A stretch of DNA of 64,000 nt, taken from assembly GCF_018350175.1 (NCBI RefSeq), contig NC_058379.1, positions 29,760,001 through 29,824,000 of the forward strand. The letters run 5' to 3'. The translations under genes and the position numbers were made by a program. Every line of letters begins with the position of its first letter. Position 1 is the stretch's first letter. Shown here piece after piece: positions 1 to 64,000 of the stretch. The stretch is from Felis catus (Eukaryota). The notes beneath the pieces are model-generated. The model did not search any database. It was given only the letters and a program-made list of their open reading frames with translations, and had not been told where the DNA came from.

Positions 1-2317
1 CAGCCAGAATTGGGAATGGGACACAGAACGGCAGTAAAGGGGACAAGGAAGAATCAGTGAGAAGAGGGGCAGCCTGGACAGACGCTAGCTTTATTTAAAG
101 TGTTGACAGTTTTCCAGAGTGTGTTTGCATTAATTTTTATTTTTTTGTATTGTATTAAAATATGATTTATCTGAATTACTGAGTTTTTAGCATCCCTTAA
201 ATTTTGTGCCCAAGACTAGTGCCTCATTCACCTCACCCTGGTATTCTGGGTAGGGAAGAAACAAGGAGGCAGTGGCAGGACGTCCACATGGGTGGTGGGT
301 GCTGTCATCCCAGGGTTCCCAGGCCTCCTCCTCTCAACTGATGAGGACTACCTCCTTGCCCTTTCCCTGCTGGCCAGAGGCCACTCCCTGGAGCAGTAGG
401 GCGCAGGCTCCAGCTGATACTTCTGACTTGGGAGTGGGTCTTCCTTGCTGTCCCCAGGTCACCAGACCCTTAGCCAAGGACCTTCAGCCAGGGCCACCTC
501 CTGTGACTGACCCCTAAGACCCTGAGCCCACCCAAGGTATAATGCCCCTTTGCTGAGTGACCCCAGGCCCTCCTCTCTGTGTGTGGTAGGAAGTCCCTGG
601 ACAAAGTGCCAAGAATTTGGGTCCATCTATGATAATGAGTGACACAACAGCACGTTCATTGTGGGCACTAATCATTTTAGGGGCAGAACCGCCTTCAGCA
701 ACCCCATAAAGCAGAGGCTGCTGTTACCCCCATGTTACAGATAAGGATAGAGGTCCAGAGAGATGAAATGACCTGCTCATTGTCACCCAGCTGGTGCAGA
801 CTCCAACACTCAAACCCAATAGTTTCCAGCTGTCCCCACTTCCATCTCCTAACTGGTGGGACTGACAAGTCTGCCTCTCCCCATCTCAGTTGCCTACTCT
901 GCAAGGCAAGGGGTCTTAACTGAGGGAGGGCCTTGTAACCTGACACCCACTCCAGAGATGCTGGGGCTGCCTCAGTGAAAGGTTAGAATAAGATGAGCTG
1001 ATTTTGTTTGGTACCAGCAGTCCAGCCAGGGAGGGGGTCAACACCTATGGGTGTTGGGTGAGGACTGGCATCTTGGTGTCCATCAGGGCCCAGGAAAACA
1101 TAAGGAGAGATGGAGCCCCCACTGGGGTCAAGCCCTGTGCTGAGGCTGGGATTCCAGGGGAGCAAGGTTTGGCCCCAACTCAAGGTTCAGTAGGAGAGGG
1201 GGCCAGATGAAGCAGCAGCCACACACAAAGACAATGACAAGGTAGTAGAGGCACAAAACACTCAGGAAGCTCTCAGCCATCTGCAGGGCTGCAGTGAGTG
1301 GGTACTGGGGCCAAGATGGTCTGAGAGAAGGCTGAACAGGTGACCAGTCTCCAACCTAGAGGACCGATCCCTAGAGGACAGACTTCATCTGGGGGATTCC
1401 AGGGAACTTTTGCAAGGAAAGGACATGACCAGACTTGGGTGGGTGAGGGTGGGAATCCAGATGTAGAGTGACTTTTCTGGGGGGTGGGGGCAGTGTCCCA
1501 GGAGGAGTGGACAGACAATTGGAGATTCAGGAAGAGGGGGAACAGGAAAGGGAAGATCCAGGGTGCCCAACCCCAGATTTTTTGCTAGATATCTAAGAGA
1601 ATGCTGTGACTGCACCAGTGTGTCCTATATTTTAACAAAATGGTCCAAGAGAAGGAGAAGTCTTGCAAGGTATTGGTCTCTCCCAAGAAGGTCCATTCAT
1701 TTTTGGGCCACTCAGGGTCAGTGGATGCAGACAGGATGGGCCTGAACCAAGGGGGTCATGTGCACACTTGAGGATGGACCTCTTAGACCATTTTTGGAGC
1801 AGTAAAGTGGGAGGGGGGAGGATGTCCAAGCTGGTTTTACAGATGGAAGGCTGTTGGCCAGTGATGGGGTCTCTCCAGGCAAAGGGAGGGTGAGGTTCAT
1901 CAGGGAGCTGCGGGAGGGGAAAAGGAGAGTGGCAGCAGACCGCAGGGGGTTTTATGTATTTGCACTTTTTCTTGAAGACCTTGAGGGACGTAAGTAAGGG
2001 ATACTCACAGTCAGACTTGTGTCTTGGAAAATGGCTCTGGATTTTTCCATGCCAAATTAGAGGAGCAGCGAGGGGGCTGTCTACACAACGACCAAGATCA
2101 CCTGTGAAATTGACAAGTGAATTTAAAGTGATGGTACCAGGGGCGGCTGGGTGGCTCAGTTAGTTAAGTGCCAGATTCTGGATTTTGCTCAGGTCATGGT
2201 CTCACAGTTAGTAGTTGGAGCCTGGCATGGGGCTCTGTGCTGACAGTATGGAGCTTGTTTGGGATTCTGTCTCTCTTCCTCTCTCTGCTCCTACCCTGCT
2301 TTCACTTGGGGGTGTAT

Positions 2318-2351
<34 letters not shown>

Positions 2352-2642
2352 AAAGTAAATCAACTTAAAAAAAAAAAAAACACTTTTAAAATGATGGTAC
2401 CAGAGGGTCGACAGGGGAGGAATGAGTGCTCTCATGGATGGTCAGTGGGAGATAAAATTCTTGGAACAAATAACATCAGTTGCCAAGATTCAAAAAAAAT
2501 CTGCATTTCTTTTAATCAAGTAATTCCATCTCTAGAAATTTATCTTGAAATAATCAGAGCTTCTGCTAAATATTATAAGTGGGGAAAAGGTGGAAACAAT
2601 CTCAATGTCCGATGATAGACTATGGTATATCCATGGAAGGGA

Positions 2643-2794
2643 NNNNNNNNNNNNNNNNNNNNNNNNNNNNNNNNNNNNNNNNNNNNNNNNNNNNNNNNNN
2701 NNNNNNNNNNNNNNNNNNNNNNNNNNNNNNNNNNNNNNNNNNNNNNNNNNNNNNNNNNNNNNNNNNNNNNNNNNNNNNNNNNNNNNNNNNNNNN
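2643..2794. other. Assembly gap (others at 8484-8755, 10592-10757 and 43403-43540)
   Basis: Runs of N. Confidence 0.99.
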
Positions 2795-5202
2795 AACATA
2801 ATCAGGATCTAAAAATTTTAAAAAATATTTACTTATTTACTTTTGAGAGACAGAGAGAGATAGCACAAGTAGGGGAGGGAGAGAGAGAGAGAGGGAGACA
2901 CAGAATCCCAAGCAGGCTCCAGGCTCCAAGCTGTCAGCGCAAAGCCTGACACAGGGTTCAAACCCATGAACCGTGAGACCATGACCTGAGCTGAAGTCAG
3001 ATGCTTCACCAACTGAGTCACCCAGGCACCCCACATAACCAGGATTTTTTAAAACAGGTTACAATCTGTTCCATATCAATCTTTCTATTTCTATTTTATT
3101 TTAACTTACACAGAGTAAAATTCCCTCTCTTTCATATAGTAATTATATAAATTTTAATAAAATCATATAATCATGTAACTATCAACACAATCAAGACAGA
3201 GAACATTTCCACCCTCACCCAAACTTCCCTGTGTCCCTTCTGTCGTCAGTCTCTTTCTTCGCCCAACCATGGCAACCACTGATCTCTCTGTGATCCTATA
3301 GTTTTGCCTTTTCCAGAATATCTTACAAATGGAATTTTGGAGTATGTAACCTTTTTGTAAATTAAACTTTTAATTTCAAGATCATTTTAGATTCACATAC
3401 AGTTATAAGAAACAATACAGAGGGGTCCCATGTTCCTTTCACCCAGTTTCCCCTAGTGGTAATGTCTTGTAAAACCATAGTAAAATATCACATCCAGGAT
3501 ATTGACATCGATACAGTTAAGGTACAGAACATTTCCCTCTCCACGGACTCCTCACCTTGCTCTTCTATTGCCACTCCCACTTCCCTCCCTTCCAAGCTCC
3601 TTCCTTTCCTCCTGGAAACTACTAATTCGGCCTTCATTTCCAATTTTGTCATTTCAAGATTGTTGTATAAATGGAATCATATACTGTGTAACATTTGGCG
3701 ATTAGCTTTTTCACCCAGCATAATTTTCTGGATGTCCATTCAGATTTTGGGGTGGATCATAGTTTGATGCTTTTCATAACTGAATAATAATATTCCAAAT
3801 ACAGAACCTTTTGAGTCTGGCTCCTTTAATTCAGTATAGTGCCTTTGCAGTTGACTCAGGTTATCCCATTTATCAATAGCTTGTTCCTTTCTATTGCTGA
3901 GAAGGATTCCACTTTAAGTGTATTACATTTTGTTTGGCCATTCACCAGTACAGTGATGAATGAAAGGAGAAAAAATAAGCATCTTTGTCTGGTTCCTAAA
4001 CTTGAGGGGAAAGCATTCAGTCTAGCACCAGTGAATATGATGTTCAAAGTGGATTTTTCATAGATGGTCTTTATAAAGTTGAGGAAGTTCCCTTCCATTC
4101 CAAGTTTTTAAAGTGTTTTGGCATGAAATTTTGTTGAATTTGTCAAATATTTTTCTGCATCAATTGAGATGATCATGTGGCTATCATCCTTAATTCCATC
4201 ATTATGATATGTTCTATTGATTGATTTTCTTAAGCTGAACCACTCTTGCATTCCTGGGATAAACCCCAGTTGCTGTATGATTCTTTTTAATATGCTATTG
4301 GATTCACTTTTCTAGTACTTTGTTGAGCATTTTTGCATTGTATTCATCAGAGATATTAGTTTGCAGGTTTTTTGTGATGTCTTCACTCAGCTTTGGTATC
4401 AGGGTAATTCTGGCCTCATAGAATGAGTTAGGAAGTTTTTGTTTCTTTTTTATTTTTCAGAAGAGTTTGTGAAGGATTGGTGTCACCTTCTTTAAATATT
4501 TGTACACAAACAAAAATTAAAAATTAAAATAAATTTTAAATAAAGTAGGACTTTCTGGTAAAACCATCTGGTCCTGGGCTTTTCTTTGTGGGAATGTTTT
4601 TTTGATTACCATTTTAATCTCTTCAGTTGTTATAGGCCTGTTCAGGTTTTCTATTTCTTCTTGAGTCAGTTTTGGAAGTTTGTGTCTTTCTAGAATTTGT
4701 TCATTTAGTCTAGGTTATCTGATTTGTTGGTATTCAGTTGTTCATATTATTTCCTTATAATCCTTTTCACTTTTTCATGGTGTGTAGTGATGTCCCAACT
4801 TTCAGTCCTGACTTTGATAATTGGAACCTTCTCTCTTTTGTATTTGTCAGTCTAGTAAATGTTTCTCAAAGCTGTTAAACTTTGAAGAAGCAGCTTTTGG
4901 TTTTACTGATTCTCCCTATTGTTTTATATTCTCTAATTCATTTATTCTACTCTACTCATTATTATTTCCTCCTTTCTGTCAGCTTTGGAATTAACTTGCT
5001 CTTCTTTTTCTATTTCCTTAAGGTAAAGTTAAGTTATTGGTTTGAAATATTACTTCTTTTTTAAAAAATGTTTACTTATTTTGAGAGAGAGAGAAATAGA
5101 GAGACAGAGAGAGAGAAAGAGAGAGAGAATCCCAAGCAGAATCTGTGCTGTCAGGGCAGAGCCCCATGTTGGGCTCCATGCTGTGGGGAGCTTGCTTGAG
5201 AT

Positions 5203-5237
<35 letters not shown>

Positions 5238-5623
5238 TTCCTGCTCATGGTCTCTGTCTCTCAAAATAAGTACATAAGCTTAAAAAATAAAATAGATATA
5301 GGTGAGTTTTAAATATTTGTGTCTTTTAAGGAATTGGTCCATTTCATTTAAGTTGTGAGATTTATTAGCATAAGGTTTTTTCTAGTATTCCCTTCCTAGC
5401 ACTTTAGTGACTACAGGATCTGTAGTAATACCCCTCTTTTATTTCTGATATGGACAATTTGTCTTATCTCATTTACTTGCTCAGTATGGTTAGAGATTTA
5501 TCAATTGTATTGATTTTTCAAAAATCAGATTTTTATCTTATTAATTTTCTCTATGTTTCTCTGTTTCAGTTTCATTGATTTCTGCTCTTCACTGTTTCTT
5601 CTACTTGGGGTTGATTTTCTTGA

Positions 5624-6234
5624 TTTTCTAAATTATTTTTTTATGTAAGGACTTAAGATTTATTGAAACTATATATCACAATAGAATCTTTAACCAGGAA
5701 AGCAACTTTACAGTGACAAAGTATGGAAGTAGATTCACAACCACAGGCTCTACTTACAGCCGTATTAAGATCATACTCCCCAGAAACTGCCAGACTGATA
5801 GAAAGAGTTGAATTAACAAGATAAAAACTCAGTGGATCCAGATGACCTGCTTTATCTTGCTTGGGAGAGAATCAGAGTGTGTAGATGATTGTTTTAGGCA
5901 GCATCTGCCTGGTATGTTAGGAAGCAATCTGATCATACATATGGTGAATTCCCCTTAATTTCTATTTTAAAATGTTCTTTTTTTTAGCCCCCCAAACTTT
6001 TAAACAAAGTTAACAAACAGTGTATTATAGGTTTCAGGAGTAGAATTTAGTGGTTCATCACTTACATATAACACCTGGTGCTCATCTCAACAAGTGCCCC
6101 CTTAATGCCCATCACCCATTTAGCCCATCCTCCTACCCACCTCCCCTCCAGCAACCCTCAATTTGTTCTCTGTATTTAAGAGTCTCTTATGTTTTGTCTC
6201 CCTCTCTGTTTTTATCTTATTTTTCTAAATTCTT
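5624..6234 (-). mobile_element. 5'-truncated carnivore L1 3' end carrying a 3' transduction
   Basis: TSD TTTTCTAAATT(A/C)TT at 5624-37 and 6221-34; L1 3'UTR ~5995-6220; non-L1 sequence 5643-5977 with AATAAA (TTTATT 5659-64). Confidence 0.7.
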
Positions 6235-7322
6235 AAGGGTGTAAGTTTAGAGAACTGAAGTGGATGAAAAAGAAAATACAAAATATCAATATTTATGGGA
6301 CATAGATGAAGCAGTGCTTAGAGGGGAAAGCTTATATAAGAAAATAAGGGGGAGCACTCAAATATGTAAATTAACTAATCACAAGCATAAAGAAACTCAT
6401 TGATAATAATACCATAATAGTAGGGGACTTCAACGCCCCACTTACAACAATGGACAGATCATCTAAACAAAAAATCAACAAGGAAACAATGGCTTTGAAT
6501 GACACACTGGACTGGATGGACTTATCAGATATATTCAGAACATTTCATCCTGAAGCAGCAGAATACACATTCTCCTCCAGTGTACATGGAACATTCTCCA
6601 GAATAGATCACACACTGGGACACAAATCAACCCCCAATAAGCACAAAAAGATTGAGATCAGACTGTGCATATTTTCAGATCACAACGCTATGAAACTTGA
6701 AATCAACCACAAGAAAAAATGTGGAAAGATAACAATATTTGGAGACTAAAGAAAAGAAGAAAAGCATCACATAAATTTTGTTTTAAAATATGAATAATAC
6801 ACTTATTTATTTTAAGTAAACCCTACCCTCAATGTGGGACTCAAACTCACAACCCCAAGATCAAGAGTTCCATGTTCTACCAACTGAGCCAGCCAGGTGC
6901 CCCAATAATATACTTTTTTAAAAGCCTAGAAGAAAATATACTAAAACTATTAATAATGTTTATCCATAGTGGACTTACAAATAATTTTAACTTTAAGTTT
7001 CTTCTTTGATTTTCTTTATTTCCCAATATTTCCTTAAGATCATGTGTGTCTTATTTTGTCTTTATTATTTTTTTGTTTTATTTTATATTAGAGAGAGACA
7101 GAGACAGAGTACGAGCAAGGGAGGGGCAGAAGGATGAAAACAGAATCTGAGGCAGGCTCCAGGCTCTGAGCTGTCAGCACAGAGCCTGATGCGGGGCTTG
7201 AACTCACGAGCCATGAGCTCATGACTTGAGCTGAAGTCGGACACCCAACCGACTGAGCCACCCAGGTATCCCTTATTTTGTCTTTAAATATAATTTTTTA
7301 TCATGTTAAAACACACATAACA

Positions 7323-7545
7323 GGGGCGCCTGGGTGGCGCAGTCGGTTAAGCGTCCGACTTCAGCCAGGTCACGATCTCGCGGTCAGGGAGTTCGAGCCC
7401 CGCGTCAGGCTCTGGGTTGATGGCTCAGAGCCTGGAGCCTGTTTCCGATTCTGTGTCTCCCTCTCTCTCTGCCCCTCCCCGTTCATGCTCTGTCTCTCTC
7501 TGTCCCAAAAATAAATAAACGTTGAAAAAAAATTAAAAAAAAAAC
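7323..7545 (+). mobile_element. Young feline SINEC
   Basis: GGGGCGCCTGGGTGGCGCAGTCGG head, (CT)n, AATAAA and A-tail; TSD ...CACACATAACA. Confidence 0.9.
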
Positions 7546-9717
7546 CACACATAACATAAAGTATATCAGCCTAATTACTTTTAAGTGTAGAGTTTGGTGG
7601 TATTAAATACATTCACTTTGGTGTGCAGCCATCACCACTGCGCATTGCCAGAACTCTTTGCATCTTGTGAATCTGAAACTCTATACTTTTTAAAAAACTT
7701 ATTTATTTTGAGAGAGAGAATGGGGGAAGGGCAGGGATAGAAGAAGAGAGAGAATCCCAAGCAGACTCTGCACTCTCAGTGCAGAGCCTGATGAGGTGCT
7801 CAAACCCATAAACCATGAGATCATGACCTAAGCCGAAATCAAGAGTCAGACATTTAACTGAGCCACTCAGGTGCCCTGAAACTCTATACCTTTTAAACTC
7901 TATATCTTTTAACCCCCTGGAAACCATCATTCTACTTCCTGCTTTTATGATCTTGACTACTCTGAATACCTCACATAAGTGGAATCATGCAGTATTTGAG
8001 CACTAACAGTGCAGAAATGTTCCAATTTCTCTACATCCTTACCAACACTTGTTTTCTAGTTTGTAATTTTAACAGTAGCCATTCCAATGAGTGTGAGGTT
8101 GTATCTCATTGTAGTCTTAATTTGCATTTACTAATTATTGGTAATATTGAGCATCTCTCATGTGTTTATTGGCCATTTGTGTATCTTCTTTGGAGAAATG
8201 TCTGTTCAAGTCTGTTGCCCATTTTTGAATGGGTTGTTTGGTTTTTTCCCTTGACTTATAGGAGTTCCCTATATATTATGATATTAATCTTTTATTACAT
8301 ATATGATTTGCAAATATTTTCTCCCATTCTGTTCGTTGCCTTTTTACCCTGTGGATAGTGTCTTCTGTTGTACAAAAATTTGAAATTTTCATTTCAAAAG
8401 TCAAAGTTGTCTAGTTTTTCTTTTGTTGTCTGTGATTTCAGTGTCATATCTAAGAAATCATTGTCAATCTGATGTTATAAAGCNNNNNNNNNNNNNNNNN
8501 NNNNNNNNNNNNNNNNNNNNNNNNNNNNNNNNNNNNNNNNNNNNNNNNNNNNNNNNNNNNNNNNNNNNNNNNNNNNNNNNNNNNNNNNNNNNNNNNNNNN
8601 NNNNNNNNNNNNNNNNNNNNNNNNNNNNNNNNNNNNNNNNNNNNNNNNNNNNNNNNNNNNNNNNNNNNNNNNNNNNNNNNNNNNNNNNNNNNNNNNNNNN
8701 NNNNNNNNNNNNNNNNNNNNNNNNNNNNNNNNNNNNNNNNNNNNNNNNNNNNNNNTGTCAATACTACACTGTCTTGATTACTGTAGTTTTATAGTGATTC
8801 TCAAAACCTTATAATGTCTGCCATCCTTCCAAGTTTGTTCTTTCCCTTCACTATTGTATTAGCTATTCTGAGTCCTTTGCCCTTCTATATAAACCTTAGA
8901 ATCAGTTTGCCAATATCCACAAAATATTTCTGGGAAAGCAATATTGCTGTGAATTTGATTGGGGATTGCATTTAATCTATAGATCAAGTTGAAAATAACT
9001 GACATCATGATAATATGGAGTCTTTCTATCCATGAACATGGAATATTCTTCCATTTACTTAGGTTTTCTTTGATTTCTTTCATTAGAATTTGTAGTTCTC
9101 CTCATATAGATTTTGTATATATTCTGTTAGATTTATACCTAAGTAGTTCCTTTTGAAGGGGATGATAATGTAAATGGTACTGTTTTTAATTTCAAATTCT
9201 ACTTGTCATTGTCAGTATATAGAAAAGTAATTGACTTGTATATTAATCTTGTATCTGTAACCTTGTTATAATTGCTTACTAGTTCCAGAAGTTTTTTGGT
9301 CAATTCTCTTGATTTTCTTCATAATCACATACTTACAAAGACAGTTTTATTTCTTCTCTCCCAATCTGTATACCTTTTGTTTCCTTTTCTTGTCTTATTG
9401 CATTAGCTAGGACTTCCAATATGATATTGAAAAGTGGTGGTGAGAAGGGACGTCCTTACCATGTTCTGACCTTATTAGGAAAGCTTCAAGTTTTTCACCA
9501 TTAAATATGATGTTAGCTGTAGGGGTTTTTGTGGATATTTTTTAGCAACTTGAGGAAATTCCCTTCTAGCCCTAGTTTACTGAGTTTTTTTTTTTTTTTT
9601 GTCATAAATGGTGTTGGGTTTTGTCAGATGCTGTTTCTGCATCTATTGATATGATCATGTGATTTTGTTCTTCTTTAGCTTGTTGACATGATAGATTACA
9701 TTAACTGACTTTTAACA

Positions 9718-9930
9718 ATTTTTTTTTTAACGTTTGTTTATTTTTGGGACAGAGAGAGACAGAGCATGAACGGGGAAGGGGCAGAGAGAGAGGGAGACAC
9801 AGAATCGGAAACAGGCTCCAGGCTCTGAGCCATCAGCCCAGAGCCTGACGCGGGGCTCGAACTCACGGGCCGTGAGATCGTGACCTGGCTGAAGTCGGAC
9901 GCTTAACCGACTGCGCCACCCAGGCGCCCC
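9718..9930 (-). mobile_element. Young feline SINEC
   Basis: Full-length reverse copy; TSD CATTAACTGACTTTT. Confidence 0.9.
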
Positions 9931-10201
9931 CATTAACTGACTTTTAAATGCTGAACCAGCCTTGTATGCCTGGGATAAATCCCACTTGGTTGTGGTGTAT
10001 AATTCTTTTAATACATTCTTGTATTCAATTGGCAAATATTTTGTTGAAGATTTTTGCATCTATATTAATAAGAGATATTGTTCTGTAGTTTTCTTTTCTT
10101 ATAATGTCATTGTCTGGTGTTGGTATTAGGGTAATGTTAGCCTCATAGAATGACTGAGATTGGTAAAATTTTATGCTATGTATGTTTTACCACACATACA
10201 C

Positions 10202-10240
<39 letters not shown>

Positions 10241-12094
10241 AAAAGAAAAAAAGAGGAAAATGGCACTACACACAACAGGACAGATGGAGAGATAAATATT
10301 ACACTTTAAAAAGGTATTTAAATGTATTTTATTGCTTAATTGTGTTATATATGTAATATTATTATAATTTTAAAACAAAAATCATATTGCAGCACAAAAC
10401 CAACAACATCTGACTGGACCAGCTTCTAAGGTGGAAATGCACTGGTCCAATCCTCTGGCGGAGATGTTTGCATGCAATAAGCCCCAACTTAATGTCACAT
10501 CCTTGTATCAGTTAGGAGTTAACATCAGCAAAGGCAAAACCTGGGGCTTCTTGTGGTTTTTGAGTATCAGAGGGTGATTCTATTGCTTCTCNNNNNNNNN
10601 NNNNNNNNNNNNNNNNNNNNNNNNNNNNNNNNNNNNNNNNNNNNNNNNNNNNNNNNNNNNNNNNNNNNNNNNNNNNNNNNNNNNNNNNNNNNNNNNNNNN
10701 NNNNNNNNNNNNNNNNNNNNNNNNNNNNNNNNNNNNNNNNNNNNNNNNNNNNNNNNNAGGCTTCAGGCTCCAAGCTGAAGAATCTGACACGGGGCTCGAA
10801 CTCACAGACCATGAGATCATGACCTGAGCTGAAGTCGGACGCTCAACCAACTGAGCCACCCAGGCGCCCCTTGTTTTAACTTTAAAAGGGAATATTTAGA
10901 TGCACGATCTAAGAAGACAGGTTTTGGGCCTGAGAGTTGGGTAGTGAGAGCACTCGTGGTCACGTGTGACAAGGTGAAGACAGACAAAGGGCTGGGTTAG
11001 GGGGAAAGGGTGGTCAGTCTCATTTGGACACGGAGAGTTTGAGATTCTTACTGGACATCCAGCTGGAGATGGTCAGTAGGTAATTTAGGGAGAGCCAAGA
11101 AGAGGGTTTGGGGCTGGAATAGACTCAAGCATTACAAAATGGGCAGTAGTGGGAATCCACAATGTAGGAAGATGGCAAAGAAGGAGGAGGACCCAGGGTG
11201 CCAGTCTGGGAGTCAGCTGCCATGCATTGACTGGGGTGAAAGAGAAGTCAGGGGAGAAGAATGTGGGATCTCAGGTGCCAACAAGAAGAGAGTCACTGAA
11301 AAGAGAGGCTGACTCTGTGTTGAATCCTGTAGAGCCATAATGTACAACAGGAACTAGGGAATTGACCAGGAAGAAGACATTGTTGGTTCTGACCTGAGAG
11401 CTTTCAGGGAGAGATGGAGATGAAAGCCAGGGGAGCCTGCCATGTCCAAGCATGTGAAACAGTGCCTGGAGCTACTGTTGGATGGATGGGTGGGTGGATG
11501 GATGAATGGATGGATATGTGGATGATGGGTGGATGGATGGACACATGGATAGATGGACAGACAGGTGTCTCAGAAAGACAGTGGTCTGAGAGATCAGAGA
11601 AAGCTTCATAAAAGAGGTGGAATTGAATTGTGTCTTTGATGTGTAGAGAAAAAGTGTGTGTTTGGGTCTTCACATGGGAGCACCATGAGTCAGGAATGAC
11701 CCAGTCCCAGACCAGTAGGCTCAGGGAGGAAGCCACCTGGCTAGACCATGAGAAATTGTAGGAGAGGAACCCTCAGAAGCCCTAAATGAGGCCAGAGAGG
11801 TCAGACAGGTCTGAGCCAGTTTAGGACTCACTCTGCCACACCATGTGAAAGAACTAGGCACTCAAGGATTTATTGAACACCTACTGTATGCAGTGTCACT
11901 GTCAGCACTGAGGATCAGGAGATGACCAAGACAGCCTTGGAAAGGGGTAATACACAAGACCATGGGTGGAGTTGGCCTCAAACAGAGGGCTAGGCACAGG
12001 GACACCTCAGGGCTGTGGGCTCATCCAGGTGTGCCACAGCTTCTGGGAGGCTGGCTGCCCAGCCCCACCTGCTACAGCCCTGTGCCCATCACAG

Positions 12095-12213
12095 GTTCCT
12101 GTTCTGGCCTGGCCCCCACGGGGCAGGCCCCAGGTGCTGGCCTGGTGGGTTTTGGTCCGAAACTCAATCACCCTGGCTTGTTTTCAGTGAAGGAACCCAG
12201 CTCACCGTCCTAG
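12095..12213 (+). CDS. IGLL1: Lambda5 / immunoglobulin lambda-like polypeptide 1, exon 2 (unique region plus J-like beta strand)
   Basis: Acceptor acAG|G at 12093-94 and donor CTAG|GTAAGT at 12214. Translates (R)[39 protein letters not shown](G), matching the GPRCWP..GF and GTQLTVL motifs of IGLL1/IGLL5 exon 2. Its phase joins the C exon in frame. Confidence 0.85.
12148..12175 (+). other. Degenerate 12-bp-spacer recombination signal sequence embedded in IGLL1 exon 2
   Basis: GGTTTTGGT (12148-56) + 12-nt spacer CCGAAACTCAAT + CACCCTG (12169-75), directly before a 38-nt J-like segment. The heptamer lacks the essential terminal GTG. Confidence 0.75.
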
Positions 12214-12837
12214 GTAAGTGGCTTTCACCATATTTCCCAACATGTCCCACCCCTCTGTTGTCTGAGGAAAGTTACTTTCTCTGGAGGCCGTTTCCTATCT
12301 GCTTCCCAGCCTTAAGGGAAGATTTGCCCTTAGCAAATCTGTGGGATCTGGGGGAGGTGGGTTGGTCTCAGGGAAACCAGAAGGAAGAACTTCAATGGTA
12401 CAAGCATTTACCTTTAGAGTCTGACAATTGAATGTGGTCAGGTCCTAGGGCCTGGGTTAGGGGCGTTGGTCCAAAACTGGGGACTGCTTCCCTTCTTCCA
12501 GAGCAGACACCTGTGTGGGGTCCAGAGACTGGTTCTGACTAGGGGCACTGGGGCAGCCTTGGAGAGAGTCGTTTGGAGTCTTGGCTAAGGGCTTGATGCC
12601 CATCCATGAGGTTGGGGACATGGCTGGGGCTGTGACCTCAGCCTTCAGGAACATAGAGGAGCAACATGAGAGGAGGTCCATGGGAGGAGGACAGAGAGGT
12701 CTGGTTTGGTCCAGGCTGAAGCGCTCGGGGCCTCTATGAGGCTATGAGGATGCAGGGACACAGAGACATGAGTGATGCAGGACAAGGTGACCAGAAGCAC
12801 GGCCCTCCCAGGACATTGATCAGAAAGGAGTGGGTCC

Positions 12838-13045
12838 TGGGGCACCTGGGTGGCTCAGTCGGTTACGTGTCCAACTTTGGCTCAGGTCATGGTCTCACAG
12901 TTAGTGGGTTCTAGCCCCATGTTGGGCTCTGTGCGGACAACTCAGAGCCTGGAGCCTGCTTCAGATTCTGTGTCTCCCTCTCCCTCTGTCCCTCCCCCAT
13001 TCTCTCTCTCTCTCAAAAATAAGTAAACACTTTTTAAAAAAAGGA
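12838..13045 (+). mobile_element. SINEC in IGLL1 intron 2
   Basis: tRNA-derived head, CT tract and A tail. Confidence 0.85.
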
Positions 13046-13537
13046 AAAGAAAGGAGCAGGTCCCCTGGGAAGAGTTTTTTTCTGTCCCTGGAGCCCCATA
13101 ATCCCAGGGCCCCAGGTATCTCACCTGTCTAAGGTGAGAGTGACCAAGTGGAGAGTGAGTGGAGGCTCAGAGCTACACAGCTGCCCCTTAAAGTCAGCAG
13201 TCATCAGGATTGTGTTGGCAGGCTAGGTGGTAGACTGCAGTTCACAGGGGAAGTACCCGGATCCAGAAGAATGAAGTGATATGGGGGCCAGATGCTGGGC
13301 TGAGGGGAAAACCGAGGCTGCAGATGCACCTTTCATCTACCTGGGAGAGGTGACACGGAAGGGCTTTTGGGAGCATGGGGAACTGCCTGCTGTCCAGAGC
13401 TGAAGTGGAAAGGAGGATCCCCTGGGTGAACCAGCATGGCCACCATGGGAAAAGTCACAGAGGCTATAGATGGGGAAAGGGCTGCCCAAAGCCTGGACTC
13501 TCCCTGTGTTTCTCCCCGCTCTCCTCTGTCCACACAG

Positions 13538-13857
13538 GTCAGCCCAAGTCCGCACCCTTGGTCATGCTCTTCCTGCCCTTCTCTGAGGAGCTCAGAGCCA
13601 ACAAGGCCATCCTGGTGTGCCTCATCAGTGACTTCTACCCTGGCAACTTGACGGTGACCTGGAAGGCAGACGGGACCCCTGTCACCCAGGGCGTGGAGAC
13701 CACCAAGCCTTTCAAACAGAGCAACAACAAGTATGTGGCCAGCAGCTACCTGAGTCTGTCACCTGACAAGTGGAAATCTCATAGCAATTTTACCTGCCAG
13801 GTCACACACGAGGGGAGCACCGTGGAGAAGAGGGTGGTGCCCTCAGAGTGCTCTTAG
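13538..13857 (+). CDS. IGLL1: Lambda5 exon 3, C-lambda-like Ig constant domain
   Basis: Acceptor cacAG|GTCAGCCC. Translates [46 protein letters not shown]...[20 protein letters not shown], with both Ig cysteines, the Trp and the penultimate Cys intact. PLVxLFLP and PVTQGVETT resemble mouse lambda5 as I recall it. AATAAA at 13970-13975. Confidence 0.88.
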
Positions 13858-15649
13858 GTGCCTGAGACCCCCACCCACCCAAGAGGATGTGCAGCCAATG
13901 GACCTCCAGGAAGGTCTCTCCTCCCACCAGGATCATCCCAGCCCTTCTCCCTGCACCCAATCAATGCTCAATAAAAAGTCCTTCACTCAATCAGAAATCG
14001 TGTTCTCATTGGGGTTCATCACTTTGTGCCCTAAACTCAACCATCTTCAAACATGAACACCATTCTTTTCATCCTGTGGGAAAGGAGTTGGCAGAAGGCA
14101 TCCTCATGTTTTTTGAGGGGTAGTTTTACTCTCATCCAGAATTGCCAGAGAATATTCCAGAATAGGAGATATAAATCGAACCAAGATAGACTATCCTCCA
14201 CCATGTCTGTATGCTTGCTTTTCTTGCATGGACCACATCAGTCACCAGCAGTACTGAAGCCCGTGGACTCCTGGATAATGTCTGAGCTCCTCCCTGGACC
14301 TGGGGCCTCACTGTCTGCTATTAGACCCCCTCCTGAGATGTCCACTTTCCTTCCTTGAATGCCCCCACTGATGCCACCATGCAGAGAACGGACGTGCTGA
14401 GGATGCTGGGAGGCAGGCCAGGGCAGGGTCCCAGGGGCAAGAGTTCTCGAGGGTGGAGGAGTGCTCAGTGCCACAGGCAGGGGATAGGCAGGACAAGGGC
14501 ATGAACGCACATGCTGAGCCCTGCTAGTTGACTGGAATGTCCAGAGCCCAGGAGAGGGACAGGGATGGGGCTCAGAGGAAGCAAGCCCAGGGTTAGAACT
14601 CCTGAAGGCCTTGGCCCTGACCAGATCTGTGGTTCCAAAAGGCAACTGTACCCTAAGATATTATAGAGTGGCCTTATTGTGCCCATACTATTTATAAAAC
14701 ATGGGGACACATGTTATTCAGCTGAGCCATTCAAGGATTCTGTGAGGTTGACAGCCAGGATTATGGCCCCATTTCACAGGTAGGAAAACTGAGGCCCAAA
14801 ATTATTAACATACCAAAGAGCAAGACAGACTCAACTCCTACATGTCCCAACTCCTAGTCTGGGGCCTCCCATCTGATAGACAGGGAAACTGAGTCCAGCA
14901 GAGGATGGGGCCTACCTGAGCTCACATAGAACTGCTCCTGTATGGAGAGCTGCCCTCTGCCAAGCACCAGGCATGCTCACATGGGGTGACCTCCCTCTGT
15001 CATTCTGTGGCCCCAACTCCCTTTCAGAAGCGCAGAAAGGAAGCCCAAGAGTGGATGGCAGGCTGAGCCGGGGCTGCAGACCCCAGTGACGGTCCCTCTA
15101 CTCATGGGTGACTAGAGGGAGGGCCAGCAGGCAAAGGTCCTGGGGGAAACTCTGTGGTAGGAGCCCATACCCTAGATTTGGGCAGGCTGGGATCCTCACC
15201 CACATGCATCCCTTCTCAGCCTTTGACCTTGGGTGACATGCAAACCCTCTGTGGGCCTCAGTTTCCTCAGCTGTACAAGGGGGAGATAACTAGTCTCTCC
15301 CCCACAGGGTAAGTGTGGGGATTCAAGACAATGTCTGTGATGTACCTGATCCACAATGACCCTCACTAACCCCCCCAGCTATTGCTGTCATCTCCTGGGC
15401 TCTTGCCCAGGGGATGCCTCTGACATGCTATGTGACTGTGAGCAAGTTGCTTCCCCTTTCTGGGCTCCAACGTTTCCCTCTGCCCAAGGACTGCTGGGTG
15501 AGAGGCTTCAAGGGCCAGCCTGCCAGGAAATAGGAGGATAACTACATAAAGGAATTTGGCATGGAGGCCCTGGGCCTGCAGGGGCAGTGAGGCATAAAGC
15601 TAAAGGGGGTTAGAGTAAGTTGCCTCCCCCAATTCTAGTGGCCTTGCTG

Positions 15650-15800
15650 GCCACCCATGGGAACCCCCAAGCTAAAGTTAATCTTAACTTTGATCTAAAC
15701 CAGAACTCAGGATGATAAAAGGGGAGAAATAAGGGGAAGAGAAACTGACCCTATGGTCAGTGGGGCGTGGGACAGGTGACAAACAGAGCCAGGTGTGGCC
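15650..15800. promoter_or_regulatory. Ig-lambda 3' enhancer-like module (EBF-like site, lambdaA-like, lambdaB/EICE, E-boxes)
   Basis: CCCATGGGA 15654-62; CAAGCTAAAGTTAATCT 15668-84; GAGAAATAAGGGGAAGAGAAAC 15724-45 containing GGAAnnGAAA at 15735-44; CAGGTG at 15773-78 and 15790-95. Confidence 0.65.
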
Positions 15801-16102
15801 CAGGAAAGGGACAAGCAGATTCAAGGTTATAGCTGGAGGTTTGTGTAGCTCACAAGAGAGGGTAGCAGAGTCCTCACCCTACACTCAGCCCTCTCCCCAC
15901 CCCAGCCTGGGCCTGGTGCTGGTCCCTGGCTGCCTCCCGGAGCTCTGCTCAGAATCCTGGAATCCTAGAGGGCATACCTCTGGGTCTCTCACCTCCTTCT
16001 TCCAGGACCTTCACTAAGTGCAGTCTCTTCCTAGGACTGCAGACTCTTTATCTCATCTTCCACCCAGTACCTGGTAACTGCAAGGCTACCAAGAAAGTTT
16101 GA

Positions 16103-16420
16103 AGGAAGGAAGGGAAGGAAGGAAGGAAGGAAGGAAGGAAGGAAGGAAGGAAGGGGTGAATAGATAGATATGTGCATGGGTGAATGATTGATGGATGTGT
16201 GGGTGGATGGATGGATGGATGGATGGGTAGTTGGGTGGGTGGGTGGGTGCATGAACAGAGATAGGTGGATGATTGATAGATGTGTGGGTAGATGGGTGGA
16301 CGTGTAGATAGATGGATGGATGATTGATGGATAGGTGATGAGTAAATGTATTGATGAGTTCATGGGTAGGTTAGTAATTGGATGGGTAAATGGGTGGATA
16401 GATAGTTGGGTGGGTGGATA
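16103..16420. repeat. (GAAG)n followed by degenerate (TGGA)n simple repeat
   Basis: Seen directly; a similar (TGGA)n tract lies at ~11480-11555. Confidence 0.9.
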
Positions 16421-16554
16421 GATCCTAACCATGAGAAACACAGAAACTTGGTGCCTGGCAGTTCTGTGCAAAGTGACTGAACCCGACACTTGGGTGCTGA
16501 TGCTGATGCTGACTTGAGTGTGACCTTGGGGCCATCATCACCTGAATGCACTAG

Positions 16555-17320
16555 CAATGAGCAATCTCAAAAAGGAAATTAAGACAATCCCACTGACAAT
16601 AACATCAGAAAGAATACAGTTCCTAGGAACACATTTAACCAAGCTGGTGTGAGGTTTGTGCACTGAAAGATGGAAATGCAAGCACCCTGAAGAGCCAAAA
16701 ATATCTTGAGGGGCGCCTGCATGGCTCAGTCAGTTGAATGTCCAACTCTTGATTTCGGGTCAGGTCATGATCCCAGGGTCATGGGATAGAGCCCCATGTT
16801 GGGCTCCATGCTGAACCCATGGGGCCTGCGTGGGATTCTCTCTCTCCCTCTGCCTCTCTTCCCCACTCATGCTCTCTCTCTCTCCTGCTCTCTCTCTCTC
16901 TCCTTCTCAAATAAAATTTTAAAAAGTATCTTGAAAATGAAGAACAAAGTTGGAGAACTCACACTTTCCAATTTCAATGCTTAGTAAAAGCAACAGTAAC
17001 CAAAATGCAGTCCTGGCATAAGAATAAGGATCAATGCAGTGGAATTGAGAGTCCAGAAACGAAACCATACACCTGAGCCAACTGATTTTTTTAAACAATT
17101 TTTTAGAGAAGTTTTAAGCTCACAGCAAAATTAAGAGGAAGGTGCGGGAATTTTCTGTTTACTGCCTGCCGCCACACATGCACAGCCTCCCTATTATCAG
17201 TCTCCCCCTCCAGAGGGTGCTTGTGTCACAACTGACGGACCTACATTGACCAGTCATTATTGTCCAAAGCCTAGAGTTTACATTATGGTTCACTTTTGGT
17301 ATTGTGCCTTCAAAGGTTTG
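16555..17320. mobile_element. Old L1 fragments with an inserted SINE (~16710-16920)
   Basis: ORF2-like peptide (ILKMKNKVGELTL) and an antisense L1 3'-UTR-like tract. Confidence 0.6.
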
Positions 17321-18163
17321 GAGTCAGCCAAAGGACCTGGAGGAGCTAATCTTGGGAGGAAAGATCCAGGCCTGGGAGATATTTCTCTCCTATCTTGGGA
17401 CCATCCTGATGGAAAGTAGTCTCTGGGGCCCCTAAACTTCAGGCTCAGGTGGAAGCAATAGAGTGTGGACGAGCTCAGCTCAACATAAGGGAAAATCGCC
17501 TTATTTGTATTCTGAGTTCTTATTAAAATACAATTCGTTCATCTTGGTCTTTAGTTTAAAAATAACAACAGCTCACTCCAAATAATGTAGAAAGTACAGA
17601 AACGTGAACAGAAGAGAAAATCCCCCCCTCATACTTTGCCCAGAAGAACCACTGCTGATATTTTGATGTACTTCCTCTACTTTAACCGTAAACTAGAACA
17701 ACCATAAAAAGTATACATAAAATGTATTTGTAAAGTTTAAAAAGTAATAATAAAATAGGTCATGTACCACCTTAGAATCTGAACGTGACCAGGACCTCAG
17801 GAGCCCTTGCGTTAACCATCTCTATACTTTTTCCCATAGTTTTATGTCCTCTGGGTGCCATTGAAACAACTGTTTTTCAGCTTCATCTGTTTTTGAACTT
17901 CATATAGATTCAGTGAGACTGCATGTGTTTTCTCTCTCTCAAGACTGTGTCTTTCATATCCATCCATGATGAGGCTCCTCTTCACTGCTGGTGGAGTAGC
18001 CACCACCTGGCTGTGTGCCCAGTCCTCGGTGACACTAGGCAGGTCTGCCTGAGGAGCCGGCCCGCCACCACCTCTGGAGCCCCAAGTGAGGGTTTCTTCG
18101 GGGCTCTATCATCATGCAACCCATTGTTTTGATTTGTTTTGTCTTTAAAAATGGAGACAGCTT

Positions 18164-18395
18164 GGGGCGCCTGGGTGGCTCAGTCGGTTGAGCGTCCGAC
18201 TTCGGCTCAGGTCATGATCTCGCGGTCTGTGAGTTCGAGCCCCGCGTCGGGCTCTGGGCTGATGGCTCAGAGCCTGGAGCCTGCTTCCGATTCTGTGTCT
18301 CCCTCTCTCTCTGCCCCTTCCCCGTTCATGCTCTGTCTCTCTCTGTCTCAAAAATAAATAAACGTTAAAAAAAATTAAAAAAAAATAAAATAAAA
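18164..18395 (+). mobile_element. SINEC
   Basis: Full length; TSD TAAAAATGGAGACAGCTT. Confidence 0.9.
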
Positions 18396-19860
18396 ATGGA
18401 GACAGCTTAGTTTTTTTCCTGTTACAAAGAGGAATACAAAGATTCTTTTAAAATAAAACAGAAGAAAAGTATAAAGAAATTGCTAGCACAGCCTGGAGAC
18501 TGTGCTGGTTGTATCTGGTGTTTGTCCTTCCAGACTTGACCTTGCATTTCACATAGACAACAAATAGATGATAGATGATAGGTAGATAGATGGACGATAG
18601 ATAGATAGAGAGCTTTCTTTTGTCACTGAACAGCACACCCACCCAGGGGCAGGTAAACCTGGGCGTGCATCACACTTGTGAACCTGAGGTTCTAACAACA
18701 CTCAGGCAGCCTGTTCTGGGTTCCACTAGCGCCACCATTCCATACAAGATGCAGCCAACACCCCTGGCCTCCATCCCTATGCACTTGTCCCACCACTGAC
18801 TTTGAGTTGACCATTGCCACACTGATCAAAGGTCATGCCTGTCTAAGGCTCTGGAAGCATGTTACAGACTGACTTCCAGAAAGGCAGCACCCCACTCCTC
18901 AGAGCCCAGAAGGCCCCCCTGGAACCTAAGAAAGGGACAGCATGGACATGGATAGACAGGCACCCAAGGACATTGCCCTTCTATCTGTCCCACCCTGACT
19001 CTTGCTCTGCTCTGAGGCAGGAGGCAGAGAGGGGCTCTGAGGTTTCTTCCCAGTTCCTGGGGGCATCCACCACAGAGTGGTCCCTCCTCAGGAGGTCTCA
19101 GAGGAGGCAACCTCTCCCCAATGGTTGCCTCTCCCCAATGGTGTTTCCTTGGCAGCACCGAGCCCCAGGTGGAAGGAGAAGGCTTGGGACTGTGAGCTCT
19201 GGGGGGTGCTGGGAGGGTGTCAGGGCTGCGAGTGGGGGGCTGTGGACCGGGGTCTGTGGGGTCTGCACATGTTGGGCTGTGGGAAGGTGCAAGAGGCCTG
19301 CTGCTGATCCCCACAGTCAGGGCCCCAGGAGGTATTTGGTCTCCTCTGCCCGAGATAACACATGGCTGCTCAGTTTCTGAGGCCAGAGGCCCAAGTCTGG
19401 CCTTCCTGGGGCACCTGCCCTTGATGTGGAGGTTGGAGGGAGGAGCTCCAGCCCCAGCACCTCCAGCAGCAGGGCCTGGGGCTCCCACTCTGGGAATGGG
19501 TCTGAAAGCCTTGGCTGTCAGGCCCAGCAGGGGTCCCAGTTGCCCCAGGAGACAGAGGGGAGCTTGAAGGGGGTGGGGTCACTGGGACCTTAGAGACTGG
19601 GCTCCACCCACTCAGCTTTCACAGCAGAAACTGAGGCCCACAGGGGGCAAAGGACTTGCCTAGGTTACACTGTGAGCCTGGCTACCAGCTTCTAGGCCCA
19701 GTGCTCTCCATCACATGGCACTCACATGTCCTTGGCCCTGAGGGGCCCCCTCTCTGCTGGGCCTCAGCCCTGTAACCTGCACCCTGGGACACAGCATCGC
19801 TTCTGGGCTGTGGAGCTGAAACACATTCAAGCACATCCTGGCTCAGTTGGCACTTGTCAC

Positions 19861-20110
19861 TGTGCAAATCAATAAAGGGAAACCTCACTAAAGTGGACCC
19901 TGGAGGATAGAAGGCGAGGCCAGAAAAGAGAGCTGTACCACTCAATGTCAATTATAGGGAGAACAGTCAGTTACAGACCTCAAATGAAGAATCATCAACA
20001 GAAAAGAATGACCACAATTACAGGCCCAAAGGGACAAGACGTACCTTGAAACTTCTGTAATAAACCTACCCCGTCTGCAACTCAGCCAATGAGAAACTAT
20101 CCTCACCCTC
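19861..20110 (+). mobile_element. Truncated LTR of the same family as the 22.6-31.9 kb provirus
   Basis: Starts TGTGCAAATCAATAAAGGGAAACCTCACT and shares CAATTACAGGC, CCAATGAGAA and TCACCCT blocks with both proviral LTRs. Confidence 0.75.
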
Positions 20111-20435
20111 CCCTCCAGCCACCTCTCCTTCAAGGCCTGGGGGAGCCAAGTGAGCCCACTACCCCACACCCACATTCCAGGTTCCTTCTGATGGGCCAGG
20201 CCCACCCTCCTAGCACTGCCCTAGCCCAAACACCTCAGGTCCACGCCTGAGGAGAGGAGCTTGGGTCTGTCAGGAGCTGATGGCCAAGTGGTCAGGAGCC
20301 CAGCCAGGAAGTCACCATGCATGGTGCAGAGGTATCACCCACACAAGGATGTCACCATCTTACCCAGCTGTCCTCCATGGGCCACATGGTGTCCTGGCTA
20401 CATTCCTGGCCAAGACATCCCTGAACAATGCTCTG

Positions 20436-20496
<61 letters not shown>

Positions 20497-21739
20497 TTCG
20501 GGTTCTCAGGATCCTCCCAGAGCCCCAATGCTGGGCCTTCTCCCAGGGGAGGGGTGGGACAGAGGAGCTTAGGGTCTTGAACCTCCAGGTCCCCCCAACA
20601 CAGGGTGCACAGACTGCCCCCCACCATGAGGGAAGAAAGCATCATGGGGAAAAGGAATTTCCAGACCAGAGGGTCCCTGAGAGGGGTCTCCTCCATGCTA
20701 GATGCGGGGGAAACACAAAAATACCAAGAACACTGACATGGTTGTGGCACACTCACCACACATAAGCAACAAATCCTAACCTGTGGTCAACCAGCTCCCA
20801 GCTTTCCGTAAGAGAAGAAAAACAGCTGGCCAAGCTGGACTCCCTTGTTCCGCCCTTGTCTCCTAGTTCTATGTACTCCCTATTCTTGGAAAGAAACCCA
20901 GTGTCATTCATTACACACGTAGCTACTGATCTGCTCTGAAGCCTGGCATTGCTTTAGGCCCTGGGGACATGACTGTGCTGAGACCAAGTCCTGAAGCAAA
21001 GTTCCAGTGGGTGGCAGAGGTCAGAACAAAGACATGTTATGTTGTAGTATGTGGTGTGATGAGTTCTTTAGGAAAAGGGAGAGGTTAAGGGAAGAGTGTG
21101 GCAACTGTTAGCTTAGATGGACGGTCAGGAGAGGCTACTCCTGAAGGAACTGAGAGGATCAGCCAGGGAAGGTGCTTGGGGAAGAGTGCTCCCTTGCAGA
21201 AGGAACAGCAAGTGCAAAGGTCCTGGGGAGGGATGTGCCTGACAAATTGCAGGAACAGCAAGGAGGCCAGTGTGGCCTGATTACAAGGAAGGCTGGGAGG
21301 CGGCAGAGGGAGCCAGAGTGTCCTTGGGGCCTTGCAATTTGTGCAGAGCATCTTGAATTTTGTTCCAAGTTTTTAAATGTACCCGAACATCATGTCGACA
21401 TATCTTGTTCCTTCTAACTTTCTACGTATAATCAACCAGGCTCTAACCACTGAGCTCATGGCTCCGTGTGTGAATAGACAGTATGGTACTGGCCATCCGG
21501 GTAGATGGATGAACATTTGGGCAGGTCCCATTCCTCCTTCACAAACACTGGCCCAGGGAACCCCTGCGCATCTCTAGTGCACACAGCAGACCTAGAACTG
21601 CAGGGACACAGGGAGTCTCTATTCCTGCAACCGCGGGGACATGGGATGTCTATGTTCACTTTTGCTATGAGCTGCAGCCAGCTCTTAGGAGCAGCCGGAC
21701 TAATTTACTGCCTGGAGACAGGTCATGGCCCCACTCTCC

Positions 21740-22400
21740 ACGTTCGTGCGCTTCCTTGGATTTTTGACGTTCCCAGGTTGCTGCCCCCGCGTTGTGCATC
21801 ACCCTCTCCCCCTCCTCGGGCGCCGCCGCAGCACTGGGAACCCGGGTAAAGCCCACTGGCGTCAATCGGCAGTCACTAAGTCCCGCCGTCCTTGTCCTCA
21901 TTCTACCCTGCCTACTATGACCCTGGATTCTGGAACTTCAGTTTCCCGTGGCCTCACTCGGAATTCCCTGAGCCCTCCCCGCGGTCCTGGTCTCCGCTCC
22001 TTCGTGTCCGCGCCCTGGAGCCCCCACCTGAGCATCTAGCGAGGGGACAGAGACCCCTGGCGACCGAAAAGGGTAAGGTGGGTCCAGGAGCCCGGGTGGG
22101 GATGCCGGGGGCTAGAGAGGGATGGCGTGGGGCGACCCTCGGAGAGCACAGAGAACCCCGGACCACCTCCCTGGGACTCACGCTGTGGACAGAAGCTGGG
22201 CTAGCGGTGTGCCCAGAAGGGGGCCCTCTCCGGATCGCCCCCCAGTGTGGGCAGGGCAGCCCGGCTTCTGGGGTTGAAGGCAGGAGGGTCCTGGAGCCCA
22301 AGGAACACCTCTTCCTCTCAAGCTGCAGACCGTCGCCGGCCCCGCCCACTCTCCCACCAGGTTCCCATCCTGCCTGGGGTTCTCTTTCTTAGCCCGAGGT
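21740..22400. promoter_or_regulatory. Orphan CpG-rich island
   Basis: Dense CpGs against CpG-poor flanks; no recognisable CDS. Confidence 0.5.
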
Positions 22401-22656
22401 TCTTCCGTGTATAGTAAGGGTCCTCCCTTGGCTCCAGAGGACCAGTGAATGAGAGTGAAACAGTGTGAGGCTTGGACAGGAGGGTGAGGAGTCAAGAAAG
22501 TGCTTGTCTGAGGGATTGTGTGTGGGGTGAGTGTTTGTAGGCGTCTGGGTGTAAGCAAGTGTGAATGTATGTAGGTGATGTTCATTCCTCTCCCAGCTGA
22601 TTCACATATGTCTCTTTCTCTTCCCCTCAAAGAAAAACCAGAGCCGCAGAGAAGTT

Positions 22657-25600
22657 TGTGAAAATTAATAAAGGGAAACTTTCCTGAAATGGAGTGGCAG
22701 CAGCTCTCAAGACCTACCATTAGACTCAAGGGTTGTCAGTTACAGATCCTCAACAGAAGCATCAACAGGAAAGAATCATCAATTATAGGCCTCAACAGAG
22801 AAAGCTGGGCATTGTATCTCCTACAAGAAACTGACCACCCAGCTACTCCGCCAATGAGAAGCCTTCATCACCCTGAACGCTTGTCTTTCTCCAATGATCT
22901 CCTTCAAAACAACCCCTCCCAACTTCCTCCTTCTCCATATGATAATGTTTCTCTCCTTTGTTGGACTAGCCTATGGTTGTTTCCCCAGCTTGAATTGCAG
23001 TATTCTGGTATTCCCTAATAAACCCATTTTTGCTGGGAACATGAAATGCTTTTTTAAGGTCAACATTACTTGGAGATCAGAAGTAGGATCCAGAGAAGAC
23101 CCCCACACACACACACAATTCCGAGGCTGGTGAGCAAACAGGTGATGGTACCCGCAGAGCTCACTGCTTTCTTGTTGAGTTTGAGGATAAGTCTCTCCTG
23201 GATTTGGAGCTCCACTTTCTGCATTTTGAGCTTTCTAGGATTCATTTGGGATTGATTTTAGAGCTTTCTTTGTTCTTTCTGAGAGTACTCATTTGGACTT
23301 TGGTCCAATTTCCTATTTATGTTATTTTATTATTATTATTTTAAATGTTTATTTATTTTTGAGACAGAGAGAGACAGAGCATGAACAGGGGAGGGGCAGA
23401 GAGAGAGGGAGACACAGAATCTGAAACAGGCTCCAGGCTCTGAGCTGTCAGCACAGAGCCTGACGCGGGGCTCGAACTCACGGACTGTGAGATCATGACC
23501 TGAGCCGAAGTCGGACACTTAACCGACCAAGCCACCCAGGTGCCCCTATTTATTTATTTTAGAGAGAGAGAGGGCAAGTGAGAGAGAAGGGCAGAGAGAG
23601 AGAAAATCCTTCTTTTTTAAATTTTAAATTTATTTTGGGAAAAAGAGAGTGCGCATGTGTACACAACCAGGGGGAGGGGCAGAGAGAGAAGAGAAAGAAT
23701 ATCCTGAGCAGGCTCTGGGGCTTGAACTCACCAACGGTAAGATAATGACCTGAACTGAAATCAAGAGTTGGATTCTTAACTAAGTCACCAGGTGCCCTGA
23801 GAGGGGGGTGGGGGAGAAAGAAGGAGGAAAAGAGAATCTTAAGCAGACTACACCCTCAGTGCGGAGCCTGATGTGGGGCTGAATCCCAAGGCCCTGGGAT
23901 CACAACTTGAGCCAAAATCAAGAGTTGTAGGCTCAACCGCCTTAGCCACCCAGGTGCCCCTGTCCAGCTCCTTTTTAGAACCAGCTATTTCTATTGAAAC
24001 TGTCCTAGCCCTTGGTCTGATTTCTTTTGGAGCCAGACTGTGCCTATTAAAACTGTGTTGTTTATGAATTTTTCTGCTCTAGATAAAAACCTCTAAGAAA
24101 TGGGGTCCCAGCCCTCAAAATGCTTTAAGAGGGCCCTCCCCTTCTGGGACCCTGGCCAGTTTTATCTTTAAAAACTGTGCACATTTCTCATGCACATTTC
24201 TAACTAAATGGACTGACTTGATCAAAAGTAATTTAAGAACACCCATGGCCATTATGGAGAATTTGAGGCCACTCTGGCCATCATGGGGATTTTTCAGTCT
24301 CTCCATACGTCCTTTTCTCAAAACTGAATTGGGCAGCCATGCTTCTAAAATTGTCAAAACTGAATGGGATGGTATTCAGTTCTATTTGGATTGGTTTTGA
24401 AGCTTTCAAATATTATCAGGAATCTAAAATTATCTCTGCAAAATACAGTTTCTAGGCTGAGACAAAGACAAAAAGGCATCTGAGGCCTGTTTTCCCCTCC
24501 CTGTTTTCTTTGTCTCCAAATACACAGCAGCCATTTCATCAGGCCCCACTTTGGGTGCTATCTTCTTCCCCTCTGCACCACCTCCATCTCCTCTATTTCC
24601 TCAGTTTCCCCATCCAATTATCCTGCCCAAATGTCCTGAACCTCTCCTTGCTCCATCCTACTTTGAACCTATCAGAACCTGCCCCTTTATTTTATTTTTT
24701 TTAGTGTTTTACTTACTTTTGAGAGAAAGAAAGAGAGAGAGGCCAAGCACAAGCTGGAGATGGGCAGAGAGAGAGGGAGACACAGAATCAGAAGCAGGCT
24801 CCAGGCTCCAAGCCGTCAGCACAGAGCCCAATGTGGGGCTTGAACTCACGAACCGTGAGATCATGATCTGAGCTGAAGTCGGACGCTTAACCTACTGAGC
24901 TACCCAGGCACCCCAGAACCTGTCCCTTTAAAGTCAAACCTTCTGAGGATCCAAATTAATGCCAAATATCTTCCGTTCCCGGGACTAAGGCCGAATTTGG
25001 AGCCATAATCAAAGTGTTTCCTAAATTGACTGAGGATCCCCATAAGTTTGCTGAGGATTTTAATAGAGTTGTTAAAACTTACCAACCTCATCTCTCAGAT
25101 TTGGACCAGTTAATCCAGTGTTTGTTGGTGAGGGGCAGGCCAAACATTGGGGGATGAAACTTGCCCAATGGGAACATCCTGAAAGAGAAAAACAAAACCT
25201 AACTTTTGACAAAAATGTTAGAACACTAGCTGAAAACCTCCACTGAGCTTGTACAATAGCTTTGTGTAAGCTTGTTGATTGGAATGAAATTCAGGCTTGC
25301 TCACAAAAATTTGATGGATCTGTTTGTGACTATTGTAATCAACATTTGTTTGTTTTCAAAGAATATTCTGGTCTTCCTTTAGATGTTGAAAACACTCGGG
25401 TCACCTTAATGCCATGTTTATTAAGGGGCTGAACTGGGATCTTTCTCTTTTAGTTAAAACAACCAGGATGCAATGGGAGACTATGTCCCCTCCAGATATA
25501 ATCAGTTTGACAAACCAGCTTTCACACCCCAGATGAGACACCTAGAAGAAACACTTCTAAAATTCTTAATTTTCACCTCTCACCAGTGGAGGCCCCTGGA

Positions 25601-28600
25601 CAAAACCAAAGGCCTCATGGTCTGTGCTGTTACTGCAGAGACCCAGGACATGGGGGAAAAGATTGTTACAAAGTGAAGTGTTCCAGATGCCTTCAGCCCT
25701 CTAGTCAGCTTCTCCAATGTCCTAATTCCCAAGGATAGGGCTCTGCCCAATCCTCCTTCTTAATTGTCTCAGAGAAACAATGCTCCAGATTGGCAATAAA
25801 TCTCTCTGTTGTTATTTTAATTTAAGGTTATTTATTTTGAGAGAGAGAGGCAGAGAGGGGCAGAGAGAGAGGATCCCAAGCATGCTCCACACTGTCAGCA
25901 CAGAGCCCGATGCAGGGCTCGATCTCATGAACCATAAGGTCATGACCTGAGCCAAAACCAAGAGTTGGACGCTTTACCGACTGGGCCACCCAAGTGCCCC
26001 TCTCTGTCATTGTTGACCCTGGAGCTACACTCTTGGTACTCAACCCCACTGCTGTAAAGCAGCCTCTTCCTCAGAGTACTAAAGCAGCTCAAATACTAGG
26101 GGGCTCTAATAAATCTCTAAAGGTTCCTGTCTCAAAACCTATCCCCTTTTGCTAAGGTGCTTTGAGAGATACCCACTCTTTTCTTCTTAGTTCCTCTGCT
26201 CGTAATCATTTTGGGGGCTGAGATTTCTTTTTTAGGGAACGGGGGGGGACAAGATTTATTAGGAAATATCAAAGGGGAGAACTAGTTCTAGAATTTGACA
26301 ATGGTAATAAAAAAAGCCAACCAGGTCAATTAAATGACACTTTGACATCCTTCATTTTCTCTATCTTGGATGGCATGACAGCAGAGTCTGGGGACACTGA
26401 AAATGTGTCCCTATTGAATCACTTACCATCCCCTTTAAGGGCAAAATCTCCACAGTGAACTTCTTTCAACATTCAAATAGATCCCTGAAACCTCTCCCCC
26501 AAATTAGTCAATACCCTATAAATAAAGAACCCTTCAAGGCATCAAGCCCATAACAGAAGATTGTAAGGCTCAGGACCTCATTATCCCTTGTTCTAGTCCC
26601 TGAAATACACTTATTTTACCTGTGAGGAAGCCCATTGGTGGAGACAGAGGTTTGTCCAGGGCATCTGAGCAATGAATAACATTGTTATCCCTTAGCACCC
26701 TGTCTTCCTAACCCCCCACCTGCTAACTGGCATCTGTTCGCCCCGAAAGCCAAGTTTTTCACTGTAATTGATCTGTGCAGTGTGTTTTCAGTAATCCAGT
26801 TGATAGAAATAGCCAATATCTTTTTGCTTTCACTTGGGAAGAACGGTAATACACCCAGACAGTGATGCCCCAGGGTTTCACAGAGAATCCTTACTTTTCA
26901 CAAATCTCAAAAGCTGATTTGGATGACAGAATGTTTTCTGCAGGCTCTACTTTGTTGTAACACACAGATGATTTGCTTCTCTGCTCCCTTTCCCAAACCT
27001 CTTCACAGGAAAACAATATCTACCTGTTAAAACTTTTGGCCCTAGAGGGCCATAAAGTCCTCAAAGAAAAATTGCAGTTCACTCCAACTCAGATTTGATA
27101 CCTAGAGCACCTGATCTTGGAACAGGGACTACATTTGGATCTAGGTAGGCTTTGTGGCAGCCTGAAATCTGAAATTCCCCAAACCTAACACTAAGTGCCA
27201 GTTATGAGGTTTTCTTGGACTGCCTGTCTACTGTTGAAATTGGACTCAAAACTTCTCTTTTCTGGCTCAACCTCTAAATGCTTTACTAAGAAATGACAAA
27301 CCTGGCCTTCTTATTTAGAAAAATTGGGACAACATAGTTTGGGAGACAAAAACCCCCATTCTTGGGCACCCTAATTATTGCCTTCCCTTTTTTCCCTTTT
27401 ATGTGAGAGGGAAGGGAATACCTTTGGAGTACTTGCCTAAAAACATGGAGACAATCATTAGCCCATAAGGTACCCTAGCCAACAACTGGACCCTGTGGCA
27501 TGGGGATATCCCCCATTGCCCCAGAGCTATTCCTGCCACTGCCCTTTCGGCTAAGACTACTGAAGAGGTAATTGTGAGGTCCCCTTTAATCATCCCTGTG
27601 CCTCATGCAGTAGAAGCCCTCCTAAATTCTCATCAGTCAATACTCTTCAGCCAGCTGCCTCACCTCCTAGGGGATCCTCTTGCAGCCTGCTCCCCCTAGA
27701 ACTCCTTCTTGCTGCAGTAACCTTAACCTGGCTATTGTTCCTCCTTCATGGACAAGACCCCTTGTAACAGCTTAACACTGACAGATCACCTTTTGACTCC
27801 CCATGACAGTTTGTTAGCAATTCCTTTAAATTTTTGTTTACGTTTTTATTTATTTTTGAGACAGAGAGAGACATAGCATGAACAGGGGAGGGTCAGAGAG
27901 AGGGAGACACAGAATCCAAACAGGCTCCAGGCTCTGAGCTGTCAGCACAGAGCCCGATGTGGGGCTCGAACTCATGGACTGTGAGATCATGACCTGAGCC
28001 AAAGTCGGACGCCCAACCGACTGAGCCACCCAGGCGCTCCTGTTAGCAATTCCTTTAACCACTGCATATTTTCCAGGGTTTACCGATGGGTTTCATAGAA
28101 GTATGAAAGTATTAATTAATTAATTAATTGATTGATTAATTAATATAAATAAAATAAAGTATGAAAATAGTAAATATTGTGCTGGGTATGCTATTGCAAC
28201 TCCTTCTGAACTTGAGACCACACCTTTACCTTTAGCTACTTCCTCAACAGGCTGAGATTTACCCCCTTACTCAAGCTTGTATCTTACCAATGGTGAACTG
28301 CAAATGTTTATACCCATATTTCGTATGCCTTTTGGGTCACTCATGACTTTGGAATGTTATGGAAACAGCAACGTTATGTAAGGTTTCCTTACCTCTAATG
28401 GGGATAAAATCTAAAGTGGCTCCTGTGTCAAAAATTTATCAGATGCCATACACATGGCTGGTAGTTCTCGTTATTGTTAACGTACCTGGGCATTCCAGAC
28501 TGGACTCCCTGGAAGCCAAAGTAAATCACCTTGCTGATATTTCTGGCAAAAATGATGCTGTTAAAAAAACAATGACTAAACCTTTCTCATGGTCCAAAGA

Positions 28601-31600
28601 GATGTTCTCCCAAATGATCATTTGGAAAAATTGACACCCAACAATTGGCCCCAGAAAAGGAAAACCAATATTGGAAATCTAATAGTTGTTGGTTTGGGGG
28701 GCCTGGGTGGCTCAATTGGTTAAGTGTCCAGCTCTTGATTTTGGCTCAGGTCATGTTACCAGGGTAGTGGGACTGAGCCCTACATCAGCCTCCACGCTGA
28801 GCATGGAGCTTACTTAAGATTCTCTCTCTCTGGGCCCCTGGGTGGCTCAGTCGGTTAAGCGTCTGACTTTGGCTCAGGTCATGATATCATGGTTCAGGAG
28901 TTTGAGCCCCACATCAGGGTCTCTGCTAGCAGCATAGAGCCTGCCTCAGATCTTCTGTCTCCCACTCTCTCTGCCCCTCCTGCATGCACATGCACGGTCT
29001 CTCTCTCTCAAAAATATATAAACATTAAAAAAAAAAGATTCTCTCCCTTTGCCCCTCTACCCCACTCATGTATTCTCTCCCTCGCTCTAAAATAATTAAT
29101 TAATTGTTGTTGTTGGTTTGATAAAAAGAGAGAACTCTGATTTATCAGGATGATAAATAACAATTTGGCCTTTTCAGAAATTCTAGATTTCCCACTACCT
29201 ACCACTGCACATGCATTAAAACATTGGTGCACTGACAAAATTATGGCATTCGTGAACCAATATTGGTGGGGAAATATTAATTAGGCTGCAAAAAATGTCT
29301 ACCTCACTTGTCCCAACTGTCCAAAGTACAGTCCAGGGAACCTTGTTTAAACTGTTCCCAGACACTTTAAACTGCCCACTGGATCATTTGAAGTTTGGCA
29401 AATAGATTTCATACAGCTTTTCTGGTCTCACGGATATAAATGTGTTTTAGTCATGGTTTGTAGGATTTCTCACCAGGCCAAAGTTTCCCATTGTAGACAG
29501 ACCATTGCTGCTTCTACAGCTAAAATTCTGTTAGAAAATATTATCCCTACCTGTGGAACCCCTTTAGAATTTCATAATAATCAGGGAACCCATTTTGCTG
29601 ATTGATTTGCTTCAGCAAGTGTATTTGGCCAATTATACAACACTTCCATTGTACATATCAACCTCAATCCTCAGGATAGTTGAACATACTAATGGCACTA
29701 TTAAGACACGACTGGCAAAAGTTGTAGAGACCCTACAAATATATGGCTGAAAGCATTGCAATAAGTCCTTCTACATCTCAGATCTATCCTCTTTGGAATT
29801 TGGAGACTCTCACCCTTTGAGAGGGTCACAAGACCTCAAATGCACTTGGCCCCTCCCTCCTTTGACCCACAATTGAAGGAGATATATTTCAATATTGTAA
29901 AGGTTTAGTTGCTTCTATTAAAAATAACCATGCTTCAGTAGAGCAGTCTTTTTACCGTGTACTCCCAGGAGATTAAGACCTTAAGCATCACGCCTTGCAA
30001 TCTGGAGATATTGTCTATTGGAAAAGATACCTTCAGAAAGACTCCCTTCAACCTTGCTGGAAAGGTCCTTAAAAGGGGCTGCTAACCAACCCTTGTGCTG
30101 CCAAACTCCAGGGAACAGATTCTTGGATTCACGTAACACGTGTAAAGAAAGTACCAAAATCTCACTGGACCTGTACAGCATCTGGTGACCTGGAACTGAA
30201 GCAGACGACATCTGACACTTTCCCTTTCCCAAGATGTCCAGACAAGGCCTGTTAGAAGGCTCAAGATTAACAGAAGATTGTGCTTTTCATCTGGACCATT
30301 GAATAACTCTGGATTCTTACCCAAGTTCATGGTTTCTGAATTTATTAGACTGTATCATGGATAATACATTCAGTTCCATTTTGAGATAACAGTGCTGTTT
30401 TAAAATGTCTTTAAGGTTTTGCTGTTTTGCAAAAAGTTCATCAGCTATTGCTTCATGTTTAGACCTGCACTACATTGTCCCCAATGCACTTGGTTAATTC
30501 TGTAAGTGTGCTTTTGCAGTGTTCATTATTCTGTTTTCATGACTGCTTTAAAGTGGGGAATTCCAGGAGGCATACATGACTCCGGGTTTGCCTCCACAAG
30601 GAGAACTTTTCTCCCCTAAGTTAGAATAAGTGCCAAGAAATATTTTCAGTTGGCTGTCTTCATACCTAGGGTTCTGAAACCCTAGGATCATCATGCAATT
30701 TGGATGGAGATGATCTCCAGTGTTTACGATCTTGATAAATACGGACTATAGTTGGGAAGTGCCTGAGAGTTTTCCTGCTCCACCTCCTTGTTACTTGAAC
30801 ATGACCTCAGTAGATTTCCAATTTGTACAACTTCTCTACATTGTGACACATGACACCCAGGAAAGGTCCTGGCACTGAGGAACAAAAGACCACTGAAAAC
30901 CTGACTCTCAGGGCACCTGGGTGGCTCAGCCAGTTGAGCATCTGACTTCAGTTCAGGCCACTATCTCAGGGCTCTTGGGTTCGAGCCCTATGTTGGGCTT
31001 TGCCCTGATGGCATGTAGACTGCTTCAGATTCTCTGTCTCCATCTCTCTCTGCCCCTTCCCTGCTCATGCTCTCTCTATCAAAAATAAACATTTTTTAAA
31101 AATTAAAAGCAGACATGGCTCTTGATCAGCAATGCTTTCAGAGAAAGATCTTCATCAAAAAGACAAAATGTGAAAATTAATAAAGGGCAAACCTCACTGA
31201 GTTGGAGTCGGGAAGCCAGAAGAGGGAAGCTCTCATGCCATACCAAGACTCAAAAGTTATAGATTACTTTTGAGTAATTCTTCTACAAAAGAAGAATCCT
31301 CAATAGGAAAGAATCAATTACAGGCTCACAGGAAAAGAGGAACATTGCATCTCCTACAAAAAATTGACTACTCCAGCAACTCAGGCAGTGAGAAATGGCC
31401 ATCACCCAGAACTCTTGCCTTTCTCCAATGGACTTTAATTTATCTTTTAAATAGAAGTTCTATTTCTTTAAAAGTTTATTTATTTTGAGAGGGAGAGACT
31501 GGGGAGGGTCAGAGAGATAAGGAGAGAGAGAATCCCAAGCAGGCTCTGCACCATCAGCACAGAGCCCAACACGGGGCTCGAACTCATGAACCGTGAGATC

Positions 31601-31856
31601 ATGACCTGAGCCAAAGTCAAGAGTCAGACACTCAACTGACAGAGCCACCAGGTGCCCCTCCAATGGACTTTCATTTAAAATAGTCCCTCCCAACTTCCTC
31701 TCTTTCTTTTCAATAATATAATGTTCCTCTGCTTTGTTTGCTGGACCAGCCAATGATTTTTGCCGGAGCTTACTTGTCACAGATTGCAATTCCGCTATGA
31801 GTAATCCTATCTTTTGCTGGTAAAATAATGGTGGCTGCCTATTTTTAAGGTCAACA
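22657..31856 (+). mobile_element. Decayed class I (gammaretrovirus-like) ERV provirus: LTR-PBS-gag-pro-pol-LTR, env largely missing
   Basis: LTRs 22657-23065 and 31169-31856, both TGTGAAAATTAATAAAGGG...TTTTAAGGTCAACA. tRNA-Leu-like PBS TGGAGATCAGAAGTAGGAT 23071-89. gag start MGSQPSK at 24100; CCHC knuckle CCYCRDPGHGGKDC 25625-66; protease VDPGAT ~26012; RT VMPQGF 26862 and HTDDLL 26961; IN WQIDFIQL 29396 and WKGP 30058. TSD AGTT/AATT. Many stops and frameshifts. Confidence 0.92.
28696..29100 (+). mobile_element. Nested SINEC-in-SINEC inside the ERV pol region
   Basis: The outer copy is interrupted at ~28830 by a second copy, flanked by repeated AAGATTCTCTC. Confidence 0.75.
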
Positions 31857-32580
31857 AATTAAAGTAGTAAAAACAGGTTTTATTCAGGGACTATTGGAAT
31901 AGGAGGAAAGAGACCTCAGTATAGAACCAGGCTCATTTCAAATACAGCATGGGCAGGTGGGGATTTGTTGCCAAGGCAAAAGGCAAGGGGCAGTGGATAG
32001 AAGATTACTAAGAGGGGACACCATGGTAAGGGAGATTCTGGCTAACCCGACCTAACAGGATTCTTTACTGAAGACAGGCCAGGGTGATCAGACCTTACCT
32101 GGGGGATGGCAGAGGAAGAGGAACCCAATCAGAATTGAGGGTGGGGGGGGCGCCTGGGTGGCGCAGTCGGTTAAGCGTCCGACTTCAGCCAGGTCACGAT
32201 CTCGCGGTCCGTGAGTTCGAGCCCCGCGTCAGGCTCTGGGCTGATGGCTCAGAGCCTGGAGCCTGTTTCCGATTCTGTGTCTCCCACTCTCTCTGCCCCT
32301 CCCCCGTTCATGCTCTCTCTCTGTCCCCAAAATAAAATAAAACGTTGAAAAAAATTAAAAAAAAAAAAAAGAGAGACGCAGGTGAGTTCCAAAGAAGGAA
32401 AATGATTCACCTGTAGTCTTTAAAAAAAAAAAAAAAAGAATTGAGGGTGGGGGGATTCTGGTTAGATGGACTTCAGAGAGTTCTTGCTAAAATCAGATAA
32501 TAGAAGGAAGTGCACAGATGAGCCTAGGAGAAGGTTCAGGAGCCTGACTGCAGTTCCATCCAGCAAAGAGTCTTTGTCAA
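31857..32580 (-). mobile_element. Older ERV1 solo LTR (MER31/MER67-like) split by the provirus; the remaining ~30 bp lie at 22628-22656
   Basis: Minus strand begins TGACAAAGACTCTTTGC...CAGGCTCCTGAACCTTCTCCTAGG. AATAAA near 31881. The 3' end continues on the far side of the provirus (…CTCTGGTTTTTCTTTGA). Confidence 0.7.
32147..32437 (+). mobile_element. Young SINEC with an extra 51-nt segment and a second A-tail
   Basis: TSD AGAATTGAGGGTGGGG at 32131 and 32437 encloses SINE + A-tail + 32371-32421 + A16. Confidence 0.88.
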
Positions 32581-33956
32581 GATTCACACACCCATTTGAT
32601 ATCCTGTAACTTAGATACTGAAATAGAAGATTACCCACTATTAATACATCTAGTGTTAGATTGTATGGAAATGGGGGGGATGTTATTATAAATGCATGTA
32701 GATGTAGGGGTGCCTGTCTGGCTCAGTTGGTGGAGCATGTGACTCCTGATCTCAGGGTTGTGGGTTTAAGCCCCATATTGGGTGTAGAGAGAACTTAAAA
32801 ATAAAATTCTAGGGGTATCTGGGTGGCTCAGTTGGTTAAGTGTCTTGATTTAGGCTCAGGTCATGATCTCACAGTTGGGAGATTGAGCCCTGAGTCGGGT
32901 TCTGCACTGAACAATGAGTCTGTTTAAGATTATCTCTCTCCCTCTCCTTCGTCCCCGTCCCCACTTGCACCCGTGTTGGGTTCTGTGCTAACAGTGTGAA
33001 GCCTGCTTGGGATTCTTTCACTCCCTCTCTCTCTGCCCCTCCCTTGCTCGTGCTCTCTTAATTTCAAATTAAATATTAAAAAAATTGTTTTTAATCTTAA
33101 AATAGATATTCACATAGAAACAAGAAAGACATGCCAGTAAGTACTAACCTACTTACTTGGTTAGAGCTGGTGTTTATTGTTCCCACTGCCCATTCTGTAT
33201 TCCCTTTGCCCTCAGCAAGCACCTCAGCTGGTCAGGGTTACTTGTCCAGTGGGGTAACCCAAATCTCCATTCTTGAGGGTCTAGGACATGAGCACTCCTG
33301 CTTGAAGGAGTCGGGAGTAGTTGGCATTAACTGTCATCATGGGATGAAGGTACCCTGAGGTCCTCAGAGTTCCAGACACATTCCTTCCAGCCCCCAATAC
33401 CTGACAGTCAGACCAATCACCCGTGCCCAATTGTTCACTGGTATGAGATGCCCACAGTGGCCAAGGGGGTGGCCTCTTGTGTGCTTGGAAGAAGCCTGCT
33501 TCTCTTGGGAACGAAAACTTCTAAACTAGTAGAGCCCAAAGTTGGGCTGACATTCTTGCTGGTGGTGTCCCAGGCTGGTGAACCTTGGTGAGGGGGGGTA
33601 AGCGGCACCTCAAACTGGTTTTCTGGTTACGTTTCTGGTTACTAGCATCACTGTGTTGTATTCCAAGAACATCATTTGTACTTCAGCCCTTTGACATCTG
33701 CCAATTCTGTTCTTTATAGCCCAGCATGTATGCACTTTTTGTTTTGTGTGCCTTGGAAAGAATGTGTGTTCTGCACTCAGCATGCGCTGCTCCATGGATG
33801 ACTAGGAGGTTAACTGTCTTGTTCAAGTATTCTCTAGCCTTTTCCATTCACAGCACACTTGTTCTGTTAGTTCCTGGCAGGGATGTGTAAAAATCTGGTA
33901 GCACCCATGCATCCGGTAGGAGTCCCCAAGCTTGGCTTCCTGTGGAGATGGAGGTT

Positions 33957-34079
33957 GGATGTCCAGCAGCTGCCTCCCCTCTGGCTTCAGACCCGCAGAA
34001 TGGCTGAAGCAAAGGTGAGAAGGAGATGCTGGATCTGCTCCTGTGGAGAGGCCAGAGGGGAGGCAGCTGCTGGGCATCC
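33957..34079. repeat. 29-bp inverted repeat with a 65-nt spacer
   Basis: GGATGTCCAGCAGCTGCCTCCCCTCTGGC (33957-85) versus GCCAGAGGGGAGGCAGCTGCTGGGCATCC (34051-79); 28/29 complementary. Confidence 0.9.
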
Positions 34080-34468
34080 CATAGGCTGGTGTGCACCCCA
34101 CAGGTAGGTGGGGTCCTGTTTCTCTGATATCTGCCAGGCAGACTCCCAGCACCCCCTGGTGACCTCTTGCTTCATGTCAGATACTTAGCCCTGGAATGCA
34201 CTGAGGTCTCAGACAAGGAGACCTTGTCTGCTGCTGCCCTGGACAGTTCTCCTCTGTCTCTATGGATTGGCTGGTCTCTTTGTCTCCCTCCCTGTCACTC
34301 TCCTGCTGCAGGTACTATGGGGAAACAGGCTCCTGCCAGCATTCTCCCCTTCAGTGCCTGAGAACACAAAATGCCAAGGACTTCTGTTGTCATCTTGGAA
34401 CTGATTCCAGGCTCTCCCTGCTTCACTCTTCTATGAACTAGCCTTCCCTTGAAATTCAGGCTGGGCCC

Positions 34469-34710
34469 TGGGGCGCCTGGATGGCGCAGTCGGTTAAGCG
34501 TCCGACTTCAGCCAGGTCACGATCTCGCGGTCCGTGAGTTCGAGCCCCGCGTCGGGCTCTGGGCTGATGGCTCAGAGCCTGGAGCCTGTTTCCGATTCTG
34601 TGTCTCCCTCTCTCTCTGCCCCTCCCCCATTCATGCTCTGTCTCTCTCTATCCCAAAAATAAATAAACGTTAAAAAAAAAATTAAAAAAAAAAAAAAGAA
34701 AGAAAAAGAA
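34469..34710 (+). mobile_element. Young feline SINEC
   Basis: TSD GAAATTCAGGCTGGGCCCT. Confidence 0.9.
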
Positions 34711-37436
34711 ATTCAGGCTGGGCCCTGGCTCCATCATAGTGGGAAGAAACCAAGGACCAGGTGAGATTCAGTCACTGTGAGAGTCTGAGATTTGGTTGTC
34801 CGTCCTGGTCAGGGGCTAGGCTGTGGAGGGTGAGGGCTCAGTCAAAACCATAGTTAGGGTGCTTGCAAAGTCATTTTTAGGAGGACTGTAAATATGCCAG
34901 GTGTTGAGATGATGTGAAAGTGTCATAGTGTGACATAAAGGAGAATAGTCACCCTATCTTGGACCCACTCTATCTTCTCATTCTCCACTAACCAGAGTGC
35001 TGGCCCTGACCCTAAACTTGGTCTTCCTCCCTGGTCCAGCTGCACTTGACACCTAGAATACAGCACAGGGCTGGGGAAGGTTGTGTGGGGGAGGGGAGCC
35101 TGGCCTTCTCAGAATAGCTAATCCTGGAGAAGGATGCCCCATCTTCAGCCCATGCTCTTTCCATGGGTGGGAGATGGGTGTACCCTTAGGGACACCCTTC
35201 CGCCAGAGGAAGGCATGTTCCAGAACATAGGGGTTCAGTGTGGCTGGAGCATGGAGGGCCTGGGTGAGGAGGAGGGTGTCACATCAGGAAGGGCCTACAG
35301 GCTGGCCTCAAAACTTAGGCTGACAGAAACCAACAGGGGTGTTTGAGGAAGGTAGTGACCCCATCAGAGAGTAGAATGCTTACTCTGACTGCCAAGGGGA
35401 GAAAGCCAGGAGGGGAAGTCTGGCCAGTGGTAGGAGGCCAGGGAGGGGGTGGTGCAGCAGGCCAGCAGTGGATGGCAGCAGCCCAAGGTGGGAGCAAATG
35501 ACAGGAAGAGGTGGCATCAAGAGATACTAAGGGCAAGACTTGGGGGTGGGGGGGGGTGGTGGAAATCAGTGAATGAGAAGGCACAGCAGGAAGTGGTTTC
35601 TAGCTCTTGGCTTGAAATCAGTCTGGAGAAAAGAACAGGTGATAGAGAGAGGGTTGAAAAGCATTCTTGACATGCAGAACAGGCAGGAGTAAGTCTCTTG
35701 TGCACATAGCACTTGCTCCACAGCGCAGTGTGGGACCCGGTGGCAGGTTCCTCCCCTACAGGGCTGTCAGATAGAAAGGAAGATGGGCAGAGAGGCCCCT
35801 GTTGGAGACCTCCAGGATGGGCTATCAGAAAGGAAAGACCTTGGGCTTTATTTATAAGACCAGATAAAACCTCACTAGCCTCCAAGAAGGCAACTAACTC
35901 TACCCCCTTTTCACTCCCACCATGAACCCAGGATAGCTCTTCACTTTTGGGGGTGCCTGTGGTCCTGGGAGACCTATCCAGAACCACACAAGGTGCCACT
36001 TCCTTTTTCTTGAAGATGAGGCAACATGAAGGCTACATAAGGAGCACATTGTTACTTGGCTGCTTGTGACTCCTCTCATTTCTGGTGTGGACCTGGAAGA
36101 CCTAAGTGAGGTGCAGGGAGCAGAAAGAGTAGTGCATCCAGTTATCTCTGGGGAAGAGAAGAGTTAGCCTGGCTAAGGGTGGTGGCAAAAGGAAGACACT
36201 TCACTTGGGGAGCTCTTGTAAGAGCCTTTCACAGGTTTGCAGGTTGTCACCAGGTGCTCTGGACCTCAGAGGGAGGACACCCCCCAAGGGGGAGGCCACA
36301 GACACTGGAGGTCTTCAGCATGTGCCCCCCACCAGCATTCGGAGGACTGTGCAATTGTATGGCCTGTACTACAGGAGGGATGGTCCATGTCCTGACACCC
36401 CAATTCCACACTCACCAGGCAACCTTCTGATGCAGTTTCCTGGGCTATTAGATACTGAAGATGGGGTTCTCCATCCAAAAAGGGCTTCTCTTTTCCTACC
36501 CCCAGTAAATCTGTGCATCAACATTCTGGCAAATATATATATTCACCTTGTGTAATGTTGGCAAATGTCAACTTGCCCCTCAAGGGCTGAGCAACTCAGC
36601 AACTTGCCCCTCAAAGGCTGAGCAACTCAGCACACTGAGAGTATATGGTTTTCACTTCGGCTGGTGGTGACTAAACCACTCTTCACCTTGGAGAAGTCCT
36701 GGAAACAAGTAACCAAGGCTCCTGCATAACATCCGGAATTGTTCTTCCCTATGGCTGCCAGGTAGATCTAACACTAATTCGCCACACCTTTGGTAAGTCA
36801 TTGGCATCAGTTTCCCCATCTGCCAAGAGGAGTGGCCAGACCGACCATATTCTTGATCCTTTGCAATTATGACAGTGCTTTTCTCCCACCATGGAGAGGG
36901 GGAAAGGGAAGGCTGACAGGGAACCCACCTGGGACAGACGGGTGATGGGGATGGAGGTTATGAGATCAAATTACCATACAGGTTCACTCAGGGAGCATGG
37001 GACGGATCTGTGATGTCTAATTCTCGCTATATCTGGCAATATTTTCTAAAAAGCAAAGCACCTAGGTTATGTTGAAAGAACGCTGGGAGAATTAAAGAAA
37101 TCTTTCAAAACACTAATAGTATAAGAATCTTCTACGCCCCCAGTTTGCCATGAAGGTTTGTATTTCTTACTCCTCTGAGCTCCACAAGGCTGTGAGGTGG
37201 CCTCATTCCTCCGTGTTACAGCCAAAAACACTGAAGCCAGAGGTAGTTAGAGTGGGTTCAGGACAGAGCCTGGCACTGACGAAGACAGGGAGGAGCAGGT
37301 GTGCCCAATGGTGGAGCCTCTAGCCTACCCAGAGATGATACTCCACACATGGTTAATAACTCCTAGAGATAAGAGATTAAAAGACATGGCCTTTCTGGGT
37401 TAAATATGTTAATATATGTTAAAATATAAATATGAA

Positions 37437-37665
37437 GGGGCGCCTGGGTGGCGCAGTCGGTTAAGCGTCCGACTTCAGCCAGGTCACGATCTCGCGGTCC
37501 GTGAGTTCGAGCCCCGCGTCAGGCTCTGGGCTGATGGCTCGGAGCCTGGAGCCTGTTTCCTATTCTGTGTCTCCCTCTCTCTCTGCCCCTCCCCCGTTCA
37601 TGCTCTGTCTCTCTCTGTCCCAAAAATAAATAAAAACGTTGAAAAAAAATTTAATAAAAAAATAT
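37437..37665 (+). mobile_element. Young feline SINEC
   Basis: TSD AAAATATAAATATGAAG. Confidence 0.9.
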
Positions 37666-37679
37666 AAATATGAAGATAA

Positions 37680-39000
37680 TTTATACCTTACTCTAAATGA
37701 TAATGACATGAGAACTTCTTACATAAAAAGAAAAAGAATTATAGAATCAGAAAACAAAATCCAACACTTTGCTGTTTATAAGCTATACAGCAAAGCACAT
37801 ACACAAATTTTAAAAATAAAATGCTGAGCTAAATAAACTCATGCAAATGCAAAGTGAAAAAAGCCAGGGTCTTCAATTATGATATCTGAAAAAGAGAAAT
37901 TTCAGCTAGAAGCCTTAAGAAAGGCAAGGAGGGTACTAAAAGGCACAATTTTTCAATATATTACTGTTCAATATATATGTTCCAAATATCATGGTACTTA
38001 CTTAGTGATACCCTGCCTACTTCTCAAAAAGGATTGGAGAGAACTGTACATCTAATATTACAAGGACATACATAAAATAGAAACAAAGTGAAACAGAAAT
38101 AGGTAGGGTAAGAAACACATCAGACCATGATTTGACCAGGCCAATGAGTGTTCTTAACTATTTTGGGGTCACAGAGCCTTTCCAAAATGTCATGAATGCT
38201 ACAGATACCCCACCCCACGCCCAGCCCCAAGCAATTCATTCATGGACATAACCACACAGCTTTGTTTGATCCCTCTACACAACCTCCAAAATAGATCTGC
38301 ATGCTCATGGACTCCTAGGCAATCTGCAGACCCCAGGTTAAGAACTTGTAAAGTAAGCAACAGAGAAGGTGTGAATTTGAATACAGTAATTTAAAAACTG
38401 AGTTCACAAATAGAAGTGATAGAGTAAAAATACATTTCTTGAGAGTACACAAATGCTTTATAAAAATGGATCATATATTCAGGCCCAGAAAAGTTCTATG
38501 GACACTTAGAAATGTTGACACCACAGTACAGTAAGATGACAGCAATGACCTATGCATTCATTATGTGGAAATATAAAAAATAACACTTGGGCCAAAAGGA
38601 GATTCCTAATAACAAAAAATAGCACATGTCAAAGTGACAGAAGACAGAAAAAGCTCTGAGAAAAAAGTCGTAGACCAAAGTAACTACTTTTACTAGAAAC
38701 ATTAAAAATACAATTAACTGTATCTAAATAATTAATCTTAGAAATGTGAAGTATTGAGTCAAAAAAAAAGAGAGAGAGAGATGGCATACATACAGTTGGA
38801 CAAAACAATTCGATTAGTAAACAAAACCAAGAGTTGGAGCTTTACAAGACTCAACGTCTGTCATAAGAAGAAAAAAAGTAAGACAACCAAACAAAAATGA
38901 CAAGTAAATTCAAGGGCGATTAAAATATTACCAGGATGTTCTATTACACTGTTCAAGAACCTAAATAAAATGAAGGATTTGAAAACACATAAAATGGTGA
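37680..39000 (+). mobile_element. Highly diverged L1 ORF2 remnant containing a hAT-type MITE (~38150-38345)
   Basis: A-rich L1-like sequence; inverted termini GTTCTTAAC (38150-58) and GTTAAGAAC (38337-45). Confidence 0.5.
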
Positions 39001-39846
39001 AGAAATGTGAAAAGAAAGGACTAGGTTCTGCTCACGCTTTGAAAAGTACCTGGTCTTACCATAGTTCTGTGAGGACCCGTCAACTATTCAGAAAGGGGGT
39101 CTCATTCCCCACGTTCCATAAATTGTTGAAAGGAGGGAGGAGAGGGTGGGGGGAGGAGGAGGACAAAGTGCATATTCCAAAATGCAAGAACCTCATAAAA
39201 CAGTGGAGAGAAGCTGGGAGTGGAGAGAGCGTCTGGGCGGGTGGCCAGGAACTCCCTGTGGTTTGCTCAGAAGGGGCAAACCAGGTTGGCTGAAATGGGG
39301 GCTTATGTGCAGAAAAGCCCCTGCAGGTTGGTTTTAAGGAGAGTGGTGACATGTGCAAAGAGATGCTTTAAGAAAATCGATTTGGCTGGGGTGTGCAGAG
39401 GCACACGGAAAGAGACAGCAAAGGTAGGACCCAGATGACTGCCCAATAAGGAGAGGATGAGGCCGGGCCCAGGTAAGGCCAAATAAGGGATGACCGAGGA
39501 GGTAGATCTAGGGGAGGGGTCTGCTGTCCCACCCACGCTGAACAGGCGTCTTGATTCTCTCTGCACTCATGGTAAATGACTGAAGACCCTCAGCACGGGC
39601 CACCTGCAGGAGACAGCCAGGGGCCACCCAGTCAGGCCAGTCTAGCTAGTGGTACAGCGGGTTCTAGGGGACCTGACCAACTGGCGGTGCTATGTTTCAC
39701 ACACTCCTTCAAGGAGAAGAGCTGGACGGGAGCAACTGCTGTTCTCCAGGCTGGGACTCCCACTGTGATCCCCCAGCTGGAGACCAGTCCTCTGAAAATT
39801 CCTAGCCTGCCAAGTCCCACTTACTAACAACTATGACTTGCTCATT

Positions 39847-39852
39847 TTTATT
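39847..39852 (-). other. Candidate poly(A) signal of ZNF70
   Basis: TTTATT (AATAAA on the minus strand) about 1.8 kb downstream of the ZNF70 stop codon. Confidence 0.4.
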
Positions 39853-41656
39853 CATCAAAACTATACATAACTGCCAAGCCAACCCCTTGATTAGCTGAAA
39901 TAGCCAGCATTACCATGATGGGGTTATGGGATTCCAGCCATCAACTTTTGGAAAACTTCAAGATAGCTCAGACTGCCTCTAAGGAGCCTGGGGGAAAGTA
40001 GCACCAAAGAGATCCCAGTGGCCAAATGAAGGCCTGAGCACCTGGGACACTTACCAACTAGCCAGACACAGCACTGCCTAAGCCATTCCTGGGGGATGGG
40101 AGGCATGGGGACTGAGACAGAACTGCCACCTTCAAGCTCTGCTCATGGCAAGCAGGCCTGACATTTGGGTGACGCTAGGGTTGCACGGATGCCCAGCAGA
40201 GGGCTCACACCCTGGCCGGAATGCCCTAATCACCTGGGAAGCTTTAAAAACACACCCCTGTCTGAGCCCCTCCTCTGGGGATGCCGACTGAGTTGGTCTT
40301 GGCAGGACACAGGCGATGGTACTTCTGGAACAATACCTAGGGAGAGGACAGCCCGAAGCATGGGACACAGGCCACACAGACCATGCTGCTGCTAGGGGGA
40401 GGTTCAGGATGGCATCTGGGAAGGGTCCCTGTCTGGGACAAGGCCCAGGGTGCAGGCTGGAGGGAGTGAAGGAAAGCCTAAGCTCTGGTTTAATGGGAGG
40501 GCCTGCTGTGAGCCCGGCCACCTGGAAAACAGACAGGGTTGCCTTTCAGATCTCTGAGTGGGACAAGGGTCACACTGGGTCTCCACCCACCTTCAACTGC
40601 CAGTCGCCAAAGCACTTTCATGGGTGGTTTCATGGCGAACAGGAGCCTTGGACCCTCAGAGGTACGTGGCCAGGTCCCACCATCCGCATCTCACAGATAG
40701 GGAAACCGAGCCTTGGAGCCTCCTCAAGGCCACTGGAATAGGAGGGGCAGAACTGGGACCTCTGACTGAATCGCCCTGCTTCCTATGTCCCCCAGCACTG
40801 GAAGCCAGACCAGACACGGGCCCTGCTGACAACCAAGGCATACCATGGTCTTGGGGGACCTGGGTCTTATAGAGGGGTTATCACTGGAGGGCACTAATTC
40901 CTTGTGCCAGGCTGAGTCCAAGGCAGTGTCAAACATCCTCTGGCCCATGGAATGAAACCTCAACCCTCTTGTGAAAGAGCCACCTGCCAAAGACCAACCT
41001 CACTCTAATCCAGAACAGAGATTAAAACACCACACCAGGGACTTGCCACCCTCTCCCTCAACCCCAGAACGAATGCTTCCAGACCCTCCCTTTCTTCTGT
41101 AGCCTGTTTCGGTTGTCCCCACCAATGCCCAAGCCAGGTGAAAGATTCCATTTTGCTGCTAATGTATCTACTTTTGGATTCATCTTCCTTCAGCTGATTT
41201 GGACTATGAGCAGAGTTCTGTCTTCTAAAAGTGCCAAACTGCCCTGATGTTAAAAGAGTTCACCTGACATTCTTGTGTGTTTAACTCAACTTTCTCCCTC
41301 TGGCGTTCATTCTTCTGAATTTTGGCAAAGGTGAAGAGACGGCAAAATTCAGTCTCCTGGGCTTGGGAGTCAAACATGAACAATTGAAGGCCAGCTCTCT
41401 TTTTTGGGCAGGCCTCCATTTTAGCAGCTTTCCTGTTAGTTTACCCTCCCTTCCACTCCATAAACCTGCTGAGTGTGGGGCACCCAGCTGGCCAAGAGGG
41501 GGCCTTGCTGCTAGTGTGGATGGCCAGGAGCACCTAGGTTGACACATTTCTTTTTGGCCCTGGGATCAGGGGGGTGGGTGGGGTCTCAGAGACAAAGCTA
41601 TGGGGTGTGGGCTCCATCTGGGAAAGGGTTTCGAGCTTTGGTGTGAGCTCTTCTTT

Positions 41657-43054
<1,398 letters not shown>

Positions 43055-45019
43055 TTAAGGACACGCTTACTGTTCTCGTCACCTGGGAAGAAACCAAGGG
43101 ACACTGTCAAGTCTGCAAATCTGAAAAGAAACCAAGGGACATTGTCAAGTCTGCAAATCAAGTACCTAGTAAGTGCCTCCTTCCTGTGTCATATTCTATC
43201 GTGGACATAACAAAATAAGCAGAAGATACAATTTTGCCCTTGAGATGATCCCCACTGAATTAGCAAACAGTTTGATTTATCAGAAACAACTACAGGGGTG
43301 CCTGAGTGGCTCAGTTGTTGAGCGTCCAACTTCGGCTCAGATCATGATCTCACAGTTTGTGAGTTAGAGCCCCGCATCGGGCTTGCTGCTGTCAGTATAG
43401 AGNNNNNNNNNNNNNNNNNNNNNNNNNNNNNNNNNNNNNNNNNNNNNNNNNNNNNNNNNNNNNNNNNNNNNNNNNNNNNNNNNNNNNNNNNNNNNNNNNN
43501 NNNNNNNNNNNNNNNNNNNNNNNNNNNNNNNNNNNNNNNNATCAAGTGCCACATTGTAGTGTCTAGAATCGAAAGGCTGAGGTTGTTCTGAAAGGCGGAC
43601 TAGAATAGGAAGTAGAGCCATTGTGGAAAAGGGGCAAGATTCTAGCTACTGGAGGATGTTGGGGGTAGGGGGTTCTGAGGAAGGGCACAGACTTCCCTCC
43701 TACACTAGGTTGGCTGCACCCCCTCCAGCTAGGAGCCTAAGCCACAACACTGGGAGTCAGCCTAGACTTCTCCCTCTCTCACCCCATATGTCTAGTCTGT
43801 CCATTTCCTGAAGCTTTATTAAGAGGTCTCTGCCTGTCTGTCAGGTCACAGCTCAGGCCTCAGTGCAACTCCCCAGGAGTATTTCATTACTGACCACCTA
43901 CCTCCAGCTTCTACTCCCTCTCTCTGGTAGTTCTCTACACTGACACCAGTGTCAAATCCCCAAACACAGGCCTGATCGTCTGTCTCGGGATCTTATAGCA
44001 GTTCAAATCCTTCACAAAGCCCTTCACACCTGGCCCTTCCAGCACCATCTGTAGCCTCTCCTTCCACATAGTCCTTGTTGCTGTTTTCTCCTCCTCCTCT
44101 TCTTTTTTTTTTAAATGTTTATTTATCTTTGAGAGACACAGAGAGAGAAACAGAGCGTGAGCGGGGAGGAACAGAGAGAGAGGGAGACACAGAATCTGAA
44201 ACAGGCTCCAGGCTCTGAGCTGTCAGCACAGAGCCTGATGCGGGGCTCGAACTCATGAGCCGCGAGAACATGACCTGAGCCGAAGTCAGACACTCAACTG
44301 ACTGAGCCATCCAGGCTCCTGCTGCTTCCTCCTCCTAACTGATCCTGCTCCCTTCTCACACTGCCACTGGCTCATCTTTCCAGACTCAGTCCAAATGTCT
44401 TTACTCACCCTACAACTCTCACAATATCAGCACATCCCCTGAGTGGCCCATGGAGCTCAGTGCACATGTCTCTCACAACACCCATGGCCGTGGATGGCAA
44501 ACATCTGCCATCAGGACTCTCGCCACCACTGCCTGAGAGCTCCCTGAGGGCAAGGTACTGTGATCTTTCATTTTGGAATCGCCAGCGCCCCCAGCACAAC
44601 AGGACAAGCTCCACACACATTTGTTGAATAAATACATGACTGAATGGAGGGAAAGCCATCTGTTTTTGTGCTAGAACTGATGGTCACACTTTTTGGGGGG
44701 AAGGGAGCAAATAATTCTTTATTAAATAAATTGTATGGGAGATACCAATAAAGAAAGAAAAACAATGATTCCGATCAACAGGGGTTGTTTCCATAGGGAC
44801 TGCCCATTCGGCACCCCCCATCCCACTATGGTGGCCTCTGAGGGAGCCCCTCAGGATCCCCTTCCGAAATTGCTGTGCAAGCTGAAGGGAAACTCCCCAG
44901 GTACCAGGATAATGATAACAGCTCATGTTTACTGAGCATCTACTATGTGCTAGGCACCACTAGATCTTCTACAGGCAATTTGCATTTAACCCTCACCAAC
45001 TCTACACCCAGGTATTATT

Positions 45020-45240
45020 TAAATTTTTTTTTCAACGTTTATTTATTTTTGGGACAGAGCGAGACAGAGCATGAACGGGGGAGGGGCAGAGAGAGAGGGA
45101 GACACAGAATCGAATCGGAAACAGGCTCCAGGCTCTGAGCCATCAGCCCAGAGCCCGACGCGGGGCTCGAACTCACGGACCGCGAGATCATGACCTGGCT
45201 GAAGTCGGACGCCCAACCGACTGCGCCACCCAGGCGCCCC
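45020..45240 (-). mobile_element. Young feline SINEC in the ZNF70 intron
   Basis: TSD ...ACCCAGGTATTATT. Confidence 0.9.
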
Positions 45241-46539
45241 TATACCCAGGTATTATTAACGGTACACTGAAGCGTGGAGAATGAGCTGCTCAAAAGACAT
45301 GCCATGCTAAATTAATCAGCATAGTCACAATGGAACTCATTTCTATTTGGAAACTTTTGTTTTGTTTTGTTTTAAATGAATTTCCAGGGGGTAAAAAAGC
45401 CCGGTGTAAAAAGAAGCATAGAACTGAAGGATTCTCAAAAATTCTTTGACCACTTAACTCCCCTCCCCCTCCTCTTCAGGAACCATAATCTCCAGTCCTT
45501 CAGGCTCTCTAAATCCATCTCATCAGGTCAAACAACCCAACAATTTCACCCAGGTTCTCTTCTTTTAGTCCACCCTCCCCTGTCTAGCTTAGACTCTATC
45601 ATGGATCTAACAACTATGGACTCTGACCAGCATCACGTTCCTCACCTCCTTGCCCTGCTGTAACCAGCTGCCAACTACCAACCTCCTCCATCAATTCCTC
45701 CTAAGATGTTAAATGTTGCCAAAGAAAATCATACGACTGTGTACTGCACTGAGACAGATTTCAAGTTTCCAGTTTCAGCAGGGTCTTCAGCTGTCGCATC
45801 CAATGACCTCCTTATGGCCAATCCCTCTCTTCTCAGACTTCACTTTCCCACCCCTTTTGGCAATGCTCACCAATAGCTCCCTTCTCAAAACCCTTCATTT
45901 CAGAAGTTGCAAATTGGCAGCCTGGGGATCCTGCCACAGACGCGTTTTGCTTGGCTCGCAAAGAGTTGAACTTTTCCTTTTTGTTTGACTTAGCTGCCAA
46001 TACTGAAAACTCAGTAAGTTTCAGGCTTTCTCTTGAAAACCTGGGAGATGTGATAATACAGGTCCACCCCCTCATTAAACCCTCCTTGCCTACTACCTGA
46101 ACACCTCAAGGTTTTGAATCACCCACCCCCACTCCCACCCCCTGCTTTATTCCCTTCGTTTCTGAAAGTTTTCCCCCTAGTTTTAATGCTTTCTGGTTAT
46201 TTTTTTCTTGGGTATCTGTGATTGCAACTCTTCCTCCTCCCACCTGTTAAATCCTGGTGTTTCTAAAGTTCCCTCCTTAGGGGTTTTCCATTCCCATTAC
46301 GGACCACCTATACGCTGACGTTCCCACTCTGTTTAGAAAGTTGGCAATCCTTTAACTGTCCTCAACAATGTTTTAAATATTTTTGGGCCGAAGATCCAAA
46401 GGTCTGGGACCCCATCTTCCCACCTCTCTCAGGGTCTTCTTCGGCTCCTCTTGCATCTGTCACCCTATGCTTCAGGGAGCCCCCAGGGCCTGGGCACTGG
46501 GGATACCCTCGGACCGGTCAGGGTTTCCTGGTTTGAGGC

Positions 46540-47120
46540 CCTCGAGCGGCCGCCGACACGCACACGCCACGCAAGCGGCGACGCTGGAGCCCCTACATGC
46601 TTCCCGCCGATGGGGGACGCCCACACCCGGGGCCACCGGAGGGGCAGGTGGTCACACTGGCTGACGCGGAGCCACTCACCTGGGTCGGGGCGGGGCCGCT
46701 CACCTGGGCCGGGGCGGGGCCGCGGGCGGGCGGGGCGGGGCCGCACCTGAGCTGCTCCAACCCGCGGCCGACCCGGCCTCACTCCGTGGCGGCTGCTGAC
46801 GCGGAGCCCGCGGCGGCCCGAGCGCCCGGAGCCCCGCCCCCGCCCGCGGGCACTTCCGGGACCGCTCTAGGCCGCGCGGAGGTCCTCGCGTCTCGGTGGT
46901 CCCGCCGTGCCTGTAGTCCTCCGCTTAGCCGCTCTGGCTTGGGGCACAAGGTCTGGGAATGGTCCCCGGTCCGTTCTCAAAGCGCTTCCTGGTCGTGGGG
47001 GAAACAGCTGGGCAGGCGTTGGCGGGAGTGAAGAAGAGGAAACTGAGACCGGGAGGGGCAGGCCGGCCTAAAGCCACAGGCCGAGGGTCGAGTTCCGGCT
47101 GCACTTGCCCTGAGGGTGGG
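46540..47120 (-). promoter_or_regulatory. ZNF70: CpG island promoter and non-coding exon 1 of ZNF70
   Basis: CpG-dense with many GGGGCGGGG boxes and an ETS motif (ACTTCCGG ~46852). Minus-strand donors CAG|GTGAG and CAG|GTGCG at ~46679, ~46703 and ~46746. Confidence 0.75.
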
Positions 47121-48195
47121 GGCAAGCCAGAGGACACTGGGGCTGCTGGGGTTTTCGGGAGAAGGGAAGGTGTTCCCAAAGCTGTGGAGCCCGTTACCCC
47201 GCACAGGCCCAGGGGGCCTGTTTGATTCACCCTCCCTAAGTAGCCTTGGTCTTGATTGCCCAGCCGGTACCAATAGAGACTGAGATATGGAGAAGTGGCC
47301 CGGTGAGGACCCAGGAGGCTGGGAGTGTGGGCGGGACTCTCTCTGTTCCCTGGAGACCCCCAACTCCAGTACATCTGAGGGATGAATGACCTCCGGACAT
47401 AAGGCGCCTGTTGGGGGAACCAGGATGGAAGAGGAGTATGTGCCTGAACCCCACCCGCCCAACCCATACCCAGACGCTCAGCTCCGCTTCTGATAAGAAT
47501 TGCCCCTCTACCCAGTGCTCCCTGTTGGGCTCAGTTGCTCAGGTAAGGCCTTCCCTGCCTGTGGGAGAGCCTGGAGTGGGGAGAGGGGCATAGCCCCTAT
47601 CACTGGAGACCAGTGGAACACATGTTCCTGACAGGAGAGATGCTGCCCACCTGTGTTCAGTACCTTCTGACCTGGTCCACAGGTGCCTCTGAGTACCCCC
47701 CCCACCCCCACACACACACCCCTGCCTCCCTGCCCGGTCAGGGAGTAGGCAGGAGCTCCCCACCGCCCTCCAAGCTAACAGCCTGGGCTCCATGAGAACC
47801 CAGTCCAGTCACCCCTTGAGTGTTGGACCACAACCTGCCATGCGGAACTAGGAGCAGCAAGGGCTGGTTCCTTTTTCTCTTTCTCCAGTTCCTCAGGTAA
47901 CAGGAAGCCCAGGCCACCAGTCTGAGTCCCCTGGGGGCCAGTGGAGAGGCTGGGCCCGCCTCAAGGGTCTCAGGTGCTTCCTCTTCTGTAACAATCCCCT
48001 GTATCCCTACCCCCACACTCCCAGTCACTCTTTCAGCAGGGATCTCATGGTTCTCAGAATAGTTAATTGTTCATGTTTAATATTACTAACCCATCTTACA
48101 GAGGAGGAAAATCAAGATTCAGAGAAAGTTAGGGGCCCAAGGTCAGGGTGCAGATGTGAGAGGCAGTCAAGAGGCGCTCATCCCACAGTCTACTC

Positions 48196-48500
48196 CTAGG
48201 ATATGTAACCCACAGAGCAGTAATAATCTGCATCATCCTCAGGCTGCACAGGGCTGATGGTCAGAATGCAGGCGTTGTGGGCGGCGTCCGTGGCTGCTGA
48301 GAAGCGGTCAGGGATGTCAGGGGGCCGGTGGTAGTCCTCCTCTGAGCGGTAGTAGAGGAGGTGTCGGGGGGCACTGCCTGCCCGTTGCTGATACCAAGAC
48401 ACGCCGTACTCCCCAATGATGGCATGGCGGGGGCTGAGAATGCAGGAGAGTTGGGCCACTTGACCTGGGAAGACAAGCAGTGCATCCGGCTGGGCCAAGC
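48196..48500 (-). CDS. VPREB3: VPREB3 exon 2 (Ig V-like domain); spliced protein about 117 aa
   Basis: (G)LAQPDALLVFPGQVAQLSC...GVSWYQQRAGSAP...DIPDRFSAA...QPEDDADYYCSVGYIS*. The first AG after the (TC)n tract is at 48501-02 and is in frame. ATTAAA at 48076-81. Confidence 0.93.
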
Positions 48501-49229
48501 CTGGTTGAAAGAGAGAGAGAGAGAGAGAGACACCCATGGGCTCAGGCCTGACATGGGCTCCTTTTTTTCCTGCCCCAACCTTGTGAAGGCTCCACGGAGA
48601 CTGACTCCCAAAAGGCCCATAGCCCAGTGCCATGGATTCGAGGTTGGAATGGGGCACAGAGTTGGTGACTGTTAAATCCTCATTGGTGGTATGTTCCCAA
48701 GGATCTGTGTTCAGTTGAGTGCCTAGAGTTCAGAGGGTGGGACTGGTGGCCTCTGGGTCCTTCTTCTGCCCACCCCCATTCCTTGCCCTGCAGACCCCTA
48801 CCCCTCAGTCACACTGGCTCTTCCAAACCCTGGCTATGGATTAACCACCACCAGGAAGCCTCCTGGGCTGTCCCACCCATCGACTCAACCTCAGACAACT
48901 GGCTGCTGGGAATCTTCTCAAGGATAGGTTGTCCCTGAGGCCCTGTAGGGTAGCTTCCCCTGTGAAAAACTAAAAAGACCCCAAAGAATCTGAATCCAAA
49001 GGGATCCTAACAATCTCGTCATTCACAAATGGGGAAACTGAGGCCCATACAGATATGTGACTTGCCCCAGGTCTAGGGCAGAGCCATCTATAGCCAGTTC
49101 TCCCCTCCACCTTAATGCCTTTTCTAGAACCCTCCCACTGCCCACATTGACTTGTTTCCTTGCAGGGGCCTTCTGGAGCCAGTTCCACCCCACCCCATCC
49201 CAGGTGAGCCAGGCCTAGGGAGAGCTCAC

Positions 49230-49278
49230 CTGACAGGAGGGCCCCAGTCAGAAGAAGGGCCAGATGCCAGCAGGCCAT
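49230..49278 (-). CDS. VPREB3: V-set pre-B cell surrogate light chain 3, exon 1 (signal peptide)
   Basis: ATG at 49278; MACWHLALLLTGALLS + G, then donor GTGAG (phase 1). Confidence 0.92.
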
Positions 49279-50101
49279 GGCCAGAGGCAAGGAGGCAGAC
49301 AGGAGTTGTTCTGTTGGGAGTGTTCCAGGTGCTTCAGAGCACAGGCAGGGGAAGCCCCTGGACCATGACAAGGCATGCAAATCAGCCCATTAACTGGGGG
49401 TGGGAACTTGGGGGTATAGTAGCTGGAGCCCAACAGCTGGCCCTATCTTCCCAGATGTCTTTGGGGTCCTGGCCCACAGGGACTTCCGAGGAGCCTGGAA
49501 ATCTACACATATGCCCGTATGTGTGTTATAGCAGGTAGATCCCTTTTTATTGAGGTGTAACTCACATGAGGTAAAGTTCACAGATTTTAAGTGTATGGCT
49601 TGATGACTATACCATTCTTCTGTTATTAGACATTTGGGTGCTTTCCAGTCTTTAGCTATTACAACTAAAACCGCTGTGAACATCCCTGTCAATGTGTTTG
49701 GTGCACCTGTGTGTGCTCTCATTTCTTCTGGTAGACACCTGGGGCTGGAGTTGCCTGATGATAGGGAACATGTACATTTCGCTTTAGTAGATTACATAAG
49801 TGTTCCCAACATGGTTGTACCAATCTGCACTGCCACCAGCAGGTAGGAGAGTTCCAGGGACATCCTTGCCAGCACTTGACATGGCCAGTCCCTTTAATTT
49901 GCCAGACAGAGGGGAGCTGACTTCCCAAGTTGGTATTCAAACTTGAATCTCAGAACCTCCTCGTCTTCATGAATTCAGGCAAGTTCCTTGCCCTCTCTGT
50001 GGCTCAGTTTCCTCATTAGGAAAATGAAGATGAGTATAGTGCGAGCCCAAAGGTTGGGAAGAAGCAGACGGGATTTATTTGCTCAGTGCCGGGGACGGTG
50101 T

Positions 50102-50612
50102 GTCTATTAATCATGCCTTGCATTTTCTGTGTTCTGATGCTTTGACATTTGGGGCCTTGCTGACCTTGGAGGGACTCACTGACCCTCTCAGAGCTAGCCA
50201 GTTCCTGAAATAATGCAGGCACTTATCAGATGCAAACCAATCCAGAGCCCACACCCGCAACCACCTCCTCTATGGCTCTCATACCGTGGGGCAATATCAT
50301 CCTGCCTTAGTCACCCAGGGCCAGGTACCTGACATCCAGGGAAAGTCCCTATGCCCCAGAGCCCTGAAATTATTCAAACTAGCCAATTTGGAGCCTGCTT
50401 ACCCTTCCTCCTCTGTTCTTAGCCTCAGAAACCACCAGTAAAGACTCCCCCTCTCCCTCTGCCTGCTGACCTACTGGGTGTTTCCCCATGTGTTCCCCTC
50501 TGGTGCGGCATGCCCCCTCCTTTAGAGATCTGTAGGGAACAAACTATCTTCTCAATGGCAACCTCCTGGTCTGCTGGCCTTGCCATACCTAAATAATAAA
50601 AGTAATTAGAAC
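50102..50612 (+). mobile_element. MER74-like ERVL solo LTR upstream of VPREB3
   Basis: TGATGCTTTGACATTTGGGGCCTTGCTGACC...GAAATTATTCAAACTAGCCAAT...ATACCTAAATAATAAA follows the MER74 consensus as I recall it. Confidence 0.65.
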
Positions 50613-50994
50613 AGTGCACTCTTATTAACTCAAAGACTAGAGAGTTCCCTTGGGGGAACTTTACCTCCAATGGGTCCCATCCCATTCCTAACAACTCCTC
50701 AGGGCATCTCTAAGACACTCAACGTCTGATTCCTCCTTGGTCGCACTGAAGATGAACTCTTGGGACAACCATGATGGTTGTTGGAATTGAGGCTCCCGGG
50801 TTCGGAGTGGCCATTCTTCTGGAATCTGGTTGCAGCCACTCCTGAGCTGTGTTCTGCAGGACACAAGTCCCAGAGATAGTGCTGTCCCGAGAAGAAAGTG
50901 TCCTGTGTTTAAATAGTTTCGGGGAAACACTACCTGTTTCTACAGTACTGAATGTGTACTTTCTGCATGCTGAGACCAAGGTAATATGTTTTTT

Positions 50995-51220
50995 TGTTTT
51001 TTTGTTTTAATTTTTTTTAACGTTTTTATTTATTTTTGAGACAGGCAGAGACAGAGCATGAACAGGGAGGGTCAGAGAGAGGGAGACACAGAATCTGAAA
51101 CAGGCTCCAGGCTCTGAGCTGTCAGCACAGAGCCCGACGCGGGTCTTGAACTCACAGACCCCGAGATCATGACCTGAGCCAAAGTCGGCCGCCTAACCGA
51201 CTGAGCCACCCAGGCGCCCC
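50995..51220 (-). mobile_element. SINEC
   Basis: TSD CAAGGTAATATGTTTT. Confidence 0.88.
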
Positions 51221-52922
51221 TCAAGGTAATATGTTTTAAAGGGTGCCTGGCTGGCTCAGTTGGTAGAACATGCAACTCTTGACCTCAGGGTTGTGACTTC
51301 AAGCCCTGCATTGGGCGTGGAGCCTACTAAATAAACAAAGTGTTACCACATTTAATCCTCACAAGGACTTTGCTGAGTCATGTTCTTAACCCCCTTTCTA
51401 CAGGTGGAAGCACTGAGCTGAGTGCTGAAACAGAGGCAGAGTGTGGTGCTGGGGGAGCCGCACAGAGGATCCAGTCCTCCTCTTGCCTCAGTGGCCCAGA
51501 GGGCAGGACAAACAGCCTAATCACTGTGGGGGAAGGGGGGAGAAGGCATTTCTAAAACCTTGGGGAAAAGGGAGCTGGCACAGGATGGGAGCCTGCTCCA
51601 GACACCTACCTGGCATCCTGGCTGAAGGGGTCTGGTTAGAGGCTCATGGAGAAGGGGCAGGAGACAGAAACGAAGAGGTAGAGACAGAGGGAAAGGCGCT
51701 AGGGGGAAGAAGGAAAGAAGATGATAGAGAAAATGAGAGAAAAAGTTAAAGGATGGGCACGGATTGGCGCAGAAACACAAAAACCTATCTGCACAAAAAT
51801 GTCTGTACTGGCTTTAATCCTAATGGCAAAAAACTGGAAACAATCCAAACAATAGGTGAGTGGATCAACAAACTGTGGCACATCTAGACAATGGGACCTT
51901 TCTCAGCAATAAGAAGGAATGAGCCATTGATACACACAACAACCTGAGTGAATCTCATGCTAAGTGAAAGAAGCCAGACTCAAAAGGCTCCATGCTCTAT
52001 GATTTGTTGTATACAATTCTGGAAAAGGCAGGGGCGGAACACAGAGCAGTGGCTGCCAGGGGCCAGCATTGACTACAACGGGGCATAAAGGAATTTTGGG
52101 GGTGAGGGAAATGATCTGCCTCCCCAGTGTGGTGGTGGCTCTATGCGATTTGTCAGATTTTTGTCACTTTAAGTGAATTTTACTATAAATCATATCTCAA
52201 TAAACTTGATGGAACAAGGAGAGAAGGGAAGAGAGAGGAGGCTGAAGGTGTGGAGGAAAGCAGAGAGGGAAAGGAGAGCAAAGACAGTGAGCACAGGGAA
52301 GAGGGCCTTGAGAAGGTAGGGGAGAGCAAGGTTGGTGAGGATGCCAGGCTTTGGCCATGGCCGCAGCTCATAGTTGGGAGTTTTCCCAGGGACAGGGTCC
52401 TCTCCCACTTTCAGCCTGCGAGCTCCGTCTGTACTGGTGGGGAGATGTGGTCTTGGGCCATCCGTGGGCTACAAGGCTTGAGCCCGAACTCTAGCCCTGC
52501 CTTAGGGAGTGCCCATACTCCAGCCCCAGATCCTGTTACCAGGATACTGTGGGGAAGGCATTTGCTGCCTAGACGACTTGGCAGCTCCCACTGCCATGGA
52601 GACCAGATTGGAAGCTGGGAGGGCCTCAGTCTGCTTTCCGGCTGCTCTGACCCAGAAAGCTGCTCTGACCCAGCAAGCAGGAGGAAGAGGAGGCCAGGCG
52701 TCCTGAACTAGCTGCAGGGACCCCTCTAGGCTGGTGGAGCCCAGCTCCAACGGTGGCCAAGCAAGAACCTAAGCCTGGATCCACCCACTCATTCCCAAAC
52801 ACATATGCACGTTTCCTGGCAGGGCCCCACCCAGAATAGATCTCAGCCCCAGATCCTTCCTTAGGAAGTTGGAGGTTAGGGGATCGAAGCCCACACATCT
52901 GTCTACTCTCCCCTGCAGAGGC

Positions 52923-52947
52923 ATGTTTATCACAGTGATGTTTGGAG
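52923..52947 (+). CDS. C22orf15: C22orf15 orthologue, coding exon 1
   Basis: ATG TTT ATC ACA GTG ATG TTT GGA G|GTAAG = MFITVMFG, resembling human MFIKVMFG. Confidence 0.85.
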
Positions 52948-53589
52948 GTAAGCGGGATCCCCTGTCCTGAGACAGGTAGGGGGAGAGTACATTCAGAGGC
53001 TTGCTTTCCTCCACCCTAGGGGAGGGTGAGGAGGCAGTGTGAGGAAGGGGGGTGCACTTGGGTAAGGGGATGGGGGGTTTAGGGAAACAGCTCTATGAGA
53101 AGACAGAGCAAATGCTTGGAGTCCCTTGAGGGGAAACGCTGGTGGCTGGGTTGTGGGAAATTCCAGTGGGCTCCTCTAGGAGAACACCCACCACAACACC
53201 ACAGGGCATATTGTTAAATTACACAGTCTCTAATTCAGTCAGTTGTCTTCAAGCTTCAGGGCACATTAGGCACCTAAAGCTCTAGCCACAGTTAAAGATT
53301 TCCGGACTTCTGGTGGCAGGTGGGGCTGGGGTAGGAGAATAGGGGGGTCTGGTGCTGGAGACAAGTCCTGTGTAGAGGCGGCGCTGGAGTGGGAGGGGGG
53401 CACCCAATGCAGGAGGCATGAGCTATGTGCCCTGGTCACTGACATCTCAGAAGATGGGTGGAGGAGGGTACAGTCTTAATCTTGGAGACCTGTTCCCTCG
53501 GGTTACAGAAGAGATGAAAGCAAGACAGATGGTCCCAGACTGGGAGAAGCAGAGGGTCCCACTCACTCACCTCTGCCCTGTCCCTACAG

Positions 53590-53676
53590 CTGGCTGCTGG
53601 GAGCTGGTGAACACTTGGTGCAGCCTGGTGACACTCACTGCCCACTTGAGGCAGAGGGGGCAGGTGCCCCCAGATG
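53590..53676 (+). CDS. C22orf15: C22orf15 orthologue, coding exon 2
   Basis: tacAG|...G|GTGAG; AGCWELVNTWCSLVTLTAHLRQRGQVPPD; 87 nt, phase 1-1. Confidence 0.88.
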
Positions 53677-53770
53677 GTGAGGAGGCATGGAGGGGTGCTG
53701 GGGAGGAGGGGCTAAGGGTCCCCAGGCAGAGGTACCAGCCCCTGCCTTGCCTTCCTCCCTGCCCTCCCAG

Positions 53771-53896
53771 CGACCATTGCCCTCCTGGCTGAGGATGGGC
53801 ACCTGGTGAGCCTGGATGAGGGGGCTTCCCAGGCCCCTTCCATGGGCAGCCCCCTGCTGCAGGAGCGTGGGACCTATGTCCTTGTGCAGATCATCA
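53771..53896 (+). CDS. C22orf15: C22orf15 orthologue, coding exon 3
   Basis: cccAG|...A|GTAAG; ATIALLAEDGHLVSLDEGASQAPSMGSPLLQERGTYVLVQII; 126 nt. Confidence 0.88.
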
Positions 53897-54126
53897 GTAA
53901 GTGGGGCCCAAGATTTCCTCTTGGAGTTATGTTGGGATGTGAGAGGGGGACAGCAGTCCGAGACCACCCAAGGCCCGGGCCAGCCCCCCACTTTGGCCAG
54001 GACCTAGACTTGACCCTTCCCATCCAATGCCTTGTTGACCCCAGCCAGGGCCAGCAAATAGGTCGAGTGAGAGGTGAAGGTGGGAACCACCAGGCCAGTC
54101 AGGAATCGGTCTTACTCCCTCCACAG

Positions 54127-54201
54127 AGGGGGAGGATGGGGCCCCCACCCGCTACGAGTCCCTTTTGGAGAACCTGGATGACCAGTGTCCAGAGCTCGCA
54201 G
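54127..54201 (+). CDS. C22orf15: C22orf15 orthologue, coding exon 4
   Basis: cacAG|...G|GTGAG; KGEDGAPTRYESLLENLDDQCPELA; 75 nt. Confidence 0.88.
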
Positions 54202-54281
54202 GTGAGTCTCACGCTACAGCCCCAGGGGGAGGGTGCGCCTTCTCCCCAGCTCCCATAGGTAGGGCTTCTTGGGCCTTCCAG

Positions 54282-54421
54282 AGGAGCTTCGCTGCCTGTC
54301 AGGCCTACAACCCACAAGTGATGGCCGGAGGAGGCGCACGAGCACTCGGCGTGACCACCAGGAGCAAGGCCCCCTTTCAAAGCCACGAAGGAAGGGCTCC
54401 CTGCCATCCAGGACCCGTTAG
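54282..54421 (+). CDS. C22orf15: C22orf15 orthologue, coding exon 5 with stop; total CDS 453 nt, 150 aa
   Basis: ttccAG|AG GAG CTT...; EELRCLSGLQPTSDGRRRRTSTRRDHQEQGPLSKPRRKGSLPSRTR*; TAG at 54419-21. A donor follows at 54439. Confidence 0.78.
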
Positions 54422-55490
54422 CTGGGGCCAGGAGCCAGGTAAGGAGGAGACATAGACACCTGGAGGAATGCTCACACCCAGAAGTCCCAGGGAACAGACT
54501 TATGTGTGCTGAGAGGTAGACCCCAAACCCCCCTCCCCCAGAAAACCCCACACGCAGAAGTACATACAAGCTAGAACACAGTGCACCAAGAGACATTCCC
54601 ACCACTCCACTGGGATATAAATGCCCAAGGGCAGGAACATCCTCAGTGCCCCCAGAGATATCGAATAGGGCCTGGCACACAATAGGTGCTCAACACAGAG
54701 CTGGTGAACTCAAGGAAGGCAGTAGCACAGAGCACATGATAGTGAGGTCTGCCCTGGGATCAAAGGGGCTGCTTCTCTGTTTCAGCAGGCCCTGTGACCT
54801 GGCACATCACAGCCAAGTGGCTGAGCTGGACTCAGATCCAAGGGGGTTGGACTCAGATCCATGACCTCTGCCATGTGTGATCAGGCCCAAACAGATAGCA
54901 GCCCAGTGGCATTCTTCTTGCAGAATCTGGAATTACTGAGAAGCTGCCATCAGCAAGAGGGGCAAGGTCACAGACCGGACGTGAGGCCACCAAGGGGGGG
55001 CCCCTAAGACGTGGGTGCAGAGAAGGGGATCCAAAGGTGTGGGGGCAAGCAACCCTGACAGGGGGAGACAACAGGTTTATCCAGGGATTCCAGCACCTAG
55101 AGTCAGGTGCCCTTGGGGTCCCTGCTAACGACTCATCCCTATTTGGATTGTCAAGGTCATCAAATTACAACAGGGCTCCTCCCCCTCCCGCACCCAGGAT
55201 GCTGGCATAAAGTGAAACATTCCACCCCTCTGTTGGACATCCATCCATGCCCCCTGACCCCACCCCAGCAGATAAACTAAATGAGAGGGCACACAGCAGG
55301 CTATGGTCTAAAATAAACTCTTTTAATTGCACATTTGCGTCTCCGGTCATCTGCGGGGTGAGAAACCCCCTCCTCACTTCCAACCCCAGCTACATGGGTA
55401 CAATCTGACATAGTGGTCTGGCTGTTGGTGAAGGGGTGAAGGTGGGTGCAGGGTTGGCTCATGGATCTGCACCGGTCTACACCAGTCTCT

Positions 55491-55510
55491 TCAGGGCAGC
55501 GAGCTCAGAC
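55491..55510 (-). CDS. CHCHD10: CHCHD10 exon 4 (GLSSLP*); total CDS 429 nt, 142 aa
   Basis: Acceptor at 55511-12, TGA at 55491-93; ATTAAA on the minus strand at 55322-27. Confidence 0.93.
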
Positions 55511-55606
55511 CTGTGGAGGGAGGGGTGGCACAGGCTCAGGGTCAGCCTGCAGGTTCAGGAAGAGGGACTGCCCCTCCCACTCCTGCCCCAGTCAGGAGCT
55601 GCTCAC

Positions 55607-55754
55607 CGTGGTTGTACTTGCACTGCTTCAGGGCCTCACTGAAGCCCTCACACAGGGACAGGTCACTCTGAGTGGTGGAGCAGTCCAGGAACTGCTTGAT
55701 CTCGTAGGCGCAGGGCCCCATCTGCAGGGGCTGGGGGCCAGTGCGGATGGGGGC
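55607..55754 (-). CDS. CHCHD10: CHCHD10 exon 3 (twin CX9C CHCH domain)
   Basis: 148 nt; [49 protein letters not shown]. Confidence 0.96.
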
Positions 55755-56620
55755 CTAGGGTATGGCACAGGAGGCAGCAATGTCAGCTCCAGGTTGCCAC
55801 CCAGAAGTGGGTTCCAAAGCTGGGGGCTGCCTGCCCCTCCCCACACCCCCAGCCCAAGTGCCCCTGGGATCCCTGGCAGCCTACCCTGTCTACACTCAGC
55901 TGTTCCCTCTGTGAAACAGAAGGAGCCCACAGCCCTGTCAAACCCACTCAGCCGATGCTAGTGCTGGTATAGACGGCATTTCCCAATTGCCTCATAATGG
56001 GCTCACTGGGCATGTAGGGCCTGAGAGGTGGGAGAAGGCTCTGGAAAAGCATGGCGTTGTGCTTGTACTCTTGGAGTATAAGCCCCACCTGCACAAGTAC
56101 CAGTAGCTTCCAGCCTCAGCCATACTGATCTTCATGACCCCTGACCCTGCCACTAAGCCGCATGTGGCTCAGGACTGGTGGGGCACCCAGTAGGGGATAA
56201 GCCAATAGGAAACAGGCCCAGAGTCGCTGGCTACCCCTTGCCCTTGGGATGCAAGGTCTACAGGGCAGAACCTGGGAACAGGGAGAGCAGGGACTCAGAA
56301 CTTCAACATCCCCCCCCTCCACTAGGTCGGGTTACCTTGGGCCAGTCTCTGAACCACTAAGGACTTTGGCTTTTCCATTTTTAAAGTGCTGGTGTATCCC
56401 TGGGAGTCTAGGGACCTTGGCCTCAGGGAAGGGACTAGGAGAGCCTGCCTGTGAGTGACAGGAGGCCAACGGCAGAGGAATAAGACCCTTCTTGGGAAAA
56501 GTCCTGGGCCTGAGGCAGCTCTGAACACGCCACAGCACTCCTTCATGGACATTCCAGCAGCTCCTTACTATGTGGCCTTGAGAGAAGCGGGCCTCAGTTT
56601 CTCCTGAGCCCGCAGCTCAC

Positions 56621-56840
56621 CTGCTGAGTGGCAGGCTGGGCAGGCTCTGAGCTCCCTCCGCTGAAGGCTCCGGTCAGGGCGCTACCCACGACGTGTCCCA
56701 CAGCCGAGCCCACAGCCACGCCAGCGGCAGTGGACGCCATCTGCGCCATCAGGCCGGGCTGGCCTGACGGGGTGGGGGCCGGTGCAGCAGCAGACGGCGG
56801 CGGGTGCGCTGGCGGGTGAACTGAGGGCGCGGCGGTGCGG
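56621..56840 (-). CDS. CHCHD10: CHCHD10 exon 2
   Basis: 220 nt, bounded by AG and GT. Encodes the hydrophobic helix [34 protein letters not shown]. Confidence 0.96.
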
Positions 56841-56939
56841 CTGCGTGTGGGGGGAGACGTAGAGTCAATCCCAGCCGGACCCCGGAACTGGGACCCCAAG
56901 GGCCTTCGACTCCCGGGCACGAACCCTCCCCTCCTCCCC

Positions 56940-57300
56940 CCAGAGGGTGGGCGACCACAGTCTTAGACACGTGGTTGCAGCACCCCGCCCCTCCCCCCAC
57001 CAAGATGGCGTAGCAGTCGCCAAGGTCACACTATTACGCCCTGGTGGGGGGGTGCCCCCGCTTTCCTAGCCCTCTCTCCACCCGGCCCCTGTCCTGCTCA
57101 CACCTGGCTGGCCGGGCGGCCGCGCTGCGGCTTCCCCGGGGCATGGTGATGACGGTGGGACTCGGCCAAGCGCAGTCGGAGACGACAGTGGCAGCGGTTC
57201 TGTCTCGGGACGAATGTGGCGCCGCTAAACTCAGCTGGCGCCAGGGGGCGGGGCCTAGGGGACACGCCTCCAAAGGGAGTAGCCAGGCCTGGGGCCGCTC
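56940..57300 (-). promoter_or_regulatory. CHCHD10: CHCHD10 CpG island promoter and intron 1 with E-box, YY1 and ERR-type motifs
   Basis: CACGTG 56968-73, AAGATGGCG 57002-10, CCAAGGTCA 57020-28, GC box ~57244-53. Confidence 0.55.
57104..57144 (-). CDS. CHCHD10: CHCHD10 exon 1
   Basis: ATG at 57144; MPRGSRSAAARPA + AG|GT; 41 nt. Confidence 0.95.
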
Positions 57301-57959
57301 TCACCTTCCCGCGGGTCTCCGAGACCTGTCCCTTCAAGTATCACCTCGTTTCAGCGTCCTTCTTAGCTGGAAATGTTACCCTCCTTCCTCCTTGCGCCTG
57401 GCCCGAGCTGTGTGGGCCCTGGGGACACGGACCAACGCTGCAAAGTGACGAGGGCTTACGCCGGGGCGACAGGCAAAGTCCCGTCAGAAACTATCGCGGA
57501 GCGCTGGGAGTGGAGTTGGTTCGTGTCCGAGCGCCAGGGGAGAACTTGACAGGGGGGCGACCGGTTGAAACCAGCAAGGTGGGGGGCACGGGGCGCCAGG
57601 CCAGGCTCTGGTCCCCCTCCTACGGACTGGGTTTACTGACTACGACTTGATGTCAGGGTCGCGGGGAAGAAATTCCCGAAGGAAAGCCCAGCGCGACCCA
57701 TCCCCAGAACCTCCGCCAGGGGGCGTCCGGAACCCTTCTTCGACTCCATCCTGCCCTAAACGAGCCACAACCCTGGCCAGTCTTGGGCAGCACCATCTTG
57801 GGGTGGGATGAAACCCCCCCATGCGGCCAAGCACCCTGCCTGACACCCTACCCTGCGTCACGGATGCAGCGCCGGACACTGACAGTGTTTAGCGACATAC
57901 TAGCAGCATGCCCATTCCAAAGGGCCCTCTGGGTGCCCAGAGGCGTTGGCCGCGGGTTT

Positions 57960-58176
57960 TTATTTTTATTTTTCAACATTTATTTATTTTTGGGACAGAG
58001 AGAGACAGAGCATGAACGGGGGAGGGGCAGAGAGAGAGGGAGACACAGAATCGGAAACAGGCTCCAGGCTCTGAGCCATCAGCCCAGAGCCCGACGCGGG
58101 GCTCGAACTCACGGACCGCGAGATCGTGACCTGGCTGAAGTCGGACGCTTAACCGACTGCGCCACCCAGGCGCCCC
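57960..58176 (-). mobile_element. Young feline SINEC between the CHCHD10 and MMP11 promoters
   Basis: TSD TGGCCGCGGGTTT at 57947-59 and 58177-89; CpGs intact. Confidence 0.92.
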
Positions 58177-59221
58177 TGGCCGCGGGTTTGAATACTGTGG
58201 CCTCGCGATTCTACCACCTTGGTTCCAGGCCAAGGGAAGGGCCGAGGCGCGGATTTAGGATGCTTCCCAGCCCTTCAGGAGCTTGAGGTTTATAGGTTTT
58301 TTTTCTGAGTGATTTTGCAGTAATCACATATGACCCTTGGGCAGGAAGGAACTCTAATTTCTTTACCCTCCCCTATCACTGTCCCGTGTGCCAGTGGGGG
58401 GCCCTGTAGCACCGGGATTGTAGGGAAGATGAAATCACCCCAAGTAAAAGTGAGTCACTTTAAAGAAACAGATTGCTCACACTCCAGGTAGTAAAGATAG
58501 CTGATGCCTTGTTTCTCCTCTCCTGGCCCTCTAGGAGTCTCTGTGGAGCCTTCCTGGAGAGGCCGAGAGGGCTCCCTGGACCCGAACCTGGAGGGAGGGG
58601 TTGAGCCAGCCTGATCGCCCTCTTCTCCCTGTTGGCCTCCTTCCCTTCTTACCCCCTGGCTGGGTGCCCACAGCCTCACCTTGCAGCCTCTCAGGACCCT
58701 GCCTGATAGGATGGGAGCCACTGCTTGGGTTTTGGCTCTGCAGGGTTGCCCATGATGGAGCAGATTGCCTTCGTGAAGTGGTGAGGCACCTGGTCACGAG
58801 TGGAGGATCCCTTCCAGCATATGGACATCACCCTCTCCTTTGATTTTCACCTCCTCTCTCTCAGGTCTCAGAAACCTGGCCCCTAGGGCCCTTGTGGAGT
58901 GTGTTAGTCTCTTGAGCCACAAGTGTCCCCACTCAGAGATTGGCTCCCTGCCTGCCTCAGTCTACCAATAGCATCCTCCTTCCTGACCCCTCCACTTGCC
59001 TGCTGGTATGGGAAAGCCTGATCTTGGGCCCTCAGTTTTCCCATTTATAAATTGTCTACATGTTCTAAGCTGGGGACTGGCTAGCCACCTCCTTATGCTT
59101 CAATTTCCCCTGAGACACATCCCTTGTTTCACAGGGGCTGCTATGCCATCTTCCAGATCTATCAGCTAAGGCTCTAAGGAGAACTTGCCCTGGGAACAAC
59201 CACCTGTCATAGGCTAGCAGT

Positions 59222-59580
59222 AGGTCAGAGGTTAGGCCACGAGGGAGATCAGCTAGGAAAGCCCCTTCCAAAGGTGGGGTAGGGACCAGGAGGAGTCAAA
59301 TTCGGCTCCTGTCAGACTCCCCACAGCACAGCAGGGAAAGTGAGGCCTGGAGTAGCACCAGCTGGCCTGGGCGCCCAACACCAGGCCTCTTAGACCTCAG
59401 GCTCTCCGGATCCTAGGAAGGACTGGGTCTCCGAGCCTCCAGCCCTAGCGGGACCAGCCCTTCTCCTCCACCTCCCCCACCTTGGCCGCGGCCTCCGCGG
59501 GGAGAGTTTAGAACAAAAGGCGTGTGGGGCGGGGCCGGGGCGGGGCGAAGGCTATAAGGGGCGGTGGCCCGGCGCGGCCC
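59222..59580 (+). promoter_or_regulatory. MMP11: MMP11 promoter: DR1 nuclear-receptor element, GC boxes, TATA box
   Basis: AGGTCA-G-AGGTTA at 59222-34; GGGGCGGGG boxes at 59526-46; TATAA at 59553-57. Confidence 0.75.
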
Positions 59581-59605
59581 AGCAGGCTCAGCAGCCCCGG
59601 GGCGG

Positions 59606-59716
59606 ATGGCTCCGGCCGCCCGGCTCCGCGGCGCGGCCCCGCGCGCTCTCCTGCTCCCGCTGCTGCTGTTGTTGCTCCCGCCGCCGCAGCTGCTGGCCCG
59701 GGCCCCGCGGCCCCTG
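59606..59716 (+). CDS. MMP11: Stromelysin-3 exon 1 (signal peptide); the rest of the gene lies beyond the window
   Basis: MAPAARLRGAAPRALLLPLLLLLLPPPQLLARAPRPL followed by GTGAGT. TATA box upstream. Position next to CHCHD10 as in human. Confidence 0.92.
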
Positions 59717-60292
59717 GTGAGTGCCTGGAGCTGGTCGGCCGCTCCTCGCCGAGGGGGTGCCGGGCACGCGGGCTGGGCCCAGTGACCGAGCTGGACCCGG
59801 ACCCACGGGGGCGCCCGGGTGGCCTGGAGCGGCACGTTACCCGAAACGCTTTCTGGGTCCCTATGGACGTGAAAGATAGTGAACTTCCCGTCCCTGGAGG
59901 TGTGCAAGTGGAGCCTGCGCCGGGATTGCTCAGGCTGGTGAGGCGGGACTCTGCGCTAGACGCACGCCCCCTCCCAGCGTGGGGACCTGCTCCTCGGCTC
60001 CCCAGCTGCAGAAGCTGGGTTGTTTCCTGGACCAGGTAGCAGAGGGAGTGGTTACAGGGCCTCCTATTCTTCGCGCGGACAAAGCCTCAGGCTGGTGTCA
60101 GCCTCCTGGTGTGTGGCCTCGTGAGCACACCTCCAGGGGTGCAGTGAGCTGGAGGATTAAAGAAGAGCTGGGAGGACAGCACTGCCCTGGGGCAAATGGG
60201 GTCTGAGCTCAGAAGAGGTGGCTCCAACTGGGCACCTACAAGTGGCAAGTTTGGGAGGTGTGAAGCCAGGACAGCACGAGTGTGAGAGCTGT

Positions 60293-60294
<2 letters not shown>

Positions 60295-60331
<37 letters not shown>

Positions 60332-60340
60332 ACACACACG
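60295..60340. repeat. (TG)n/(CA)n microsatellite in MMP11 intron 1
   Basis: Seen directly. Confidence 0.9.
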
Positions 60341-63300
60341 CGTGTGTTTATGACAGAGAAAGAAAGAACCGAAAGTGGGCGGCTGAGACCCTCAGAAAGG
60401 AAGGGGCTGGGAAGAGAAAGGGAAGAGAGAAGACGGTCCATGTGAGAAGGCAGCAGAGTGAGTAGAGGAAGGACAATCGTGGGGTGTTGTGTGACAGCCT
60501 GTGTGTGCCCAGTACCCTCCCCTCCAGCTGGGGCCTTGAGGGACCAATCACAAGGGTGGCCAGGCAGAACCTGGGCAGCTGCAAGCCCACAAGCCCCCTG
60601 GATCTCAGCTGAAGCATACAGACCACCCAGGTAGGGAAAGGAGCATTAGGAGGTGTGCCAGGCAGGAGTTGTGAGACCATCTGGAGGAGGGAGATCTGAC
60701 CAGCCTGGGCCCCTCTCTCCAGTCACACCAGCTCTACCCTGGCCAGCTTGCCCCATCCTGGCTATGGGAGCAAAAGAGGACAGGATGGGTAGGTTAGGGA
60801 AAGGAGGTACCTCAGTCCCAAGGCTCTGCCTCTTCCCCAACTCTTCTCACTCCCTTTGAACTTGGGAGAGTCAGAAATTACCCTGGGTAGCCAGTTGACC
60901 TCACTGGTTCAGGAATTAGAGAGATCTGGGCTTAAACCTGGTGCCCTAGGTGAGCCCTCTTGTGTCTTAGGATCCCACCCCTCAGTCTTGGCGGGTGGGT
61001 GGGGGATAACAGGGCACTGAGGATTAAATGAGGTAATGGGAGGAGAGGGCACAACCAGTCACTCTGGAGACACAATGTCACCTCTGACTGCCACTTTGAC
61101 GCTTGGGCAGCGTCAGTTGGGGCTGGGTTTGAGCTGGGCTGTTGTCTGTCACTCTGCAGATATGCAGGGAGCATTTGGGGTCGCCTTCAACGTGTTTATC
61201 CCCAGGCTGCCATCACAGGGGCCAGGAAAGCTCTGTAAATATTTATCCATCCCAGTTCACAGCTTTCAGGGTTGATGAAAGCCCTGCAGTCCTGTAGGAC
61301 AGAGGCTGCATTTGTTCCTGGAGCCAGCAGGGACCGGGGTGGGGAGAAGATTAGGTTCAATGTGGGGCAGTTGGTGGACCTGCCTATTGCCTGGCTGCAC
61401 AACTTGGGCAGGTTGCTTGACTTCTCTGAGCCTCAGAGGGGCATGGTGCTGCATAGAATGGTGTAGTGATGCTCCCCGTTCTTTCTCACAGCCTAACAAA
61501 GTGCCCTCCCATCAGGGTCGCCTCCTACCAACAGAGGAAGGCAGAGCCGTCTTTATTAATTATCCCCGTTGGACCAATAGCAAACTGAGGCTCAGAGAGG
61601 GGCAAAACTAACCTGGCCTTACCCAGCAGTTTCCTGGCTTGGGGTCCTTTATCTCCCCTCTATGGGGTGCCTCCCGTTTTCTGGATTGGAAGTTGACCCA
61701 GGCACTGACCCCAAGCCTCTAGCTCAGCCAGGAGACTGAGTCAGCTGAGAAGTTCCTTGTACGTTTGAGGCTGTGATTTGGTGCCCCGCAAGAGGAAGGC
61801 AGGGTGAGTGAGCTCAGTGCCCACCACAGGGCAGGCCAAGGAAGGCTCCTGGCCTAGGAGGAGGAGGAGGAGGGAAGGCATTGAAAAAAGAAACACTTCT
61901 CAGGAACGTGGGTTTTGGAGACAGGCCAAGAGCTGAGGAGGTAGGGGAGGGGGGCCTTGTGGGTGGAAGAAGCATGGGCCCCAGGTCTAGGTCCAGCTCT
62001 CTTCTGACTTACTGTGTGACCCTGGGCAAAGTCCTTGACCTCTCTGGGCTCTCTTTCTTCCTCTGAGAAATGTGGTGGTGTCTGCTACCCAACCCTCCCA
62101 TAGATGAGACCAGGCATGGTCTGTGCCCACCACCCCACCTCACAGAATCCCAGCAGCCTTGGGAGAACCAAGCACACCGGTCTTAGGGATCTGAAAGGGG
62201 CTCTGGGCCAGGACTTTCAGTTAGGGTGTCTGACCCCAGGCCAGAAAAGGCTCATAAAGATGAAGTGTAGGATGTCAGCAGGGCAGGGAGCATGTGTCCC
62301 ACCCCAGTAATGGGGAAACTGAGGCCAAGAGCCGTTAAATGATGGCTCCAGAAAACAAATACTGGAAAGTACCACTGGCTGGAGACCTTGATTCTAGGGC
62401 CTCCTGCTCACTCACTCTCCAACACCAGTGAATGTGACATGGACAGTGAGCATGAGCCTCTGGCTTTCTGAGAGACCCTGCACAAGTCAGTCTTCTCTGG
62501 GCCTGCAAGCTACCTTTGCTAGCTGCAATTCCTGTTTATGATGTAGTCTGGGAACTTTGGGGGAGCAGGACACCAGGTGGGTGGTGGGAGCTGTAGCATG
62601 TGTGGTGAGAGCAGATTTCCAGGTGTGGGAGGGGAGGGCCCACAGGGGCAAGGGGGTGGGCCAGGCAAGGGGCTCTTCTCTGTGCCAGATGCTGCAGTGG
62701 GCACCAGAGAGGGAGGTTATTCAGCCCTCTGCTGTAGTACCTTCCCCCTTTGACAGAGAAGTCAAAGCTAAAAGAGGGCAGGGACTTGGCCAGGGTCACT
62801 CTACCCAGGGTGAGCATGGCCTAGAACTGGCCCTTCTGAATCTCAGACTGTGACTCTTGCTGTTGGACTGAGAGTGCCATGATCCAGCGGTCTGGGCAAG
62901 GACCTGTCATGCCTCATGGGGGCAGGAGAGGAAGGTATGGTGTGTGTGTCCATTACCTACCCTCCCTCCATGGCTGGCTGGTCCAGGCCTCACTGCAGGG
63001 CAGAGGAGATAAGGGATTTCTTCTTACAGGCGTAAATAGAGCTGGTCAGCTGGGCTCTGGGCTACTTGGGGCTCCCAGGGGACAACCCAGTCTTACCCTT
63101 TCCAGGATTGGGGGAAGGAATCTGTTTATCTAGGAAGTCAAGGGGGCAGTGTAGGGAGGAGAAAGGGCAGGCTCTCATGGCTAGGCACACAGACCTGGGG
63201 TCCATATCCTCAATGGGAGACCTCACATATATATCATCCCCACCTTATTGGGGGTGTGTCAGTTCAAAGAGCTGACAGAGTGCCCAGGAAAGTAGCAGGT

Positions 63301-64000
63301 GCTTAATAATTTCCAATTCCTTCTCTTCTGTCATCAAAGTGAGGGCAGCCTGGATCCCTCCTCCAGGGGAAGGGTGGCTCCAGCCTGAAGAGCACAGCAG
63401 AGGTAGCAGGTAGGGAGTGGGTTGTGAGCACAGACAGCCTACCACCAGCCAGCTGTTACCTGGGCTAGTTGCTTAACTTCTCTGGGTTCTGTTTTCTCAT
63501 CTGATAAATGGGGGATAATGACAGTAAAGTTAGTGAGAGGTCCCATCAGGGGCTAAGAGCATGTCTGTGGAACTGTTGGTAGGGTCCTGGATACAGGTGA
63601 ACTGCAAGAGTGAAAAGTACTTAACTAGCAGTAAGTCTAATATCAACAGGAACCCACAACCCAGTGAGGCTGGGCTCTTCCAGGTAACTAACCATTCAAT
63701 AAACAAGTTCTGAAATCAGAAAGCTGGTCCAGGGTTTTTTCTCATATCTCAGGTAGCTGTGCCCCTGGGTGTTCAGAAGACCCCTTTCTAGTGGGGTGTT
63801 TTTAGGGTTGAGTCTGGGTGACTCTGAGAGGTTGAGTTATTAGTGGCCCTGGAATTGAGAGACTAGGGGCACTGGGACAAGGATCAGAGCCCTGGGACAC
63901 CTACCGCCTGGGAGAGCTGCCAGAGGCTAAGGGCGAGGGTGGGGCCTGGGTGACCTGGCTCCCACCCCAAATATGGCTCCCAAATATGGGAGGCCCCAAC

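Follow-up and report, generated by a model that had tools for sequence, protein, structure and literature searches.

A paralogue of the immunoglobulin lambda 3' enhancer lies behind the lambda5 gene of the cat

A lambda5 gene downstream of VPREB1

The window analyzed here is a 64,000-nucleotide stretch of the cat genome (G000:C27:29760001-29824000), and bare positions below are window coordinates. It carries two of the three exons of a lambda-like gene, the first exon lying just outside:

L022:9754-9953 (just before the window), plus strand: lambda5 exon 1, whose translation is in frame with exons 2 and 3
12095..12213, plus strand: lambda5 exon 2 (unique region and J-like strand), flanked by AG/GT splice sites and sharing its frame with exons 1 and 3
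13538..13858, plus strand: lambda5 C exon, with an AATAAA at 13970

The three exons have AG/GT ends and form a single reading frame of 212 residues in total, which is 95 to 100% identical, exon by exon, to a tiger protein. A protein search with exon 1 gave 7 matches among 328 candidates, namely, six proteins of 211 to 215 residues (tiger, meerkat, panda, seal, horse, and gorilla) and one of 140 residues (dog). For three of the seven, the source gives the name "lambda-like polypeptide 5", and the database names do not say IGLL1; we call the gene lambda5/IGLL1 because of its position, with VPREB1 and a topoisomerase gene upstream and the VPREB3 block downstream. When PDB was searched, exon 2 alone found nothing significant and the C exon matched, under a strict cut-off, ordinary light chains only. 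An ordinary IGL C unit, or a misplaced piece of IGL, is ruled out by the three in-frame exons, the lambda-like relatives of 211 to 215 residues, and the adjacency of VPREB1.

VPREB1 (L020:9436-9979, outside the window at C27:29.739 Mb; best PDB match, human VpreB, 2h32_A, E = 1.9e-54) lies on the same strand as lambda5, 20 kb upstream of its exon 1 and 36 kb upstream of the element described below, which is itself 15.9 kb from the lambda5 promoter. Further upstream, at C27:29.63-29.64 Mb, there is a type IA topoisomerase gene, probably TOP3B. Downstream of lambda5 follow a C2H2 zinc-finger gene at 41.7 to 43.1 kb with its own CpG promoter, presumably ZNF70; a V-set gene at 48.2 to 49.3 kb, which we take to be VPREB3, 33 kb from the element; CHCHD10; and a matrixin gene. 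The order topoisomerase IA gene - VPREB1 - lambda5 - VPREB3 block in the cat agrees with the usual eutherian arrangement. In the available text of PMC9614664, this arrangement is given as TOP3B - VpreB1 - IGLL1 - VpreB3 block, VpreB1 and IGLL1 are eutherian-only, and VPREB3 is older than lambda5 and present in all tetrapod groups.

Searching the genome with the C exon gave 23 matches. Besides the exon itself, these are 18 matches clustered on the minus strand at C27:19918798-19996538 and 4 located on other contigs. The lambda5 C exon is single, and 9.8 Mb separates it from the 18 C-like copies in this IGL cluster. The cluster includes tandemly repeated units of about 9.5 kb and 13.1 kb that are nearly identical, and its last C exon is broken; after it comes a decayed J unit (L009:7290-6255, minus strand), with a J that has a recognizable recombination signal and with 3' flank remnants, lacking a C exon.

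Intron 1 of lambda5 is about 12 kb long, AT-rich, and filled with LINE-like and SINE sequences (2100-10900); the matching distance in IGL is about 5 kb. ARAGORN made ten tRNA calls in the window, all ten of which coincide with SINE copies.

A single genomic partner at the 3' end of IGL

An earlier inspection of the sequence (the original prediction) had placed an Ig-lambda 3' enhancer paralogue about 1.8 kb downstream of the lambda5 C exon. Indeed, 1,790 bases separate the end of the C exon, at 13858, from the core of the element, and each of the quoted strings occurs once in the window, in the order given (15654, 15668, and 15724, followed by CAGGTG at 15773 and 15790). A whole-genome DNA search with 15560-15860 (2 candidates scored) returned a single paralogue, at C27:19903108-19903318 on the minus strand, 77% identical over 209 bases (E = 1.3e-34) and 9.9 Mb away. 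It sits 15,455 bases beyond the stop in the final C exon of the IGL J-C cluster; the cattle counterpart of the human enhancer is found about 13 kb beyond the last C, according to the available text of PMC3946162. Furthermore, a spaced pattern of MEF2 and PU.1-IRF motifs occurs at exactly 2 places in the 2.43-Gb genome, the element and this IGL 3' site, and the reversed control pattern at none.

The two copies were compared within the cat genome and with one published alignment read by eye, Fig. S4 of PMC3972084, in the accessible text of which the enhancers of human, mouse, and chicken are aligned and E-box1, NF-kB, MEF2, PU.1, IRF4, and E-box2 are marked. The 3-base spacer between NF-kB and MEF2 is displaced in that text, and we realigned it by eye. 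The IGL copy carries all of the labeled motifs. Judged by sequence and by its expected position in IGL, the partner 9.9 Mb away is the Ig-lambda 3' enhancer, and the paralogy proposed originally is secure. The features of the lambda5-side copy are as follows:

15646..15797, plus strand: core of the E-lambda paralogue, delimited by the DNA search, the spaced motif pattern, and the Fig. S4 labels
15653..15662, plus strand: EBF-like site, in the element only, overlapping the NF-kB motif; the string first noticed starts at 15654
15659..15668, plus strand: NF-kB motif, with one private change relative to the IGL copy, fitting the NF-kB consensus
15672..15681, plus strand: MEF2 (lambdaA) motif, the same in both copies; the lambdaA-like string first noticed starts at 15668
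15733..15746, plus strand: PU.1-IRF composite (lambdaB), 13 of 14 bases as in the IGL copy; the lambdaB-like string first noticed starts at 15724
15773..15778, plus strand: extra CAGGTG E-box, in the element only and absent from the IGL copy
15790..15795, plus strand: conserved downstream E-box (E-box2), identical in both copies

The element thus retains NF-kB, MEF2, PU.1-IRF, and E-box2 in the order and with the spacing of the IGL copy, the distance from MEF2 to PU.1-IRF being 53 (canonical, about 50). By eye, one base of the PU.1 half differs from the human row of the accessible alignment in both cat copies. Other parts of the core have been altered. E-box1, intact in the IGL copy, is gone through a 7-base deletion at 15645/15646; the segment after MEF2 is heavily changed relative to the IGL copy; and a GAAAC stretch upstream of lambdaB, common to most rows of Fig. 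S4 in the form available, is modified. Of the flanking E-boxes that had been expected, the downstream one is kept, and the conserved upstream one has been removed by the deletion. Both CAGGTG boxes are present (the chance of at least two in 150 bases is 0.016), but only the second is conserved, the first being found in this copy alone. Similarly, the EBF-like string exists as quoted, but it departs from the strict EBF1 pattern at one base and overlaps the NF-kB motif, and five sites of this kind occur in the surrounding block of about 7.9 kb, one of which, at 20541, is strict and common to both copies.

No further E-lambda copies of the kind called shadows were detected, either within the window or across 160 kb surrounding the IGL C cluster, nor were any found genome-wide by the spaced motif pattern, searches that diverged copies could escape.

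The enhancer copy belongs to a block duplicated from IGL

The window matches IGL in three stretches: a set of 5' pieces, the C exon with 0.5 kb of 3' flank, and 14399-22242. The corresponding features are the following:

39..791, plus strand: part of lambda5 intron 1, homologous to DNA before the first IGL J-C unit (BLAST, 73 to 78%)
13859..14376, plus strand: C 3' flank, most similar to the flank of the last IGL C (82% ungapped, against 78% for the first C)
14377..14398, no strand: join, sharp at about 14380-14398, where 13.8 kb of IGL (C27:19904445-19918222) is absent
14399..22242, plus strand: 7.8-kb block holding the enhancer, duplicated from and collinear with minus-strand C27:19904445-19893848 in the 3' region of IGL

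Four pieces, upstream of and within lambda5 intron 1, match DNA before the first J-C unit (75 to 79% ungapped). IGL keeps a lambda5 exon-1-like stretch upstream of its first J (L018, C27:20003103-20003204; 27 of 34 residues), similar to human IGLL5 and to the arrangement given for human Ig-lambda1 in PMC2118775. On the 3' side, similarity spans 14399-22242, well beyond the two short motifs, and reaches about 6.4 kb past the enhancer; a 1-kb piece of the block has the same single paralogue genome-wide. The element is no two-motif coincidence, because the collinear block that contains it is itself joined to the C exon of lambda5, and a chance motif cluster is ruled out by the unique genomic paralogue and by the restriction of the spaced pattern to two places. 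The proposal that lambda5 arose from a J-C unit duplicated together with its 3' enhancer is therefore supported at the level of sequence: lambda5 shares its 5' flank, its 3' flank, and the enhancer block with IGL, as expected from such a copy. With VPREB1 (V-like), lambda5 (J-C), and the enhancer, the locus shows the germline IGL order in miniature. For the lambda5 J-C intron (12214-13537), no match to any of the IGL J-C introns could be detected, though both of its neighbors match.

The 13.8 kb of IGL absent at the join is mostly old unique DNA with the decayed J unit. A loss from the lambda5 copy seems a simpler reading than an insertion in IGL because of the cattle spacing of about 13 kb from the last C, and the 1.8 kb between C exon and enhancer is best read as a result of this loss and not as original; the loss would have placed the enhancer copy close to the lambda5 C exon. 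The opposite reading, in which the enhancer originally lay close to C and IGL acquired an insertion, is less likely, given the age and uniqueness of most of the segment, its decayed J unit, and the similar spacing in cattle.

A recent assembly duplicate is ruled out, since the copies are 13 to 25% different and each carries a private SINE (244 bases at window position 18166, and 220 bases in the IGL copy opposite 21365). The block is therefore older than those insertions. It ends beside an old ERV-like element at about 22.6 to 31.9 kb (22630-31860), whose LTR-like pair is about 70% alike, and no collinear IGL match resumes after this element. There is a partial LTR-like copy at 19966-20109, inside the block, and a CpG-rich patch at 21750-22390, at the block end before the LTR-like sequence, that is possibly an old promoter.

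Divergence between the copies is uneven. Non-CpG distances are 0.22 to 0.31 in the 5' pieces, 0.23 to 0.26 around the enhancer, and 0.13 to 0.19 at 18.8 to 22.0 kb, with a significant difference between 14583-15540 and 18800-19790 (p = 9e-6); accordingly, 18800-19790 and 21000-21700 are 85 to 88% identical to IGL, compared to 79% for the enhancer region. This pattern may reflect gene conversion at a later time between the two loci, which lie 9.9 Mb from each other, or else constraint or further conserved elements. Along with the J-C intron that lacks a detectable IGL match, it speaks for a history, compatible with any of the functional readings below, in which IGL supplied or renewed the 3' block after the birth of lambda5, by lineage-restricted duplication or by gene conversion; the enhancer copy may then be confined to carnivores or laurasiatherians. 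We consider such a history quite unlikely, however. The flank of the enhancer itself is not significantly closer to IGL than the 5' flanks are (p = 0.08), the private SINEs place the block before the SINE insertions, and the human enhancer, as far as the alignment is accessible, is by eye about equally distant from both cat copies.

Changes in the lambda5-side copy and the motifs

Between the two cat copies, the core is identical at 144 of 184 positions (78%) and the 5' flank at 722 of 915 (79%; p = 0.84), and identity rises to 87% in parts of the block farther away. The survival of the enhancer thus requires no selection, since the core is not better conserved than its flanks. Within the core, 38 of the 40 motif columns, a count that excludes E-box1, are identical and 2 differ, compared to 38 differing and 106 identical columns among the other 144 (Fisher p = 0.002). 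Two differences in 40 columns have a p of 0.005 if both copies are neutral and of 0.19 if only the lambda5-side copy drifts, and the IGL copy is surely under constraint. The sparing of motif bases is only suggestive as a sign of function.

Relative to the human row of the accessible Fig. S4 text, read by eye over 156 columns, 18 changes are private to the lambda5-side copy, 13 are private to the IGL copy, and 12 are common to both. The two private counts do not differ (p = 0.47, by eye). Those of the lambda5-side copy fall in 1 of 40 motif columns and in 17 of 116 others (p = 0.04, by eye and approximate), and adding the E-box1 deletion as one event raises this by-eye value to 0.10. Overall, the evidence that the sequence offers for continuing selection appears weak.

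The loss of E-box1 can be set against published experiments. In the accessible parts of PMC3972084, removal of E-box1 did not lower the targeting of hypermutation by the human enhancer, and a strong effect was seen only on losing both halves of PU.1-IRF. The mouse shadow enhancers, whose rows lack E-box1, stimulated a reporter more weakly than the canonical enhancers and targeted mutation strongly. The deletion in the cat would then have struck the most dispensable motif, which fits with function without proving it.

Possible roles of the element in B-lineage cells

The element bears on the question of how lambda5 and VpreB1 gained pre-B-cell expression on arising in placental mammals. Our preferred reading of the sequence, held with modest confidence, is that the element is a real, old E-lambda paralogue that is likely still a B-lineage enhancer of lambda5 and VPREB1. 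Most likely, PU.1 together with an IRF, MEF2, and E2A would bind it in B-lineage cells, and the bound element would assist the lambda5 promoter and VPREB1. The original prediction had named VPREB3 as a possible further target, which now looks less likely than claimed. VPREB3 is the weaker candidate because it is older than lambda5 and because the ERV-like element and the zinc-finger gene with its CpG promoter intervene, and VPREB1, upstream on the same strand, would be the better second target.

The timing is awkward for our preferred reading, as E-lambda seems to come on when lambda5 and VpreB1 go off. According to the available text of PMC3655464, a rise in IRF4 activates E-lambda at the pre-B stage; lambda5 and VpreB1 are silenced at the pre-B stage by Aiolos/Ikaros and NuRD at their promoters, as described in the accessible parts of PMC6690613, PMC5373822, PMC2571989, and PMC13043367. 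Such promoter-level silencing could reconcile late E-lambda activation with early shut-off, and the private E-box and the EBF-like site could move the timing earlier. In the parts available of PMC5373822 and PMC2571989, published lambda5 control centers on the promoter and the upstream region.

Two other readings have to be weighed. The element could be a passenger, copied with the block and drifting ever since, whose motifs look intact because its IGL partner is constrained and only about 1 in 10 bases changed on the lambda5 branch. The equal identity of core and flank, the deleted E-box1, the heavily changed segment after MEF2, the p of 0.19 obtained when one branch is neutral, and the similar numbers of private changes (18 and 13, by eye in the accessible alignment) are all in agreement with this. 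However, the private changes avoid motif columns (by-eye p of 0.04), the spaced MEF2 and PU.1-IRF pattern is exact in both copies, and the adjoining gene is an intact B-lineage gene, and we regard mere drift as possible but rather unlikely. The element could also be active out of phase with lambda5, open, as E-lambda is, in cells of the late pre-B, mature B, and plasma-cell stages, with VPREB3, the zinc-finger gene, or nothing as its target and lambda5 shut at the promoter. Its motifs are those of a late enhancer driven by IRF4, as far as the published descriptions are accessible, and VPREB3 is 33 kb away. Against this, the lambda5 promoter is nearer, the ERV-like element and the CpG promoter come before VPREB3, and a gene that is present in all tetrapod groups (PMC9614664, available text) did not need the copy. 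Out-of-phase activity seems very unlikely to us.

Activity on lambda5 and VPREB1, our preferred reading, can be extended into a wider proposal, which is unlikely as a whole. The eutherian surrogate light-chain locus would be a collapsed copy of the whole of IGL, with V (VPREB1), J-C (lambda5), and 3' enhancer. The enhancer would have been retuned to drive the pre-B-cell receptor genes, through loss of E-box1, gain of an E2A box and of an EBF site over NF-kB, and a position 13.8 kb closer; it would be conserved across placentals and would be the source of the mouse lambda5 3' hypersensitive sites. Metagenomes were searched by pattern for host DNA of other mammals, and 0 of 45 matches align to the enhancer region.

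Should a copy of the IGL enhancer have contributed to the pre-B-cell expression of lambda5 and VpreB1, the pre-B-cell checkpoint had a B-cell switch at hand from its beginning, and two copies of one enhancer can be compared that serve genes of opposite timing, lambda5 being off when lambda chains are on. A 150-base fragment and a few differing bases are singled out for this comparison. Even as a relic, the element would preserve a record of the way in which the lambda5 locus was put together.

Relation to known enhancers and locus control regions

The mouse lambda5-VpreB1 locus control region, reportedly the subject of work by Sabbattini in 1999, is said to include hypersensitive sites on the 3' side of lambda5. 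It concerns the same gene pair, and the cat candidate, just 3' of lambda5, has E-boxes and an EBF-like site. In the literature covered, outside which lie the primary papers on the mouse lambda5-VpreB1 control region (LCR) and on the lambdaA/B motifs, we found neither an E-lambda copy behind lambda5/IGLL1 nor a statement deriving any mouse lambda5 site from E-lambda.

The exon relationship is older knowledge. Evans and Hollis (1991; PMC2118775) treated the three-exon relationship of human Ig-lambda1 and 14.1, according to which lambda5 resembles the first IGL J-C unit plus an upstream exon, and the cat IGL keeps an exon-1-like stretch. That account concerns exons; in its available text, the word "enhancer" occurs 0 times and the 3' enhancer block is absent.

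The canonical Ig-lambda 3' enhancers (human E-lambda/HSS-3, mouse E-lambda2-4 and E-lambda3-1, and chicken E-lambda in PMC3972084, and cattle in PMC3946162, as far as accessible) have the same order and spacing of NF-kB, MEF2, PU.1-IRF, and downstream E-box as the cat element. Like it, they lie 3' of a lambda-type C exon, and they are alignable with it between the motifs. However, they are inside the rearranging IGL, 3' of the J-C cluster and 13 to 15 kb from C, whereas the cat element is outside IGL, 1.8 kb behind the C exon of a non-rearranging gene. It also differs in the deleted E-box1, the extra E-box, and the imperfect EBF-like site, and any enhancer activity of the cat element is putative.

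Duplicated E-lambda copies are already known, namely, mouse E2-4 and E3-1 and their shadows; in the literature covered, we found no description of a copy that is joined to the surrogate light-chain genes, which do not rearrange, and that lacks E-box1 and has moved next to C. In the accessible parts of PMC3972084, the mouse shadows E3-1s and E2-4s are about 70 to 78% like the main enhancer and lack E-box1, with MEF2 and PU.1-IRF kept and, in E3-1s, also E-box2. The cat element resembles them, being 77 to 78% like the IGL enhancer with most motifs kept. Unlike the shadows, which according to the same text lie inside Igl, 20 to 25 kb downstream of the main enhancers, it is 9.9 Mb off, beside a different gene.
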